Source: a bacterium
GTDB lineage: Bacteria; Myxococcota_A; Polyangia; HGW-17; JAJRWW01
Direction of reading: 5' to 3'
Length of the DNA: 64,000 nucleotides
Assembly (NCBI GenBank): GCA_043825095.1
Contig: JBDRSE010000199.1
Location: 11,842-75,841 of the forward strand
The translations under genes and the position numbers were made by a program. Under the pieces are notes generated by a model. That model saw nothing but the letters and a program-made list of their open reading frames with translations. It searched no databases and was not told the origin of the DNA. Numbering within the stretch: the first letter of the stretch is position 1; every line of letters begins with the position of its first letter. Shown here in pieces: positions 1 through 64,000 of this stretch.

Positions 1-270
1 CATGTTGCGCAGCCAGAGCGGCATCAGCAGCGTGGCCGTTCCCAGGTGCAATCCGCCCAGGAAGATGAGCAGGGACACGGGCCGCACGCCGACCTCAGCC
101 ACCAGGTCGTCCAGCCGGTTCTCGGTTTCCGCCGCCCCGGTGATGACGTAGCTGCGCAACAGCTTCACCACGATCCAGGCCGAGATCAGCCCGGCCACTG
201 CCAGCCCGGCCGCCAGAAAGTACGACTTGACCGGGTTATTCCACAGGATTTTGTCCAAGAACTCCATCAT
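1..270 (-). CDS. MscS-family mechanosensitive-channel-like membrane protein, N-terminal 90 codons only (gene runs off the window start)
   Basis: My own reverse-strand translation; this ORF is not in the supplied track. ATGATG at 270-265 is preceded by GGAGGTG. Sequence: MMEFLDKILWNNPVKSYFLAAGLAVAGLISAWIVVKLLRSYVITGAAETENRLDDLVAEVGVRPVSLLIFLGG... The layout (TM helix, basic stretch, x-LDD motif, second TM) is typical of MscS-family N-termini. The frame stays open to base 1. Confidence 0.5.
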   Translation of the reverse strand, partial: MMEFLDKILWNNPVKSYFLAAGLAVAGLISAWIVVKLLRSYVITGAAETENRLDDLVAEVGVRPVSLLIFLGGLHLGTATLLMPLWLRNM

Positions 271-382
271 GATCACACCTCCACGGCCCCCGTCCTAACC
301 GCAACCGACCCAGGGCGCAAGCAGGTAGTAAATGCCGTATTGGGGTCAGACCCTCCGTACGGCATAAATGCGAATGCTGTGG

Positions 383-2440
383 TCAGACCCCAGCGTTCGC
401 ATTTACGAGCATCTGACGGGCCTCGGCGGCGGTTTCATAGATGTGGGGCTTGAGGTCGCGGTCGGCCAGGGAGCGGCCGAGCTTGAGGCGGAGGAAGGCG
501 CTGGTGGTGTAGCGGGTTACGCCGGAGTACCAGCGCTCGACGACCCGTTTGACCATGTCGGTGTAGGCGTCCAGCAGGGCGGGGGCGATGCTGAAGCTGT
601 CATAGTTCACGACGGCGTGCACCGGCTTGCCCACGGGCTCCAGGACCCGGGCCACTCCGGCTTCGATCGCGTCGATGTCGTCCTGGGAGCCCACGGTCAG
701 GGCCTCGAAGTTCACGAAGAACAGGTTTTCCGCGGCGTCGTAGGTGAGTCGATCCGCGAGGGGCACGGTGAGCAGCTCGTCCTTGAGGCCCATGGGCGCC
801 GGGCGGAAGATGCGCGGGTCCATGGGGCGCGGCTCGCCGTTTCCATCCGGGCCCACCACGGGCGTGAAGCCCATGTGCCTGAGAACGTCCCGCTCCACGT
901 CCACGCCGGGCGCGACCTCGGTGAGCACCAGGCCGCGGCTCGCTCCTTCCCGCGCCGGGTCGAGGGTGAAGACGCACCGCTCGGTCACGTAGATCACCGG
1001 CTGGGCCGCTCCGGCGGCGATCCTGCCGGCGAAGGTGATCTGTTCCACGTGCTCCACGAGCTTCTGGGCGCGCCCCTCCTGCAGGATGCGCAGCCGCGGC
1101 TCGCCGCCACCGTCTTCCTCCACGGTGATCTTCAGGCCGCCCGCGGTGAAGGTGCCCATGAACACCACGCGCCGCGCGTTCTGGCTGATGTTGACGAAGC
1201 CGCCGCATCCGGCGAGCCGCGGGCCGAACCGCGACACGTTCACGTTGCCCGTGCCGTCGGCCTCGGCCATGCCCAGGAAGGCCACGTCCAACCCGCCGCC
1301 GTCGTAGAAGTCGAACTGGGACGTCATGTCGATGATGGCGTCCGCGTTGGTGGCCGCGCCGAAGGAGAGCCCGCCCGCGGTGATGCCGCCGATGGTCCCC
1401 GGCTCAGCGGTCAGCGTCAGGTACTCGAGGATCTGCTCCTCGTTGGCAACCGACGCCACACCTTCGGGCATGCCGATGCCGAGGTTCACCACGCCGTTGG
1501 GCTGCAGCTCCAGCGCGGCCCGGCGGGCGATGATCTTGCGGGCGCCCAGTGGAAGGGGCGCCACGGCGCCGGTGGGCACCTTGATTTCGCCGGAGTAGGC
1601 CGGGTTGTACGGCTCGGCAAAGGTCTGCCAGTGGTGCTCCGGCGGCGACACCACCACACAGTCCACCAGCACTCCCGGAAGCACCACGTCCCGCGGGCTC
1701 AGGGTGCCGTGCTCCGCGATGCGCTCCACCTGGACAATCACGATACCGCCGTTGTTCTTGGCCGCAATCGCCCCCGCAAGGCCGTCCAACACCAGGGCCT
1801 CCCGCTCCATGGTCACGTTGCCGTGGGTGTCCGCCGTGGTCCCGCGCAGGATCGCCACGTCCACCGGGATCGGCCGATAGGCCAAATACTCTTCGCCGTC
1901 GAGCTCCATCAGCTCCACCAGCGGCTCGGTGGTGCGCTCGTTGATGCGCCCGCCCTCCATCCGCGGGTCCGCAAAGGTGCCGAGCCCCACCCGCGTGATC
2001 GTGCGCGGACGACCCGCCCCGGCGTCGCGCAGCATCTGCGACAGCGAGCCTTGGGGAAAGTTGTAGCCCTCGATCTTGTTCGTCAGCACCAGCTCCTGGA
2101 GCTTGGGGCACAGTCCGTAGTGCCCGCCGATCACCCGCTTGAGCAGCCCCTCGTAGGCGATTTGGTTCAGGCCCCGCTGCTTGCCGTCCCCTTGTCCGGC
2201 GCAGTACATCACCGTCAGTCCGGTAGGGCTCCCGGTTTCTAGAAACCGCTTCTCCAGGGCCAGGGACACCAGCTCCGCGTAGCCGCTGCCCACGAACCCC
2301 CCGGTGAGCACCGTGTCCCCGTCGTGGATGATCCGCACCGCCTCTTCGGCCGTCACGATTTTCGACCTCCGTGCCCGCGTGGGAGACATGACGCCGATCA
2401 TCGGATGGCGCCCTCCCGCTGTTGATTGGTCCGTTGTCAT
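383..2440 (-). CDS. Acyl-CoA:acetate/3-ketoacid (propionate) CoA-transferase family protein with an extra C-terminal domain of about 160 aa
   Basis: 685-aa ORF. N-terminus IVTAEEAVRIIHDGDTVLTGGFVGSGYAE plus GLNQIAYEGLLKRVIGGHYG, GVVNLGIGMPEGVA and GGGLDVAFLGMAEADGTGNVNVSRF match the family I CoA-transferase (YdiF/Pct-like) pattern. ATG at 2440 is preceded by AGGGAGAA. Confidence 0.85.
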   Translation of the reverse strand: MTTDQSTAGGRHPMIGVMSPTRARRSKIVTAEEAVRIIHDGDTVLTGGFVGSGYAELVSLALEKRFLETGSPTGLTVMYCAGQGDGKQRGLNQIAYEGLLKRVIGGHYGLCPKLQELVLTNKIEGYNFPQGSLSQMLRDAGAGRPRTITRVGLGTFADPRMEGGRINERTTEPLVELMELDGEEYLAYRPIPVDVAILRGTTADTHGNVTMEREALVLDGLAGAIAAKNNGGIVIVQVERIAEHGTLSPRDVVLPGVLVDCVVVSPPEHHWQTFAEPYNPAYSGEIKVPTGAVAPLPLGARKIIARRAALELQPNGVVNLGIGMPEGVASVANEEQILEYLTLTAEPGTIGGITAGGLSFGAATNADAIIDMTSQFDFYDGGGLDVAFLGMAEADGTGNVNVSRFGPRLAGCGGFVNISQNARRVVFMGTFTAGGLKITVEEDGGGEPRLRILQEGRAQKLVEHVEQITFAGRIAAGAAQPVIYVTERCVFTLDPAREGASRGLVLTEVAPGVDVERDVLRHMGFTPVVGPDGNGEPRPMDPRIFRPAPMGLKDELLTVPLADRLTYDAAENLFFVNFEALTVGSQDDIDAIEAGVARVLEPVGKPVHAVVNYDSFSIAPALLDAYTDMVKRVVERWYSGVTRYTTSAFLRLKLGRSLADRDLKPHIYETAAEARQMLVNANAGV

Positions 2441-2512
2441 GGAAACGTTCTCCCTCCCAGGGTTTGTACTCTGTTCTTCGTCCGGCTCCGTCAGATCGTA
2501 CCGGTCGACGCT

Positions 2513-4528
2513 CTACGGACAGGGCGCCGTTGCGTCCGCCGACGCTTCGACCACGACGGCGGCGCCCGTCTCCACCAGGCCCTCGAAGAAGCACCGGTAC
2601 TGGTACTTCGGCTCGGGCAGCTCGAAGGGCACGTAGTGTCCCGAGATCCCCGTTGGTTGCAAGTACTGCAACAGCAGCGACGACCGGTCGCCGTCTGGAG
2701 TGGCGAGATTGTCGCTCGCCGGGGCCATTCGCACCGCTCCGCCCACGAGCTCGAGCGCCTCCTCCAGCGTGTCTTCCACCGTGGGCGCCACGGGCTCCAA
2801 CCGCCCCGCGAGGGCCAGCGCGTTCACCGCCGCGGGTGGGAAGTACCCGTCCACCACGCCCTCGATCACCAAGATGTCCCGCGCCGTGGCCCCCGGCCCC
2901 GGCTCTCGGGCCCAGCGGCGCGCCCACGCCATCGGCTCCGAAGGCTCGGCCAGGGTCTGAAACAGGTTCAGAATCGGATCCGCGATGTCCGGATCGTCCG
3001 AGTTCTCGAAGTTCAGCAGCAGCCGCACCAGGTCTGCGAAGGCCATGGGCTCGAACTTGAGCACCAGGTTGTACAGCCAGCTCCCGCCCACGCCGCTGAG
3101 CAACCCGCCCCGCAGCCGAGGCTCCAAGCCCAGCACCGTGGACCCAATTGTCGCGCCCGTGGAGTGGCCGTAAAAGAGAAAGTTTTCCGTATCGAAGTGA
3201 AAGTCTCCACCACCGCCGTCCGCTTCGGGACACAGCCCGGCGTCCAAGGTCAGCGATTCCGCCAGCCGGATCAGGGTCGTGAAGTCCATGGCCGCCTGGC
3301 GCACGTTGTCCCGGAAGGCAAAGGGGTTCGTCACGTTGAAGAACTCCAGCCCGTCCGTGGCCCCCGACGGATGGCGAGGCCCCACCAGCGGCGCCTCGAT
3401 CGAAAGGGCGGCGAGGCCCACGTCGGCGAGATAGTACGCCGGTCCCATGCCCGGCAGCGACTGCTGCTCTACGAACGTCCCACGATCCACGAACTGCGTA
3501 TACGCCCCGCCTTGACCTGCCGAGTAGAACAGCAGCGGCCAGCCCCCGGCAGGCATCGGCCGCTTCGGAATGGACACCGCGAAACGCACGGTCTCCCACT
3601 GCACGGTCTCCGGCTCCCCATTCCCATCCACCCGAATCTCACCACCGCTCACGGTGTACGGCCGCTCCCCATTCTGAAACAGCGGCACCTCCACCTCGGC
3701 CCGAATGACACAATACGTGTGGTGGTCGCGCAGTGGCGCGGCGTCCCTGGCCACCGGCGCCGGCTGCGCATGGATCCACTGTCGTAGCAGGTCCAGCTCG
3801 GTGTGGGGATCCCCGGTGCGGTACACCGTGGCTGCCCGGATCCGCTCCGCCGGGATCCCCGCTCGCTCGAGATGATCCAGCAACAGCCGAAAGTCGGACT
3901 GCAACAGATCCCCGTTCACGCCACCTGGCGACTGCCCCGTCTTCAGCCGTTCCAGGCTGAGCGGGCTGCCCAGCGGCTCACCTGCCAGATCCCAAACCCC
4001 GTCGGTCACCACTGCCGCGTACATTGTCGCCGGCCTGAGCACGAAGCCCGGTCGCGGCAGAAGCACCAGCAAGTTCGCCGGCGAGTAGGTCTCTGTCTCC
4101 TCCTTGAAATACACCTCGAGCGGGATCCGCGTGTCCAGCTCGGGCGACTCCGGATCCACGTCCACCAGGAACACCGCGCTCTCGGGATCCACCGAGCCCG
4201 CCGGATCCGGCAACGTCCCCGGATCCAGCGCCCCAGTGAACCGGAACCACGCGGCCGCCGTGCCGCTGAACCCCACCGGGCTCGACTCCAGCGCATCGAT
4301 CAGCCGCTCCGCCATGGCGTTCCCCCCCGGATTCGGAAAGTCTGCAACCACAAGGGATCCATCCCCCCGCATCCGGTACGAGATCGGAAACGGCGCATCG
4401 AAGAACCTCGCCCCCTCCTCGACGTCATACACCACCTGTGTACCGGAAATCGCCCGCGGCTCGTCGTCCACTTCACAAGCCGCGGCTCCGGCCAGGAGCG
4501 CCGTTATCAGGAGCGCGGTGCGTCGCAT
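2513..4528 (-). CDS. Secreted alpha/beta-fold serine hydrolase (lipase/esterase-like), probable lipoprotein
   Basis: Start reset to the internal ATG at 4528, giving MRRTALLITALLAGAAACEVDD (signal peptide ending in Cys). Nucleophile elbow FLFYGHSTGATIG (GxSxG). High third-position GC throughout. The longer track ORF (to 4726) extends into an AT-richer intergenic region. Confidence 0.7.
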   Translation of the reverse strand: MRRTALLITALLAGAAACEVDDEPRAISGTQVVYDVEEGARFFDAPFPISYRMRGDGSLVVADFPNPGGNAMAERLIDALESSPVGFSGTAAAWFRFTGALDPGTLPDPAGSVDPESAVFLVDVDPESPELDTRIPLEVYFKEETETYSPANLLVLLPRPGFVLRPATMYAAVVTDGVWDLAGEPLGSPLSLERLKTGQSPGGVNGDLLQSDFRLLLDHLERAGIPAERIRAATVYRTGDPHTELDLLRQWIHAQPAPVARDAAPLRDHHTYCVIRAEVEVPLFQNGERPYTVSGGEIRVDGNGEPETVQWETVRFAVSIPKRPMPAGGWPLLFYSAGQGGAYTQFVDRGTFVEQQSLPGMGPAYYLADVGLAALSIEAPLVGPRHPSGATDGLEFFNVTNPFAFRDNVRQAAMDFTTLIRLAESLTLDAGLCPEADGGGGDFHFDTENFLFYGHSTGATIGSTVLGLEPRLRGGLLSGVGGSWLYNLVLKFEPMAFADLVRLLLNFENSDDPDIADPILNLFQTLAEPSEPMAWARRWAREPGPGATARDILVIEGVVDGYFPPAAVNALALAGRLEPVAPTVEDTLEEALELVGGAVRMAPASDNLATPDGDRSSLLLQYLQPTGISGHYVPFELPEPKYQYRCFFEGLVETGAAVVVEASADATAPCP

Positions 4529-5052
4529 CGCCCGAGTATCTACCTGGTGTCCCGCCTGGACAAGGCCTGATCTATAGTCTGCGCAGGGAAACCGATTTCG
4601 AGCTCGTGAGGGAGACAGGTTGACGACGCACGTTCCGTCAGCACTGTTCAATCTGAGCTGAGACGTGAAATAGTGGCAAGAGCCGTTGGGTGACGGATTT
4701 CGACCGACCGGCATCAGTCCTTGCACACCTGCATGGGAACCCCGTCACTGAGGTAGCAGTGGCAGCCCACCATGTACGTCGCGTGAGTCGTCGTGTCCGT
4801 GCAATGGTGATGCCATGTCTTTTATTAGTGATTACAGAGAGTTGTGACCGCAGATCCGATTGTTTCGTCGAATTGGAGACAGCGATGTCATACTTTGTCG
4901 AGTCAGGTTTCCCGGGATGCCCAATAGCTCGTTGCGTTCCTGACACAGCGAGCTCGGTGTCCAATGGTTGGAGGAGAGGGTTCTTGGGGGGCCGCAGTTC
5001 CTACCTTGACCATCTTGACCGGGTGGGGACGAATCCGATAGAAACGCGGTCG

Positions 5053-7167
5053 ATGACTGGGCAGTTCGTAAGGCGGTACAGCGACCTCGCGCTGGCGGGC
5101 TTGGTGGTGTCGATCATCGCGATGATGATCGTGCCGATGCCGACGTGGCTGCTGGACATTCTTCTGGCCACGAACATCTCCATGGCGGTGATTCTGCTGC
5201 TGGTGTCGATCTACGTGACCCAGCCCATCCGCATCGCGACCTTCCCGGCAATCCTGCTCATTACCACCCTGTTTCGCCTCGGGCTGAACGTGTCGTCCAC
5301 GCGGCTGATTCTGCTTCAAGCCGACGCGGGTGAGGTGATCCAGAGCTTTGGGCACTTCGTAGTGGCGGGCAACATCGTGGTGGGCGTGATCGTGTTTTTG
5401 ATTCTGACGCTCATCCAGTTCGTGGTGATTGCGAAGGGGTCGGAGCGGGTGGCCGAGGTGGCGGCGCGGTTCACCTTGGACGCCATGCCCGGCAAGCAGA
5501 TGTCCATCGACGCGGATCTGCGGGCCGGGACCATCGATCAGGCCGAGGCGCGGCAGCGGCGGGCGGCGCTGGAGCGGGAGTCGCAGCTCTACGGTTCCAT
5601 GGACGGCGCGATGAAGTTCGTGAAGGGCGACGCCATCGCGGGGATCGCGATCACTGTGATCAACATCGTCGGCGGCCTGATCGTGGGCATCTACCAGCTC
5701 AACATGTCCGCGTCGGAGGCGGTACACACGTACTCCCTGCTCACCATCGGCGACGGTCTGGTCTCCCAGATTCCGGCGCTCATCATCTCCACCTCGGCCG
5801 GCATGGTGATCACCCGGGTGGCCTCCGAGGACAATGAGACGCATCTCGGCCAGGAGATCGGCGCCCAGCTGCTGAACCAGCCCAAGGCCATCGCCATCGC
5901 GGCGGTGCTGATGCTGCTGCTCGCCCTGGTGCCGGGGCTCCCGTGGTTCCCCTTCCTGGTGCTGGGCTCACTGTGCGGTCTGGCGGCCTACGGTCTTCTG
6001 CGGCGCGCGGCGCGCGAACGCCGGGCCCGGGCTGAGCGGGGCCCTCCGGGCGAGCTGCGAGCGCTGGCTGTCGCCGGCGACCGAGGGACGAGGCGGCGAG
6101 GTGATCCCGGTGCGTGGGTGCTGGTGCGGCCGATCCTGGTGGAGGTTTCTCCGGAGCTCACGCCGATGCTGACCGACGCCCAGGGACGAGTCCGCCTGGC
6201 GGAAGCGTTCGCGCCGGAGATTCGCGACCGACTGTTCCGGGCCCTGGGCGTGCCCCTGCCTGAGATCCAGGTCCAACTCGAGACGCCGAGCCTGCCGGCG
6301 AGCGGATACCGAATCTTGCTCAAGGAGGTGGTGCTCGGGGAAGGGGAGCTTAAATCGGACCGGGTCCTGGCGCTGGCAACTCCGCCGTTCCTCAAGGGTC
6401 TGGGGATCGAGGCGGAGCCCGCCGAGCTGAGCGGGCTGGAGGGACGCGCGAGCTGGGCCGCCCGCGCTGATGTCGCGAAAGCGCGCACCGCGAGCGTCGA
6501 CGTGGCTCTGGACGACGAAATTCTCGCCAGGCACCTGGAAGCGCTCCTGCGCCGTTACGCCTACGAGTTCGTCACCATCCAGGAGACCCGAGGGCTGCTC
6601 GACGCGCTGCAGGCGAGCCACCCGCAGCTGGTGGAGGAGCTGGTCCCCAAACCCGTGCCCGTGCCCGTGCTCGCCGAGGTGCTGCGGCGGTTGGTGGAGG
6701 AGGGCGTCAACGTGCGACACCTGGCCGATATCCTGCCCGCCCTGGCGGGCCGGGTGAACACCGAGAAGGACGCGGCGCGGCTCGCGGATCACTGCCGGCT
6801 GGCCCTGAGGCGCCAGATCACCCAGCAGTTCACCGGCGACGACGGCTCCCTGGCGGCCGTGGTGCTCGATCCGGAGGTCGAGCAGGTCCTCTTAGAGGCA
6901 ATCCAGTCTGGCGACGGTGGCAGCTATCTGGCCCTGGAGCCCTCCCTCAGCCGGGAGATTGTGGCCGCGGCACGCGCGGCCGTCCGACCTGCCCAGGCCT
7001 CTGGGGAGCTGCCCGTGGTGCTGGCGTCCATGGAAACCCGGCGCTTCGTGCGCGGGCTGCTCGAGGCCGAGCTCCCCGGGGTGACTGTGTTGTCCTACCA
7101 GGAGCTGGCGCCCGACCTGGAGATTCGACCCGTGGCGCGGGTGGAGCTGGGCCGGGCTGGAGATTGA
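5053..7167 (+). CDS. sctV: FHIPEP-family type III secretion export-gate protein (SctV/FlhA homologue)
   Basis: Start reset to ATG 5053 (MTGQFVRRYSDLALAGLVVSIIAMMIVPMP...). Hallmark FHIPEP motifs are present: FPAILLITTLFRLGLNVSSTRLIL, RFTLDAMPGKQMSIDADLRAG, GSMDGAMKFVKGDAIAGI, LLTIGDGLVSQIPALIISTSAGMVITR. The cytoplasmic C-terminal domain of about 350 aa is typical. The symbol assumes a non-flagellar context; flhA cannot be excluded from sequence alone. Confidence 0.88.
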   Translation: MTGQFVRRYSDLALAGLVVSIIAMMIVPMPTWLLDILLATNISMAVILLLVSIYVTQPIRIATFPAILLITTLFRLGLNVSSTRLILLQADAGEVIQSFGHFVVAGNIVVGVIVFLILTLIQFVVIAKGSERVAEVAARFTLDAMPGKQMSIDADLRAGTIDQAEARQRRAALERESQLYGSMDGAMKFVKGDAIAGIAITVINIVGGLIVGIYQLNMSASEAVHTYSLLTIGDGLVSQIPALIISTSAGMVITRVASEDNETHLGQEIGAQLLNQPKAIAIAAVLMLLLALVPGLPWFPFLVLGSLCGLAAYGLLRRAARERRARAERGPPGELRALAVAGDRGTRRRGDPGAWVLVRPILVEVSPELTPMLTDAQGRVRLAEAFAPEIRDRLFRALGVPLPEIQVQLETPSLPASGYRILLKEVVLGEGELKSDRVLALATPPFLKGLGIEAEPAELSGLEGRASWAARADVAKARTASVDVALDDEILARHLEALLRRYAYEFVTIQETRGLLDALQASHPQLVEELVPKPVPVPVLAEVLRRLVEEGVNVRHLADILPALAGRVNTEKDAARLADHCRLALRRQITQQFTGDDGSLAAVVLDPEVEQVLLEAIQSGDGGSYLALEPSLSREIVAAARAAVRPAQASGELPVVLASMETRRFVRGLLEAELPGVTVLSYQELAPDLEIRPVARVELGRAGD

Positions 7168-7202
7168 GGGCGAAGGCGCCGGGTGCGTGGCGTAGAAAGT
7201 GC

Positions 7203-7233
7203 AAAGCCCCCTCGGGGTGACCGAGGGGGCTTT
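7203..7233. terminator. Perfect 13-bp stem / 5-nt loop hairpin between the sctV stop and the 3' end of tRNA-Leu (candidate bidirectional terminator)
   Basis: AAAGCCCCCTCGG-GGTGA-CCGAGGGGGCTTT. The stem is flanked by A-run and T-run on the two strands. It lies 36 nt after the sctV stop and 5 nt after the tRNA 3' end. Confidence 0.6.
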
Positions 7234-7237
7234 GGGT

Positions 7238-7321
7238 TGCGAAAGGGGGGAGTCGAACCCCCACAGGCTTGCGCCCACAGGAACCTGAGTCCTGCGCGTC
7301 TACCAGTTCCGCCACTTTCGC
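7238..7321 (-). tRNA. tRNA-Leu (anticodon CAG), class II with long variable arm; CCA not encoded
   Basis: Reverse strand reads GCGAAAG-TG-GCGGAACTGGTAGACGCG-CAGGA-CTCAGGT-TCCTG-TGGGCGCAAGCCTGT-GGGGG-TTCGACT-CCCCC-CTTTCGC-A. It has a 7-bp acceptor stem, an anticodon loop CT-CAG-GT, a TTCGA T-loop and a variable stem-loop. Confidence 0.9.
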
Positions 7322-7332
7322 AGGCGGAGTGC

Positions 7333-7361
7333 TTTTTAACCAACGGCGGGTACCGTGTCAA
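7333..7361 (-). promoter_or_regulatory. Sigma-70-type promoter candidate for tRNA-Leu (TTGACA-17 nt-TAAAAA)
   Basis: Reverse strand: TTGACA (7361-7356), 17-nt spacer, TAAAAA (7338-7333). The -10 element ends 11 nt upstream of the mature tRNA 5' end. Confidence 0.45.
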
Positions 7362-7493
7362 GTCGGATCGGCTGGCCGCTCAGCGGGCCGAGCGGGGGGC
7401 CGAACGCGGGCCCTGAAAAGGGGTGGAGAGGCTACGGATTCGGGGATCCGAAAAACGGCTACACAAGTCGTGTAGGGTGAAAAATTGACAGAA

Positions 7494-8327
7494 ATGGGGA
7501 TCCCGACTCAGATCCAAAGGATGCGAACTGACGGATCCGTTCTTGCCACGAAGCCCTGGGAAGACGACTTCGATTTCTACTTCTCGGAAACCATGAAGGC
7601 CCGGGTCGTGATCACCCTGGATCTGGGAGCGGTGGAGGTTGCGCCGCTGCAATCACACCCGTTTCGGCTCCAGGCCCGGATCGAGATGCACTCGCCGAAA
7701 CGGGATGGGCTGCGGGATCTCGGTGAGGCGGACGCGCTGTTCGAGCTCGAGGATCTGCTGGTGGATCGACTGGGTGGGATCCTTCCGCTGCTGTACGTGG
7801 GCCGGGTCGTGGCGGTGGGAGACGTGATGCTGATCTGGTACGCGCCGCGCGCCGTGGAGCGGCTGATGGAGGAGCTGACCGAAGTGGTGAAGGAGGTCCG
7901 AGGGGACTACGTGGTGCGGCTGAGCCTGGTGGAGGATCCGAAGTGGTCCTTCTACGACGACTTCATGTTCCCGGATGTGTACAACCTGCAGGTGATGCTC
8001 AACCGGAGGCGGCTGATGACCCTGCAGGAGCACGGCGACGACGGAGCGGCGGCGCGGGAGCTCGATCACCTGGCGTACTTTCCCAGCCGTGAGCTGGCAG
8101 AGGCGGCGGCGAATCAGCTCGAGGAGCTGGGGTATTCCGTCGAGGCACCGGCCGTGGAGGCGGAGAACCCACCGGACGAGGAGCTGAAGTGGTCCTTGAG
8201 CTTTCAGCGGTCGGATTCGCTCACAGAGGGGCGGGTGGACGACGTGTGCATCGAGATCCTGGACGTGCTGCTCGAGCACCAAGGGTATTATGACGGATGG
8301 GGTGTGCGGCTGCTGGGACCGGGGTAG
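7494..8327 (+). CDS. Two-domain DUF695 / RraB-like (regulator of ribonuclease activity B family) protein
   Basis: The C-terminal part LDHLAYFPSRELAEAAANQLEELGYSVE...DDVCIEILDVLLEHQGYYDGWGV matches the RraB pattern, including the YDGWG motif. The N-terminal roughly 170 aa has a DUF695-like layout. The track ORF starts at TTG 7485; the first ATG is at 7494. Confidence 0.65.
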   Translation: MGIPTQIQRMRTDGSVLATKPWEDDFDFYFSETMKARVVITLDLGAVEVAPLQSHPFRLQARIEMHSPKRDGLRDLGEADALFELEDLLVDRLGGILPLLYVGRVVAVGDVMLIWYAPRAVERLMEELTEVVKEVRGDYVVRLSLVEDPKWSFYDDFMFPDVYNLQVMLNRRRLMTLQEHGDDGAAARELDHLAYFPSRELAEAAANQLEELGYSVEAPAVEAENPPDEELKWSLSFQRSDSLTEGRVDDVCIEILDVLLEHQGYYDGWGVRLLGPG

Positions 8328-8345
8328 GGGAGCGGTTGCTCACGA

Positions 8346-11300
8346 TCAGGCGTTGTCGTCGGGGGTTCCGGGGGGGGGCTTGGGGGCGGAGGTTTTCGCC
8401 CTGAGTGCTTCTTCAGCCACCGCCTCGAGCTCAGCGATCACGTCTGGCTCTTGCTCTTTTCCGTGCTCGTGCTCGTGCTCGGATTCTACCCTAGTCTCTG
8501 GCTCTGACTTGCTCGTGGACTCGGGCTTGGGCGAAGGTGCGCGCTTTGGCTCCGGCTCATCGTCGAGCACGATGGAGTCCAGCGAAGCGGCGTCCTCTGG
8601 GCGCTGCCGGGGCTTGGGCAGCTCCGAGAGGTCCGGAAGCTCGGTCACGGTGTCGGCGTCCATGCCCCAGGTGTCCCACGCGCGGGCCTCGTCGTCCACG
8701 GGTTCGGTGGGGAAGCGGCTGAGGGTGGGGGCGCGGAAGAAGTCGTTGTTGAGCGCCTCGTCAGCCGCGTCGTCACCCCGTTCGCGGTGAAGGCTCAGCA
8801 GCTCCTGTCGCAGGGCCTCGTACTTGGAGCGGGGGACCGCGTTCCCGAGGGCCGCGCTCGCGGTGTGCAGGCGGAGCATGAGCTGCTCGAGCCGGCGATT
8901 GAGCTGATCGATTTCGGCCTGGGAGGCCTCGGGCACCACGGCGCCGGTGCGTAGGTATTCGAGCTGGTTGCGCAGGGTCTGGAGCTCCTCGTCCTTACCT
9001 CGGGACAGTTCCTTCCAGCGCGCCAGCTCGTCTCGGCCCATCTCCAGGTTGGCCACGCTCGCCGACACCCGCGCCGCGTTGCGATCCGCCGCGTCCCGGA
9101 GCTCCCAGATCTCGCCCTCTCGCTGCTCGAGCTGTCGGACAGCCTCCTCGAACTCGGCGGCGCGGACCTCGATCTCGGCCTGCAGGCGCATCTGGCTGAC
9201 GCGGCTCGCCTCCTCGATGCTCTCCAGCTCCTCCCGGAGCTCTTTGATCTCGTGGATCCGCTGCTCCTGGGTTTTGAGCAGGTCCGCCTGGGCTTTCTGC
9301 AGGGCCTCCTTCAAGGGCTGGAGCGTCTCGTCTCCCTCGGTGACGGTCGTCACCAGACCTGCGGTGGCCTGCTCCAGGGAGCGCTTCAGCGCTTCGGTTT
9401 CACGCTCTCGGGCCTCCAGCTCCGTGCGGAGCGAGAACACCTCCGCGGCCCGCGTCTTGCGGTCGGCTTCGGTGGCCTCCATGGCCTGTTGTTGGCTCTT
9501 CAGCCTGTTCCGGAGGGTGTCTAAGTCGGATCGACTGGCAGCGAGGGCCTCTCCCAGGTCCTCCACGACGCCGGCCTGCACAATGAGCTGTTGAGACTTC
9601 TCCTCGAGGTCGGTGCGCCGCTCCCGGTCGGCGCTGGCGGCGTGGGTGAGCTCGGAGCGCTGGGTGTCGAGGGTCGTGCGGAGCGTTTCTGCTTCGGCGC
9701 GGGCCTCCTGTAGACTCGTGGCGAGCTGCTCTGCCTCCAGGGCGCGCACCTCGGCGTGATCCTGGGCCTGATGCAGGACGGCGCGCAGCTTCTCGAGCTC
9801 GCGCGACAGGGCGGAGATCTCTTCCCGCCGAGAGGCGAGCTCCGCGGTGAGGTCGGTGTCGCCCCCGTCCGCGGCCAGCTGCTCCAGGTCGGCCTTGAGC
9901 CCGATGATCTCGGCCTCGCGTGCGCGAAGCTCCCCCTGTGCCGCCTCGAGCTCGAGCTGGGTGTTCTTGAGGGAGGCGAGATCACGGGTCCGACCGGCGG
10001 CCTCACGCTGATGTTCCGCCGCCTCCCGCGTGGCTTGCTTGAGCTTGCGTTCCAGAGACTCGGTGCGCTCGTCCAGATCCCGGAGCTGTTGCCGCAGCCC
10101 GTTGACCGTGTCCTCCGAGCTCCGCAGCTCGATCGCGCGCTTCGTGACCTCCTCGCGCAGCCGGTCCCGCTCCTGGGCGATGTCGGCCAGCAGGCGGCCC
10201 CGCTCCACCCCTTCCGCGGCGCGGGTCTGCAGCGCCTCGTTCTGGGCGCGCAGCTCCCGCACCTCGTGGGTGAGCTCCTCGGTGCGCTGCTTCGAGGAGC
10301 GGAGCTCCTCCTGGAGCCGGGCTGCGGTTTCGACCCGCTCCATGAACTGCGATTCCATCTCCGCCAGCCGCCCGCTCCGGGCCTCGAGGTCGGCCTCCAG
10401 GCGCTCGGTGAGGCTCTGTACGCCGCGCAGCTCGATGTCCGCGCGTTCGGCGCGCTGGGTGAGGTGGCCGATCCTTCCCAGCAGCTCACTCCGCTCCTCC
10501 TCGAACGCCTCGGTGCGGGCCGCCAGGGCTTCCTCCGCCTCCGCTTTCCCGGCGGTGAGCACCGCGGCTTGCTCCCTCGTCTGCTCGAGCTGTCTCGACA
10601 GCTCGTCGAGTTGCTCGCGCTGCAGCGAGGTTTCATCGGCCACGGAGCCGGCGCGTTTCTGAAGGGTCTCCTTCTTGGCGTGTAGTCGCTCGAGCTCGGC
10701 CTCCAGCTCGCCGATCCGGGCGCGCGAGGCCTCGGCTTTGGATTCGCGGGGCGGCGCGGCGCCGCGCCGCTCCTCCCACCGTTGCCGCGCGGTGGGCCGG
10801 GCGGCATCCAGCCCATCGACCCGATCCACCGCTGTCGCGGCGGCGGCCCGCTGGGTTTCCAGCTCCCACCGGACCTGGTCGAGCTGGGCCCGATTCTCCT
10901 CGGCTGAGGCGGTCAGACGCTCCACGTCCGCCTTGGCGCGCAGCACCTCGTCCTTGGCGCGCTCGAGGGCAATGTGCGTCTGCGTGACCTGCTTCTGGAG
11001 ACTGGAGTGCTGGTCGCGCTCCTTCGTCAGGTCCGTGCGGAAGGAATCGGCCAGGGTTTCCATCCGGGCGATCTCCCGCTTGAGCCGCTCCTGGAGCTCC
11101 TGATCCGACTCAGACTTGACCTGGCGGCTCTGCAGCTCCGCCTTGAGCGCCTCGGCGTCCCGGCGGGTCGTGAGCAGAGAGTCCCGCTCCTGATCGGCGC
11201 GGTCCACCCGGGCGCGGGCGTGGGCCAGGTCCTCGCGCAGCTGGTCGATGGTCGCCTGGGAGGACTCGGCCTCCTGCTCCAGCCGGAGGACATTCTCCCG

Positions 11301-13952
11301 GGCGGTGATCACCTCCGCCTCCCGGGCGCCGAGGGCCTCTCGGGCCTGATCCGACGTCGCGCGCAGCCGATCGATCTCTCCGTCAGCCGCCTCGGCGCGC
11401 TGCCCCGCCAGCCGGCGCTCGGCGCTCAGCTCGGCGCGGGCCTCGTTCGCGACGTTCTCGGCGGCGTGGGCCGTCTCCCGGGCCGCCTCGAGCTCCTGCC
11501 GTGCCGCGGCCAGACGGCTGCGCAGGTCGTCGACTTCTTGCTGCTGTCGATCCGCCAGCTCCCGAAGCTCGGCGACCCGCTCCTCGTGTTGGGCACGGGT
11601 GGACAGGTGCTGCTCGTTCTTCTCCTCGAGCTCGGATTCGAGCCGCTGCAACAGCTCCCGGGCGGCGCGAAGCTCCGCCTGGTGCGCGTGATCGGAGCGC
11701 TCGTCCTTGTAGGTGAGTTGCCGGAGGGAGTCGGCCTCCTCCCGGGCCTCGATGTAGCGGCTGGTGAGGTCCGTGACCCGGCGCGCGGCCTCCTCACTCT
11801 CTCGCCCCAGCTGGGCGCGGGTTTCGTCCAGCTGGGTTTCGATCTTGGCGGCCCAGTCCTTGGTGGTTCGCAGCTCCACCGTGGCGGTTTCGGCGAGGGA
11901 CTTCTGTTCGGCGATCTGCTCCCGGAGCAGCTCCTGTTCCGCCTCCCGAGCGCTGAGCTTTCGCTCCAAGACCTCGATCCGCTTGGCCCGCTCCTTGAGG
12001 TTCTCGTCGAAGTGCCGCAGGGTTTCATTGCGCTCGCGTAGCCGCACCGAGAGCATCTCTTTGGCGCGATCGCTGTCGGTGATCTGCTGCTGCAGCTCCC
12101 CGATGCGCCCGTTGCTCTCCTCCAGCGACTCCTCGAGGTGGATCCGAGAGGTCCGGAGCGCTTCGGACTCCACGTCTCGAGCCTTGGTGGAATGGGTGTA
12201 GCCGAGCAGCTCGTCCTCGAGCTCGTTGACGCGGCTCTGGAGTGCCTGCGTCTCGTGCATGCGTCGGTTGGAATCCTCGCGCACGGCCTCGAGGGACTGC
12301 TCAAGCTTGGCGACGCTCTCTTCGCCGGCCCGCTTCTCGGCCAACAGGCGACGGCGCTCGGACTCGGCCCGCTCCAAGGCCCCCGTGGCTTCGACGAGCT
12401 TGGTGTTGACCGCGGCGAGCTTGGCGGCGCTGGCCTGGAGCTCCTCTGTGAGGCGATCTCGCTCTTCGGCCACGGTGACCGACGCGTCGGCGCGCTCGGC
12501 CAACGTCGAGTGATCCCGCTGGAATCGATCGAGCCGGGCGCTCAAGCGCTCTCGGGTGGCCAGGAGCTCCGCCTGCCCCTCCTCCGAAGCGATGAGCTGT
12601 TCCCGGAGCTGGTCCCGCTGCCGCTGAACCTCGTTGAGCTTGTTGTACATCAGCTCCCGGGATTCCACCGACGTGGCCAGATCGCGCTTGGCATCCTCCA
12701 GCCGGCGCTTGAGCTCACCCACCTCGAACTTCTGCGACTCGGCAGAGTTCAGGTTGTCAGCGTACTTTTGCTGCATGGAGTCGAACTCGGCGCGCAGCTC
12801 CTTCTGGGCGGCGAGGATCTGCTCCCGATCCCACGCCGCTTGGTCGCGCTCCGCCGCCAGCGCCGCCACGGCCTCCTGCATCTGGGAGGCGCGGGAGTCG
12901 AGCTCGCTGTGGGCGGCCTGCTCGGACTCGATCTGTCGGGCCAGCCCGTCAGCCTGGGCTTCCATGGACGCGAGCTCGGTCAGGTGCTTTTGCGCCTCTG
13001 CGGTCTTTCTGCGGAGCTCGCGTTCGGCGTCCTTGAGCAGACGCTTGAGGTCCTCTTCCGAGTCGGCCAGGCCCTCCGTGCGGGTTTCGGCCTTGGCCAG
13101 GCGATCCTGGGTTTCGCGCAGCCTCCGCGCCGTGTCGCTGAGCTCGGCCTCGATCTCCCGTACGCGATCCTGGGCCTCTTGCACCGTGCGCTCGAGGTTG
13201 TCCATGCGCGCGACCCGTCCGGCGAGCCGGAGGATCTCGGTTTCCGAGGACTGAAGCTGGTCGTTGAGCTCCCGGAGCTGGCGTCGCATCTGCAGGGACT
13301 GGGCGTCGTCGGGAGCATCCGGGTCGTGGGTGCGAACGATTTCGGGTCGGGTGCGGGGAGGGCGGGCCGCAATGGGAGGCGCCGCGGATCCCGTGACCCG
13401 GGTGAGCGGCAGGCCCGGGAGGCCGGTTCGAATGACGAGCCGCTCGAAGTCCGGCACGAGCTGTCCTGCCAGCGCCAGGAGGATGTGGTCGGGTTCGTCT
13501 CCGTCCGCGTCAAAGGTGAGCAGGAGGCGTTTGCGAAACTTGTCCTCCGTCAGGTCGTACAGGGCGGTGGCTTCCTCCACGGTGCTCCGCGCCACGAGGC
13601 AGACGATCCCCTGTGACTTGAGCACGCGGCGCGCTTCGTCCAGGGCCCTGGTGGCGTCCATGTCGTACTTGCTCGGCAGGGGTATCGGCAGCACGATGCC
13701 CGCCAGGGAGCGATCCTGCGCCGGCGCGCCATCGGGATCCAGACGCAGTCCTGCCTGGGCCTCGCTCCCGTCCTGACCCGACTGCGCGGCAGCGGCGGCC
13801 TGGATCCACTCGCGCCGCAGGGGAGTGTCTGCCTCCTCCGGCTTCTCGGGGAGTTCGCCGAAGAGCAGAGATTGCCCCGGCGGGGCGATTTTCTCGACCA
13901 ATTGACAGGCCGAGAAACAAACCCGCGGGTCGATGGGATCACCGCTGGCCAT
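8346..13952 (-). CDS. Giant (1868 aa) coiled-coil protein with a globular N-terminal domain of about 190 aa and an acidic, disordered C-terminal tail
   Basis: Uninterrupted ORF with strong GC3 bias. About 1500 residues have E/R/L/A/Q-rich heptad-like sequence. No Walker A/B motifs are seen, so it is not an SMC ATPase. The N-terminal region ...ATRALDEARRVLKSQGIVCLVARST... resembles the distal half of a class I methyltransferase fold. Confidence 0.85.
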   Translation of the reverse strand: MASGDPIDPRVCFSACQLVEKIAPPGQSLLFGELPEKPEEADTPLRREWIQAAAAAQSGQDGSEAQAGLRLDPDGAPAQDRSLAGIVLPIPLPSKYDMDATRALDEARRVLKSQGIVCLVARSTVEEATALYDLTEDKFRKRLLLTFDADGDEPDHILLALAGQLVPDFERLVIRTGLPGLPLTRVTGSAAPPIAARPPRTRPEIVRTHDPDAPDDAQSLQMRRQLRELNDQLQSSETEILRLAGRVARMDNLERTVQEAQDRVREIEAELSDTARRLRETQDRLAKAETRTEGLADSEEDLKRLLKDAERELRRKTAEAQKHLTELASMEAQADGLARQIESEQAAHSELDSRASQMQEAVAALAAERDQAAWDREQILAAQKELRAEFDSMQQKYADNLNSAESQKFEVGELKRRLEDAKRDLATSVESRELMYNKLNEVQRQRDQLREQLIASEEGQAELLATRERLSARLDRFQRDHSTLAERADASVTVAEERDRLTEELQASAAKLAAVNTKLVEATGALERAESERRRLLAEKRAGEESVAKLEQSLEAVREDSNRRMHETQALQSRVNELEDELLGYTHSTKARDVESEALRTSRIHLEESLEESNGRIGELQQQITDSDRAKEMLSVRLRERNETLRHFDENLKERAKRIEVLERKLSAREAEQELLREQIAEQKSLAETATVELRTTKDWAAKIETQLDETRAQLGRESEEAARRVTDLTSRYIEAREEADSLRQLTYKDERSDHAHQAELRAARELLQRLESELEEKNEQHLSTRAQHEERVAELRELADRQQQEVDDLRSRLAAARQELEAARETAHAAENVANEARAELSAERRLAGQRAEAADGEIDRLRATSDQAREALGAREAEVITARENVLRLEQEAESSQATIDQLREDLAHARARVDRADQERDSLLTTRRDAEALKAELQSRQVKSESDQELQERLKREIARMETLADSFRTDLTKERDQHSSLQKQVTQTHIALERAKDEVLRAKADVERLTASAEENRAQLDQVRWELETQRAAAATAVDRVDGLDAARPTARQRWEERRGAAPPRESKAEASRARIGELEAELERLHAKKETLQKRAGSVADETSLQREQLDELSRQLEQTREQAAVLTAGKAEAEEALAARTEAFEEERSELLGRIGHLTQRAERADIELRGVQSLTERLEADLEARSGRLAEMESQFMERVETAARLQEELRSSKQRTEELTHEVRELRAQNEALQTRAAEGVERGRLLADIAQERDRLREEVTKRAIELRSSEDTVNGLRQQLRDLDERTESLERKLKQATREAAEHQREAAGRTRDLASLKNTQLELEAAQGELRAREAEIIGLKADLEQLAADGGDTDLTAELASRREEISALSRELEKLRAVLHQAQDHAEVRALEAEQLATSLQEARAEAETLRTTLDTQRSELTHAASADRERRTDLEEKSQQLIVQAGVVEDLGEALAASRSDLDTLRNRLKSQQQAMEATEADRKTRAAEVFSLRTELEARERETEALKRSLEQATAGLVTTVTEGDETLQPLKEALQKAQADLLKTQEQRIHEIKELREELESIEEASRVSQMRLQAEIEVRAAEFEEAVRQLEQREGEIWELRDAADRNAARVSASVANLEMGRDELARWKELSRGKDEELQTLRNQLEYLRTGAVVPEASQAEIDQLNRRLEQLMLRLHTASAALGNAVPRSKYEALRQELLSLHRERGDDAADEALNNDFFRAPTLSRFPTEPVDDEARAWDTWGMDADTVTELPDLSELPKPRQRPEDAASLDSIVLDDEPEPKRAPSPKPESTSKSEPETRVESEHEHEHGKEQEPDVIAELEAVAEEALRAKTSAPKPPPGTPDDNA

Positions 13953-14040
13953 GCCTTCTCCGGCTGTGGTTCAACTCTGGGGTCGAGTCCAGGGGGCACT
14001 CGAGCAAACAGTGCGCACGATTGTAGGGCGATCGAGCTAA

Positions 14041-15039
14041 TTGGGCAACTCTTTTGACATTTTTCGCCGTCGGCGCCATAGTCCGAGGGTGGCTTCTCGC
14101 ACTTGGCTCATCACGCGTCGCATCTTGCCCTGGCTCATCGCGATCGCGCTCCTGACGTGGGTTTTTTGGGGGATTCCCCTCGGGAAGTTCATGGGCGCGC
14201 TGTCCCAGGGGCAGTTTTCTTGGTTCATTCCAGCCATGGCCTTGTGCATGATCAGCATCTTTTTTGCGGATTGCCTCGCCATATCCAAGACGTTCTCGTG
14301 GTTTACGACAGATTTTCCCTATCGGGAGGTGCTGCCCATACGTGGGGCGAGCTACCTGTTGTCAGTGATCAACTACAACCTCGGGCAAGGGGCGCTTGTA
14401 CTGTTCGCGAAACGCGCCAAGGGAGTCACAATCGGCAGAGCCACGGGCACGGTGCTGATGCTCATGGGTATCAACCTGGTGGTACTGCTGATCCTCTCGG
14501 CCGTCGGGTTGTTCATCGCCGATGCGCCCCGTGCCTTGGCCTTTCGCCCTTGGGTCCTTGGCCTGATGGGAGCGTTCGTGGTGTACCTGGTAGCGATCAC
14601 GTGGAAGCCCGCCTTCCTGGCCCGGGTGAGCCTCGCCGAGCCCATGCTGAATGCCGGTCTCCGGGGGCACCTCGCGGCTGTTGCGGTGCGGGTTCCGCAC
14701 CTGTCACTGGTCCTGTTTGCGCACTACATCGCGATGCGCGCCTTTGGGATCGAGCCGCCGCTGCACGTGTTCGCTTCGACCATGCCCTTCGTGATGCTGA
14801 TGAGCACGATTCCCATCAGCCCTCAGGGGCTGGGAACGACTCAGGTCGCAGCGGTGTACTTCTTCGCGCCGTACGCGCAGGGCGACGCTGCGACCCGGGA
14901 GGCCACCATCCTCGCCTACTCCCTCACCACCTCGGTGATGGCCATCCTGTTCATGCTGACCATGGGGTTCCTCTATTTCCGGACCGGCATGCGGCTGCTG
15001 CACCTCGCCCAGGAAAAAGACGACGGCGCGGGATCTTAG
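14041..15039 (+). CDS. Polytopic membrane protein, LPG-synthase-TM / UPF0104 (flippase-like) family
   Basis: About 8 predicted TM segments. The family-like features are a basic N-terminus followed by LPWLIAIALLTWVFWGIPL, then GASYLLSVINYNLGQGALVLF and MSTIPISPQGLGTTQVAAVYFF. The start is uncertain (TTG 14041 or GTG 14089). Confidence 0.55.
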   Translation: MGNSFDIFRRRRHSPRVASRTWLITRRILPWLIAIALLTWVFWGIPLGKFMGALSQGQFSWFIPAMALCMISIFFADCLAISKTFSWFTTDFPYREVLPIRGASYLLSVINYNLGQGALVLFAKRAKGVTIGRATGTVLMLMGINLVVLLILSAVGLFIADAPRALAFRPWVLGLMGAFVVYLVAITWKPAFLARVSLAEPMLNAGLRGHLAAVAVRVPHLSLVLFAHYIAMRAFGIEPPLHVFASTMPFVMLMSTIPISPQGLGTTQVAAVYFFAPYAQGDAATREATILAYSLTTSVMAILFMLTMGFLYFRTGMRLLHLAQEKDDGAGS

Positions 15040-15215
15040 CCTCGACTTTCGCACTTTGTTCTACTGCGAACGGCCGAATTCGTGTCTGTCCGCGTTGCGC
15101 GTCGGTTTTTTTGTTCGATGTAGGTCGACTACACCTCCGCAAAAAACCTCTTCGCGCCTTGACAGACACGATTTCTTCTCGTCCTCGCGACGAAAAAGTG
15201 CGAAAGTCGAGCCTA
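15037..15215. repeat. 179-nt imperfect palindrome centred on GTCGAC (15124-15129), spanning the whole convergent intergenic region including both stop codons
   Basis: The outer arms CTCGACTTTCGCACTTT (15041-15057) and AAAGTGCGAAAGTCGAG (15195-15211) are perfect 17-bp complements. Inner complementary blocks are TCGTGTCTGTC (15080-15090) with GACAGACACGA (15161-15171), and GGTTTTTT with AAAAAACC. TAG (15037) and CTA (15213) mirror each other. Confidence 0.85.
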
Positions 15216-15629
15216 GCGAAGATCGGTGTTGACCGTCTCCTTGAAGTGCAGTTTCGATTCCTTGCTTACCATCGGCCAGCGGGCGTAGACTGTCCACTCC
15301 GCGTGGATCTTGATGCTCTTGGGCATTTTTTTGACGATGACCGTGAGCTGCTCACTGGGAATCTTCAGGATGTCCAGCAGCCGATTTCGCACCCGACGGT
15401 GGATCTTGTTTTCGAGCTCGACCCAGCCCTCCTTCTGATGGCGGAGCGAGTACGCCTTGGAACCCTCGTCTTTCATGATCGATGTCGCCCTGTAGTAACT
15501 GTAGTAGGGGGGGACGAAGACGAGTCCGAAGTAGATCGCCGCAAGGACTCCAACCAGCAGGCCGACTTTCGCCGGCGTGATTTTCCGCGGCTGCTTGTAT
15601 CTGACCTTCTGTCCGGGGTAGTACGCCAA
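15213..15629 (-). CDS. Small single-pass membrane protein, unknown function
   Basis: 138-aa ORF with a TTG start. It has an N-terminal basic stretch and then the TM helix VGLLVGVLAAIYFGLVFVPPYY. GC is lower than in neighbouring genes, but the sequence is clean and protein-like. I recognise no family. Confidence 0.5.
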   Translation of the reverse strand: MAYYPGQKVRYKQPRKITPAKVGLLVGVLAAIYFGLVFVPPYYSYYRATSIMKDEGSKAYSLRHQKEGWVELENKIHRRVRNRLLDILKIPSEQLTVIVKKMPKSIKIHAEWTVYARWPMVSKESKLHFKETVNTDLR

Positions 15630-15662
15630 GTTGATGCCCTTCAGGTGAATATCGCTGCGCTG

Positions 15663-15690
15663 TTTACATTACAACAATAGTTGATACAGT
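15663..15690 (+). promoter_or_regulatory. Sigma-70-type promoter candidate (TTTACA-16 nt-TACAGT) upstream of the SBP-like/histidine-kinase pair
   Basis: It sits in an AT-rich patch of the divergent intergenic region, 52 nt upstream of ATG 15742. Confidence 0.35.
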
Positions 15691-15741
15691 GACATCTCTC
15701 AAGCGCAGTCGACAGCGATTTCCTGCGTCGAGAACAGTGCG

Positions 15742-16824
15742 ATGACACAGCGAAAGTGCCCCACGACAACGCCGAGAAGGGCCGCTTGGCTGCTCTGCGC
15801 CGTCTTCCTGCTGTCGGTAGTTACGACCGCTGAGGGGAGACGGCGTCGCCGGAGAGGCAAGCGAGCCGGGAAACCGGTCGAGAAGGTGGCGCGGGAGCTT
15901 CGGAGCGTTGGAAGCCCGAAGGTCGTCATCGTGAGGCGCGGCAACGTCCGGGAGTTCGCCCGGGCCGCCAAGGCCTTTCGCCGGGTGTCGACCTTCCCGG
16001 TGGGCGAGGTTGTCCTGGAACCCGGGCAGTCCCAGAAAGACCTGCTGGAGGACATCGAAGACGCCAAGCCGAAAGTTGTGCTCGCCCTGGGCCCCATGGC
16101 GGCGGGCGTGCTGTCTCGTGGGTTGGGGGCAGTGCCCGTGGTGTTCGCCTACCTGTCCCGTCGCCCGGCCACGACTGCACTCCACGGCGGTTGGCTGGCG
16201 CTCGGCGCGCGCAGCCAACACGTGCTCCAGTGGGTGGAGCGGCTGCGTCCGGGAGTGAAGACCGCCGCGGTGGTGGTTCGGGACGGCGGGGGCGCGCTGG
16301 CCACCTCGTTTCGCAAGGCGTGCCGTCGGGCCGGGATCAAGGCCCTCGTGGCGGTGGCGATGTCCTCCGGAGGGGCGCTTCGTTCCGTGGTCGCGTTGAT
16401 GACGCAGCGCCCCGGAGCGCTCTGGCTGGGTCACCACGTGGAGCTCTATCCGCCCGCGGTGCTGCGGCAGCTTGTGCAGTTGCAGGCCAGGTTCCGGATG
16501 GTTGTGGTCGGGCTCACACCGGAGCACACACGTGTGGGGTTGGCGATGTCCTTGGATGGCGGGCCCGAGCAGGTGGCCCGGGCGGCCCATGAGCTGATCC
16601 GAAGCCGGATCCGACGCTGGCTCTTGTCACGGCCGGCCCGGCGCAACGATTCCGGCGGGAGTCGAGGTCGGGGTACGTCGCCGCAACCCAAGCCCGAGGC
16701 ATCGCAGCTGACCCTCCAGGAGGTGAAGGTCGAGCGGGTGACCCTGAACGAGCGGAGCGCGGCGGCCCTCGGGCTGGACTGGAAGCGGGCCGTCGCCGCC
16801 GGCGCGAGGAGAGTGCGCCCGTGA
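15742..16824 (+). CDS. Secreted periplasmic-binding-protein-like protein (ABC_sub_bind-type fold, tentative)
   Basis: Signal peptide AAWLLCAVFLLSVVTTAEG. The alternating beta-alpha pattern has blocks PKVVLALGPMAAGVL, VPVVFAYL, VKTAAVVV and GIKALVAVAMSS..PGALWLG, as in SBPs that accompany sensor kinases. Its stop overlaps the next gene's start (GTGA). Confidence 0.55.
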   Translation: MTQRKCPTTTPRRAAWLLCAVFLLSVVTTAEGRRRRRRGKRAGKPVEKVARELRSVGSPKVVIVRRGNVREFARAAKAFRRVSTFPVGEVVLEPGQSQKDLLEDIEDAKPKVVLALGPMAAGVLSRGLGAVPVVFAYLSRRPATTALHGGWLALGARSQHVLQWVERLRPGVKTAAVVVRDGGGALATSFRKACRRAGIKALVAVAMSSGGALRSVVALMTQRPGALWLGHHVELYPPAVLRQLVQLQARFRMVVVGLTPEHTRVGLAMSLDGGPEQVARAAHELIRSRIRRWLLSRPARRNDSGGSRGRGTSPQPKPEASQLTLQEVKVERVTLNERSAAALGLDWKRAVAAGARRVRP

Positions 16825-19235
16825 AGCCGAGCGGCCCACAGAGCCCTCGGCCTCCCCGGCCCACCGGGTCCATGCACCCCGCGGCCAAGAGCTCCGCCGG
16901 GTTACAGAAGACCGGCAGCCTGTACGCGCTCGATGCCACGGTCCCGCGCTATCCACGGCGTTTCCGCTGGCGGGTGATTCGATACATCCTGTCCATCTCG
17001 TTGCTCGCGTCCGCGGTGGCCTTCGGCTACACGTACTTCCGGCAATCGGAGTTCATGCGGCAGGACCGCCACGCACGGGGACGGACCCTGAGCCAGACGA
17101 TGGCCGAGGGCGCGAGTCTGGGCGCCATGAGCAACCAGCCGGCCCTGCTCGCCGGCGCAATCGACCGGTTGTTCCGGTCCTCGGACGTGGAGCTCGTGGA
17201 GGTGTACCGGGTGGATGGCTCTCGGCTCACGCGGCGGACGCGGCAGGGGGTTGGAGACTCCAAGGCGCCCGCTAAGTCCACGGTAAGGCAGCTTCTGGCC
17301 GCCCGTCTGCCCCTGAGCATCGCCGTGGACGGCCCGGATCGAGACGACTACTATTCGCCGATTCTGGTGTCCAAGGGGGATGCGGTCCTTGCGGCCTACG
17401 GAGCCGAGAAGCCGCCCCCCGTCGAGTACCAGGTCGTGGGGTACGTGCGGGTCGCTGTGAGCCACGCCCACGCCGTCAAGCGCCGGGATCAGCTGCTCAT
17501 GTGGAGCATCTACCTGGCGGGTGGACTGCTCCTGTTGGGCCTGGTGCTCGCGATCCTGGTGGGTTGGCGCCTCTCGGCGCCGATCCTCAAGCTCGCTGCC
17601 GGGGCGGATGCCATCCGCCATGGCAGCCTCGACGTGCAGGTGGATATCCGGAGCCACGACGAGCTCGGCCAGCTCGCAGACTCGTTCAACCGAATGGTCT
17701 GGAAGCTCAAGGACACGGTGGAAAAGCTCGCCGACCTGAACCGGAACCTGGAGTTCGAGGTCAAGGATCGAACGCGCGACATCCAGGGCATGGCCGATTT
17801 CATCCGGATCCTGAACGCCCGTCGCGACCTGCAAGCCCTGGTCAACGATGCGATCAAGGCGCTGATGGAGGCGACCAGCTGCCGCGTGGGCGCGATCTTC
17901 CTGTACAACGAGCAGGCGGCGACCCTGTCGCTGCAGTCATGCGAAGGCGTGGGCTCGGAGTCCTTCGGCGCGGCCATCGTGAAGCTCGGTGAGGGGCCCG
18001 TGGGCACGGCGGCGCAGCAGTCCGAGCCGGTGGTGCTCACGGACGAGCAGGGCACGGCGCGACTGTCTTCGGCGGTGGGGACCAGGCTCGAGGCGGTCAT
18101 CTACCAGCGGATCCGCTTCGCCGAAGCCCTCGCCGGCGTACTGGTCCTGGGTTCTGAGAAGGGGGTCACGGAGCGGCAGCGCGAGATGGTGGACCAGGCG
18201 TTGAATCCGCTCGCCATCGCCGTGGCCAACGCCAAGGCCTTCGGCGCGGCCGAGCGGCTGGCACGGGAGCTGGAAACACGCAACATCGAGCTGACCAAAC
18301 AGACGGAGCTGCTCGCCGAGCAGAAGCGACAGCTCGAGGAGATGAATCGCCTCAAGAGTGAGCTCATGGCCAATATCACGCATGAGCTCCGCACTCCCCT
18401 GAACGCGGTTATCGGCTACGCGGAGCTGATGGTGGCCGGTGCCTACGGCGACGTCAACGAGGAGCAAAGCGAGAATCTCCAGGCCATTGTCGACAGCGCC
18501 CGGGGGCTGCTGAACTTGATCACACAGATCCTCGACATGGCCAAGATGGAGGCGGGGCAGATGGGGCTGGTGCTCTCGGGTGTGGACATTTGCGCCGTTC
18601 TCCGCGAGGCGGCGCAGACGGCGCAGGTGCTTGCCCGCGACAAACCGGTCAAGATCGGCCTTGGCCTGCCCAAGGGCGAGCTCGTCCAACGTACCGACGA
18701 CGGGAAGCTCCGGCAGATCGTCAACAATCTCGTGTCGAACGCGGTCAAGTTCACCGAGGAGGGGCGCGTGGAGCTGCTCGCGGTGAAGCGAGCGGATGGG
18801 AGCCTGCACATTCTGGTTCGGGACACGGGCATCGGCATCGATCCCAAGCAGCAGACCATCATCTTCGACGAGTTTCGGCAGGCGGACGGCTCGACCACGC
18901 GGGATGCCATGGGCACCGGTTTGGGGCTCGCCATTAGCTTGAAATTCGCGCGGCTGTTGGGAGGCGACATCACGCTGGACAGTGCGCTCGGCAAGGGGAG
19001 CACCTTCACGGTGTTGGTCCCGGCGGAGCCCCCTACCGAAACGGCGGTGGAGGCACGAGATGAGGCCCGGCGGCTCGACGACGTGTCCCAGGCCCTCGGC
19101 TTTTCCTCTGGCAAAGGTGCCAGCCAGTTGCCGCCGCGGCGCCCCGGAACCAGCCGTGAGCAGGTCGATGGCAGCGAAGGCATGGGAGAAATTTCTCTTT
19201 CCCTGCTGGACGATGGATTGACCGACGACTCGTGA
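16821..19235 (+). CDS. Sensor histidine kinase: 2 TM + periplasmic domain, HAMP, GAF, HisKA, HATPase_c
   Basis: HAMP: LSAPILKLAAGADAIRHGSLDVQVDIRSHDELGQLADSFNRMV. H-box: ANITHELRTPLNAVIGYAELM. N-box: QIVNNLVSNAVKFT. G-boxes: DTGIGI and GTGLGLAISLKFARLLGG. There is no receiver domain and no response-regulator gene in the window. Confidence 0.9.
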   Translation: MKPSGPQSPRPPRPTGSMHPAAKSSAGLQKTGSLYALDATVPRYPRRFRWRVIRYILSISLLASAVAFGYTYFRQSEFMRQDRHARGRTLSQTMAEGASLGAMSNQPALLAGAIDRLFRSSDVELVEVYRVDGSRLTRRTRQGVGDSKAPAKSTVRQLLAARLPLSIAVDGPDRDDYYSPILVSKGDAVLAAYGAEKPPPVEYQVVGYVRVAVSHAHAVKRRDQLLMWSIYLAGGLLLLGLVLAILVGWRLSAPILKLAAGADAIRHGSLDVQVDIRSHDELGQLADSFNRMVWKLKDTVEKLADLNRNLEFEVKDRTRDIQGMADFIRILNARRDLQALVNDAIKALMEATSCRVGAIFLYNEQAATLSLQSCEGVGSESFGAAIVKLGEGPVGTAAQQSEPVVLTDEQGTARLSSAVGTRLEAVIYQRIRFAEALAGVLVLGSEKGVTERQREMVDQALNPLAIAVANAKAFGAAERLARELETRNIELTKQTELLAEQKRQLEEMNRLKSELMANITHELRTPLNAVIGYAELMVAGAYGDVNEEQSENLQAIVDSARGLLNLITQILDMAKMEAGQMGLVLSGVDICAVLREAAQTAQVLARDKPVKIGLGLPKGELVQRTDDGKLRQIVNNLVSNAVKFTEEGRVELLAVKRADGSLHILVRDTGIGIDPKQQTIIFDEFRQADGSTTRDAMGTGLGLAISLKFARLLGGDITLDSALGKGSTFTVLVPAEPPTETAVEARDEARRLDDVSQALGFSSGKGASQLPPRRPGTSREQVDGSEGMGEISLSLLDDGLTDDS

Positions 19236-19398
19236 GGTTTTCCACCAGAGAGTGGGTACAAGCCCTGGCTTCGGCGGGTAAGGTAGTGGTAATGCTAGGT
19301 ATTTTGCGGTGACACGGATACGACTTGTTGCCGCCGCGATAGTGCTATAGAGTCTGCTCTGTAAATAATGATCGCTTGGCTGCAGGTACCTCGGAGCG

Positions 19399-21039
19399 AT
19401 GGCCAAATTAATTCTCGTTTCCAGTGATCCGCCTCAGGAATTCGAGCTGGGATCGATCAACACGATCGGTCGCCATCCGAACAATAGTATTCAAGTTTTG
19501 GACCGGATCATCTCGAAGGAGCACGCCCAGGTGTTTCGCGCACCTGACGGCAACTTCGTGCTGCGAGATCTCGGGAGCCTGAACGGCACCTACATGGGCG
19601 GCGTCAGGATCATGGAGCGGGTTCTCCAGGAGGGCGACGAGGTTACGCTCGGTTCTACCCGCCTCGTGTACACCGCAGCGGACGAGCAGCGAAAGAGCGA
19701 GGAGCGGGTCACGATCTCGCCGGAGATGCTGGAGAGCCACATCCGGCAGAAGATCGACGTCCTATCCAGCCGGGAGTTTCTCCCGGAGAAGGACATTTAC
19801 GATGTCGGTGTACTCCGTCGAGACTATGAGAAGCTGCGAGTCGCCCACGAAGTCGGCACGGCCCTCAGTCTCGAAGTGAACATCGACAGCCTGCTCGACA
19901 AGCTCATGGTCAAGACCTTCGAGCTCATGCCAGCGGACCGGGGCGTCATCATGATGATGAACCCGGAATCCAACGAGCTCGAGAGCCAGGTGGTCAAGCG
20001 CCGCGATCAGACGAAGACCCAGGCAGAGGAGATCGTTCTCTCCCGGACCATCGTCAATCAGGTGGTGCAGACCAAGACCGCGGTGCTGTCCTCCGATGCG
20101 GCCATCGACAGCCGCTTCTCCGGCGCCCACTCGATCATCATGCAGGGCATCCGCTCCACCATGAGCGTGCCGCTGCTCTTTGGCGACGATCTGCTCGGAC
20201 TGATGTACCTGGACTCGCAGATCGCGACCAACGCGTTCACCGAGAAGGACCTCCAGATCTTCACGGGCATCGCCAATCAGGCCGCCTCAGCCATCCAGAA
20301 CGCGCGGCTGGCCAACGACATCGAGAACGAAGCCGCCATGCGGGCGCGCTTCGAGCGGCTGCTGTCGCCGAACCTGGTGGACCAGGTGATTGCCGGGTCG
20401 CTGCGCATGGAGAAGGGTGGCGAGAATCGTCACGTGACCGTGATGTTCTCGGACATCCGTGGTTTCACCTCCATGAGCGAGAAGATGGACGCCCAGGCCG
20501 TCATTTCCATGCTCAATGAGTATTTCGAGGAGATGGTGGACGTCCTGTTCCGACACCAGGGCACGCTGGACAAGTACGTGGGGGACGAGATCATGGCGCT
20601 GTTCGGCGCCCCGGTGTCCACCCCCGACGACCCGGTGAACGCCGTGGCCTGCGCTGTGGAGATGCAGAAGCGGCTCCGCGAGTTCAATCGCCTCCGGCAG
20701 ATGCGACAGGAGCAGCCGATCCAGATCGGCATCGGCATCAACAGCGGCGACGCGGTCTTCGGCGCCCTGGGCAGCACCAAGACGATGCAGTACACGGTGG
20801 TGGGCGACACGGTGAACGTCGCCTCGCGGCTGTGCTCCCTGGCCCAGGCCGGCGAGATCATCGTCTCGGATGACACCCACAAGCTGATCGGTGACAAGTT
20901 CGAAACCGTGGAGCTGCCGCCGGCGCGGGTCAAGGGCAAGGCGTCCGAGATCCAGGTCTTCAACGTGATCGGCTTCCGCAGCGAGACCCCAGAGCTCACC
21001 AAGCCCGTGCAGGCGGGCACGCCACCCACCGGGGCGTAG
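19399..21039 (+). CDS. FHA - GAF - class III adenylate/guanylate cyclase
   Basis: FHA: TIGRHPNNSIQVLDRIISKEHAQV...LRDLGSLNGTYMGG. Central GAF-like region. Cyclase: VTVMFSDIRGFTSMSE, LDKYVGDEIMALFGAP, GINSGDAVFGALGS, YTVVGDTVNVASRL. Confidence 0.9.
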   Translation: MAKLILVSSDPPQEFELGSINTIGRHPNNSIQVLDRIISKEHAQVFRAPDGNFVLRDLGSLNGTYMGGVRIMERVLQEGDEVTLGSTRLVYTAADEQRKSEERVTISPEMLESHIRQKIDVLSSREFLPEKDIYDVGVLRRDYEKLRVAHEVGTALSLEVNIDSLLDKLMVKTFELMPADRGVIMMMNPESNELESQVVKRRDQTKTQAEEIVLSRTIVNQVVQTKTAVLSSDAAIDSRFSGAHSIIMQGIRSTMSVPLLFGDDLLGLMYLDSQIATNAFTEKDLQIFTGIANQAASAIQNARLANDIENEAAMRARFERLLSPNLVDQVIAGSLRMEKGGENRHVTVMFSDIRGFTSMSEKMDAQAVISMLNEYFEEMVDVLFRHQGTLDKYVGDEIMALFGAPVSTPDDPVNAVACAVEMQKRLREFNRLRQMRQEQPIQIGIGINSGDAVFGALGSTKTMQYTVVGDTVNVASRLCSLAQAGEIIVSDDTHKLIGDKFETVELPPARVKGKASEIQVFNVIGFRSETPELTKPVQAGTPPTGA

Positions 21040-21060
21040 CCCGGCCGCTCCCGCGCGACC

Positions 21061-21951
21061 ATGCAATACGATCTTCCGCTGTGGCGCCCGCCTTCTGAGG
21101 CGCGATCGCTGATTCTCCAGGTGACCCTCGGCTGCTCGCACAACGAGTGCACATTCTGTCACATGTACGTGGGAAAGAAGTTCCGCGCGCGTCCCTGGAA
21201 CGAGGTGGAGCGGGACATCGCCTCCGCGGCCCGGCAGTTCCCGACCTCTCGGCGCGTTTTCCTGGCCGACGGTGACCCTCTGGCAGTGGGGGCACCCCGG
21301 CTGCAGCAGGTCGCCGAGACACTCTGGAGGTCCTTTCCCAAGCTGCAGCGTATCTCCACCTATGCCACCCCCCAGAACCTCCTCCGCAAGTCCCCCGCCC
21401 AGCTCGAGCGAATTCGCCAGTCCGGCCTGGAGCTGCTGTATTTCGGCGTGGAGTCCGGAGATCCGCAGGTGCTCGAAACCGTACACAAGGGCGCGACCCG
21501 GGAGCAGATCATCGAGGCGGCAGACAGAGCCCACGCGGCGGGATTCAAGCTCTCGTGCACGGTGCTGCTCGGGCTCGCCGGCCGGGAGGGCAGTCTCAGG
21601 CACGCCCGGGAAACCGCGAGCCTGCTTTCCCGCATCGATCCCGCCTACGCCTCGGCCCTCTCCATCATGATCCCCGAGGCCGACGAGTACCGGGACTACC
21701 CGCTCCGTCCGGTGGGCACCGAGACCCCCTGGCGTGAGCTGGGCCCCATGGAGCTCGTCCGGGAGCTGCGGGAGCTGGTGGCCGGCCTGAACTGTCGTCG
21801 CACCACGTTCCGCTCGAACCACGCGTCCAACTATCTGCCCATCGGCGGCGACCTCCCCGAGGACAAGCCGGCCCTCCTCCGGCTCATCGACAAGGTCCTG
21901 GAATCCGCCGACGAGGAGCTGCTCCGCCCGGAGTGGATGCGCGGCCTGTAG
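21061..21951 (+). CDS. Radical SAM enzyme with non-canonical CX4CX2C cluster motif
   Basis: GCSHNECTFCHMY at about 21130-21168 (C-SHNE-C-TF-C), followed by FLADGDPL and YFGVESGDPQVL (GGE-like SAM-binding region). It starts 21 nt after the cyclase stop. Confidence 0.8.
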   Translation: MQYDLPLWRPPSEARSLILQVTLGCSHNECTFCHMYVGKKFRARPWNEVERDIASAARQFPTSRRVFLADGDPLAVGAPRLQQVAETLWRSFPKLQRISTYATPQNLLRKSPAQLERIRQSGLELLYFGVESGDPQVLETVHKGATREQIIEAADRAHAAGFKLSCTVLLGLAGREGSLRHARETASLLSRIDPAYASALSIMIPEADEYRDYPLRPVGTETPWRELGPMELVRELRELVAGLNCRRTTFRSNHASNYLPIGGDLPEDKPALLRLIDKVLESADEELLRPEWMRGL

Positions 21952-22013
21952 CACTCCACCTCGAGACAGACCATTTCGTGGTACAGTTCGTTTGCACACA
22001 CGAGGGGCGAGAC

Positions 22014-22502
22014 ATGAAGCGCATCACACCCGCGAAGCAGCAGCCGGAACCTGACTATCCCACCGCCGAGGAGGCGGGCGTGAACCGCCGCGGCTTTCTC
22101 CAGGTGCTCGTCGCCTCTGGCGCAGCGGCCGCCGGAGCGGTGGTGCTGGGCAGTGACCCGGCGCACGCCCGCGGGATCGTGGCGCGGCCACGCTACCGGA
22201 TCGCCATCGATCTCAAGCCTCCGGTGACATATACCGGCTGCAAGTCAGCCATCGTGCAGGTCGTCGCCCGCACCTACATCGACGAAATGGACGCCTTCCT
22301 GCGCAACGCCAAGGAGCGCAAGGGCGTCCTGGCCGTCATTCGCGCAGAGCTTCGCAAGTACAAGTGCTCTGACGTGGTCAGCCGGGGCCTCTATCGTGTC
22401 CAGTCCAACGTGAGCGGCGTCCTGCGCAAGCACTATGAGCGCCGCACCGGAAAGAGCTCCGGCACCGTGTGGATCAAGCTGGTGTTCAAGTCGTCGTCGT
22501 AG
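22014..22502 (+). CDS. Small Tat-signal secreted protein, unknown function
   Basis: Start reset to ATG 22014, preceded by GAGGGGCGAG. Sequence: MKRITPAKQQ...VNRRGFLQVLVASGAAAAGAVVLGSDPAHARG, a twin-arginine signal with an AxA-like cleavage site. The mature part is about 110 aa with two Cys. Confidence 0.6.
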   Translation: MKRITPAKQQPEPDYPTAEEAGVNRRGFLQVLVASGAAAAGAVVLGSDPAHARGIVARPRYRIAIDLKPPVTYTGCKSAIVQVVARTYIDEMDAFLRNAKERKGVLAVIRAELRKYKCSDVVSRGLYRVQSNVSGVLRKHYERRTGKSSGTVWIKLVFKSSS

Positions 22503-22527
22503 CGACGGTTCGCCGCACCCAGAAGGC

Positions 22528-23220
22528 CTATGGCTTGACCGGTCCCGTCGCCTTGTTGGGGTTGCGCATGCCGTAGGTGGCGGGCGTCATGCTGAGGTTG
22601 CGCGCCGGGACGGATCGCTCTTTCATGCTCTCACGCATGGACTTGGGCTTGCGGCGCGGGCGGCTGCCTGTGATCGGCCCCGGCTCCGGCGTCTTGGGCC
22701 GGGTCCGGTCCGGTCGGATCCCTTTGGTAGGAGCGTGCGTCTCCGGGGGCTCCCGGGGCATGGCCCGGGCGGCAGCATCGGGTTGAGTCGCCGGGGGATC
22801 CATGGGGGAGTCGCCGGCTTGCCCCACTGGACGCGACTGCTTCTTGGAACCACAGCCGACACCGGCTGCCGCAGCACCGCCGACCAGCACAGCGATCGCC
22901 ACGGCGGCCTGCTCGAAGAAGGCCCTCCGGTCGGGCTCCGGAAGTTGCCCCCGAACCTCGTCGATCATGAGCGTCAGCTGCCGACCATCGATCGCACCGA
23001 GGATGGCGGTTTCGGTGGCGGTCAACTCCAGGCCCGCCGCGGCTGCGGCGGCGGAGGAGTCCTTCAGCAGGGCCTCGGCAAAGTCCGGCGTCGCAGCCGC
23101 CATGCCGAGCAGCTCCTCCAGGCCCACGGGAATCGGCACCGCCTCACGCGCGTTCCCCGGCGGCTGCCCACCCACGATGGTCGTCCTGGCCGGCTGCACC
23201 CGGTCCTTGGTCTGGCTCAT
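22528..23220 (-). CDS. Bitopic membrane protein: helical N-domain, Tat/lipobox-like TM segment, Pro/Arg/Lys-rich tail
   Basis: 230-aa ORF with coding-type GC3 along its whole length. The internal segment PDRRAFFEQAAVAIAVLVGGAAAAGVGCGS falls at residues 97-125. The C-terminal 100 aa are low-complexity and basic. Confidence 0.55.
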   Translation of the reverse strand: MSQTKDRVQPARTTIVGGQPPGNAREAVPIPVGLEELLGMAAATPDFAEALLKDSSAAAAAAGLELTATETAILGAIDGRQLTLMIDEVRGQLPEPDRRAFFEQAAVAIAVLVGGAAAAGVGCGSKKQSRPVGQAGDSPMDPPATQPDAAARAMPREPPETHAPTKGIRPDRTRPKTPEPGPITGSRPRRKPKSMRESMKERSVPARNLSMTPATYGMRNPNKATGPVKP

Positions 23221-23367
23221 GGAAGCCTCCCGCTTCGATCGCGAACTTGATAGTAGCCGAAAAACGGTCCCGGCGCTCGCGCGTATCCCTCCTGCGGTTG
23301 GGTGTCGACGGGGACCCAGCGCTGGTAGCTGACGCCGACCGCTGCCCCCGCGCAGCAGGACAAGAGT

Positions 23368-24492
23368 CTACTTTTTTGCTTTCTTTGTCTTGCCGGTCTT
23401 CTTGCCGGTCTTCTTGCCGAACCAGCCGCCCTTGGAGTTGACTTCGACGCCCTCGAGCTCGGCGAGCTCCTCGAGCAGCTCGCGCTGACGATTGCTCCAC
23501 CTGGTGGGCACCTGGACCACGAAGCGGAGGACCTGGTCTCCGTTGCCGTAGCCGTTCAGGCGGGGGATGCCCTCACCCTTGAGCACCTCGATCTGGCCGG
23601 GCTGGGTGCCGGCCTTGACTTCGAAGTCGGCCTCGCCGCCGATGATGGGAATCGTGATCTTTGCACCCAGGGCCGCCTGAGTGAAGGTGATAGGGACTTC
23701 GGAGTAGATGTCGGCCCCCTCCCGGGCGAACCGCTCGTCCTGCTCCACCGACAGGGCCACGTACAGATCGCCGGACATGCTGCCGGGGGGGCCCGCCTGG
23801 CCCTTTCCCCCGATGCGAAGGGATTGCCCGTCGTCCACGCCGGCGGGCACGGTCACCTTGAGCTGTTCCTCTCGCTCCTGCCGACCGTCGCCCCTACACT
23901 CGGGACAGTACTCCTTGATGGTCGAGCCTTTTCCTCGACAGGAGGGGCAGCTCTGGCGGGCCGCGAAGATGCCCTGCCGGAACATCACCGCCCCTTGGCC
24001 GTTGCAGGTCATGCACGTCACCGGACTCGTGCCCGGCTTGGCGCCGGTGCCGATGCAGTGTTCGCAGGGCACGTGGCGGGTGAGCGTGACTTTCTTGGAC
24101 ACGCCGCGTACGGCCTCCATGAACGTCAGGTTCAGCTCCACCACGATGTCGTTGCCGCGGCGGGAGCTTCGTCGGGAGCGGCCGAAGAAATCCCCGAAAT
24201 CCGTAAAAAGCGAGCTGAAGTGGGAGAAGATGTCGTCCACGTCTCCGAAGCCTGAGAAGCCGGCCCGGTGGGGACCGTCGTGGCCGTATTGATCGTAGAG
24301 CTGGCGCTTCTCGCTGTCGCTGAGCACCTCGTAGGCCTCTGCGGCTTCTTTGAACTTGTCTTCCGATTCCGGGTTGTCGGGGTTCCGATCCGGATGGAAT
24401 TGTACCGCCTTCTTCCGGTAGGCGCGCTTGATGTCTGCAGCGCTGGCGTCCCGGGCGACGCCCAAAATATCGTAATAATCAGCCTTGGCCAT
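23368..24492 (-). CDS. dnaJ: Type I DnaJ/Hsp40 co-chaperone (stand-alone paralogue) with Lys-rich C-terminal tail
   Basis: [38 protein letters not shown] (J domain with HPD), a G/F-rich linker, and four CxxCxGxG zinc-finger repeats ([32 protein letters not shown]). The tail is [20 protein letters not shown]. The track ORF's extension upstream of 24492 is out-of-frame overlap with the WD40 gene and is rejected. Confidence 0.93.
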
Positions 24493-24557
24493 GGCTTGGA
24501 CAAGGTAAGTACGCCGGTCCTCCGTGTCAATCCAGTCCTGGAGGCGACCGCGGAGGG

Positions 24558-27500
24558 CTACGGATCGGGTTTCGACAGACAGCGGTGTTTCCTCGGTCGG
24601 GGCCGACGAACTGCGCGGCCCCGGTCCCAGGTCGCCGGGAAGGCCGCCCAGATTCGTCGCATGACCGAGCAGTCGTCCTGATGGAAGATGGTGAGGTCGA
24701 TGGAGGCGGTGTCGGCCAGCTCCGTTGCGACGTAGAGACGTCGGCCGATTCGCCGGAGAAGATGCACGGGGCCGTGCAGGCGCCGCCGCGCCAGGAGCGT
24801 GCCGGTGTTCCGATTCCAGAGCCCGGCGGTGCCGTCCTGAAAGCCCACGGCCAGGGTTCCTTGCGGCCCCTCGGCCAGGTGGGTCACCGGACGAGCCGGA
24901 GTGTTTTCCAAGGGCCGGTGCCGCAGTTTGCCGCGGCGCGCCCGCGGTGCCAGCTCGATGGTACCGTCCCGGTGACCGAGGATTAGCAGCTCCGCGGTGA
25001 GCATCATGGCGGTGACACCGGGATCCACGGCGGTCTTGCCAGCGGGGCGTCCCTGCGGATCGAGCTCGTGAACCGCCGAGCGGGTGGCCACCAGGAGTCG
25101 CCCCCGAGACAGGGCGATCACACCGGCCCCGGAGGGAACGAGGGTCTGCTTGACCTTGCCGGGCCCGAGCACGAGGCTCACGCTTCCCCGGGCGAGCCCG
25201 GCGACGCCCCCGGCAAAGGGGACCACCTTCTCGATACCCGGCCACCTCGTGCTCCAGCGTCTGATCCCGCGCCGGACGTCCCAGAGCTCGACGCGGTCCC
25301 GTTGCGGAACGAGCGCGACACGGCCGCCGTCTTGGGAGAGCGCCGCGTGGAGCACGCCGCGGTGGATCGCAGTGATCAGCCGCGCCTCCTCCGGGTCGGT
25401 GGGTTTGCCGAGGGGCGCGCCGCGCGTTCCGAAACCCTGCAGGGTAATCAGCCCCCGGCCGGTGATCAGGCGCGGCCGCTCGCCACCGAGCAGGAGCGGG
25501 GCGCGCCAGCGCGGTCGCCCCTCGGGGAGCTCCCAGAGCCGCACGGTGGTGTCGTCGCTGCCGGAGGCAAGCAGGTTGCCGTGGGGACCGAAGGTGACGC
25601 GGTTCACGTCCATGCTGTGCCCGGACAGGGCCAGGAGGAGCTTGCCGCTGGCCACGTCCCAAACGCGGATTCGACGGTCCCGGCTGGCCGCCGCCACTTT
25701 TTTGGAGTCGGGGCTGATCGCGACTCCCCAGAGGTAGTCGGTGGATCCGCGCAGAACCCGCGCCTTGCCCGTGCTCCTGTCCCAGAGTCGCACGGTGGTG
25801 TCGTAGCTGGCCGAGGCGATGAACGCGCCCGACGGCGCGAAGGCGACGGCGGACACGCGATGCGTGTGGCCGCGTAGGACCCGCGCTTTCCCCGTTTCGA
25901 CGTCCCACAACCGCACGGTCCGGTCCCAGGCCGCCGAGGCGATGTGCCTGCCGTCCGGCGCGTAGGCCACACCGAACACGCGGCCGGTGTGGCCGCGAAA
26001 CACACGGGCCTCTCCGCTGGCCACGTTCCAGATACGTATGGTCCGGTCCCAGCTCCCCGAGGCGATGTGCCTGCCGTCGGGCGCGTAGGACAGCCCGTAG
26101 ATCCGGCCGGTGTGTCCGCGCAACACCCGGCTGCTCCCGGTCCGCAGATCCCACAGGCGCACGGTTTGATCCCAGGAGGCGGAGGCGAGCTGCCGTCCGT
26201 CCGACCGGTAGGCGACCTCGATGACCCGGGCTGTGTGCCCCTTCAGCGGTGACGATTGACCGGTGCGCAGGTTCCACAGACGGACGGTGCGATCCTGGCT
26301 CGCAGAGGCGAGCTGCTCGCCGTCCGGGCTGAAGGCCACGCCGGACACCCATCCCTCGTGCCCGCTGGCGAAGCGCCGGGGTGGAGTGCGCAGATCCCAG
26401 AGCTTCATGGTTCGATCGTAGCTGCCCGAGGCCAGCAGGCGACCGGAGCCGCTGAAGCCGAGGCTGCTCACCTGGTCGGCATGAAAGCCGAGGAGTCGGG
26501 TTTCTCCGTTGCGCAGGTTCCGCAGCCGCACGGTGCGGTCGGTGCCCCCCGAGGCGATGCTGTCGCCGCGTGGATCGAAGGCGAGACAGGTGACCGCGCC
26601 GCGGTGTCCGCGCAGCACCCGATGCTCGTTTCGGTCGAGATTCCAGACCCGGACGGTGCCGTCCTCACTCCCAGACGCGAGCCCCGCTCCACTGGGTTTG
26701 CTCGCGACCGTGACCACGCTGTCCGTGTGTCCGGTGAGCGCGCGGCTCGTGCCCCGTCGGAGGTCCCAGACCCGGACGGTGCGGTCCTCGCCTCCGGAGA
26801 AGAGCCGATCGCCGGACGGCGCGAAGCTCACGGCGTTGACGCGCCCATTGTGCCCCCGCAGCGTGGTCACGCCCTTGCGGCTCAGGGACCAGATCTTGAT
26901 GGTGGCGTCACCGGAGGCCGATGCGACGCGATTTCCGGTGGGATCGAAGGCCACGCCGTAGACGCGATCGAGGTGCCCGGTGAGGATGCGGGAGCGGCCG
27001 GTTCGTAGGTCCCAGAGGCGAACGTTTCCGTCCCCGGCCCCGGAGGCCAGGCGGCGGCCGTGCGGTCCGAAGGCGAGGCTGAAGACCTCCTTGCGGTGCC
27101 CGCGCAGCACGCGGACCGCGCCGGTGGTCCAGTCCCAGAGCCGGATGGTGCCGTCGTAGGCGCCGGTCGCCACGAGGGAGCCGTCCGGCGCCGCGGCCAC
27201 GGAGAAAACCGACTCCGGGTGCTGGGCCCGGAATTTGAGCTGCCGGTTCCGCAGGGTCGCGAAGAGCGCGCGGGCGCCCACCGAGTCCGACACCTCGAAG
27301 GAGGCCCGGAGCTTGGCCCGGGATTCGGCGAAGGCGCGGCGGAGCAGGGCGGCTTGCGCGCCTTCGAGCAGCGCCAGTGACAGCCGCGACCGGGCTTTGG
27401 CCCGCGCCGCCAGCGCCTCGCTGCGGGCCTGCTGGGCGCGCCGCTCCTTCGCCCGGATCCACATGAAGGCGGCGACGGCCAACCCGAACAGCAGGAGGCC

Positions 27501-30179
27501 GCCCACCAGGCCGAACCGGAGCCGCGCCAGCCGTACTGACTGCGCCCGGGCCTCGCGCGCGCTCCGGGTGATGAACTGCTCGAGCTCCTCGGGCAGCGGG
27601 TCGCTGCGGCGCTCACGCCAGTCGATCGCCTCGGCCAGCGAGAGTCCTCTCCACAGGTCCTCGGCGCGTCGCCCACGTCGCTTCCACTGCTCCACGGCGG
27701 CCTGGAGATCGGCTTGCAGGTTCACGTCCTCGAGGCTCTCCTCGCGCCACCGGCGGAGCTGCTCCCAGCGGTTGATGAGGGATTCGTGCACCAGCTCCAG
27801 CAGGGACACCGAACGGTCGCCGGCCAGGGCCCGGCGGCTGGCTACCAGGCGCGCGGCGACCAGGTGCGCCACCGCCTCGGCGGCGCCGGCCCCCACCTGT
27901 GCGATGAGCCGGTCCTCCTGGGCCGTGGCGCGTGTGCCGTCCGGTGTGACGAGGCTGACGAGCACCTCGGGTGCCGCCCGGGCCGCGTCGCCGACGAGCC
28001 CTGACAGGACCTGGTCCGCGTGCTCGGCCAGCGCACCGGCCACGCCACCGATGGCTTCGTAGGTGGAGCGGCAGAGAACCTTGCGATCCCGATCCCGGCC
28101 CTCCCACAGCCGCTGAGCGGCGAACTGCAGGAGCGGGAGGCCGGACTGTTCCTGGGCCACCTCGGCCACCATTTCCCCGACGAGCTCGTCGTCTTCGAAC
28201 CGGTACCCCCGGCGCGCCAGCGGCCGGGTGAGGGTGTCGTGGAGCGCGGTGGGGCCGGGTGTGCGGATCACCACGATGCCTCGGGCCACCTCGGCCACGA
28301 ACTCCGGGAACACCGCCAGGCGACCCAGGAAGTCCTCGCGCAGGGTGAGCACCACCCGCACCGGGCCGTCCGGATCATCCGCCGCGAAGAGCAATGCCTG
28401 GCAGAAGGCCGCGCGCTCCTCAGGATCCTCCACCAGGGTGAAGAGCTCCTCGAACTGGTCCACGACGAGGATCACGTTCCCGGAGGTGCGGTGCGCGCGC
28501 TCGCGGAGCAGGCGACCCAGTTGGGCCGGAGAATCGCGCAGCTCTTGGGCCAGCTCCCGGCGCGTCTGCACCTGACCCGGATCCGGGAGGGCCGGGGCGC
28601 TCTCGGTGCTCGTCGTTTCCTGGAGCAGTCGGCCGGCAATGGCGAGCAGCGGGGTCGCGCCCGGGCGCAGCACGATGGGGTCCCAGGGCCCGAGCTGTTC
28701 GAGCCGGGGCACGACGCCCGCCTGTACGAAGGACGACTTGCCGGCTCCGGAGGGGCCGACCACCGCCACCAGCGCAGCCTCTCTCAGCCGTTCCACGAAC
28801 GCGGCGCTCTCCGGGTCCCGCCCGAAGAACAGGTCGGCATGGGCACGGCGAAAGGGCATCAAACCGCGAAATGGGCTCTTGTCCTCGTCCTCCTGCGTTC
28901 GTGCGCGACCGCCGCTGTGCAGGGAGAGCTCGTCGGCGATGGCCGACGCGCTCGGGCGCTGGGTGGGGTCCCGGTGCAGGCACCGCTCGCAGAGGAGGGC
29001 CAGGGCGCGGGGGAGTTTGGGATCCAGCGCCAGCGGTGACGGTGTGGGCCGCTCTTCGTCGGTCACCTGCTCATAGATCGCCACCGGGGAGCCCTGGTAG
29101 GGTCGCTCGCCGCACAACGCCTCGAACAGCGTCACGCCGAAGGCCCAGATGTCCGTGGCCGGCCCGAGCTCCTCTTGGCGCCACTGCTCGGGGGCCATGT
29201 AGGGGGCCGTGCCGCGGAGGGCCGAGTGATGCTCCTGGTTGTCCAGCGCTGCGGTGGGGATGTTGTCTTCCTCCCGGAGCGTGTCCAGAGGCTGTAGCGG
29301 CGGCCGGTGGACCAGCCGGGAGAGGCCGAAGTCCAGCACGCGCAGCCGCCCGTCCCTCGGCAGGAAGATGTTCTCCGGTTTCAGATCGCAGTGCAGGATA
29401 GACTGCCGATGGGCCTCTGCCAGGGCTTGTGCCACGCGTCGAGCCACCAGGACCGCCTCCCCGGTGGCGAGGCGGCCGTGGCGGAGGCGGACGCGTAGCG
29501 AGATGCCCGGCAGGTACTCGAGGGCGACGTAGGGGCAGCCGCGCACCTGGCCGAGCCCATAGATGGTCACGATGTTTGGGTGGTTGAAACGCGCCGTGGC
29601 GCGGGCCTCGAACAGGAATCGCTCCACGGCGCCGGCGGACGCGACGAGGTGGGGGTGTACGACCTTGATCGCCACCTTCCGCCCGAGCAGGGCGTCCCGC
29701 GCCAGGTACACCGCGCCCATACCGCCCTGACCGACGGCGCGTACGATCTCGTACTGATCCACCCGCTCGCCGGGGTCGAGGAGCTGATCGGAATGGCGCT
29801 CGCGTGGTGACTCCGAAAGGCCTTCGTCCTGCTGCAGCGTGGGCTCCGTTCCGGAGCTGGCGGCGTCCACGGCTTGGTTGTCCGAGCGGGCGACCTCGAG
29901 GGTTTCGCCGGCGGCCTGCTGCGCCTCGGCCTCGCTGATCAGGGTGAAGAGCTCTTGCGGCGACAGCGTCTCGCGGTCCGGGTCCACCGGATCCGGAGTG
30001 TCGGTTTCGGCGGTCGCCGCCCGTTCGGCCATCTCCTCCAGCAGCCGTACCGCCCGCTGGCCGAGCGCCAACCCGCGGACCTGGAGCGCTCGAATCTGGC
30101 CGGCGCGCAGCGTTGCGGCGTCGGAGTCCAGTCCGATGGCCTCGAGTAGCAGGCGTAGACGGTCGGTTTCGGTGGACAT
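24558..30179 (-). CDS. Ser/Thr protein kinase - STAND (nSTAND-like P-loop NTPase) - TM segment - 14x WD40 - degenerate C-terminal propeller
   Basis: Kinase: [42 protein letters not shown]. Walker A: [21 protein letters not shown]. Walker B-like: [13 protein letters not shown] hydrophobic segment [20 protein letters not shown] follows, then 14 tandem WD40 units (..ASGS.D.TVRLWDL). ATG 30179 is preferred over TTG 30212. Confidence 0.9.
25525..27215 (-). repeat. Tandem array of 14 WD40-encoding units (period about 120-126 nt) inside the kinase-STAND gene
   Basis: Protein-level repeats were counted by eye from [28 protein letters not shown] to [28 protein letters not shown]. This is coding repeat sequence, not a CRISPR array. 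Confidence 0.8.
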
Positions 30180-30335
30180 GGTGATCGTCCCGGGGTCGGT
30201 CCCCTGGCGCAAGCCTACGCGATGCGGTCTCGGCCTTCAACACCGGGCGGTCCGCAGGCTCCCCGGTTCGGGTGTGGTTCCCTGCGATCGAGGCCGCGGG
30301 CAGCTCAACTTCCGCGCCCCCCCGCTCCACGCACC

Positions 30336-30364
30336 TTGCTCCTGCAGGGGGCAGCCCGTACAAT
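30336..30364 (+). promoter_or_regulatory. Sigma-70-type promoter candidate (TTGCTC-17 nt-TACAAT) implying a near-leaderless DUF697 mRNA
   Basis: The -10 TACAAT ends 10 nt before ATG 30375. No Shine-Dalgarno sequence fits in between. Confidence 0.35.
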
Positions 30365-30374
30365 TCGTATTCCC

Positions 30375-30869
30375 ATGGATCTCGAGCTCATCGAACGGGA
30401 CGGCTCCGCCGAACGGATCATCCTCCGGCACACCAAGAGCGCCATGCTCCGCGGCGCGATTCCGGTGCCGTTCCTCGATCTGGCCTTTGTGAGCGCCGTA
30501 CATGTCGACCTGCTGATGGAGCTCGCGCGGGTGTATCAGGTGGAGCTCGAGGGGCGGATCGCCCGGACGGTCGCGACCTCGGTCACCGGCGCCGTCGCCG
30601 GGCTGACGGTGGCGCGCATCAGCGCCAGCCTCGTCAAGGCGCTGCCCTTCGGCTGGACCACCGGCGCGCTCACCCAGGTCCTCGTCTCGGGCGCCACCAC
30701 CTACGCGCTGGGCCGTCTCGTCAAGCGGCTGTTTCGTGAGAACCGGCCGCTGGAGGAGCTCGATCTCCGGCTGATCGGCGACGAGCTCAAGGAGAATTTC
30801 ACCGCCGGCCTGCTCACCGCCCGGAAGCTCCTCGCGCAGGTCAAGTCGTTGCCCGGCCCCCGCAGGTAG
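30375..30869 (+). CDS. DUF697 (YcjF/YcjC-like) domain protein, stand-alone
   Basis: Start reset to ATG 30375. IILRHTKSAMLRGAIPVPFLDLAFVSAVHVDLLMELARVYQV... followed by hydrophobic helices (TGAVAGLTVARISASLVKALPFGW..., VSGATTYALGRLV) fits the DUF697 pattern. Confidence 0.55.
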   Translation: MDLELIERDGSAERIILRHTKSAMLRGAIPVPFLDLAFVSAVHVDLLMELARVYQVELEGRIARTVATSVTGAVAGLTVARISASLVKALPFGWTTGALTQVLVSGATTYALGRLVKRLFRENRPLEELDLRLIGDELKENFTAGLLTARKLLAQVKSLPGPRR

Positions 30870-31020
30870 GACTGGTGAAATAACGGACTTTTAGGCAAAG
30901 GATTGCCGGAAGACCGCAACCTGACATATCCTGGAGAAGCAGAGCTCGATGGGACGGTGCCTCCGACTGGACGGTCGGGGGGGCTGCCATCACACCTGAA
31001 AGCAAGCTCGGGAGAGACTG

Positions 31021-34000
31021 ATGAGACGCGAACCGTTTGGACTGGCACTGCTAATTACTGTCGTCTTGGCCATTGCGGGAGCCGGTTGCGGGGGCTACAC
31101 GGCGAGCGGCAACGACAATAACAACAACGACGGCAACAGCAACGACTGTGACGGCGGTGGTTGTGTGACAGACAAGGCGAACGGCGAGGCCTGCGCCGCC
31201 GGCAGCGAGTGCGCCAGCGGGTTCTGTCCCACCGCGGACGGCGTGTGCTGTGACGCTGCCTGCAACACCTTGTGCCTGGCGTGTCTCGAGTCGAAGACCG
31301 GAGACGCCGACGGAACCTGCGCCCCGGTCACCGCCGACACGGACCCCGACGGTGAGTGCGCGGACCTGGGGCCTGAGAGCTGCGGTGGAGATGGCTCGGG
31401 CTGCAACGGCGATGCGGTGGCGCCGGGCTGCAATCTGTACGATTCGTCCACCGTGTGTGAGGACGCCGACTGCACGGCGGGCGTGCAGACGCCGGCTCGC
31501 TACTGTGATGGGGCGGGGACCTGCGAGGTGGCGACGCCGGCGAATTGCGAGCCGTTCGCCTGTAACGCCGCGGGCACGGCGTGCCTGGCGAGCTGTGGCG
31601 GGGACGGGGACTGTGACGCGAGCAGCTACTGCGATGGGGCCGGGGCGTGTGTGCCCAAGTCCGGCGACGGCACGGCGTGCACGGACGACCGGCAGTGCTT
31701 GAACGGCCACTGTGTGGACGGGCTTTGCTGCGACGCGGCCTGCGATTCCACCTGCGAGGCCTGTGACGCAGCCCGGACCGGGGGAGCCGACGGCGTCTGC
31801 GGTCCGGTGCTGGTGGACACCGATCCGGACGGTGAATGCACCGCCGAGGGCCCGGCCACCTGCGGCATCGACGGCACGGGCTGCAACGGCAGCGCCACGT
31901 CGCCCGGGTGCAACCTGTACGACGGGACGACCATGTGCGCGGTGGCCGGCTGCAGCGGCTCCACGCTCACCCTCCCTGGTTTCTGTGACGGCGCCGGGAC
32001 GTGCGGCGCCGGGGCGAGCACGCCGTGCGATCCCTACCTCTGCGATCCGGGCGGCACGGCGTGCCGCACGAGCTGCATCAGTCACACCGACTGCAGCGCA
32101 ACCGCGTATTGCGATGGAATGGGCACCTGCGCCCCGAAGCTTCAGAACGGCGCAGCCTGCGCCATCGGACTCCAGTGCGCGAGCGGTTTCTGCCCCCCCT
32201 TTGACGGAGTCTGCTGCGACCTGGCGTGTGACGGCACCTGCGAGGCGTGTTTGGCGTCCAAGACCAACGCCGCGGACGGAACCTGCGCGGCAGTGGACCA
32301 AAACACCGACCCGGACGGTGAGTGCTCCGACGCGGGGGCCGCGAGCTGTGGCGCCAACGGCACGGGGTGCAACGGCAACAGCGGCTCCCCGGGCTGCAAC
32401 GTGTACAGCTCCTCCACGGTCTGCGCCGCGCCCGGCTGCAGCAACGGCGTGGAGGGCGGGACGCGGTATTGTGACGGCCTCGGCACCTGCCAGACGGCGG
32501 GGTCGATCCTGTGTGATCCCTATGTCTGTAACTCCGGTGGGACAGCGTGCCTCACGAGCTGCGCCGCCCACGCCGACTGCATGACGGGCTTCTACTGTGA
32601 CGGCACCGGCGTGTGCCAGCCCAAGCTCGCCAACGGCGGGGTGTGCGCCATTGGTGTGCAGTGCCTGAGCGGCCTCTGTCCGGCCCAGGACGGGGTGTGT
32701 TGCGACGCGGCTTGCGGCGGCACCTGCGAGGCCTGCACCGCGGCCAAGACGGGCGGCACGGACGGCACGTGCGGACCCGTGACCGCGAGCACGAACCCGG
32801 ACGGGGAGTGCACCGGGGCGGACACCTGCAACGGCGCCGGGGCCTGCGGCTGCGCGGACGGCGTTCAGAACGGCGCGGAAACGGACATCGACTGCGGCGG
32901 CGGCGTGTGCTCGCCCTGCAGCCAGGGGCAGACCTGCGTCGCCGGGACCGACTGCGTGAGCGGGAACTGCCCGGCCGGGGACGGCGTTTGCTGCAACCTG
33001 CCCTGTTCGGGCCCCTGCGTGGCCTGCACCGCGGCCAAGACGGGCGGCACAGACGGCACGTGCAACCCGGTGACCGGTGGTGCGGATCCGGACAACGACT
33101 GCACCGGCGCCGACGTGTGCAACGGCTTCGGCGTTTGTCGGTGCACCGACGGCCTGGTCAACGGCTCGGAAACCGACACGGACTGCGGCGGCGGCGTTTG
33201 CCCCGCCTGCGCCGGCGGACAGCACTGCAACGCGCCGTCGGACTGCGCCAACGGGATCTGTCCGGCCGACGACGGGGTGTGCTGCGACGCGGCCTGCAAC
33301 GCGACCTGTGAGTCGTGCCTGGGTGCAAACACGGGGGGCGCGGACGGCACCTGCGACTTCGTGACCGTGAACACCGATCCCGACGCCGAGTGCCCCCTCG
33401 ATCAGTGTGACGGCGCCGGGACCTGCTACGACGCCTGCTCCACGGTGAGCTGCCTCACCGACGCCGACTGCACCCCCGGGGCCACAGCGGATCTCTGTCT
33501 CGACGTCGCCGACGACTGCCAGCGGACCGCCTGCGTCGGCGCGACCCCGGGCACCGATGTGGAGGCCGGGGCGCCGATGTCGGAGGACTTCAACACCTGG
33601 CAGCCTGGCGACGACGAGTCCGGGCGCGGAAGCGAGTACTGGTACTGCAACGCCACCCTCCCGGTGACCGCTGCCGGCACGCTGACCAACTGGGAGCTGT
33701 ACGTCGACAACAACGGGGGCAACGGGGAGGTGGCCCAGCTCGCGGTGATCCGTTGCACGACCGGCGGCGGGGGCAGCGGGGGGCCCGTGCTCGGCGGCTG
33801 CAGCCGGGTAGGGCTCGGTCCCATGCAGTCGGTCACCGGCGACGGGCTGCACACCTATACGCTCGCAGGCTCCACCCAGCTCGACGGCGCGGCAGCGGAT
33901 CCCCTCGGGATCGTGGTGCAGCCCGGCGACATCATCTGCGCCGATGCCAATTTCTATGACATCGGCATCGACTGCAACGCCAGCTCGACCACCGGCGGCT

Positions 34001-34254
34001 GTCCGGGCCCCACGTTCAACACGCAGTACTATGCGAACCTCGACACCGTGGGCGAGCCCTTCACGATCTGGGACTCCACCCACAACGGCACGCTGATGAT
34101 CAAGGCCTACGGCTCGACCCCGACCGTGCCCGGCACCTGCTCGGACCTCGACCCTGAGCCGGACACGACGCTGTGCTCCGGCTCCGGCGGCGCGGACACC
34201 TGCTGCTCGGGCGCCTGCATCGTCGGCCCCGGCGGCGCGGGGACCTGCAACTGA
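31021..34254 (+). CDS. Large Cys-rich modular secreted protein (probable lipoprotein) with a non-repetitive C-terminal domain of about 280 aa
   Basis: Signal: MRREPFGLALLITVVLAIAGAGCGG. A module of the form C-x5-C-x-SG-x-C-x3-DG(V/L)CC(D/N)-x2-C-x3-C-x2-C...(A/T)DG(T/V)C.PV...DPD.EC recurs six times. The first three copies are followed by a second Cys-rich submodule of about 100 aa. Confidence 0.85.
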   Translation: MRREPFGLALLITVVLAIAGAGCGGYTASGNDNNNNDGNSNDCDGGGCVTDKANGEACAAGSECASGFCPTADGVCCDAACNTLCLACLESKTGDADGTCAPVTADTDPDGECADLGPESCGGDGSGCNGDAVAPGCNLYDSSTVCEDADCTAGVQTPARYCDGAGTCEVATPANCEPFACNAAGTACLASCGGDGDCDASSYCDGAGACVPKSGDGTACTDDRQCLNGHCVDGLCCDAACDSTCEACDAARTGGADGVCGPVLVDTDPDGECTAEGPATCGIDGTGCNGSATSPGCNLYDGTTMCAVAGCSGSTLTLPGFCDGAGTCGAGASTPCDPYLCDPGGTACRTSCISHTDCSATAYCDGMGTCAPKLQNGAACAIGLQCASGFCPPFDGVCCDLACDGTCEACLASKTNAADGTCAAVDQNTDPDGECSDAGAASCGANGTGCNGNSGSPGCNVYSSSTVCAAPGCSNGVEGGTRYCDGLGTCQTAGSILCDPYVCNSGGTACLTSCAAHADCMTGFYCDGTGVCQPKLANGGVCAIGVQCLSGLCPAQDGVCCDAACGGTCEACTAAKTGGTDGTCGPVTASTNPDGECTGADTCNGAGACGCADGVQNGAETDIDCGGGVCSPCSQGQTCVAGTDCVSGNCPAGDGVCCNLPCSGPCVACTAAKTGGTDGTCNPVTGGADPDNDCTGADVCNGFGVCRCTDGLVNGSETDTDCGGGVCPACAGGQHCNAPSDCANGICPADDGVCCDAACNATCESCLGANTGGADGTCDFVTVNTDPDAECPLDQCDGAGTCYDACSTVSCLTDADCTPGATADLCLDVADDCQRTACVGATPGTDVEAGAPMSEDFNTWQPGDDESGRGSEYWYCNATLPVTAAGTLTNWELYVDNNGGNGEVAQLAVIRCTTGGGGSGGPVLGGCSRVGLGPMQSVTGDGLHTYTLAGSTQLDGAAADPLGIVVQPGDIICADANFYDIGIDCNASSTTGGCPGPTFNTQYYANLDTVGEPFTIWDSTHNGTLMIKAYGSTPTVPGTCSDLDPEPDTTLCSGSGGADTCCSGACIVGPGGAGTCN
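31177..33420 (+). repeat. Internal coding repeats: three long units of about 165 aa, then three short units of about 95 aa
   Basis: The DG(V/L)CC(D/N) landmark occurs six times (ADGVCCDAAC, VDGLCCDAAC, FDGVCCDLAC, QDGVCCDAAC, GDGVCCNLPC, DDGVCCDAAC), with conserved flanking Cys spacing. Confidence 0.7.
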
Positions 34255-34335
34255 CCCAATAGACCTGGGGATGGCTTCGTGCGTTGAATGGGGAGCCGTC
34301 CGTCCACATGCCAGCCGTCGAAGGAGGTCAGATTC

Positions 34336-35862
34336 ATGATTCGTCTGCGATGTTGGGTGGTTGTGTTTTGTCTGCTGGGGATCGGCTGCGGTGGGCCCGT
34401 TCCGCGTCGCACCACCTTCGACCGTCGGAGCCCGGTGCAGTTCGCCCAACGGATCTCGATTCCGGACGAGGCGGTGATCTATATGCAGAACCTGGCGCTG
34501 ATGCGCAGCCGGGTACAGATTGGGCAGGTGAAGCACATCGAGCTGGCTCTGCCGCCGCGGATCATCGCCGAGTCGCTGCAGCTCCGCATCGGGCCGAAGC
34601 AGATCCGGGAGTTCAACGTGATGCGGGCTCACACGAGCAAGCTGGGCATGTACAGCCGCGTGCGGATCCGGAACATCGATCGCTACCTCAAGCCGGGCGA
34701 GCCGCTGGTGGTGGAGTACCTGACCTGGGGCGTGCACTGGAGCGCGCAGTACCGCGTGGACGTGCTTCCCGAGGGGCAGCTTCGGCTGCAGCTGGGCGCG
34801 ATGATCCAGAACCACTGGTACGACCTTTCGTCCATGAAGGTGACCTTGGTCGCCGGCTGGGTGGGCGTCACCCCGGTGTCTCCGGGGCGCGCGCGCGCGG
34901 GGCGCGCCGGGGCGCGGGTGGCGCACCTGGGCCGAGGGCTGCCGGCCGAGGCGATTCCACCGGCGTTCCGCCGCCGCCGCGGGGCCGCGAAGCGCGGTCA
35001 TAGCCTGGCCTGGAGCTCCAATGTCCAGTCGTCCCAGGTGCGGTATCGCAGGACCCGCGCCTTTGCCGGAGAGCTGGTGAGCAAGTACAAGATCCGGCGG
35101 GTGGACAACACGCTCCGACTCAAGGCGTCCAATTTCCAGATGCAGTTCTCCGAGTACTATCAGCAGATCCAGGGGGCCCGGCAGTCCGGCCGCGCCTTTT
35201 ACAACCGCGTGGACGGTTATTCCCTGTACCGGGACCTCAAGCTCAACCTGAACCGTCAGCACAAGAGCTACCTCCACATGGCGTCCCTCGTGGTGAACGC
35301 CAGCCCCTACTATCTGTGGCCCGCGGATCGCGGGGACTCGGTCTACACCGTGTACAAGGTGGTCAACGGCTCGAAGATCCTGCTGCCCGCCGGCACCGCC
35401 TGGATCTACCGGGACGGCGTGTTCGTGGGGCACGACGTGCACCACTGGACTCCCGTGGGGGGCCACACCTTCCTGACCACCACCAATGACGGCGGTGTGG
35501 CCGTGCAGAAGTCGGTCACCTTCCTTCAGGACGACACCCGCCGGATCCGGCTCACGGTGCGCAGCCTGGCGGGCAAACCGGTGCAGGTGGAGATCTTCGA
35601 GCGCAACCCGCTCTGGAGCGAAAAGGGCCGGCTCACCTTCAGTCATGAGCCCCTGACGGCCAACGAGAAGGGGCAGTTCCACCGGTGGAAGCTCCAGATC
35701 CAACCCCGGGGGTCCATGGTCGTGCAGCTCGACTTCCGGCCCGCCCCGAAGAAGCGGGCCCAGCCCGTGGTCCAGCCCACGCTTCGACGCGCCCCCGCCC
35801 CGGCGCCCCGACGTTTTCGACGCGCCCCCGCCCCGGCGTCCCGACGTTTTCGGAGGCGTTGA
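34336..35862 (+). CDS. DUF4139-like (mucoidy-inhibitor-MuiA-type) secreted protein, probable lipoprotein
   Basis: ATG 34336 is preceded by AAGGAGG. Signal: MIRLRCWVVVFCLLGIGCGG. The C-terminal beta-rich part ...VRSLAGKPVQVEIFERNPLWSEKGRLTFSHEPLTANEKGQFHRWKLQIQPRGSMVVQLDF resembles the DUF4139 end. It ends in a basic Pro/Arg tail. Confidence 0.65.
   Translation: MIRLRCWVVVFCLLGIGCGGPVPRRTTFDRRSPVQFAQRISIPDEAVIYMQNLALMRSRVQIGQVKHIELALPPRIIAESLQLRIGPKQIREFNVMRAHTSKLGMYSRVRIRNIDRYLKPGEPLVVEYLTWGVHWSAQYRVDVLPEGQLRLQLGAMIQNHWYDLSSMKVTLVAGWVGVTPVSPGRARAGRAGARVAHLGRGLPAEAIPPAFRRRRGAAKRGHSLAWSSNVQSSQVRYRRTRAFAGELVSKYKIRRVDNTLRLKASNFQMQFSEYYQQIQGARQSGRAFYNRVDGYSLYRDLKLNLNRQHKSYLHMASLVVNASPYYLWPADRGDSVYTVYKVVNGSKILLPAGTAWIYRDGVFVGHDVHHWTPVGGHTFLTTTNDGGVAVQKSVTFLQDDTRRIRLTVRSLAGKPVQVEIFERNPLWSEKGRLTFSHEPLTANEKGQFHRWKLQIQPRGSMVVQLDFRPAPKKRAQPVVQPTLRRAPAPAPRRFRRAPAPASRRFRRR
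35783..35853 (+). repeat. 33-bp tandem direct repeat (2 full copies plus a partial copy, 1 mismatch) at the 3' end of the DUF4139-like gene
   Basis: TTCGACGCGCCCCCGCCCCGGCG(C/T)CCCGACGTT at 35783-35815 and 35816-35848. It encodes RRAPAPAPRRF / RRAPAPASRRF. Confidence 0.85.
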
Positions 35863-35893
35863 CGCGCCGCGCGGAAGCGCGTAGACAGGCGGC

Positions 35894-37714
<1,821 letters not shown>

Positions 37715-37835
37715 TCGCCGATCGGTTTGAGCTCCCGTCGCCGGATCGGGCGGCAAGGGGCCGTTTGCATCGTCGCTCCTTGCACACGGCCCCATGGCGC
37801 TCCGCCCGGCTCGGTCCGCCCAAACCGGTCGGCGA
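37715..37835. terminator. Long (about 121 nt) imperfect hairpin immediately after the ABC-F stop; candidate bidirectional terminator or structured element
   Basis: Outer arms: TCGCCGATCGGTTTG (37715-37729) with CAAACCGGTCGGCGA (37821-37835), 1 mismatch. Middle: CCGGATCGGGCGG with CCGCCCGGCTCGG. Inner: GGGGCCGT with ACGGCCCC. Confidence 0.5.
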
Positions 37836-37906
37836 TCTGACAGCGTCCGGGATGGGGTGGTGGCGGGCAGAGTCAGCGCCGCGGTAGGGCCGGCACCGCG
37901 GTAGGG

Positions 37907-38359
37907 TCAGCGCTGCCGCAGATTCAACTCTCTGATCATGGCCTGGTAGGCGGGGGCGAGGCGGTTCAGGCCCACGTGCGCGAGCAGGCCGGTGATCGTC
38001 TCTGAGAGCTCCCGATCCCCGCGGCCGCCGTGACTCAGCCCCTCCAGGAAGATCTCCAGCGCGCGTCGATAGAGCTTCGCGGCGCGCGCGGACTCGCCCT
38101 GGCGTTTCCAGACCGCGGCGTCTGCCTCCAGCAGCGCCGAGTACATCTTGACCCGGTGCCACTTTCCGAGCATGCGGACGGCGTTCTGCACGTCCAGCAG
38201 GTCGAGGAATCGCGGCTGTTGTCCCAGCAGATCTTCGCAGGACTCCGCGAACACGTCGTGGGCGCGATCCCACTGTTCGGCGTCCCGGTGCCTCACCATT
38301 CGACCGATGGCGCGGCCCAGTTGCTCCAACAGCCGCAGGATGTAGTCGTTGGTGATCAA
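37907..38359 (-). CDS. Small all-helical (TPR-like) protein co-transcribed with the upstream kinase; tentatively DUF6483-like
   Basis: 150 aa with a TTG start, 15 nt after the kinase stop. The N-terminus is ITNDYILRLLEQLGRAIGRMV, and helical repeats run throughout. The family name is from memory and unverified. Confidence 0.5.
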   Translation of the reverse strand: MITNDYILRLLEQLGRAIGRMVRHRDAEQWDRAHDVFAESCEDLLGQQPRFLDLLDVQNAVRMLGKWHRVKMYSALLEADAAVWKRQGESARAAKLYRRALEIFLEGLSHGGRGDRELSETITGLLAHVGLNRLAPAYQAMIRELNLRQR

Positions 38360-38374
38360 CGGGCTTGGCTTCGC

Positions 38375-39898
38375 TCAGCTCAGCAGGTGGATGTAGCCGT
38401 GCAGTCGGGTCACCAGCTCCTTGTCGTTGAGCTGCGGAACCAGCCAACAGAGCATCGAGCTTTTTGTGCCGTCCTTGAGCTCGAAGGAGAAGGCGCGCTG
38501 CAGCGGTCCGCTGCTCGGTTTGCGGATCAGCCGGTCGGCGTCGGTCTGGATGCTGGGGTAGACGATGGCGATGCGCGTGTCCTCGATGACTCGTCCGCGC
38601 AGGTGCTCGAGGGGAGTGCGCACGAAGTAGCAGAACGCCTCGTTGGCGTAAACGATCCGCGCCTGGGTGTCGAGCTGGAACATGGGAAAGGGGCTCTGGT
38701 CCACGAGGGGCTGGTAGATGGGGTCGGACCGCTTCGCGATCAAGGGTTTGTCCCCCGTGGTGCCGCGCTTTCGCGCGCCGGGGAAGTTGTACATCTCCAT
38801 CACGGTCCGGAGCTGAAAGATCACCTGTCCCATGGAGCGCTGGCGTTCCTTGGGGTTCTTCTGCAGCGCCTCCAGGATGACCGCTTCCACGCGGCTCTCC
38901 AAAGGCTCCTCCATGAGCCGGGAGGGCGGGATGGGCTCCTGCTGGAGCTGGGCGATGATGACGTCCTCCAGGGTGCCGACGAAGGGCACCCCGCCGGTGA
39001 GCATCTCGTAGAGCAATGTGCCCAGCGCGTAGATGTCCATGCTCGGCTGCGGCGACTCGCCGTTGATCAGCTCAGGCGCCATGTAGTGCGGTGTGCCGCC
39101 GACCTCGATGTCGGCCAGCCTCACGTTTGAGGTGCGGGGGCGGGAGAGCCCGAAGTCGATGATCTTGACCAGGGTTCGTTGGCGGCCGTCCGCCGGGGGG
39201 CGGCAGAGGAAGACGTTCTCTGCCTTTACGTCACAGTGAATGAAGCCCTGGCCGTGCATGTAGTGCAGCGCCTCGGCAACCTGCAATGCGATCTCGAGCG
39301 CCTGATGCACCCGGAGCCTGGTCTGTCGTCTCAGCCGCTGGTGCAGGGTTTCTCCCTTGAGGTACTCCATGACGAGAAACGCGCCGTGCCGCTCGTCCAC
39401 TCCGAAGTCGATGATCTGGACGATGTTCGGGTGATCCAGGCGGCTGGCCGTCTTGGCCTCCCGCAGGAACAGCTGTCGGGCGCGCGGCACGAGAGACGGC
39501 TGCGCCTCGATGACCTTGAGCGCGAACTCCTTGTCCATGTGGATGTGCCGGACCTTGTAGATCTCGGACATGCCGCCGGCGCCGAGCTTCTCCACGATCC
39601 GGTAACGATACCCGATGGGCGGGGTGACACCCTCCTGGGAGTCCCGGAGCTCGAGCTCGTCGGTTTCCCAAACGGTGGTGGTGACGCGGTCACTGGTGAC
39701 GCGCTCACCCACGAGGTCTTCTCCCGGGCGGGTGACGTCTTCGTGATCCACGTCGAAGTCGTAGGCGTGCACGGTCCCGATGGATGAGATGCGGTTCGGA
39801 TCCGGCAGCGGTTCGAGCCCCCCTGTGCGTCGACGCTTCCGGGGAGGCTTCCTCGGGGCCACGGGCGTTTTACCACTGGGGTTCTTTTGATCAGTCAC
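38375..39898 (-). CDS. Ser/Thr protein kinase with C-terminal PAS-like domain
   Basis: GTG start. Kinase: GAGGMSEIYKV, FALKVI, HCDVKAENVF, DFGLSR, GTPHYMAPE. The C-terminal part PFPMFQLDTQARIVYANEAFCYFVRTPLEHLRGRVIED... is PAS-like. Confidence 0.9.
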   Translation of the reverse strand: MTDQKNPSGKTPVAPRKPPRKRRRTGGLEPLPDPNRISSIGTVHAYDFDVDHEDVTRPGEDLVGERVTSDRVTTTVWETDELELRDSQEGVTPPIGYRYRIVEKLGAGGMSEIYKVRHIHMDKEFALKVIEAQPSLVPRARQLFLREAKTASRLDHPNIVQIIDFGVDERHGAFLVMEYLKGETLHQRLRRQTRLRVHQALEIALQVAEALHYMHGQGFIHCDVKAENVFLCRPPADGRQRTLVKIIDFGLSRPRTSNVRLADIEVGGTPHYMAPELINGESPQPSMDIYALGTLLYEMLTGGVPFVGTLEDVIIAQLQQEPIPPSRLMEEPLESRVEAVILEALQKNPKERQRSMGQVIFQLRTVMEMYNFPGARKRGTTGDKPLIAKRSDPIYQPLVDQSPFPMFQLDTQARIVYANEAFCYFVRTPLEHLRGRVIEDTRIAIVYPSIQTDADRLIRKPSSGPLQRAFSFELKDGTKSSMLCWLVPQLNDKELVTRLHGYIHLLS

Positions 39899-39918
39899 GT
39901 CTCACACTGTCCAAGGTC

Positions 39919-39947
39919 ATTGTAACGGATGCTCTCCTGCCGAACAA
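39919..39947 (-). promoter_or_regulatory. Sigma-70-type promoter candidate (TTGTTC-17 nt-TACAAT) for the kinase-PAS gene
   Basis: Reverse strand: TTGTTC (39947-39942), 17-nt spacer, TACAAT (39924-39919). The -10 element ends 20 nt upstream of GTG 39898. Repeat copy A begins 5 nt upstream of the -35 element. Confidence 0.4.
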
Positions 39948-39952
39948 CCGAG

Positions 39953-40027
39953 GGATGTGTTCACGGGGCGCGCCGTTTGCGGCACCCAGAGCGTAGCGAG
40001 GCACCCCGGAGGGGGCGGGAGGGAGGG
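39953..40027 (-). repeat. Dispersed intergenic element, copy A
   Basis: Reverse strand: TTCCCTCCCTCCCGCCCCCTCCGGGGTGCCTCGCTACGCTCTGGGTGCCGCAAACGGCGCGCCCCGTGAACACATCCC. It aligns with copies B and C (see findings). Confidence 0.85.
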
Positions 40028-40157
40028 AATTTCGGGCGAAAACAAAACTCCTTCGCGTGCGTAATTTTCGCTTGTTTTATACGAAATCGCTCTGCTAAGA
40101 CTGCGCAGGACACATTGGCTGGTACTCCGGCTTGGTCGGGTGCCACGGGGTGGAATC

Positions 40158-40580
40158 ATGTTGAGTGAGAATGAGGAGCGCACCGCCGGGCGGTCCGCAA
40201 CGCGCGGGCTGCTTTGGCAGGCCGAGGACGCAGTGGGCGCCGAGCGGAGGCTCGCGGAGCGAGTGCTGATCGACTGCGAGGTGGACTTCGCCTCCGAGGA
40301 CACTTTCTTGTTTGCGTACGCGACAAACATCTCAGCTCTCGGGATCTTCCTGCAGACCCGGGAGCCCGAGCCCGTCGGGACCCGCATGAACCTCGGGTTT
40401 ACCGTGCCCAACGGCGGGGAGCGGCTCGAGGTCGAGGGGATCGTGCGCTGGATCAACCCCTACCGACCGGGTGATTTCAACAATCTCAACCCCGGGATGG
40501 GGATCGAGTTCCTCTCGCTGACCGAGCCGCAGCGGGAGCTGATCGTCGATCTGATCCGATTGATCGCCTACCTCGCGTAG
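40158..40580 (+). CDS. PilZ-domain protein (c-di-GMP-binding motifs intact)
   Basis: RxxxR (RLAER) and N-x-S-x-x-G (NISALG) motifs with typical spacing. The beta-barrel region ends at GMGIEFLSLTEPQRELI. ATG 40158 is preferred over the track's GTG 40140. Confidence 0.8.
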   Translation: MLSENEERTAGRSATRGLLWQAEDAVGAERRLAERVLIDCEVDFASEDTFLFAYATNISALGIFLQTREPEPVGTRMNLGFTVPNGGERLEVEGIVRWINPYRPGDFNNLNPGMGIEFLSLTEPQRELIVDLIRLIAYLA

Positions 40581-40647
40581 CGCGGTCAAAGAACTTGACG
40601 AGTCTGCGAGTTCGGTGAACACCCTGTAGAGGAGGTTTTCTCTACTG

Positions 40648-41496
40648 ATGGTGCTACCGCGTCGCCCCATGCTCCCCCTGATGCGCTTGGCTGTCGTGGC
40701 CGTGGTGACGGTGGGGTTGGCACTTCCTACGGCGGCGCGCCGATCGAAACGCATGAGTTGGCGACTCCGTACGCTCAAGAACTTCCGCGATTCGGGCGCG
40801 CTCGCCGGTCTCCCCACCGGGCGCATCTACCGGTCCGACGATCCACGCTATCGCCCGTTCCGGTCGTGTCGGGCGCTGCAGCGGGCGGGCATCAAGACCA
40901 TCGTCAAGCTCAACGGGTACCAGAGCAGAATGCGGTTTGGCTTTCAGCCTTTCTGGCGCCGTGGCCCCTGTCGAATCCGTGAGCTCGTCGTGTCGCTGCC
41001 CCACGGACGGACCCAGGGCTCGCTCGGCATGAACATCTACCAGATCGGCCGACGCACTCTCACGAAACGGCGCCTGCGGGTGGTTCGTCACATGGAGCGG
41101 CAGCTCGGGCTGATGCTCAAGGAGCTTACGCGCCTCAAGGAGCAGCACCTTCCGCTGCTGTTTCAGTGTTCCCTGGGGCGCGATCGTACGGGGATCGTCA
41201 TCGCGCTGCTGCAGCGGATCGCGGGGGCCGACCGGGAGGCCGTGATCCGGGAGTATGTGGAGAGCCACCGGACCGTGGGCCGTACCAGCGCGACCAGCAT
41301 CCGTCCGGTGTTGAGACGGACGCACCCGACGCATCGGTTTCTGCGCAAGGTGCTCGGGTTGAGCTGGTGGCAGATCCATCGCCTCAAGTGGCTGGTGCGA
41401 GGCAGCCAGACCCGTGCGGATCAGGCTCCAGTGCCCCCCGCACGCACTACGCCGCACCGCCGCATCGGCCTCCGGTCCCCGGCACCGCGCCGCTGA
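40648..41496 (+). CDS. Secreted protein-tyrosine phosphatase (Y_phosphatase3-like; CX5R active site)
   Basis: Signal peptide MLPLMRLAVVAVVTVGLALPTAA. It has an NFRDSG motif and a catalytic loop FQCSLGRDRTG (C-x5-R followed by T/G). Confidence 0.75.
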   Translation: MVLPRRPMLPLMRLAVVAVVTVGLALPTAARRSKRMSWRLRTLKNFRDSGALAGLPTGRIYRSDDPRYRPFRSCRALQRAGIKTIVKLNGYQSRMRFGFQPFWRRGPCRIRELVVSLPHGRTQGSLGMNIYQIGRRTLTKRRLRVVRHMERQLGLMLKELTRLKEQHLPLLFQCSLGRDRTGIVIALLQRIAGADREAVIREYVESHRTVGRTSATSIRPVLRRTHPTHRFLRKVLGLSWWQIHRLKWLVRGSQTRADQAPVPPARTTPHRRIGLRSPAPRR

Positions 41497-41606
41497 GCGT
41501 GGGTTCGGACCGTCCGACAAACGGTCTTCTCCGGGGGCCTTCGAATCCGTTTCGTTCGCGTTGGGTCGAAGAGTATAGTCTGCGTCCAACTCGGAAGGAG
41601 TGGTGA

Positions 41607-43124
41607 ATGACGAAGCGGTACGATGCCGTCGTTGTCGGTGCGGGCCTCGGCGGCCTGTCCGCTGCCACGGCGATGGCGCGGGCAGGGCTGGGTGTATGTC
41701 TGCTCGAGCGGCACAACATCCCCGGCGGCTATGCCACCAGCTTCGTGCGGGGTCGCTTCGAGTTCGAGGTGGCGTTGCACGAGCTGTCCGGCATCGGCGC
41801 AGCCGGCGAAGCCACCAAGCTCGACGCCTTCCTCGATCATCTCGGCGTGTCCGCGGAGGTGGAGATCGTCCGTGTTCCGGAGCTGTATCGCTCGATCTTT
41901 CCCGATCTGGACGTGGTGCTCCCGAGCGGATGGGATTCCTACGAGGCAACACTCTGCGAGCTGTTCCCCCGGGAGGCCGACGGGCTGCATCGATTCCTGG
42001 GGCGGGTGCAGAAGGTGGGCCGGGAAGTGCAGGAGATCACACGGCATTACAACTTCGGCAATCCGCTCACGGCGCCGACCCGCTTTCCGAACGTGATTCG
42101 GTATCTCCCCGCCACCTGGGGCCAGCTGCTGGATCACGACATCCGCGATCCGCGGGCGCGGGCCGTGCTCTCCCAGTACTGGGGGTACTTCGGAATGGGG
42201 CCGTCCCGGGTGTCGGGGCTGTACTTTGCGGTGGCGCTGGACGCCTACGTGAGGCTTGGCCCCAGCTACGTCAAGGGGCGCTCCCAGGCCCTCTCCAACG
42301 CCTTCGTCCGGGCCTTCGAGCGGCACGGCGGGGACGTGCGGTTCAACTGCGGGGTGCGGAGTATCACCACTGACGGGGGGCATGTGTCGGGTGTCATCAC
42401 CGAGCAGGGCGAGCCGATCGAGGCGCCCTTCGTGGTGTCCAATGCGGATCCCATCACCACCTGCCGCGAGCTGCTCGCCGAAGGGGAGGTGGGCCGTCGG
42501 TTCTTCGACTCGATGCGGCACCGCACCGTGGCGCCGTCCAGCGTGAACGTGTACCTGGGGTTGGCCTGTCCCCGCGAGGAGCTGGGGGAGCTCGTCCACG
42601 AGAACTTCGTCAACTCCGACTACGACATGGACAGCCACTATGAGCGATTCAGCTCCCTGGTGGATCCGGCGGTAACCCTCGTGACCTGCTACAGCTCCGT
42701 GGTCCCGGAGATCTCACCCCCGGGCACGACGATGCTCGTACTCACGACCCTGATGTACGGCGACCCCTGGATGCGTATCCCTCCCGAGGAGTACGTGGAC
42801 ACGAAGAATCGGGTGGCGGAGTCCATGCTCCGGGACGCCGAGCGCCTCGCTCCGGGGCTTCGGGATCATATCGAAGAGCTGGAGGTGGCGACCCCGATTA
42901 CGAACATGCGTTACACCGGAGCCCTGGGTGGGTCCATCTACGGGTTCAACTCACCGGCCTTCGACCACACCATCCTGAGAATGCCGCCCCGGGGGCCGGT
43001 TCCGGGGCTGTTCTTCGCTGGCGCGTGGACCCAGCCGGGAGGCGGCTTCGAGCCGTGCATGATGTCCGGCAAGATCGCGGCCCGCGCGGTCCGCGCCCAG
43101 CTCGAGAAAGGAGGCCGCTCATGA
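41607..43124 (+). CDS. FAD-dependent oxidoreductase, phytoene-desaturase (CrtI) superfamily
   Basis: N-terminal dinucleotide fold YDAVVVGAGLGGLSAATAMARAGLGVCLLERHNIPGGY. The C-terminal FFAGAWTQPGGGFEPCMMSGKIAA is typical of the CrtI/amine-oxidase family. Confidence 0.85.
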   Translation: MTKRYDAVVVGAGLGGLSAATAMARAGLGVCLLERHNIPGGYATSFVRGRFEFEVALHELSGIGAAGEATKLDAFLDHLGVSAEVEIVRVPELYRSIFPDLDVVLPSGWDSYEATLCELFPREADGLHRFLGRVQKVGREVQEITRHYNFGNPLTAPTRFPNVIRYLPATWGQLLDHDIRDPRARAVLSQYWGYFGMGPSRVSGLYFAVALDAYVRLGPSYVKGRSQALSNAFVRAFERHGGDVRFNCGVRSITTDGGHVSGVITEQGEPIEAPFVVSNADPITTCRELLAEGEVGRRFFDSMRHRTVAPSSVNVYLGLACPREELGELVHENFVNSDYDMDSHYERFSSLVDPAVTLVTCYSSVVPEISPPGTTMLVLTTLMYGDPWMRIPPEEYVDTKNRVAESMLRDAERLAPGLRDHIEELEVATPITNMRYTGALGGSIYGFNSPAFDHTILRMPPRGPVPGLFFAGAWTQPGGGFEPCMMSGKIAARAVRAQLEKGGRS

Positions 43125-44293
43125 GGGAAGCCCTGAGCTGGCTCCGGGACCTGTCTCGGTACGTCGGTTTCGGCCTGGAGCGGGTGGTGCGCCCCCGCCT
43201 CGGACAGGGTGTCGACTACCGGGAGCCGCGGTTCCGGGATCAGGCGCGTCTGGTGGTCGAGCGGCTGCACCCGCGCAGGATGTCGCTGCGGGTGGACGCG
43301 ATCCTGCAGGAGACGCCGACGACCCGCACCTTCCGCTTCGTCCGGACCGACGGGGCGCTGCCCCCCTTTCGTGCCGGGCAGTACGTGAACCTGTACGTGG
43401 AAATCGCCGGCGTCAGGACGAGCCGACCGTACTCCATCTCGTCGGCGCCGGGGAGCGATCACCTGGACCTGACCGTCCGGGACAACCCGGGCGGATTCGT
43501 CGCGAGCTATCTTCTCGAGCACCTCGCCGAGGGGGACGTGGTGGAGACGAGCGGTCCGGCCGGGAGCTTTTACTACGAGCCCCTGATTCACCGGGAGGAG
43601 CTGGTGTTCCTCGCCGGAGGGAGCGGCATCACGCCGTTTATGTCCATGCTCCGAGATCAGGCTCGTCGGGGTTGGCCGCTCCGGATCCAGCTGCTCTATG
43701 GGAGTCGGTCGCCGGACGACGTTCTGTTCGCCGACGAGCTCGCTGCCCTCGCGGAGTCGACCGACCGGTTCTCCTGGTGCTCGGTGATCTCCGAGCCGCC
43801 GCCCGGGTACGATGGGCCCACCGGCCTGTTGGACGCTCCGCGTCTCCGAGACGCGCTCGGAGTCCCCGGCGGGCGGATGTTCTTCGTCTGCGGCCCGAAC
43901 CGCATGTACGATCTCTGCCTCCGATCCCTGGAGGAGCTGGCCGTGCCGCCGCACCGGGTCCGACGGGAGCTCTACGGCCCACCGTCGGACGTGACCGCGG
44001 AGCCGGGTTGGCCCGAGTCCGTCGACGCGGGGACCACGTTTCGGGTGGACGTCTTGGGGGTGAGGGTCTTCGACGCGCGGGCCGGCGAGCCGCTCCTGAA
44101 CGCCTTCGAGCGCCACCACGTCGTGGCGCCGGCCCTGTGTCGCTCCGGGGAGTGCAGCGCCTGTCGAACCCGGATCCTCGCCGGGCAGGTATTCATGCCG
44201 GCCGGAACCGGCGTGCGTGAGTCCGATGCGCGCTACGGCTACGTGCACGCCTGCGTCGCGTACCCCATCTCGGATCTCAAGATCCGGCTCTGA
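43121..44293 (+). CDS. FNR-type reductase with C-terminal plant-type 2Fe-2S ferredoxin domain
   Basis: ATG 43121 overlaps the upstream stop (ATGA) and follows GAAAGGAGG. It carries RPYSISS (FAD), LAGGSGITPF (NAD(P)H) and CRSGECSACRTRIL...HAC (2Fe-2S ligands). Confidence 0.85.
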   Translation: MREALSWLRDLSRYVGFGLERVVRPRLGQGVDYREPRFRDQARLVVERLHPRRMSLRVDAILQETPTTRTFRFVRTDGALPPFRAGQYVNLYVEIAGVRTSRPYSISSAPGSDHLDLTVRDNPGGFVASYLLEHLAEGDVVETSGPAGSFYYEPLIHREELVFLAGGSGITPFMSMLRDQARRGWPLRIQLLYGSRSPDDVLFADELAALAESTDRFSWCSVISEPPPGYDGPTGLLDAPRLRDALGVPGGRMFFVCGPNRMYDLCLRSLEELAVPPHRVRRELYGPPSDVTAEPGWPESVDAGTTFRVDVLGVRVFDARAGEPLLNAFERHHVVAPALCRSGECSACRTRILAGQVFMPAGTGVRESDARYGYVHACVAYPISDLKIRL

Positions 44294-44345
44294 GGCCGAC
44301 GCCGGCCGTATCTACCTGCTCGTAAGTCGAGATCACCTTGGATGC

Positions 44346-44391
44346 GTGCTCGTGCTCGAAGTCCGTGGCACTCGCGCATGAGCACGAGCAC
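44346..44391. terminator. 12-bp-stem hairpin (GTGCTCGTGCTC ... GAGCACGAGCAC) between convergent genes, followed by a GGCCTTCGGCC hairpin
   Basis: The arms at 44346-44357 and 44380-44391 are perfect complements. A second small hairpin lies at 44393-44403. Confidence 0.45.
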
Positions 44392-44440
44392 CGGCCTTCG
44401 GCCTGAGCACGAAAAACTGTAGCGACCTTGGGATCAGTTT

Positions 44441-44911
44441 CTACCGTTTTGATCTCAGCGACAGCGTGCAGCTGAAGCGTGCCACGGCGGCGTCGCCCTT
44501 CGTCGACGGCACCGTGGCGGTGACCAGAATGGGACCCTCCACGCGCTCGTTCGACTGCTCGGCGCGACGGATCAGCTCCAGCACGGCCGGGACATCCTCG
44601 CACACGAAGTGCACGTCCCCGTCGGCCCGGTCGAGGAACTCGGCCGAGAACGCGCGCTGCACCGCGGAGATCCGCAGGCGCCGATCCTGGATCTGCTGGA
44701 TGGCGATCACGCCCACGGTGCACTCGGCGCCCACGCACAGCGCGCCCAGATACATCCCGTTCACGTGATTTCGGGAACGCCGGCTGAGCGGCACGCGCAG
44801 CACGCACCGGCGGTCGTTCAGCTCCACGATCACGGGCCGCAGATAGGCGATGAGAGGCACCTTGAGCCAGGTGAACAGCCGGAGGCGCAGGTTGTTGATG
44901 AGCCGGTTCAT
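44441..44911 (-). CDS. Hotdog-fold thioesterase-like protein (DUF4442/YiiD C-terminal type)
   Basis: Start reset to ATG 44911 (MNRLINNLRLRLFTWLKVPLIAYLRPVIVELNDRRCVLRVPL..RNHVNGMYLGALCVGAECTVG). This pattern is typical of DUF4442 hotdog proteins. Confidence 0.55.
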   Translation of the reverse strand: MNRLINNLRLRLFTWLKVPLIAYLRPVIVELNDRRCVLRVPLSRRSRNHVNGMYLGALCVGAECTVGVIAIQQIQDRRLRISAVQRAFSAEFLDRADGDVHFVCEDVPAVLELIRRAEQSNERVEGPILVTATVPSTKGDAAVARFSCTLSLRSKR

Positions 44912-45032
44912 GGGTCCGTCCGATGTGGGTGGCACAATAGCACGCTCGGCCCTTGCCAAACCACCGGATGTGGTACTCTCGGATCAGTGCGGCCGGACCG
45001 ACGGGCGCCGTACCACGGAGCTGAGATCGAGC

Positions 45033-46427
45033 ATGGAACGAGGACTCTCAAGCGCGGTCATTTCGGCGCTGATCTGTCTGGCCGGCGGTGGGTGCATGGC
45101 CCCCCCCTCGTCGCTGGAGGAGCGCCGCCTGTACCGCGTCGAGCAGGGCGTGATCGTGGACCGGGACGGACACGTGCTGCTGCTCCGCAGCGTGAACTTC
45201 TCCGGACAGGCGAAGAACACCGAGGACCACCTGTTCGACTTCCAGGCGTCCGATATCGAGCTTCTGCTGGAAAGCGGCATCAACTCGGTGCGGATGCTCA
45301 CCTTCTGGAAAGCCGTCACGCCGGACGCGCCGGACGTCGTGGACGAGGGCTATCTCGCCGCCTTCGCAGGCCAGGTGGACGAGCTGACCGCGGCGGGCCT
45401 GTACGTCGTGATCGACATGCATCAGGATCTCTGGGGCGTGCCCTTTGCGCCCCACGGGGCGCCGGAGCGGGCCTGTCCGCCGGAGGTGACCGCGGGCTAC
45501 GAGCCCACGGGCGCCTGGTGGACAAACTACACCACCCCGCAGGTGACGGGCTGCTTCGACCTCTTCTGGGAGGATCTCGAGCTGCAGGGCGACTTCGCGC
45601 AGGCGTGGACCGAGGTGGCCGCGGCGGTGTGCCACAACGAGCAGGTGGTCGGCTTCGACCTGATGAACGAGCCCTACCCGGGCTCGGCGCTCTTCGACGA
45701 GGAGTGGGACAACACCGTGCTGATGCCGTTCTACGAACGTCTGATGGGTGCCATCGACGCGGTGTGCCCGGGGCGGCTGTACTTCGTCGAGCACGGCGCG
45801 GGGTTCGTGATCGGCTGGGGCAACCCGCTCGTGGTGCCCGACGAGCTGCGTGACCGCGTGGTGTTCGCGGGGCACTTCTATCCCCAGGAGATCCACGAGC
45901 CCAGTGGAGGAGGGTACAGCGGGGACGCCGAGGATCTCGAGGATCGCCTCTGGCGCTACATCGGAACGCACGTGGAGAACGGCACGGCGATCTGGATCGG
46001 GGAGTACGGCGGGATGACCGACAGCGCGAATTTCGACGTCTACCTGCAGGATCTGCACGGGCTCTGGGCCTCGTACAATATTTCATCGGCGCTGTGGGAC
46101 TACTCCCGAGGCGACGGCGGGTTCGCGTTTCTCGACGCGCAGGGGAATCGCAAGGCGGTCTTCGATGGGGTGTATCTCACCCCGGCGCCCACCCTCCTGC
46201 CGTCCGAGCCGGTGCAGTCGCCGGACTGGGCCAATCGTTCGATCACCCTCTCCTTCGACTGCGTGGTGGGGCGCGCGGCCACGCTGCTGTTTCCCTCGGC
46301 CGGCTGCTCCTGCGAGGCGCTGCCGGCCGACACCCTGGAGCCCGTTCCGACCGCGGCCGGCTTTTCCAGCGCCTCCTGTCTCCGGGACGCAGCCGTGGAG
46401 CTCCGCTGCGCATGTCCGCTCGACTGA
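45033..46427 (+). CDS. Glycoside hydrolase family 5, endoglycoceramidase-like, probable lipoprotein (copy 1)
   Basis: Signal: MERGLSSAVISALICLAGGGC. LLRSVNFSG, VVIDMHQDLW, acid/base FDLMNEP and nucleophile IWIGEYGG are present. The C-terminal beta-domain of about 90 aa has 4 Cys. Confidence 0.8.
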   Translation: MERGLSSAVISALICLAGGGCMAPPSSLEERRLYRVEQGVIVDRDGHVLLLRSVNFSGQAKNTEDHLFDFQASDIELLLESGINSVRMLTFWKAVTPDAPDVVDEGYLAAFAGQVDELTAAGLYVVIDMHQDLWGVPFAPHGAPERACPPEVTAGYEPTGAWWTNYTTPQVTGCFDLFWEDLELQGDFAQAWTEVAAAVCHNEQVVGFDLMNEPYPGSALFDEEWDNTVLMPFYERLMGAIDAVCPGRLYFVEHGAGFVIGWGNPLVVPDELRDRVVFAGHFYPQEIHEPSGGGYSGDAEDLEDRLWRYIGTHVENGTAIWIGEYGGMTDSANFDVYLQDLHGLWASYNISSALWDYSRGDGGFAFLDAQGNRKAVFDGVYLTPAPTLLPSEPVQSPDWANRSITLSFDCVVGRAATLLFPSAGCSCEALPADTLEPVPTAAGFSSASCLRDAAVELRCACPLD

Positions 46428-46437
46428 AGGGGGGGCC

Positions 46438-47232
46438 ATGAAGATCACGATGATCAGCCACTGCTGTTTGCTGATCGAGCTCGGGGGGAAGCAGATCCTC
46501 ACCGACCCCTGGATGACCGAGCCGCTGTACGGGGGCCGGTTGTTTCACCGTTTCGGTCTTGGGCTGCAGATCGAGGAGCTCCCGCCCCTGGATCTCATCG
46601 TCGCCAGCCACGGTCATGACGATCATCTGGATCCCGGCACCCTCCGGCGTCTCGATCCCGCCACGCCGGTGCTGGTGCTCGCCAAGGTCGCTCGCAAGGT
46701 CCGCAAGCTGGGATTCAGCGATGTGTTCCCCATGGCGGCCGGGGAGCAGTACCGGCAGGGCGGCCTGTGGGTTCAGGCGTGTCCCGGAAAGCACCCGGGG
46801 GGGCTGGTGACCTATGTGCTGCGCGGCGACGGCGAGACGGTGTTCTTTGCCGGCGATTCGGCCTACCACGATGGACTGCTGGAGGTGGGCCGTCAGTTCA
46901 CGATCGACGTGAGCCTGCTCCCGGTGTCCGGCGGGCGGACGTTTTTCGGGAAGTACCACTTCCACATGAACGCCGGGGAGAGTGCCCGCGTTGCCGGTAC
47001 GATCCAGACCCGCGTGGCCATTCCGACGCACTACCATTTCGACCTGCGGCGCGGGCCGGGGTTCCTCAAGCGCAGCATGAACATGTCGGGGAAGGTCGGT
47101 GAGTTCGTCCAGCGGGCGGCCGAGATCTGTCCGGCCGTGGAGGTCGTCACGCTGGGTGTGGGCCAGAGCTGGAGCTCCGCAACTACCCCGGAGCCAGGAA
47201 TTGAAGGAGAGAGCAGTGAAGATACCGCCTGA
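46438..47232 (+). CDS. MBL-fold metallo-hydrolase (UPF0173-like)
   Basis: MKITMISHCCLLIELGGKQILTDPW..., IVASHGHDDHLD (HxHxDH-type metal motif), FAGDSAY and IPTHYH. Confidence 0.8.
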   Translation: MKITMISHCCLLIELGGKQILTDPWMTEPLYGGRLFHRFGLGLQIEELPPLDLIVASHGHDDHLDPGTLRRLDPATPVLVLAKVARKVRKLGFSDVFPMAAGEQYRQGGLWVQACPGKHPGGLVTYVLRGDGETVFFAGDSAYHDGLLEVGRQFTIDVSLLPVSGGRTFFGKYHFHMNAGESARVAGTIQTRVAIPTHYHFDLRRGPGFLKRSMNMSGKVGEFVQRAAEICPAVEVVTLGVGQSWSSATTPEPGIEGESSEDTA

Positions 47233-47665
47233 CAGTTGGCGAAGCAGCTTTGGCGGCCGCTTGGGAATGACCATTGAGGCGATGACTCCCGGACACGCCG
47301 AGGCGGTGCTGGAGATCGGCGCCGAGCACTGCAACCCCAACGGGGTCTGCCACGGGGGGGCGATCTTCACCCTCGCCGACGACAGCATGGGCGGCGCGAT
47401 ACACCCCCTGTGCCCGCCGGATCACGTGCCCGCCGCCACGCAGGTCAACGTGCATTACGCCCGAAGCGTTCGCGCCGGGGACACCATCCGCGTCAGCACC
47501 GATGTGCTGTCGCAGGGTCGACGCACCGCGGTGGTGGAGTCTCGGGTCACCGATGGGTCCGGCCGGCTGGTGGCGCTCCTCTCCGCCAGCTACCTCATCG
47601 TCGGAGCCCGGTACGCCGCGGAACGGTCCGACGGCGAGCCCGACGGCGAGTCTGTCGAGGCGTAG
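47216..47665 (+). CDS. PaaI-family hotdog thioesterase
   Basis: GTG 47216 follows GAAGGAGAGAG and overlaps the MBL gene by 17 nt. Sequence: LGMTIEAMTPGHAEAVLEIGAEHCNPNGVCHGGAIFTLADDSMGGA... with the HGG motif. Confidence 0.8.
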   Translation: MKIPPDSWRSSFGGRLGMTIEAMTPGHAEAVLEIGAEHCNPNGVCHGGAIFTLADDSMGGAIHPLCPPDHVPAATQVNVHYARSVRAGDTIRVSTDVLSQGRRTAVVESRVTDGSGRLVALLSASYLIVGARYAAERSDGEPDGESVEA

Positions 47666-47683
47666 AGCCGGTGCCGATTCCAG

Positions 47684-48895
47684 TCACCTGTGGCGGTGGT
47701 CCTTCAGCTCCAGCCAGAAGGTCCTACGGGATTGTGTGGACACTCGCTCCGCGATGTCGATCCAGCGCGCGTTGGTAGGCGCCACCACCGGCGTCGTCCG
47801 GGGGTGGAGCTGCCCGGTCCAGATCCCCACGTAGTCGTAGGGCCCCAGCACGGCCTGCCACAGCGTGAGCAGCACCTTTTCGTCGCGGACGCACCGGCAG
47901 GCCTGGAGCGCCTCCGGCAGCCGCTCCACCAGCACACGACACTGCTCGGGAGGGGCGGTCTTGGCGAGCTCTGCGCGGAGTCGGGACAGGGCGGCGCATC
48001 CGGCGTCGCTCCAGCGACGCTCCTCCTCGTCCAACGCGCGACGCCGCGCGGTGTGGGCGATCCGCGCGTCCCCCTCCGGTCCGAGGATTCCCAGAGCGCG
48101 GTGGAGCTGTGGGTCCGGGGGGGAGGGGGGCTCGGGCGCGGAGCGAGGTCGGAAGAGCAGGTTGACCCCGTCGAAGCCGGCGAGGACGATGAGCGGGAGG
48201 AGCTCCACCACGCGTCGGACCGGCACGTCCGGGCCAATTGCCAGGTGGACGATCCGCGGCCCCCGGCCCGTCTGCCGAAGCTTGGCGGTGACAAGGGTGA
48301 GCACGGTGAGCCCGGAGGGGACCGGGTCCTCTGGAGCTCTTCGAGGTCCCCGACGGGGTTGCGGAGATCCACCCGCGGCGTCGGTCCCGGCGCGGTCGCT
48401 CAGGTCCTGCAGGGCCTGCGCCGCCGCGGCAGCGGTCTTGGCGTCGGCGTTCAGTGTTTTTCTGAGCTTCGAAACCAACCGGGACAGCACCTGCCTCGGG
48501 CTCCGATGAAGAACCGGCGGGATCCAGCCCGGCGGTTTGGGCCAGTCCGGCGCGGGCAGTCCGTTGATCAGAAGTCTGCGCGGGGTGAGGGTGACGAGAA
48601 CCCCCGGGGGGAGCGACTGCACCGGTTCGACGGAGCCCTCCGCCAAGGGGAGCCCCCACCAGTGGCTGGCGTTGGTGCGCGCAGTCTTTTCGCGCGCCTG
48701 GCAGAGCTCGCGCAGCCACGCCCGGGTGTCCTGCACCAGCTTCGCGCCGCAGGCGGGCCGTTTGCGACGCGGCGCCTTCTCTCGCCTGCAGGAGGCTGCG
48801 CTCAGGCACAGGAGCAGGAGCGTCCCGACGGCCACGAACACGGGGACGCGGGGCCGGGGACAACGGTGGTTGTCGAAGAAGGCGTTTCGGATCAT
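47684..48895 (-). CDS. Hypothetical secreted protein or lipoprotein, no recognised family
   Basis: 403-aa ORF with coding-type GC3. Signal: VPVFVAVGTLLLLCLSAASC. It is Arg/Pro-rich and I see no catalytic motifs. Confidence 0.55.
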   Translation of the reverse strand: MIRNAFFDNHRCPRPRVPVFVAVGTLLLLCLSAASCRREKAPRRKRPACGAKLVQDTRAWLRELCQAREKTARTNASHWWGLPLAEGSVEPVQSLPPGVLVTLTPRRLLINGLPAPDWPKPPGWIPPVLHRSPRQVLSRLVSKLRKTLNADAKTAAAAAQALQDLSDRAGTDAAGGSPQPRRGPRRAPEDPVPSGLTVLTLVTAKLRQTGRGPRIVHLAIGPDVPVRRVVELLPLIVLAGFDGVNLLFRPRSAPEPPSPPDPQLHRALGILGPEGDARIAHTARRRALDEEERRWSDAGCAALSRLRAELAKTAPPEQCRVLVERLPEALQACRCVRDEKVLLTLWQAVLGPYDYVGIWTGQLHPRTTPVVAPTNARWIDIAERVSTQSRRTFWLELKDHRHR

Positions 48896-48974
48896 GGACG
48901 GAAGTCTATCAAATGGGGGGGAGACGGTTTACACTTTCTTCTGCGTCTTGTCGGCGCGCTTGGGAGGTCGGACG

Positions 48975-50474
48975 ATGAGAGGCTGTTGGAACATCCGAGA
49001 CGCAGGCGGGGTGACGCGAGCGGTGGGGACCTCGCTCTGCGTGGCTCTGGCCGTAGGATCGGCAGGTTGTGACGAGGAGTCCCCGTGTACGCTTCCTGCA
49101 GACGTAGCGCCGGCCACCTTGCGGCTCACCCTGGACGGCGCGAAGCTGCGTGACGCGAACGGACGGGAGGTGCTGCTCCGAGGCGTGAACGCCGGGGGGC
49201 GCTCCAAGCTCTTTCCGTTCTTCCCGTTTCCGTTCGTCGAGTCGGGCCACCCGGATCAGGCCGGGGCCCCACCCTTTGAGGCCGCTGCCGCAGAGTACTT
49301 CGATCGCATCCGGGCCTGGGGGCACAACGTGGTGCGTCTGCCCTTCACCTGGGAGGCCGTGGAGCCGGAGCGCGGCACCTACGACACCCAGTTCCTGGAT
49401 CGCTACGAACGGATGTGCGAGCTGTGCGGGGAGCGTGGGCTGCGCGTGATCGTCGACCTGCATCAGGACGTGTTCGCCCGGCCCTACTGCGGGGATGGCT
49501 TTCCCCTTTGGGCCTGCCCGGCGCCCGTGCCGGAGCCGCCCGAGGACTGCTCGGATTGGTTCATGAGCTACCTCAGTGGGGAGACGGACTCGGCCACGGC
49601 CTTCGACCGTTTCTGGAGCAACGCCGATGGGCTGCGGGACGACCTCCAGGCGATGTGGGCCGAGGTTGCGGGGCGGATGTGGGACGTGGACGCTGTCATC
49701 GGATTCGAGATCCTCAACGAGCCGCACCGGGGCAACGCCGACGAGTCCACCTGGGCAGAAACCGTGCTTCCGGCGTTCTACGAGGAGCTGGGTGGCGTCA
49801 TCCGCGCTGCCGCTCCGGGGGCGCTGGTGTTCTTCGACTCCACCGGAGTGGACGCGGTCAACGCCTCCACCCGGGTCGAGCGCCCGACGGGCGAGCACTT
49901 TGTCTTCGCGCCCCACTACTACTCCATCAGCGCCTTCGTGGAAGGGTTCGACCACGATCCCGACGCCGTGTTCGGCGGGCTTGGACGGTGGGCCGGCTAT
50001 CGGGCGAGCTGGAACCTGCCGGTGCTGATCGGGGAGTTTGGCATCAAGCCTACCGCCGACGAATCGAACGTGTATTACCGCGCGCACTGGGATGCGCTGG
50101 ACGCCCACCTGCTGCACGCCACCCTCTGGGAGTATTCGAGCACCACAGACGACTGGAACGACGAGGCGATGTCCATCTTTAGCCCTGACGGCGTGGAGAC
50201 GGTAGGGGTGACCGAGGCCGTTCGCGCCTATCCCCGCGCCGTGGCGGGGGAGCTCGTCTCCTTTTCCTACGACGCCGAGACCCGGGCCGGGGAGCTGGTC
50301 TTCGAGGCCCGCGCCGACGGTATCACCGAGCTCGCCGCGCCGGAGCGCTTGTACCCGGACGGTGTCGCCGCGGAGGTGACGGGCGTAGACGGTTGCGCCA
50401 CGGTGGAAGGGGGAGTCTTGTACGTGATCACCGCCACGGCGGGTTCGGCGACGGTGTTCTTCGAGCCCTCGTAA
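48975..50474 (+). CDS. Glycoside hydrolase family 5, endoglycoceramidase-like, probable lipoprotein (copy 2, paralogue of 45033-46427)
   Basis: ATG 48975 follows GGGAGG. Signal: SLCVALAVGSAGC. LLRGVNAGG, RLPFTWEAVEP, VIVDLHQDVF, FEILNEPH and LIGEFG are collinear with copy 1. Confidence 0.8.
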   Translation: MRGCWNIRDAGGVTRAVGTSLCVALAVGSAGCDEESPCTLPADVAPATLRLTLDGAKLRDANGREVLLRGVNAGGRSKLFPFFPFPFVESGHPDQAGAPPFEAAAAEYFDRIRAWGHNVVRLPFTWEAVEPERGTYDTQFLDRYERMCELCGERGLRVIVDLHQDVFARPYCGDGFPLWACPAPVPEPPEDCSDWFMSYLSGETDSATAFDRFWSNADGLRDDLQAMWAEVAGRMWDVDAVIGFEILNEPHRGNADESTWAETVLPAFYEELGGVIRAAAPGALVFFDSTGVDAVNASTRVERPTGEHFVFAPHYYSISAFVEGFDHDPDAVFGGLGRWAGYRASWNLPVLIGEFGIKPTADESNVYYRAHWDALDAHLLHATLWEYSSTTDDWNDEAMSIFSPDGVETVGVTEAVRAYPRAVAGELVSFSYDAETRAGELVFEARADGITELAAPERLYPDGVAAEVTGVDGCATVEGGVLYVITATAGSATVFFEPS

Positions 50475-50480
50475 TGATCG

Positions 50481-52319
50481 CTACTGACAGGCGGCTGACG
50501 AACCCACGCCGACGCATTGCAGGTTCCCGGTGCACGGGGGCGCGGCGCCGCACGCGCAGGAGCCGGCCACGCACTGATTCGCCCGATTGGCGTCACAGGG
50601 GCTCGCGCACCCACCACAGTGGTTCGGGTCGGTGTCCTGGTCCACGCAGACGTTCAGGGTTCCGCAGCAGTCGCCCGCGCTGCCGGTGCACTCGTCCACC
50701 CCGTCGTCCGTCGTCCCGTCCGTGCAGTTGTCGTCCACGCCGTTGCAGAGCTCGGGCGCGTCGGGGTGACGCATCATGTCGTAGGGCGCGCAGTCTTCGC
50801 ACCCGACCAGCCCGGGGGCCAGGGTGAGTCCGGCGCAGCCCGTGCAGGCGAGATAGCCGTCGCTGTCCGGATCCTGCTCGTCCGCGGGGAGGTCACCGTT
50901 GCAGTCGTCGTCGAGCCCGTTGCACTGCTCCGGCATGGGCCCCACGAACCCTGTCGAGCACACGAAGTGCTCGTTGAAGGCACCGGCGGTCACCTGACCG
51001 AGGTCGCAGCCCACGACCACGCCCGCGACGCAGCGGCCCACGTCGGTGCCGCAGGGTTGGCCCGTTTCGAGCAGGCTGGACCCGGTGGGGTCGTCCACCC
51101 GACCGTCGCAGTCGTGATCGAGCTCGTCGCACTGTTCGATCTGGGGGGCCGGGGCGAAGAAGCAGCGCGGTGAAGCCTGCGCGGAGAGATTCTCACCGAT
51201 GCAGGCGTGACGGTTGAACCCATCGCGTTCGGTGTTGGGGATCGAGTGGGAACAGATGCAGCGACCCGGGCCGTTGGGATCGCCGCACAACCCGTCGCTG
51301 TCGTCATTGCAGTACAGGTCGATCATCGGTTGGCCGTTGGGGCCGGGGTTGCCCTCGTCCACCAGGCCGTTGCAGTTGTCGTCGATGCCGTTGCAGAGCT
51401 CGACCGCTCCGGGGGAGACGAGGGGATTGGTATCGTCGCAGTCTACAGCGGCGTTGTAACCGTCTCCGTCGTTGTCGTCGGTGCAGGGAGTGTCCGTGTT
51501 GCAGTTCTGCAGGATCCCGTCGCCGCAACGATCCGGAGCGCCGGGGTACACGAGCGGATTGGAGTCGTCGCAGTCCTCCAGACCCGGGGGGGGAGTGCAG
51601 CCGGCGCTCGAGTTCATGAAGCCGTCTCCGTCGGCGTCGCACGCCGGGTCCGGACAGCCCTCGTCGATGCTGCCGTCACAGTCGTTGTCCAGCCCGTCAC
51701 ACAGGCGCAGCGCAGCGCAGGCGGGATCGCCTCCCTCCAGGCCGCCGCAGGAGTCGGTAATCCCTGGGAAGACGCCCGCGTTCGTGTCATCGCAGTCGGG
51801 CTCCTGCCCCGGGGGGTAGCTCGGCCCGGGGCAGCCGTTGGCGGGGTCGTCGCGCTCGAATCCGTCCCCATCCAGGTCACAGGGGGTGCAGCCTTCGTCG
51901 ATCTGGCCGTCGCAGTTGTCGTCCCGGCCGTTGCCGCACTGCTCCGTGCCACCGGGACGAACGGTCGGGTCGTTGTCATCGCAGTCCACGTCGGCCGGGG
52001 CGCCGTCGCAGTCCTGGTCGACGACGCACTCGACGTCTTGGCCGTCACAATCTTGATCGATTCCGTCACTGCACCGCGGATCGGAGAGTCCTTCCGGGTG
52101 CTCCGCGGTGGGGCAGGAGTTCGGGGCCTCCGGATTGCCGGGGAACCGGTCTGGATCGTTGTCGTCACAGTCCTGCGACGCGGGCGACCCGTCCCCGTCA
52201 GCGTCTTGCTGGCCGTTGAGATTCCCGTTGTTGAGGTTGTCGTTGCCGACGGCGTCGTCATCACCGCAGCCGTTCTGCAGGAGCATCATCACGAGCGGAA
52301 GCAAATAGGAATAACGCAT
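50481..52319 (-). CDS. Cys-rich secreted protein built from MopE-type putative metal-binding repeats (DCDD...PGA.E.CNG.DDDCDG..DE)
   Basis: Start reset to ATG 52319 (MRYSYLLPLVMMLLQNGCG). Repeats include DCDDNDPTVRPGGTEQCGNGRDDNCDGQIDEG, DCDDTNPLVSPGAVELCNGIDDNCNGLVDEG, DCDDSNPLVYPGAPDRCGDG and CDGLDNDCDGSIDEG. The C-terminal stretch is Cys-rich. Confidence 0.8.
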   Translation of the reverse strand: MRYSYLLPLVMMLLQNGCGDDDAVGNDNLNNGNLNGQQDADGDGSPASQDCDDNDPDRFPGNPEAPNSCPTAEHPEGLSDPRCSDGIDQDCDGQDVECVVDQDCDGAPADVDCDDNDPTVRPGGTEQCGNGRDDNCDGQIDEGCTPCDLDGDGFERDDPANGCPGPSYPPGQEPDCDDTNAGVFPGITDSCGGLEGGDPACAALRLCDGLDNDCDGSIDEGCPDPACDADGDGFMNSSAGCTPPPGLEDCDDSNPLVYPGAPDRCGDGILQNCNTDTPCTDDNDGDGYNAAVDCDDTNPLVSPGAVELCNGIDDNCNGLVDEGNPGPNGQPMIDLYCNDDSDGLCGDPNGPGRCICSHSIPNTERDGFNRHACIGENLSAQASPRCFFAPAPQIEQCDELDHDCDGRVDDPTGSSLLETGQPCGTDVGRCVAGVVVGCDLGQVTAGAFNEHFVCSTGFVGPMPEQCNGLDDDCNGDLPADEQDPDSDGYLACTGCAGLTLAPGLVGCEDCAPYDMMRHPDAPELCNGVDDNCTDGTTDDGVDECTGSAGDCCGTLNVCVDQDTDPNHCGGCASPCDANRANQCVAGSCACGAAPPCTGNLQCVGVGSSAACQ

Positions 52320-52390
52320 GTCCACCTCTGCACCGCCCGGGTCCCGAGTCTGTCTGAGGGGCGGGACGGCGGTCCTAATACGACTCTTCA

Positions 52391-52420
52391 ATTATCAGTC
52401 GGGGGCCCGCAACGGGTCAA
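52391..52420 (-). promoter_or_regulatory. Sigma-70-type promoter candidate (TTGACC-18 nt-GATAAT) for the MopE-like gene
   Basis: Reverse strand: TTGACC (52420-52415), 18-nt spacer, GATAAT (52396-52391). Repeat copy B begins 14 nt upstream of the -35 element. Confidence 0.4.
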
Positions 52421-52434
52421 GGAGGAAACTTCTC

Positions 52435-52512
52435 GGTATGTGTTCACGGGGGGGCTATTTGCAGCACCTCCCGAGCGCAGCGAGGTTCCCCCGGAGGGGG
52501 CGGAGGGGGAGA
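52435..52512 (-). repeat. Dispersed intergenic element, copy B
   Basis: Reverse strand: CTCTCCCCCTCCGCCCCCTCCGGGGGAACCTCGCTGCGCTCGGGAGGTGCTGCAAATAGCCCCCCCGTGAACACATACC. Confidence 0.85.
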
Positions 52513-52698
52513 GCTGAGCCGCGAAGCGGCGGATTGATCTCCGGCAGGTGCCAGCCTTCGCACCGCGCCGAAACCAGCCCGACAGCTCCGCCGCTCCGCG
52601 GCGGGGTACACCCCTGTCGTCCCCTCAAGAGGAAGCCCGCGCGGCGCAGGGGGCGCAGTGCCGTCTCCCACGTGAACGGTTACACTTCTCGAAGGGCT

Positions 52699-54249
52699 CT
52701 ACAACGGAATGTTGCCATGGCGGCGCGGCTCGCGGCGCTCGCGCTTGTGCTCCAGCGCGGTCAGGGCAGCGAGGATCCGCTCCCGGGTTTCCGAGGGCTG
52801 GATGACCTCGTCAATGTAGCCCCGGGAGGCGCCCACGTAGGGGGAAGCGAAGCGGTTCTGATAGTCTGTCACGAGCCGCTCGTGCTCGGCGTCCTTGTCT
52901 TGGGCGGCGGCCAGATCCTTGCGGAAGACGATGTTCACCGCCCCCTCGGGGCCCATCACGGCCAGCTCGGCGGTGGGCCAGGCATAGTTTACGTCCGCGC
53001 CGAGATGCTTGGACGCCATGGCGATGTAGGCGCCGCCATAGGCTTTGCGGATGATTGTGGTCACCAGCGGGACCGTGGCCTCTGAGTAGGCGTAGAGCAT
53101 TTTGGCGCCGTGCCGGATGATCCCGCCGTACTCCTGCTGCACCCCGGGCAGAAAGCCGGGCACGTCCACAAAGGTCACGATGGGGACGTTGAACGCGTCG
53201 CAGAAACGCACGAAACGGGCGCCCTTGTCCGAGGCGTTGATGTCGAGGCAGCCGGCGTAGAACTGCGGGTTGTTGGCGACCACACCCACGACCTTGCCGC
53301 CGATGCGGGCGAAGGCGGTGATGATGTTCGGCGCGTATTTGGCCGCCACGGGCATCACGGTGTCGGGGTCCATGACCATCTTGACCAGGGGCAGCATGTT
53401 GTACACGCGGCGGACGTTGTCGGGCAGGTGGTTGGTCAGCTTCTCGCTGAAATCCTCCACCTCCGCCGGCGGATCGATGGAGGGCGGCTTCTCGTCGCAG
53501 TTGCTGGGCAGATACGACAAGAGCTTGCGGATCTGCTCGATGCAGTCCTCGTCGTTCTTGGTGGAGAAGTGAGCGACCCCGGACTTGCCGCACTGCGGCT
53601 TCACCCCGCCGAGGTCGTCCATGGACACCTCCTCGCCGGTGACGGTCTTGATCACCTGTGGGCCGGTGATGAACATGTGGCTGGTCTTGTCCACCATGAA
53701 GATGAAGTCCATCAGGGCCGGCGAATACACGGCCCCGCCCGCGCAGGGGCCCATGATGGCGGCAATCTGCGGCACGCGGCCCGACGCCTGGGTGTTCCGG
53801 TAGAAGATGTCTCCGTAGCCCTGCAGCGCGCCTGCGCCCTCCTGGATCCTCGCGCCCCCGGAGTCGTTCAGGGCGATGATCGGCGCGCCCACCTTGGTGG
53901 CCATGTCCAGCACCTTGCAGATCTTCTGGGCCACGGTTTCGCTCAGCGTGCCCGCGTAGACGGTGAAGTCCTGGGCGAACACGAAGACGGTCCGGCCGTG
54001 CACCTCCCCGTAGCCCGTGACCGCGCCGTCACCGGGCAGGTGACTCTTGTCCTGGCCGAAGTCGGTACAGCGGTGCACTTTGAACGCATCCACCTCGTGG
54101 AAGGTCCCCGGGTCGAGCAGCTTGGCCAGGCGCTCTCGGGCCGTCAGTACACCCTTGGCGTGCTGCTTCTCGACGCGGTCCTCGCCGCCGCCGGCCAGGG
54201 CTTCGGCGCGTTTGTCCTGTAGCTGGTTGACGAGCTCTTCCATCTTCAT
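52699..54249 (-). CDS. pccB: Propionyl-CoA / methylmalonyl-CoA carboxyltransferase beta subunit
   Basis: Start reset to ATG 54249 (MKMEELVNQL...). HAKGVLTARERL, VFVFAQDFTVYAGTLSE, IALNDSGGARIQEG, GPCAGGAVYSPALMDF, PIVTFVDVPGFLPG and IIRKAYGGAYIAM match acyl-CoA carboxylase carboxyltransferase subunits. No biotin-carboxylase partner gene is in the window. Confidence 0.92.
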   Translation of the reverse strand: MKMEELVNQLQDKRAEALAGGGEDRVEKQHAKGVLTARERLAKLLDPGTFHEVDAFKVHRCTDFGQDKSHLPGDGAVTGYGEVHGRTVFVFAQDFTVYAGTLSETVAQKICKVLDMATKVGAPIIALNDSGGARIQEGAGALQGYGDIFYRNTQASGRVPQIAAIMGPCAGGAVYSPALMDFIFMVDKTSHMFITGPQVIKTVTGEEVSMDDLGGVKPQCGKSGVAHFSTKNDEDCIEQIRKLLSYLPSNCDEKPPSIDPPAEVEDFSEKLTNHLPDNVRRVYNMLPLVKMVMDPDTVMPVAAKYAPNIITAFARIGGKVVGVVANNPQFYAGCLDINASDKGARFVRFCDAFNVPIVTFVDVPGFLPGVQQEYGGIIRHGAKMLYAYSEATVPLVTTIIRKAYGGAYIAMASKHLGADVNYAWPTAELAVMGPEGAVNIVFRKDLAAAQDKDAEHERLVTDYQNRFASPYVGASRGYIDEVIQPSETRERILAALTALEHKRERREPRRHGNIPL

Positions 54250-54431
54250 TGGGCACTCCTTGCGTGGTCGATTTGGCGCGGCCGTGGGCTGCACTCGGGT
54301 GGCCTGTCTGTAGCACGAACCGGCCGGGGAATTAAGCACTAGAGCGCTGATCGGTCTGGGGCCTTGACGGCGCACCCGCGATTGTCTACCGTGCGGCCGT
54401 TTCCACCAGGTGGATGGAGTGAGCCAGGACC

Positions 54432-54704
54432 ATGAAACAGATTGCACTTTTCTTCGTTGGTATCTTCTTCGCAGCGCTGCTGACGACGGGCTGCGAGCCC
54501 GAGACCTGCCGCGACTTCCGGGACCTCATCTGCAAGCACTGCGGCCCGAAATCCCAGGCCTGTAAAGAGGTCAAGAAACGCAGAGGGCGCGACGAGAAGA
54601 AGTGCAAGGCCGGCGTGGCTCACGTGAAGGCCCGGGTCAAGACCAAGCAGGGCAAACGAACCCTGTGTACCCTGCTCAACTCCGACCTCAAGAAGAAGAA
54701 GTAG
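54432..54704 (+). CDS. Small Lys- and Cys-rich lipoprotein, unknown function
   Basis: MKQIALFFVGIFFAALLTTGC (lipobox-like). The mature part is about 69 aa with 6 further Cys and a KKKK terminus. Confidence 0.5.
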   Translation: MKQIALFFVGIFFAALLTTGCEPETCRDFRDLICKHCGPKSQACKEVKKRRGRDEKKCKAGVAHVKARVKTKQGKRTLCTLLNSDLKKKK

Positions 54705-54862
54705 AAGAGCTCTCCGCTTCCTCCCTCAAGCACGGCCCGGGTGGGGTCCGGCGGCCCCCTCGAGCGCCGCGCCTCACGACGTCCCCTCCCTACGCGCACC
54801 TGGAGCGTTGAGACCGGGTCCGGTATCTGGACAGCGCGCCGCGGGCCGCGTATTGTGCTCGC

Positions 54863-56512
54863 GTGACCGAAACGCAGGCTAACGCACCGAAAAAACGACG
54901 TCCTCGCACGTGGTGGGGGAGGATCTCGTTGCCCACCCGCATCCTGATCGGCATGGCTGTCGGGGTGGTGGTGGGATTGCTGCTGGGCCCGCGATCAACG
55001 CTGCTCGAGCGGGACACCCTGGTGATCCGGGAGCGGGGCGAGACGCTGAAGACGGCGCCCGATCCCAGGGCGGAGCCGGTCAATCCCGAGGGTGAAGGGA
55101 CGCTGCTGCTCGAGGTGCTGGGGCGGGTGCAGGGCGTCGATGGGCAGCCGTACTACAAAGTTCGGTTCCGGCAGGAGGCACGGGAGGTCGAGATGGAGCC
55201 GGGGAAGGCGCGGACCCCGGGCAGGAAGATCGCCGCGCGGACCGTGGTGGCCTACCTCGCGGTGGCCGGGGCGCCCCCCCCGGTGAGCCGCTTCGGCCAC
55301 GCTCTGCTCGAGATATTGAATCCCTTTGGGCGGTTGTTCTTGCGGCTGATCAAGATGGTCATCGTGCCCCTGGTGTTTGTCTCCCTGCTCCTCGGTGTTG
55401 CGTCCCTGGGCTCGCTGGGCAAGCTCGGGCGGATGGGCGGGGTGACCTTTACCTACTTCCTGGCCACCACGGCGCTGGCAATCACCATCGGACTGACCCT
55501 GGCCAACGTGGTGAAGCCGGGGAAGTACGTAAAGCCAGAGGACCGGGACAAGCTGAGCCGCGCCTACGCGGAGAAGGCGCAGGAGAAGACCAAGTCCGAG
55601 GAGGCGAAGCAGGGCACGCTGAACCGGCTCGTGGACATGGTGCCCGACGTGCCGCTGTGGTCGGCCACCAAGCGGCACCCCAACATGCTCCAGCTCATTG
55701 TGTTCGCTTTCATCATGGGCATCGGGTTCCTGCTGATCCCGGCGGCCCGGGCGGCGCCGGCCCTGGCCGTTTTCGAGTCCATCAACGACGTGATGGTCAA
55801 GATCGTGGAGCTCGTCATGGAGCTGGCACCCTTCGGCGTGCTGGCGCTGCTGGCCGGCGTGGCGGGCACCGCCGGCGTCGGGGTGCTGGGCGCCCTCGCG
55901 GCCTACAGCGGTGTGGTGCTTGCGGCGCTCGCGATCCACACCGCGGTCACCTACAGCCTGGCGGTGCGGTTCCTGGCGCGCTACCCGCTGCGCCGCTTCT
56001 ACACCGGGATCCGCAAAGCCCAGCTCATCGCCTTTTCCACCTCCTCCAGCTCGGCCACGCTGCCGGTGTCCATCCAGGTGGCCCGGGAGAACCTGGGTGT
56101 GTCAAACCGGGCGGCCGGGTTCGTGCTGCCCCTCGGCGCCACGGTGAACATGGACGGCACCGCGCTGTACCAGGGCGTGGCCGCCGTGTTCATCGCGCAG
56201 GTCTTCGGCATGAACCTGACCGTTGTCCAGCAGATGGAGGTGCTCTTTACGGCGACCCTGGCCTCGGTGGGCGCGGCGGGCGTGCCCGGGGCGGGGATCA
56301 TCACCCTGGCCATGGTGCTCACCGCCATCGGCGTGCCCACCGCGGGCATCGCCTTGATCCTCGGTGTGGACCGGCTGCTGGACATGTTCCGCACGGGCGT
56401 CAACGTCACCGGAGATCTCTCCGCCACGGTGCTGGTGGCCCGGATGACGGGGGAGTTCGACAACGGCGTGCCGCCGGCTGACGCCCGGGATGGGGAAGGG
56501 GAAACCGGTTAG
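54863..56512 (+). CDS. Dicarboxylate/amino acid:cation symporter (DAACS, GltP/GltT family) with an insertion of about 95 aa in the TM1-TM2 loop
   Basis: GTG start. FLRLIKMVIVPLVFVSLLLGVASLG, SSSATLPV, GATVNMDGTALYQGVAAVFIAQ and AGVPGAGIITLAMVL match conserved DAACS hairpin and TM7-TM8 regions. Confidence 0.9.
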   Translation: MTETQANAPKKRRPRTWWGRISLPTRILIGMAVGVVVGLLLGPRSTLLERDTLVIRERGETLKTAPDPRAEPVNPEGEGTLLLEVLGRVQGVDGQPYYKVRFRQEAREVEMEPGKARTPGRKIAARTVVAYLAVAGAPPPVSRFGHALLEILNPFGRLFLRLIKMVIVPLVFVSLLLGVASLGSLGKLGRMGGVTFTYFLATTALAITIGLTLANVVKPGKYVKPEDRDKLSRAYAEKAQEKTKSEEAKQGTLNRLVDMVPDVPLWSATKRHPNMLQLIVFAFIMGIGFLLIPAARAAPALAVFESINDVMVKIVELVMELAPFGVLALLAGVAGTAGVGVLGALAAYSGVVLAALAIHTAVTYSLAVRFLARYPLRRFYTGIRKAQLIAFSTSSSSATLPVSIQVARENLGVSNRAAGFVLPLGATVNMDGTALYQGVAAVFIAQVFGMNLTVVQQMEVLFTATLASVGAAGVPGAGIITLAMVLTAIGVPTAGIALILGVDRLLDMFRTGVNVTGDLSATVLVARMTGEFDNGVPPADARDGEGETG

Positions 56513-56547
56513 TTCTTGGTGCAGGTCACGCTCAGCTCGTAGCCGGA

Positions 56548-56609
56548 CTCCTCCGGGGCGCCTCGCGACGCTGTGGGTGCTGCAAATATCACCCCCGTGA
56601 ACACATACC
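56548..56609 (+). repeat. Dispersed intergenic element, copy C (opposite genomic orientation to A and B, same orientation relative to the downstream gene)
   Basis: CTCCTCCGGGGCGCCTCGCGACGCTGTGGGTGCTGCAAATATCACCCCCGTGAACACATACC. It lies 36 nt after the DAACS stop and 47 nt before ATG 56657. Confidence 0.85.
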
Positions 56610-56656
56610 ATGTATGATATTGGGCGTTACACCACGTTGTCTGGGAGGTGTGCCCA

Positions 56657-58792
56657 ATGTGGCCGAAAACCGCTCGTTATGTCTCCATCGTTACACTTCT
56701 GGTGTGGGTCGGCGGCTGCGGAGGCTCTACGGGGGGCGACGTCGACGCGACAGCCGACGCGTCCGGGTTGGGCGACGCGGAGCCGGACGGCTCGACAGTG
56801 ACGTGGGAGGGAGCGGTCGGGGACGTCACCTTTGTCGGCCCCTGGGGCGGTGCGACGACAGTAATCGTGGAGGATCCGACCCAGGCCGGGCGTGTCTACG
56901 CCGTCGTGGGAGATCGGCCCTTCCGATCGGACGACGACGGGGCCACCTGGCAGCGGCTCGCAGACCCCCCGGCGGGCCGCGCGTTGAGCCTGTTGGTGCT
57001 TCCTGACGGGCGCGTGGCCATGGGCAGCGACGTCGACGTGCTGATCTCCGCGGACCAGGGCGACAGCTGGCAGGACATTACCGGGAACATGGAGGCCGGC
57101 CTTGGATACGGCATCATGGCCCATGGGCTCGCCTACGAAACCGGCAACGCCACGCGGCTCTGGGCCGCTTTGAACACGTACTCCACGGCCCCGCTGTGGT
57201 TTCTGCCCGAGGGGGACACCACCTGGCAGCCTTGGAACGCGCCCGCCGGTTGGGACACCAACCCGCTCAACGGTGCGGCCCTGTTCCGGTCCATCGATGC
57301 CCGGGTCGACAGCGGCAGCGGACAGACCTTCATCTTTACCACCTACGAGGAGAGCTTCGGCAGCGGGGGCGGTGTGTTCTGCTCCGTGGACTCCGGAGCG
57401 ACGTGGAACGACTGCTCGGGCAGCCTGCCCGCGGTGCCCTACAACCGGGTCCGCATCTTCGACGGGCAGATTGTGCTCGCCGGGGGTCAGATGTTCGGCA
57501 GCGCCTACGCGGGGGTCTACTACTCCGAGGACGACGGGGCGTCCTGGACCCAGGCGGTGGGCGGGTGGAGCGAGCCCGTCGGCAACGACTTCATCCGGCT
57601 GCAGTCGGGTGAATTCGTGGTGGCGACCTACGGGAACGGGATCCTGCGATCGGCCGATTTGACGGCGCCCTGGACCGCCTTCCCCGGCTTCGACGGCATG
57701 GAGGTGCATACCCTGATCGAGCTCGCGAGCGGGGAGCTCCTGGCCGGGCCGGAACAGCTCGGAGTCGCCCGGAACGCCGACGACGGCACGCCGTGGAGCT
57801 TCTCCTCCGAGGGGCTCGAACTGGCGGCGGTGGACAGCGTGGCCGTGGATCCCGCGGAGCCGATGTCGCTGCTGGCGGCCATGTCCTCGCTCAACTCGGG
57901 GCTCGTTCTGCACACCACGGAGGGGCTCGCAGGCTGGCACGTCATCGACACCTTGCCGTTCCCGCGCTACTCGCTGGTGCACATCTCGGGCAGCGGCCGC
58001 TGGTACGTCGTCTCCGACGGCCCCACGGGACAGGCGAACGACGGCATCTACCGCTCCGTTGACGGGGGCGGCACCTGGGAGTTCCTCGGGCCCGAGCAGG
58101 GCAGCATGATGGACCACGATCTCATCGGGATCCTGGAGCTCGAACAGCCCCAGCGCCTCGTCACCGCGGGCCAGTACTGGGCCGGGGGAGAGCGGCGGCC
58201 CTTCCTGTTGGAAACCACCGACGGCGGCGCCACCTGGAGCCAGCTCTGGCTGGGGGAACCGGATCACGCGTCGTCGGCCCTCGTGCGCTCCCCGGAGGGC
58301 TCCTACCTCATAGCGGTGCAGAACGAGTCCATCGTGCGCGTCTCGGCCACTGGTGACACCAGCGAAACGCTCACCATCCCGGCCGTGGTGGATGGCCAGG
58401 TCACGGCGTTGGCAGGCTGTGAGGCGAGCGCGGACCGCCTCGCGGCCGTCGGCCTCGTGGATGACCAGACCTACGACTTCGGGGTCTTCTACTCGGCGGA
58501 CGGCGGCACTACCTGGTCGACCCTCGACTTCGCGCCAAATCCGAACGAGCGGCCCCGCTTCGTTGCGCTGCACCCCCACGACTGCTCCCTGGTGTTCCTG
58601 TCGACGTCCGAAGGGCGGCTCCTCCACTCCTCGGATGCCGGCCTGAGCTGGACCGACCTGGATCTCGGCGCGACCCTGGGGATCACCGGACTGCGCGTCG
58701 TCCCCGTGGCGGCGAACCACGAGGCCGTGCTCCTGGTGTACGGCACCGGCGGCGCGGTGGCCGTGCGGCTCACGAGCACGCCGGTCGACTGA
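56657..58792 (+). CDS. BNR/Asp-box repeat beta-propeller protein (sortilin/Ycf48-like), probable lipoprotein
   Basis: Signal: MWPKTARYVSIVTLLVWVGGCGG. There are multiple S-x-D-x-G-x-(T/S)-W Asp-boxes (SDDDGATWQ, SADQGDSWQ, SVDSGATWN, SEDDGASWT, SVDGGGTWE, TTDGGATWS, SADGGTTWS, SSDAGLSWT). Confidence 0.8.
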   Translation: MWPKTARYVSIVTLLVWVGGCGGSTGGDVDATADASGLGDAEPDGSTVTWEGAVGDVTFVGPWGGATTVIVEDPTQAGRVYAVVGDRPFRSDDDGATWQRLADPPAGRALSLLVLPDGRVAMGSDVDVLISADQGDSWQDITGNMEAGLGYGIMAHGLAYETGNATRLWAALNTYSTAPLWFLPEGDTTWQPWNAPAGWDTNPLNGAALFRSIDARVDSGSGQTFIFTTYEESFGSGGGVFCSVDSGATWNDCSGSLPAVPYNRVRIFDGQIVLAGGQMFGSAYAGVYYSEDDGASWTQAVGGWSEPVGNDFIRLQSGEFVVATYGNGILRSADLTAPWTAFPGFDGMEVHTLIELASGELLAGPEQLGVARNADDGTPWSFSSEGLELAAVDSVAVDPAEPMSLLAAMSSLNSGLVLHTTEGLAGWHVIDTLPFPRYSLVHISGSGRWYVVSDGPTGQANDGIYRSVDGGGTWEFLGPEQGSMMDHDLIGILELEQPQRLVTAGQYWAGGERRPFLLETTDGGATWSQLWLGEPDHASSALVRSPEGSYLIAVQNESIVRVSATGDTSETLTIPAVVDGQVTALAGCEASADRLAAVGLVDDQTYDFGVFYSADGGTTWSTLDFAPNPNERPRFVALHPHDCSLVFLSTSEGRLLHSSDAGLSWTDLDLGATLGITGLRVVPVAANHEAVLLVYGTGGAVAVRLTSTPVD

Positions 58793-58891
58793 GCCCGAGC
58801 AGCGACCGAACGCGGGCAGGGCGTGGCTGGGGCTTGACGCCGCGCGACCACCGCCGGCACACTGGAAGGACTCGACCCCCGGGAGATCGAC

Positions 58892-59797
58892 ATGGGACGT
58901 GTGATCGGTTCTACAGCGCTCGGCTTGGTCGTCTTGCTCTGTCTGGGCGGGACGGCATGCGTCGCCGAGCAGCCGTCGCAGACGCGGCGGGCCATCCTGG
59001 ATGGCGAGAGGACACTGCCGGGGCAGTATCCCGCCACGGGGGGGCTCGTGTTGGACGGAGAGATTTTCTGCACCGGGACCCTGGTGGCGTCGAACGCGGT
59101 GCTCACGGCGGCGCACTGCATCGACCCCGTGGACCTGGGAACGACGCTGCCGAAGTTCACGCTGGTGCACGACGAGGCGGACATCACCCTGTTTAACGTC
59201 TACCAGGGCAGGGCCGTGCGGATCCACCCGGGCTACGTGCGGGACAGCGGCGTGACCTCGCCGGGGCTGGTGAACGACATCGGGATCCTGCTGCTGGTGA
59301 TGGACGTGGAAGACGTGACGCCGGAGCTGATCGCCACACCGGAGGAGGCCGCGGAGGCCCTGACGGCCTTTACCGACATGGAAATCGTGGGCTACGGATG
59401 GACGAGCATGGACGAGGCGGAGGCGGGAGTGAAGCACCACGGCGTCACGCCGCTGCGGGTGGTGGGCGCCTGGGAGCTGCAGCTCGGTTGGCCCGGTGGG
59501 CCGCAGCCGTGCTACGGGGACTCGGGCGGCCCCATCTTCTACTCGCTGCCGGGCGGGGATAGACGCATCGTGGGGGTGGTGTCGCGCGGCCCGGGTGAGG
59601 AGCCCGGGTGTGACGACGGCGCCATCGCCACCCGCGCCGACTCCTACGGCGATTGGGTGGAGTCGGTGGCCGGGGAGGGAACGGGCTGCGCGGTGGCCGG
59701 TCGCTCGCCCGCGCCCCTCGGCACGGTCCTCGTGCTCCTGTTCGGCGCGGCGGCCCTCGGGTGGGGGCGACGGCGGCGCTACTCCGGCAAGCCGTAG
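58892..59797 (+). CDS. Trypsin-like (S1) serine protease with MYXO-CTERM-type C-terminal sorting signal
   Basis: Catalytic triad contexts: LTAAHC, NDIGILLL, GDSGGP. The C-terminus GCAVAGRSPAPLGTVLVLLFGAAALGWGRRRR shows Cys, a hydrophobic helix and an Arg cluster. Confidence 0.88.
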   Translation: MGRVIGSTALGLVVLLCLGGTACVAEQPSQTRRAILDGERTLPGQYPATGGLVLDGEIFCTGTLVASNAVLTAAHCIDPVDLGTTLPKFTLVHDEADITLFNVYQGRAVRIHPGYVRDSGVTSPGLVNDIGILLLVMDVEDVTPELIATPEEAAEALTAFTDMEIVGYGWTSMDEAEAGVKHHGVTPLRVVGAWELQLGWPGGPQPCYGDSGGPIFYSLPGGDRRIVGVVSRGPGEEPGCDDGAIATRADSYGDWVESVAGEGTGCAVAGRSPAPLGTVLVLLFGAAALGWGRRRRYSGKP

Positions 59798-59822
59798 ATC
59801 TCCACCGGCCGCGCTCTTCTTA

Positions 59823-62800
59823 TTACCTCACCGCGAAGCCGATGGTCTGGAGGGCTGGAGAAATGGGGCCCTGCGCCAGGGGGGCGATGCGAGGGGCTTG
59901 GAACCGGCTCCTGCCGCCCACGTGGGGAACCAGGTTGAGCAGCAGCCGGCGGTCGGCCCGGTGGCGTGGCAGATGGAGGCTCAGGACCCTTCCTCGGAGC
60001 TGAACCCGGTAGGCGCCGCTGTCGCGGCGGAGACGCGCGAGGGCGCCCTTGACCGGCCGGACATTCGTGGGCAACCCAAGGGCGATGACGGTGCCGCCGT
60101 GGCCGAGGGTCGCCGCGACCTCCAGGATCGCGAAGAACGGCCGGCCGAGGGTCGCCGTGCGCGGCGCGAGGAGTCGAACCCGGGGGCGGCGCGCGGGGGG
60201 TCCGGGTTTTGTCGACGGTCTGCGAGCCCCCTTGCTCCAGCGGCGCTCCTCGAGACGTACCGCCACCTTCAGGCGCCCGGAGTAGCGCACCTCCACGCGG
60301 TTGCGTTTGCGGGCGAGCAGGCCGGACAGGCGCAGGTGTCGGAGGTTGATCGCGGAGCCGTAGGGATCCCGTGGATCGATCTCGATTTTACGGACCACCT
60401 TGCCGTTCACCAGCACGCTGACCCGAGCGCTGGCCACCTCCCGGCGGGATCCGGCGCCCAGCTCCAGCAGGGCGCGGATCGTGGCCGCGGTGCCCCGTTC
60501 GTTGTGCCAGGCGCCCCAGCTGTGGCGGCGCTCGAGCAGGTAGCGGAGGCCGCTCCGGATGTGCGACCGAAAGGCCGGGCGATCCAGGCGCGCCAGCATC
60601 GTGAGGGCCGTGGCCGTGGCTTCGAGGGTGCCTCCGTAGGCGCTGAACCAGCTCGGCTCCCAGTAGCGGCGCCCCTTGAGCTGGAGCAGCCGCTTTGCCC
60701 CGCGCACCAGCCAGCGTCGGTGCGCAGCGCTGAGCTTCCGTTGGACCACCACGGTGGACATGAACTTCTTTGCGCCCCGGTGGTAGATGTGCTGTCGCCT
60801 CTGCGTGAGGCAGCGCGAATACAAGGCGTGCAGTCCCTCGAGGGCCGCAGCCACGGTGCGCGGATCTCTGCTCTTTCCATCCACGAAGGCGCGCATCTGC
60901 TTGGCCACCGCCACGAGCCGGGAGTTGGGTCGGAACCGGCACTTCAGGTGGGAGGCCCGGGCCGCGGCGCGGAAGATCTCCGCCGACAGCCCGTTACGAA
61001 CGTCGCGGCTCTTGCCCTCCCAGAAGGCGGCCCGCGAGGTGTCCCACAGTCCGTCCGCCGCGCGGTACGTGAGCAGATACCATGCGGCCTCACGGATTGC
61101 TTTCGCTGGAACATCGATGCCGACTCGACGCAGATCGAGCAGTGTCTCCAGCACGTAGGCCGTGTGATGGGCGTCGTCCTGGCCGTGGCGCCAGTAGGAA
61201 AAGGCCCCGCTGGAGCTCTGCTGCTTGAGCAGCCACCGCGAGCCGCGGATCAGCAGCTCCACGAGCTTGAGGTCCTGCTCCTTGCCCAGCCCGAAGCGGG
61301 CCTTGTAGCGGAGCACCTGGGCCACGCTGCGGAGCACCGACGCCGACGTGTCCCCGCCGAGGCTCGGGTGCTGGATCACCCGTTGGATCGACTGCAGCAC
61401 CGGGATCACGTTGGGGAAGTCCAGCTTCAGCGTGGCCTGGAGCGCCTGGTCGTTCGGTTTCCGTAGGATGTCCCAAAGGGCCGAGCGTCCTTTCTGTACC
61501 ACTCCCCGGTGTGTTTTCACCGTGGGCGGGCCGCTCGGCAGCACCTCGAGCGTGCGCTCCAGCACGTCCCCCTGCTTGCCCTGCCAGGCGCCGATCTTGA
61601 GCGCCGCGGCGCCGACACCCGTGGCGCGAATGCGGATCCGGATCGGCACCTCCTGGCCCACGGGCACCGTGACCAGCGTCGGCATCTTCAGCACTGTGAG
61701 CCGCTGCGTGGAGATACCGATCTTGAGCTGCAGCGGTTTGGCCGTGTAGTTTCGCAGCAGCGCCAGCACCTCGAGCTCGTCCGAATCGACCATCTTCGGA
61801 GGCAGGTCCAGGCGGATGGCGAGGGGCTGGACCACCGTGACAGTCTGTCGGAGCACCCCAACGCCGCCGCGCTTGTCCGAGGCGACCAGGATCAGCTCCT
61901 GGTTGGAGATGGTGTCCGGGAGCTGGAAGCGACTGGCCAACAGGCCGCCCCGGGCCCGCAGGGACGGCGCCCAGTAGGAGGACGGACGGAAGCGCTTGCG
62001 CACGGTGAAGGTGGGAGGGGGCCCGCCGGAGCCGCCGTAGCCCAACCCGCCGATTCCGTAGGCGCCCCCCGACCCCGACCCGCTGCCGCCGAAGGAGCAC
62101 TCCTCGTCGTCTGTCTCTCCCTTGGCTGTACCGTTCCCACTGCCCTCCTGGAACGGGAAGGGGGGCAGGGCGATGTCGTGTTGGTTACAGCCCCAGGTGC
62201 GGGCGACCACCGGCCAGGTCAGGATCTTCGCGCCCGTGGTCGCCATGACCCGGAGTTGGGCGTTGTAGAAGATGGAGCCCGGCGCCACCTTTTTCAGGGA
62301 GTCGCCCAGGGCGAGGATGTTCTTGTCCACGAGCATCGCCCCCACCAGGGCGTCCCGGAGCTTTCCGTCGGGTCCCCGGACCGACACGCCGTACCGGACG
62401 GGTGTGCCGGGTTTGGCTTGCCGGGGGACCCCGGTGAGCGTCAGCTTCAGCGCCTGGTTCGGATGCACCGTCACCTGCTGGCCCTCCAGGAGCAGCCCCG
62501 CGATCCAGGACGACGTGGGCTTCCGCTTCCGGCGGAAGTACTGAAGGTGGCTCTCCCGGGCGCCCACGGTGAACATCGTCAGCAGCATGGAGCCCCAGGA
62601 GGGCGCGCGAAATCTCCCTTTGGCCACCCACCGGCTGCCCTGGCGGCGGATGGGAATGGTCACGGCGGCCACGATGGCGCCGGAGAAGTCGGTGACGTCA
62701 CAGTGGAGCACCTTCTCCAGGGGGCGGAAGCCCTTCCGGAGGGTGACTGTGATCGGCACCCAGCCGCCCTGCACGACCTGGGCTTTGCCGAGCACGGAGT

Positions 62801-64000
62801 CCATGGAGCCCCGCTCCTTGATGTCCATGTTGGCGTTCGCAAGGGAGTCCTTCACGTCGGGCACGTAGGCGTTCAGCTCGAGCTCTGTGTCGGGATGGTC
62901 CGGAGCCTGGAACCGGAACGTCGCGATGCCGTAGCGGTTGGTGCGGGACCAGATTCGCTTGGTCTTGGTGACGTGCAGGGCCACGCGTTTCCGCGGAACC
63001 GGGTTCTCGTCCAGGTCCAGGAGCTTCACCAGCGCCACGACCTCCTGGCCCACGCGGTAGGTGTCCCGGTCGAGCTCGAGCACGGCCTTGTAGGGGTTGT
63101 CCACGAAGGCGAGCTCGTGCTCCAGGTTGGACTCGGCGCCGCTGGGCTGCGTCACGTCGATCTGCAGCGTGAGGTTCTGGTCCACCTTGAGCGTCCGGGC
63201 GAAGCGCTGGACCTCACGGCGCGTGAAGGCAACGGCGTAGCCCTTGCGCCCGTCGAGCTTGACCGTGCGCGTGGCCAGCGCCCTGTCGTCACCCTTCATC
63301 TCGACCTTCATCGTGCCGCCCTTGGGGGACTGCCCCAGCAGGGTCTTGAGGCGAATGGTGCCCACCAGCCGGCGGGTCCTCGCGGTGAAGTAGCTCGGGA
63401 AGCTCTGGTCAATCTCCAGCTCCGGCCGCTTGAACCAGGCGAGCTTGATCTTGCGCTCGTGGCTCGCCTTGCCCACCTCGGCAGTGAGCTGATACTCCAC
63501 CGGCTCCAGATCCGTAAGATCGAAGACCACGTGTCCCGTGCCGAAGCTGTCGAGGGTGACTGTCTTCGAGGCCACGTCCCCGGAGCTGTTGCGCAGCGTG
63601 ATCTTGGCGGTGCGTCCGGCAGAGGGACGGTAGCGCTGCCGGAGGGTCCAGCCGATGACCCGCGCGCGGAGCTTGCCCCTGGGCCGGTACATCGTCCGGT
63701 CGGTGTACAGGTAGACGCGTTGTTTCTCGAATGAGGCGGTACGCCGGTAGGCCTCGAACTTGATCGACCGCTCTACCGGGACCCCGCGGAGGGTCTTTCG
63801 GACCACGATCCGGCCGCCCCGCCAGCCCTTGCGCGAGCGGAAGTGAAAGACCAGGGTGCCGTGCCTGTCGGTGCGTCCCAGCCGCCGCGCGCCGAGTTTG
63901 GCCACGGCCCCCTGCACCGGGCGGAAGCGCCCGTCGAACACCACCAGGTGAACCTTCGTCCCGGCCCGGTTCCACATCTGGTACGGGTAGTCGATGACGA
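59823..64000 (-). CDS. Bacterial alpha-2-macroglobulin family protein lacking the CxEQ thioester motif (N-terminus beyond the window end)
   Basis: There are repeated MG-type beta-sandwich segments, a Gly-rich bait-like stretch GSGNGTAKGETDDEECSFGGSGSGSGGAYGIGGLGYGGSGG, and a helical TED-like region (SGAFSYWRHGQDDAHHTAYVLETLLDL). The frame stays open upstream of M at 63977 to base 64000 (..VIDYPYQMWNR). Confidence 0.85.
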   Translation of the reverse strand, partial: VIDYPYQMWNRAGTKVHLVVFDGRFRPVQGAVAKLGARRLGRTDRHGTLVFHFRSRKGWRGGRIVVRKTLRGVPVERSIKFEAYRRTASFEKQRVYLYTDRTMYRPRGKLRARVIGWTLRQRYRPSAGRTAKITLRNSSGDVASKTVTLDSFGTGHVVFDLTDLEPVEYQLTAEVGKASHERKIKLAWFKRPELEIDQSFPSYFTARTRRLVGTIRLKTLLGQSPKGGTMKVEMKGDDRALATRTVKLDGRKGYAVAFTRREVQRFARTLKVDQNLTLQIDVTQPSGAESNLEHELAFVDNPYKAVLELDRDTYRVGQEVVALVKLLDLDENPVPRKRVALHVTKTKRIWSRTNRYGIATFRFQAPDHPDTELELNAYVPDVKDSLANANMDIKERGSMDSVLGKAQVVQGGWVPITVTLRKGFRPLEKVLHCDVTDFSGAIVAAVTIPIRRQGSRWVAKGRFRAPSWGSMLLTMFTVGARESHLQYFRRKRKPTSSWIAGLLLEGQQVTVHPNQALKLTLTGVPRQAKPGTPVRYGVSVRGPDGKLRDALVGAMLVDKNILALGDSLKKVAPGSIFYNAQLRVMATTGAKILTWPVVARTWGCNQHDIALPPFPFQEGSGNGTAKGETDDEECSFGGSGSGSGGAYGIGGLGYGGSGGPPPTFTVRKRFRPSSYWAPSLRARGGLLASRFQLPDTISNQELILVASDKRGGVGVLRQTVTVVQPLAIRLDLPPKMVDSDELEVLALLRNYTAKPLQLKIGISTQRLTVLKMPTLVTVPVGQEVPIRIRIRATGVGAAALKIGAWQGKQGDVLERTLEVLPSGPPTVKTHRGVVQKGRSALWDILRKPNDQALQATLKLDFPNVIPVLQSIQRVIQHPSLGGDTSASVLRSVAQVLRYKARFGLGKEQDLKLVELLIRGSRWLLKQQSSSGAFSYWRHGQDDAHHTAYVLETLLDLRRVGIDVPAKAIREAAWYLLTYRAADGLWDTSRAAFWEGKSRDVRNGLSAEIFRAAARASHLKCRFRPNSRLVAVAKQMRAFVDGKSRDPRTVAAALEGLHALYSRCLTQRRQHIYHRGAKKFMSTVVVQRKLSAAHRRWLVRGAKRLLQLKGRRYWEPSWFSAYGGTLEATATALTMLARLDRPAFRSHIRSGLRYLLERRHSWGAWHNERGTAATIRALLELGAGSRREVASARVSVLVNGKVVRKIEIDPRDPYGSAINLRHLRLSGLLARKRNRVEVRYSGRLKVAVRLEERRWSKGARRPSTKPGPPARRPRVRLLAPRTATLGRPFFAILEVAATLGHGGTVIALGLPTNVRPVKGALARLRRDSGAYRVQLRGRVLSLHLPRHRADRRLLLNLVPHVGGRSRFQAPRIAPLAQGPISPALQTIGFAVR

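Follow-up and report, generated by a model that had tools for sequence, protein, structure and literature searches.

A candidate MITE family in a Polyangia genome, with one intact copy, two left-end remnants and a metagenomic relative interrupted by an IS110-family element

Bacterial MITEs, such as the Correia/NEMIS elements of Neisseria, are up to ~400 bp long, have terminal inverted repeats, duplicate their target, lack a transposase gene, and form a long stem-loop (PMC3184786). Two families of insertion sequences also bear on the repeat described here. IS66-family elements have inverted repeats that start GTAAGCG and are flanked by 8-bp direct repeats (PMC11946415, PMC12888890). Repeated elements are known targets of IS110-family elements (PMC11208160); REPs are targeted by IS621 in E. 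coli and by ISPpu9 and ISPpu10 in Pseudomonas putida (PMC11208160, PMC12288879), and the guides of the IS621 bridge RNA lie in the order LTG, RTG, LDG, RDG (PMC11208160).

Here, we analyzed a 64-kb stretch of DNA (the window; 67.6% G+C) in which an earlier note had described a conserved intergenic element in three copies (A, B, and C) and proposed that it was a regulator-binding site, a 5′ UTR or small RNA module, or a REP/MITE-like dispersed repeat. The last of these candidates is supported by terminal inverted repeats, an 8-bp target-site duplication, a homologue in an unrelated context, and the absence of the element from relatives. We consider it probable (about 0.8) that the repeat is a new MITE family, represented in the window by one intact copy (B) and two remnants (A and C). 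Like described bacterial MITEs (PMC3184786), it is small and without coding capacity, has terminal inverted repeats and a target-site duplication, lies between genes, forms a single long stable stem-loop, and occurs as a mixture of intact and decayed copies; unlike them, it comes from an uncultured Polyangia host, and two of its three copies in the window are one-ended. No similarity to described families was detected in Rfam, the plasmid collection (no BLAST match to the 248-bp unit), or the literature, and we found no earlier description in the literature of MITE families in this poorly sampled Polyangia lineage. Documenting such a family there is of modest wider interest; a second point of modest wider interest is that the family is a natural target for an expanded IS110-family element.

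An intact 248-bp copy and two left-end fragments

All three copies, ~62 to 75 nt long as first described, were present where the earlier note had placed them and were 78 to 83% identical. Over the shared core, pairwise identity was 78% for A and B, 80% for A and C, and 83% for B and C (53/64 columns, close to the 51/62 previously counted by hand). The block structure described for the core was seen again in the alignment, with the conserved blocks separated by indels of 1 to 2 nt. A 17-mer, CCCCGTGAACACATMCC, occurred exactly three times in the window (39952 to 39968 and 52435 to 52451 on the minus strand; 56593 to 56609 on the plus strand), and an nhmmer profile built from A, B, and C found no fourth copy in the 64-kb window. 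An independent 3.1-kb query from another sample (metagenome contig L029, described below) matched the window at the A, B, and C sites only (E values of 4 × 10−9 for A, 8 × 10−50 for B with a second piece at 8 × 10−12, and 5 × 10−8 for C). The strands and the distances to the next start codon given previously were likewise correct (~54 nt for A, ~115 nt for B, and ~47 nt for C).

What had been described as copy B (52435 to 52512, minus strand) proved to be one end of a larger unit. B runs on for another ~170 nt to form a 248-bp element (Table 1), of which the described copy is the left-end third; the core takes up the outermost 62 nt at that end. The tips were set independently, as the points where similarity to metagenome contigs L022 and L029 ends, and these points were exact at both tips. 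A perfect 8-bp duplication, ACTTCTCG, abuts both tips. The terminal inverted repeats match at 14/18 positions (binomial chance tail, ~4 × 10−5 to 3 × 10−4), with a similar match in the L029 copy, and the right tip, CACGTGAACGGTTAC, has one exact occurrence in the window. No ORF was found in copy B, and indels between B and the metagenome copy leave no ORF common to both. In the predicted fold, the terminal repeats pair and the unit forms a single long stem-loop over its full length (−142.3 kcal/mol; z = −5.6; 0/200 shuffles equally stable). The C-rich extension previously noted in A and B is indeed common to these two copies; its real nature, as judged from the full unit, is one arm of the internal palindrome (52493 to 52511, plus strand).

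Copies A and C keep the outer ~73 to 80 nt of the left end only (Table 1); the alignment paired A with B positions ~3 to 76 and C with positions 1 to 62. Nothing significant resembling the right end was found near A or C or elsewhere in the window beyond B; by eye, a degenerate 12-nt candidate beside C (56519 to 56530) matched 8/13 positions, had no target-site duplication, and was unconvincing. Relative to B, core identity was 78% for A and 83% for C versus 91% for the metagenome copy. A and C are thus further from B than the metagenome copy and would appear to be older, decayed copies. Both break near a G-run region (GGAGGGGGCGGAGGGGG), and one might guess that this region is fragile. In all, three copies, one of them intact, were seen in 64 kb and the metagenome added at least two contexts; the target-site duplication was evaluable in one copy (B).

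Table 1. Coordinates of the repeat copies, their parts, their neighboring genes, and the guide-like segments (window positions unless L029 is given)
Feature	Coordinates	Strand	Sequence or basis
Complete MITE-like element (copy B)	52436–52683	+	Transposon orientation GTATGTGTTCACGGGG ... CCACGTGAACGGTTAC
Left target-site duplication copy	52428–52435	.	ACTTCTCG; read from the sequence, script-located
Right target-site duplication copy	52684–52691	.	ACTTCTCG
Left terminal inverted repeat	52436–52453	+	GTATGTGTTCACGGGGGG
Right terminal inverted repeat	52666–52683	+	Reverse complement GTAACCGTTCACGTGGGA
Uninterrupted counterpart of the IS110-family insertion site	52616–52631	+	GTCGTCC-CC-TCAAGAG; junction comparison with L029 and guide-like segments
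Copy A, left end only	39953–40025	+	~1–76 of the MITE, local alignment to B; earlier note, 39953–40027, −
Copy C, left end only	56530–56609	−	~1–62 of the MITE, then a divergent patch, then GAGCTGAGC
Ser/Thr kinase-PAS gene, beside copy A	38375–39898	−	
PilZ gene, beside copy A	40140–40580	+	Divergent from the kinase-PAS gene
MopE-repeat lipoprotein gene, beside copy B	50481–52319	−	
Acyl-CoA carboxyltransferase gene, beside copy B	52699–54249	−	Stop codon toward copy B
Sodium:dicarboxylate symporter gene, beside copy C	54863–56512	+	
BNR-repeat gene, beside copy C	56657–58792	+	
LTG-like segment	L029 1656–1664		CCCGTCCCT; left target top strand plus core, terminal G-U pair allowed
RTG-like segment	L029 1683–1689		CTTGAGG; reverse complement of core plus right target
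LDG-like segment	L029 1726–1735		GTAGCGAGTC; IS right end
RDG-like segment	L029 1761–1767		TTACAGG; reverse complement of IS left end

Syntenic relatives, flanking genes, and a proposed route of insertion

The protein collection contained no entry identical to the carboxyltransferase encoded beside copy B; the best matches there were relatives at 85 to 86% identity, and a more distant one (77%) was labelled Polyangia. Two syntenic relatives were recovered, one as loci L008 and L009 and the other as L010 and L011, with the gene order symporter, small ORF, carboxyltransferase ... PilZ, kinase, ABC-F. The element was absent from all four loci and was missing at all three positions. In the spacer between the PilZ and kinase genes, the three genomes share two landmarks, a 35-nt block (40065 to 40099 in the window) and the kinase promoter (TTGTTC/TACAAT in the window; TTGTTC/TACACT and TTTGTC/TATACT in the relatives). 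By eye, these landmarks are spaced 116 nt apart in the window versus 37 and 51 nt in the relatives, an excess of ~65 to 80 nt that matches copy A in length. By this comparison, copy A is an insertion of ~65 to 80 nt immediately upstream of the conserved kinase promoter. The 35-nt block itself (minus strand, CTTAGCAGAGCGATTTCGTATAAAACAAGCGAAAA) is conserved in L008 and L010 and unrelated to the repeat; it is probably a PilZ promoter or operator. The MopE-repeat lipoprotein and BNR-repeat genes are missing in both relatives, where the symporter gene stands directly before a trypsin-like gene, and these two genes are lineage-specific insertions adjoining copies B and C.

A plausible sigma-70 promoter had been placed between the element and the gene at both A and B. 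The site near B was found by promoter scan (TTGACC-18-GATAAT; 10/12); the predicted kinase promoter near A (TTGTTC-N17-TACAAT) fell under the scan threshold yet is conserved in the two relatives. Copy A ends 4 nt and copy B 14 nt before the downstream −35 box. The only own-strand promoter-like site that the scan placed next to any copy belongs to the native flank of B, and no outward-facing promoter was found by eye within the element. By inserting 4 and 14 nt ahead of −35 boxes, the MITE could have changed the promoter context, which would be an ordinary local effect. The copies probably adjoin promoters because intergenic DNA tolerates insertions and not because they regulate the genes.

Copy B inserted between the carboxyltransferase and MopE-like genes, duplicating 8 bp of its target; we propose that a transposase encoded elsewhere in the genome moves the element in trans. 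Pfam detected no transposase domain among the main window ORFs that were scanned. An autonomous parent would be expected to be bounded by GTAnnnGTTCACG ... CGTGAACnnTAC and to carry a transposase gene; none with the same ends was found in the fetched loci, and the collection scans were limited to exact patterns. The GTAA/GTAT tips, together with the 8-bp duplication, offer a lead toward an IS66-type origin of the ends. As in the IS66 family, the duplication is 8 bp, and the right tip, GTAACCG, matches GTAAGCG at 6/7 positions; unlike in that family, the left tip, GTATGTG, matches at 5/7, and no IS66-type TnpC was found in the window or beside the copies.

The claim that the left tip always points toward the next start codon held for B and C. 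With divergent genes on its two sides, copy A would face a start codon in either orientation, which makes it uninformative and leaves two informative cases. In B, C, and perhaps L029 (if this contig is not chimeric), the inner or right end lies 0 to 24 nt past the stop codon of the upstream gene, and the left tip is turned toward the promoter of the next one. This proximity, seen in two or three cases, might reflect the choice of target or a terminator/insulator effect. The orientation of the element is identical in these tandem-gene contexts (again counting L029 if not chimeric), which hints at target preference or selection.

Two further features of copies B and C were observed. Inside the right end of B, ~50 nt downstream of the carboxyltransferase stop codon, lies a terminator-like hairpin with a T-rich tail (52636 to 52650, minus strand). 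Segments of B (52435 to 52468) and C (56576 to 56609) stand in inverted orientation over 34 nt, are 94% complementary, and flank the 4.1-kb carboxyltransferase-symporter block, an arrangement on which inversion could act. The genes have the same order and orientation as in the relatives, indicating that no inversion between B and C has occurred.

An IS110-family element within the metagenome copies

Copies outside the window came from metagenome scans. An exact-pattern scan of GTDB representative genomes gave 7 chance matches, the first exact pattern gave 0 matches in JGI metagenomes, and exact-pattern scans of IMG/VR gave chance matches only; each of these scans demanded exact blocks such as GTGAACACAT and would overlook a diverged copy like that in the metagenome, which reads GTGAACGCAT, so that their negative outcome is weak evidence. 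A second metagenome scan, with the 5′ half of the core as the pattern, returned one true match among 16, the 2.3-kb contig L022. This contig ends 30 nt past the element and aligns to the B region over ~205 nt rather than 75. A near-identical contig from another sample, L029, extends beyond it. Positions 115 to 303 of L029 correspond to the left part of B (window 52436 to 52625; ~83% identical), and positions 3158 to 3219 correspond to the right part (window 52623 to 52683; ~84% identical by BLAST); the two parts are separated in L029 and directly adjacent in the window. Identity of the L029/L022 copy to B was ~83% over the element and 91% in the core.

The DNA that splits the MITE at its center is an IS110-family element of 2.85 kb (L029 304 to 3157; also L022 1 to 2101 on the reverse strand). 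L022 and L029 are 99.87% identical over 2,290 nt, with 2/3 mismatches in the MITE part. Their flanks diverge exactly at the left tip of the MITE, which places the repeat in at least two genomic contexts, and the pattern fits insertion of the same IS into two different MITE copies. No target-site duplication was found at L029; the two flanks of this contig may come from different copies joined by the assembler, and the absence of a duplication there carries little weight. The surroundings of the metagenome copy are unrelated to those in the window and include mobile-element genes.

The IS is expanded, with two extra small ORFs (143 and 154 amino acids [aa]) ahead of a 413-aa DEDD/IS110-family transposase; one of the small ORFs is winged-helix-like, with weak PHROG matches only. 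In L029, the IS (TGTAAGG...GCGAGT) is placed between two copies of CC, and the corresponding site is uninterrupted in B. Related IS copies (L031 to L035, L044, and L045) have the same IS ends and quite different flanks and targets. Following relatives of the IS110 transposase yielded no further MITE copies, as those IS copies occupy other targets.

Immediately before the transposase gene, L029 has four guide-like segments that run LTG, RTG, LDG, RDG (Table 1), the same order and strand logic as in the IS621 bridge RNA (PMC11208160). From matches of 7 to 10 nt per segment, we predict that the center of the MITE is the target of the L029 IS via bridge-RNA-like guides; the family also acts as a landing site for an IS110-family element. 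This arrangement resembles the targeting of REPs by IS621 and by ISPpu9 and ISPpu10 (PMC11208160, PMC12288879) in that the target is a dispersed, palindromic, intergenic repeat entered at one fixed internal position and the guides match both the target and the IS ends. It differs from those systems in that the target is a 248-bp MITE with terminal inverted repeats and a target-site duplication rather than a short REP, the IS, at 2.85 kb and with two additional small ORFs, is an expanded form, and the pairing is predicted from the short sequence matches. Because copy B represents the unoccupied target, the predicted guides can be read off directly, providing a natural donor/target/guide triplet for work on bridge recombinases.

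Two minor observations concern the IS and its relatives. A second LDG-like motif, again GTAGCGAGTC, occurs in the IS left end at L029 343 to 352 and at L031 349 to 358, ~1.3 kb upstream of the transposase-adjacent copy; this motif might represent a guide module, duplicated or relic, that predates acquisition of the small ORFs. Homologues of the 154-aa winged-helix-like ORF, some of which match PF13730, were found directly upstream of two different transposition modules, one with an IS110-type transposase and the other with an IstA-like (rve/Mu-transpos_C_2) gene and two IstB-like genes (L029 to L035 versus L030 and L036 to L038). These homologues are almost always on short contigs, as expected for repeated mobile DNA.

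Alternative readings of the repeat

Selection could have acted on the repeat beyond transposition. The left-end module might be kept as an orientation-locked terminator or insulator, and the family might be a landing pad coevolving with the bridge-RNA-guided IS110-family element; we regard this as unlikely.

It is somewhat less likely still that the element is a REP/REPIN repeat moved by a RAYT (an IS200/IS605-like tyrosine/HUH transposase) rather than a MITE moved by a DDE transposase. Copy B is flanked by an 8-bp target duplication and has terminal inverted repeats. To our knowledge, neither feature is a product of IS200/IS605-type single-strand transposition. The repeat is G+C rich, palindromic, and intergenic, as a REP would be, and it is targeted by an IS110-family element, as are the REPs of E. 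coli and Pseudomonas (PMC11208160, PMC12288879); however, the unit measures 248 bp versus ~20 to 40 nt for REPs, and no conserved GTAG tetranucleotide is present at its tips.

The first candidate of the earlier note, a shared cis-regulatory (enhancer or regulator) site uniting the kinase-PAS, MopE-like, and BNR genes in a small regulon, is very improbable. The core forms one tip of a 248-bp transposon that has terminal repeats and is flanked by a target duplication, and in L008 and L010 the promoter of the orthologous kinase gene keeps the same −35/−10 boxes but lacks the element. All three copies do precede a gene and turn the same end toward it, and A and B stand 4 nt before the kinase −35 and 14 nt before a strong promoter-like site, respectively; nevertheless, orientation is informative in two of the three copies only, indels of 1 to 2 nt between the blocks are ill suited to a protein site of fixed geometry, and the metagenome copy sits in an unrelated context beside mobile-element genes. 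In annotation, the three intergenic boxes should not be taken as a regulon signal for these genes.

We give an equally low probability to the second candidate, in which the element would be a structured noncoding RNA gene or a 5′ UTR module. A structured RNA would be compatible with the strong fold predicted for the full unit and with a few compensatory changes seen when B is compared with its metagenome counterpart, but both strands fold equally well, as a DNA palindrome should. Moreover, the 62- to 75-nt cores alone fold no better than shuffled sequences on either strand (z from +0.7 to −1.8), and A and C lack most of the structure. The promoters predicted for A and B lie downstream of the element, which places it outside those 5′ UTRs. 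Rfam gave no gathering-score match to the repeat in the whole window and only chance-level matches around B and C at E values up to 10, and RNAalifold on three sequences was uninformative.

One further reading, in which A, B, and C would be solo left ends of the L029 IS110-family element and relics of its bridge-RNA region, as might be read from the position of the repeat at the outer left of a unit with a DEDD/IS110 transposase in that contig, can be dismissed almost entirely: in B, the left and right parts meet directly and no IS intervenes, related IS copies in quite different targets have the same ends (TGTAAGG...GCGAGT, core CC), and the guide-like segments adjoin the transposase gene (L029 1656 to 1767) rather than lying in the repeat. 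With B uninterrupted and the IS boundaries inside the repeat, the repeat is the target of the IS and not its end.

Other candidates were rejected by eye. An opposite-strand ATG would open a small ORF across the core, but the short product differs from copy to copy; an integron attC site, a dif/Xer site, and a sigma-54 promoter were each at odds with the spacing and core motifs.

Two loci elsewhere in the window were also recorded. A very large ORF (24558 to 30212, minus strand; 1,884 aa) combines protein kinase and nSTAND1 NTPase domains with many WD40 repeats. A gene of the FHIPEP family (FlhA/type III export; 4690 to 7167) adjoins an 84-nt tRNA gene with a long variable arm (7238 to 7321; Rfam, 55.4 bits).
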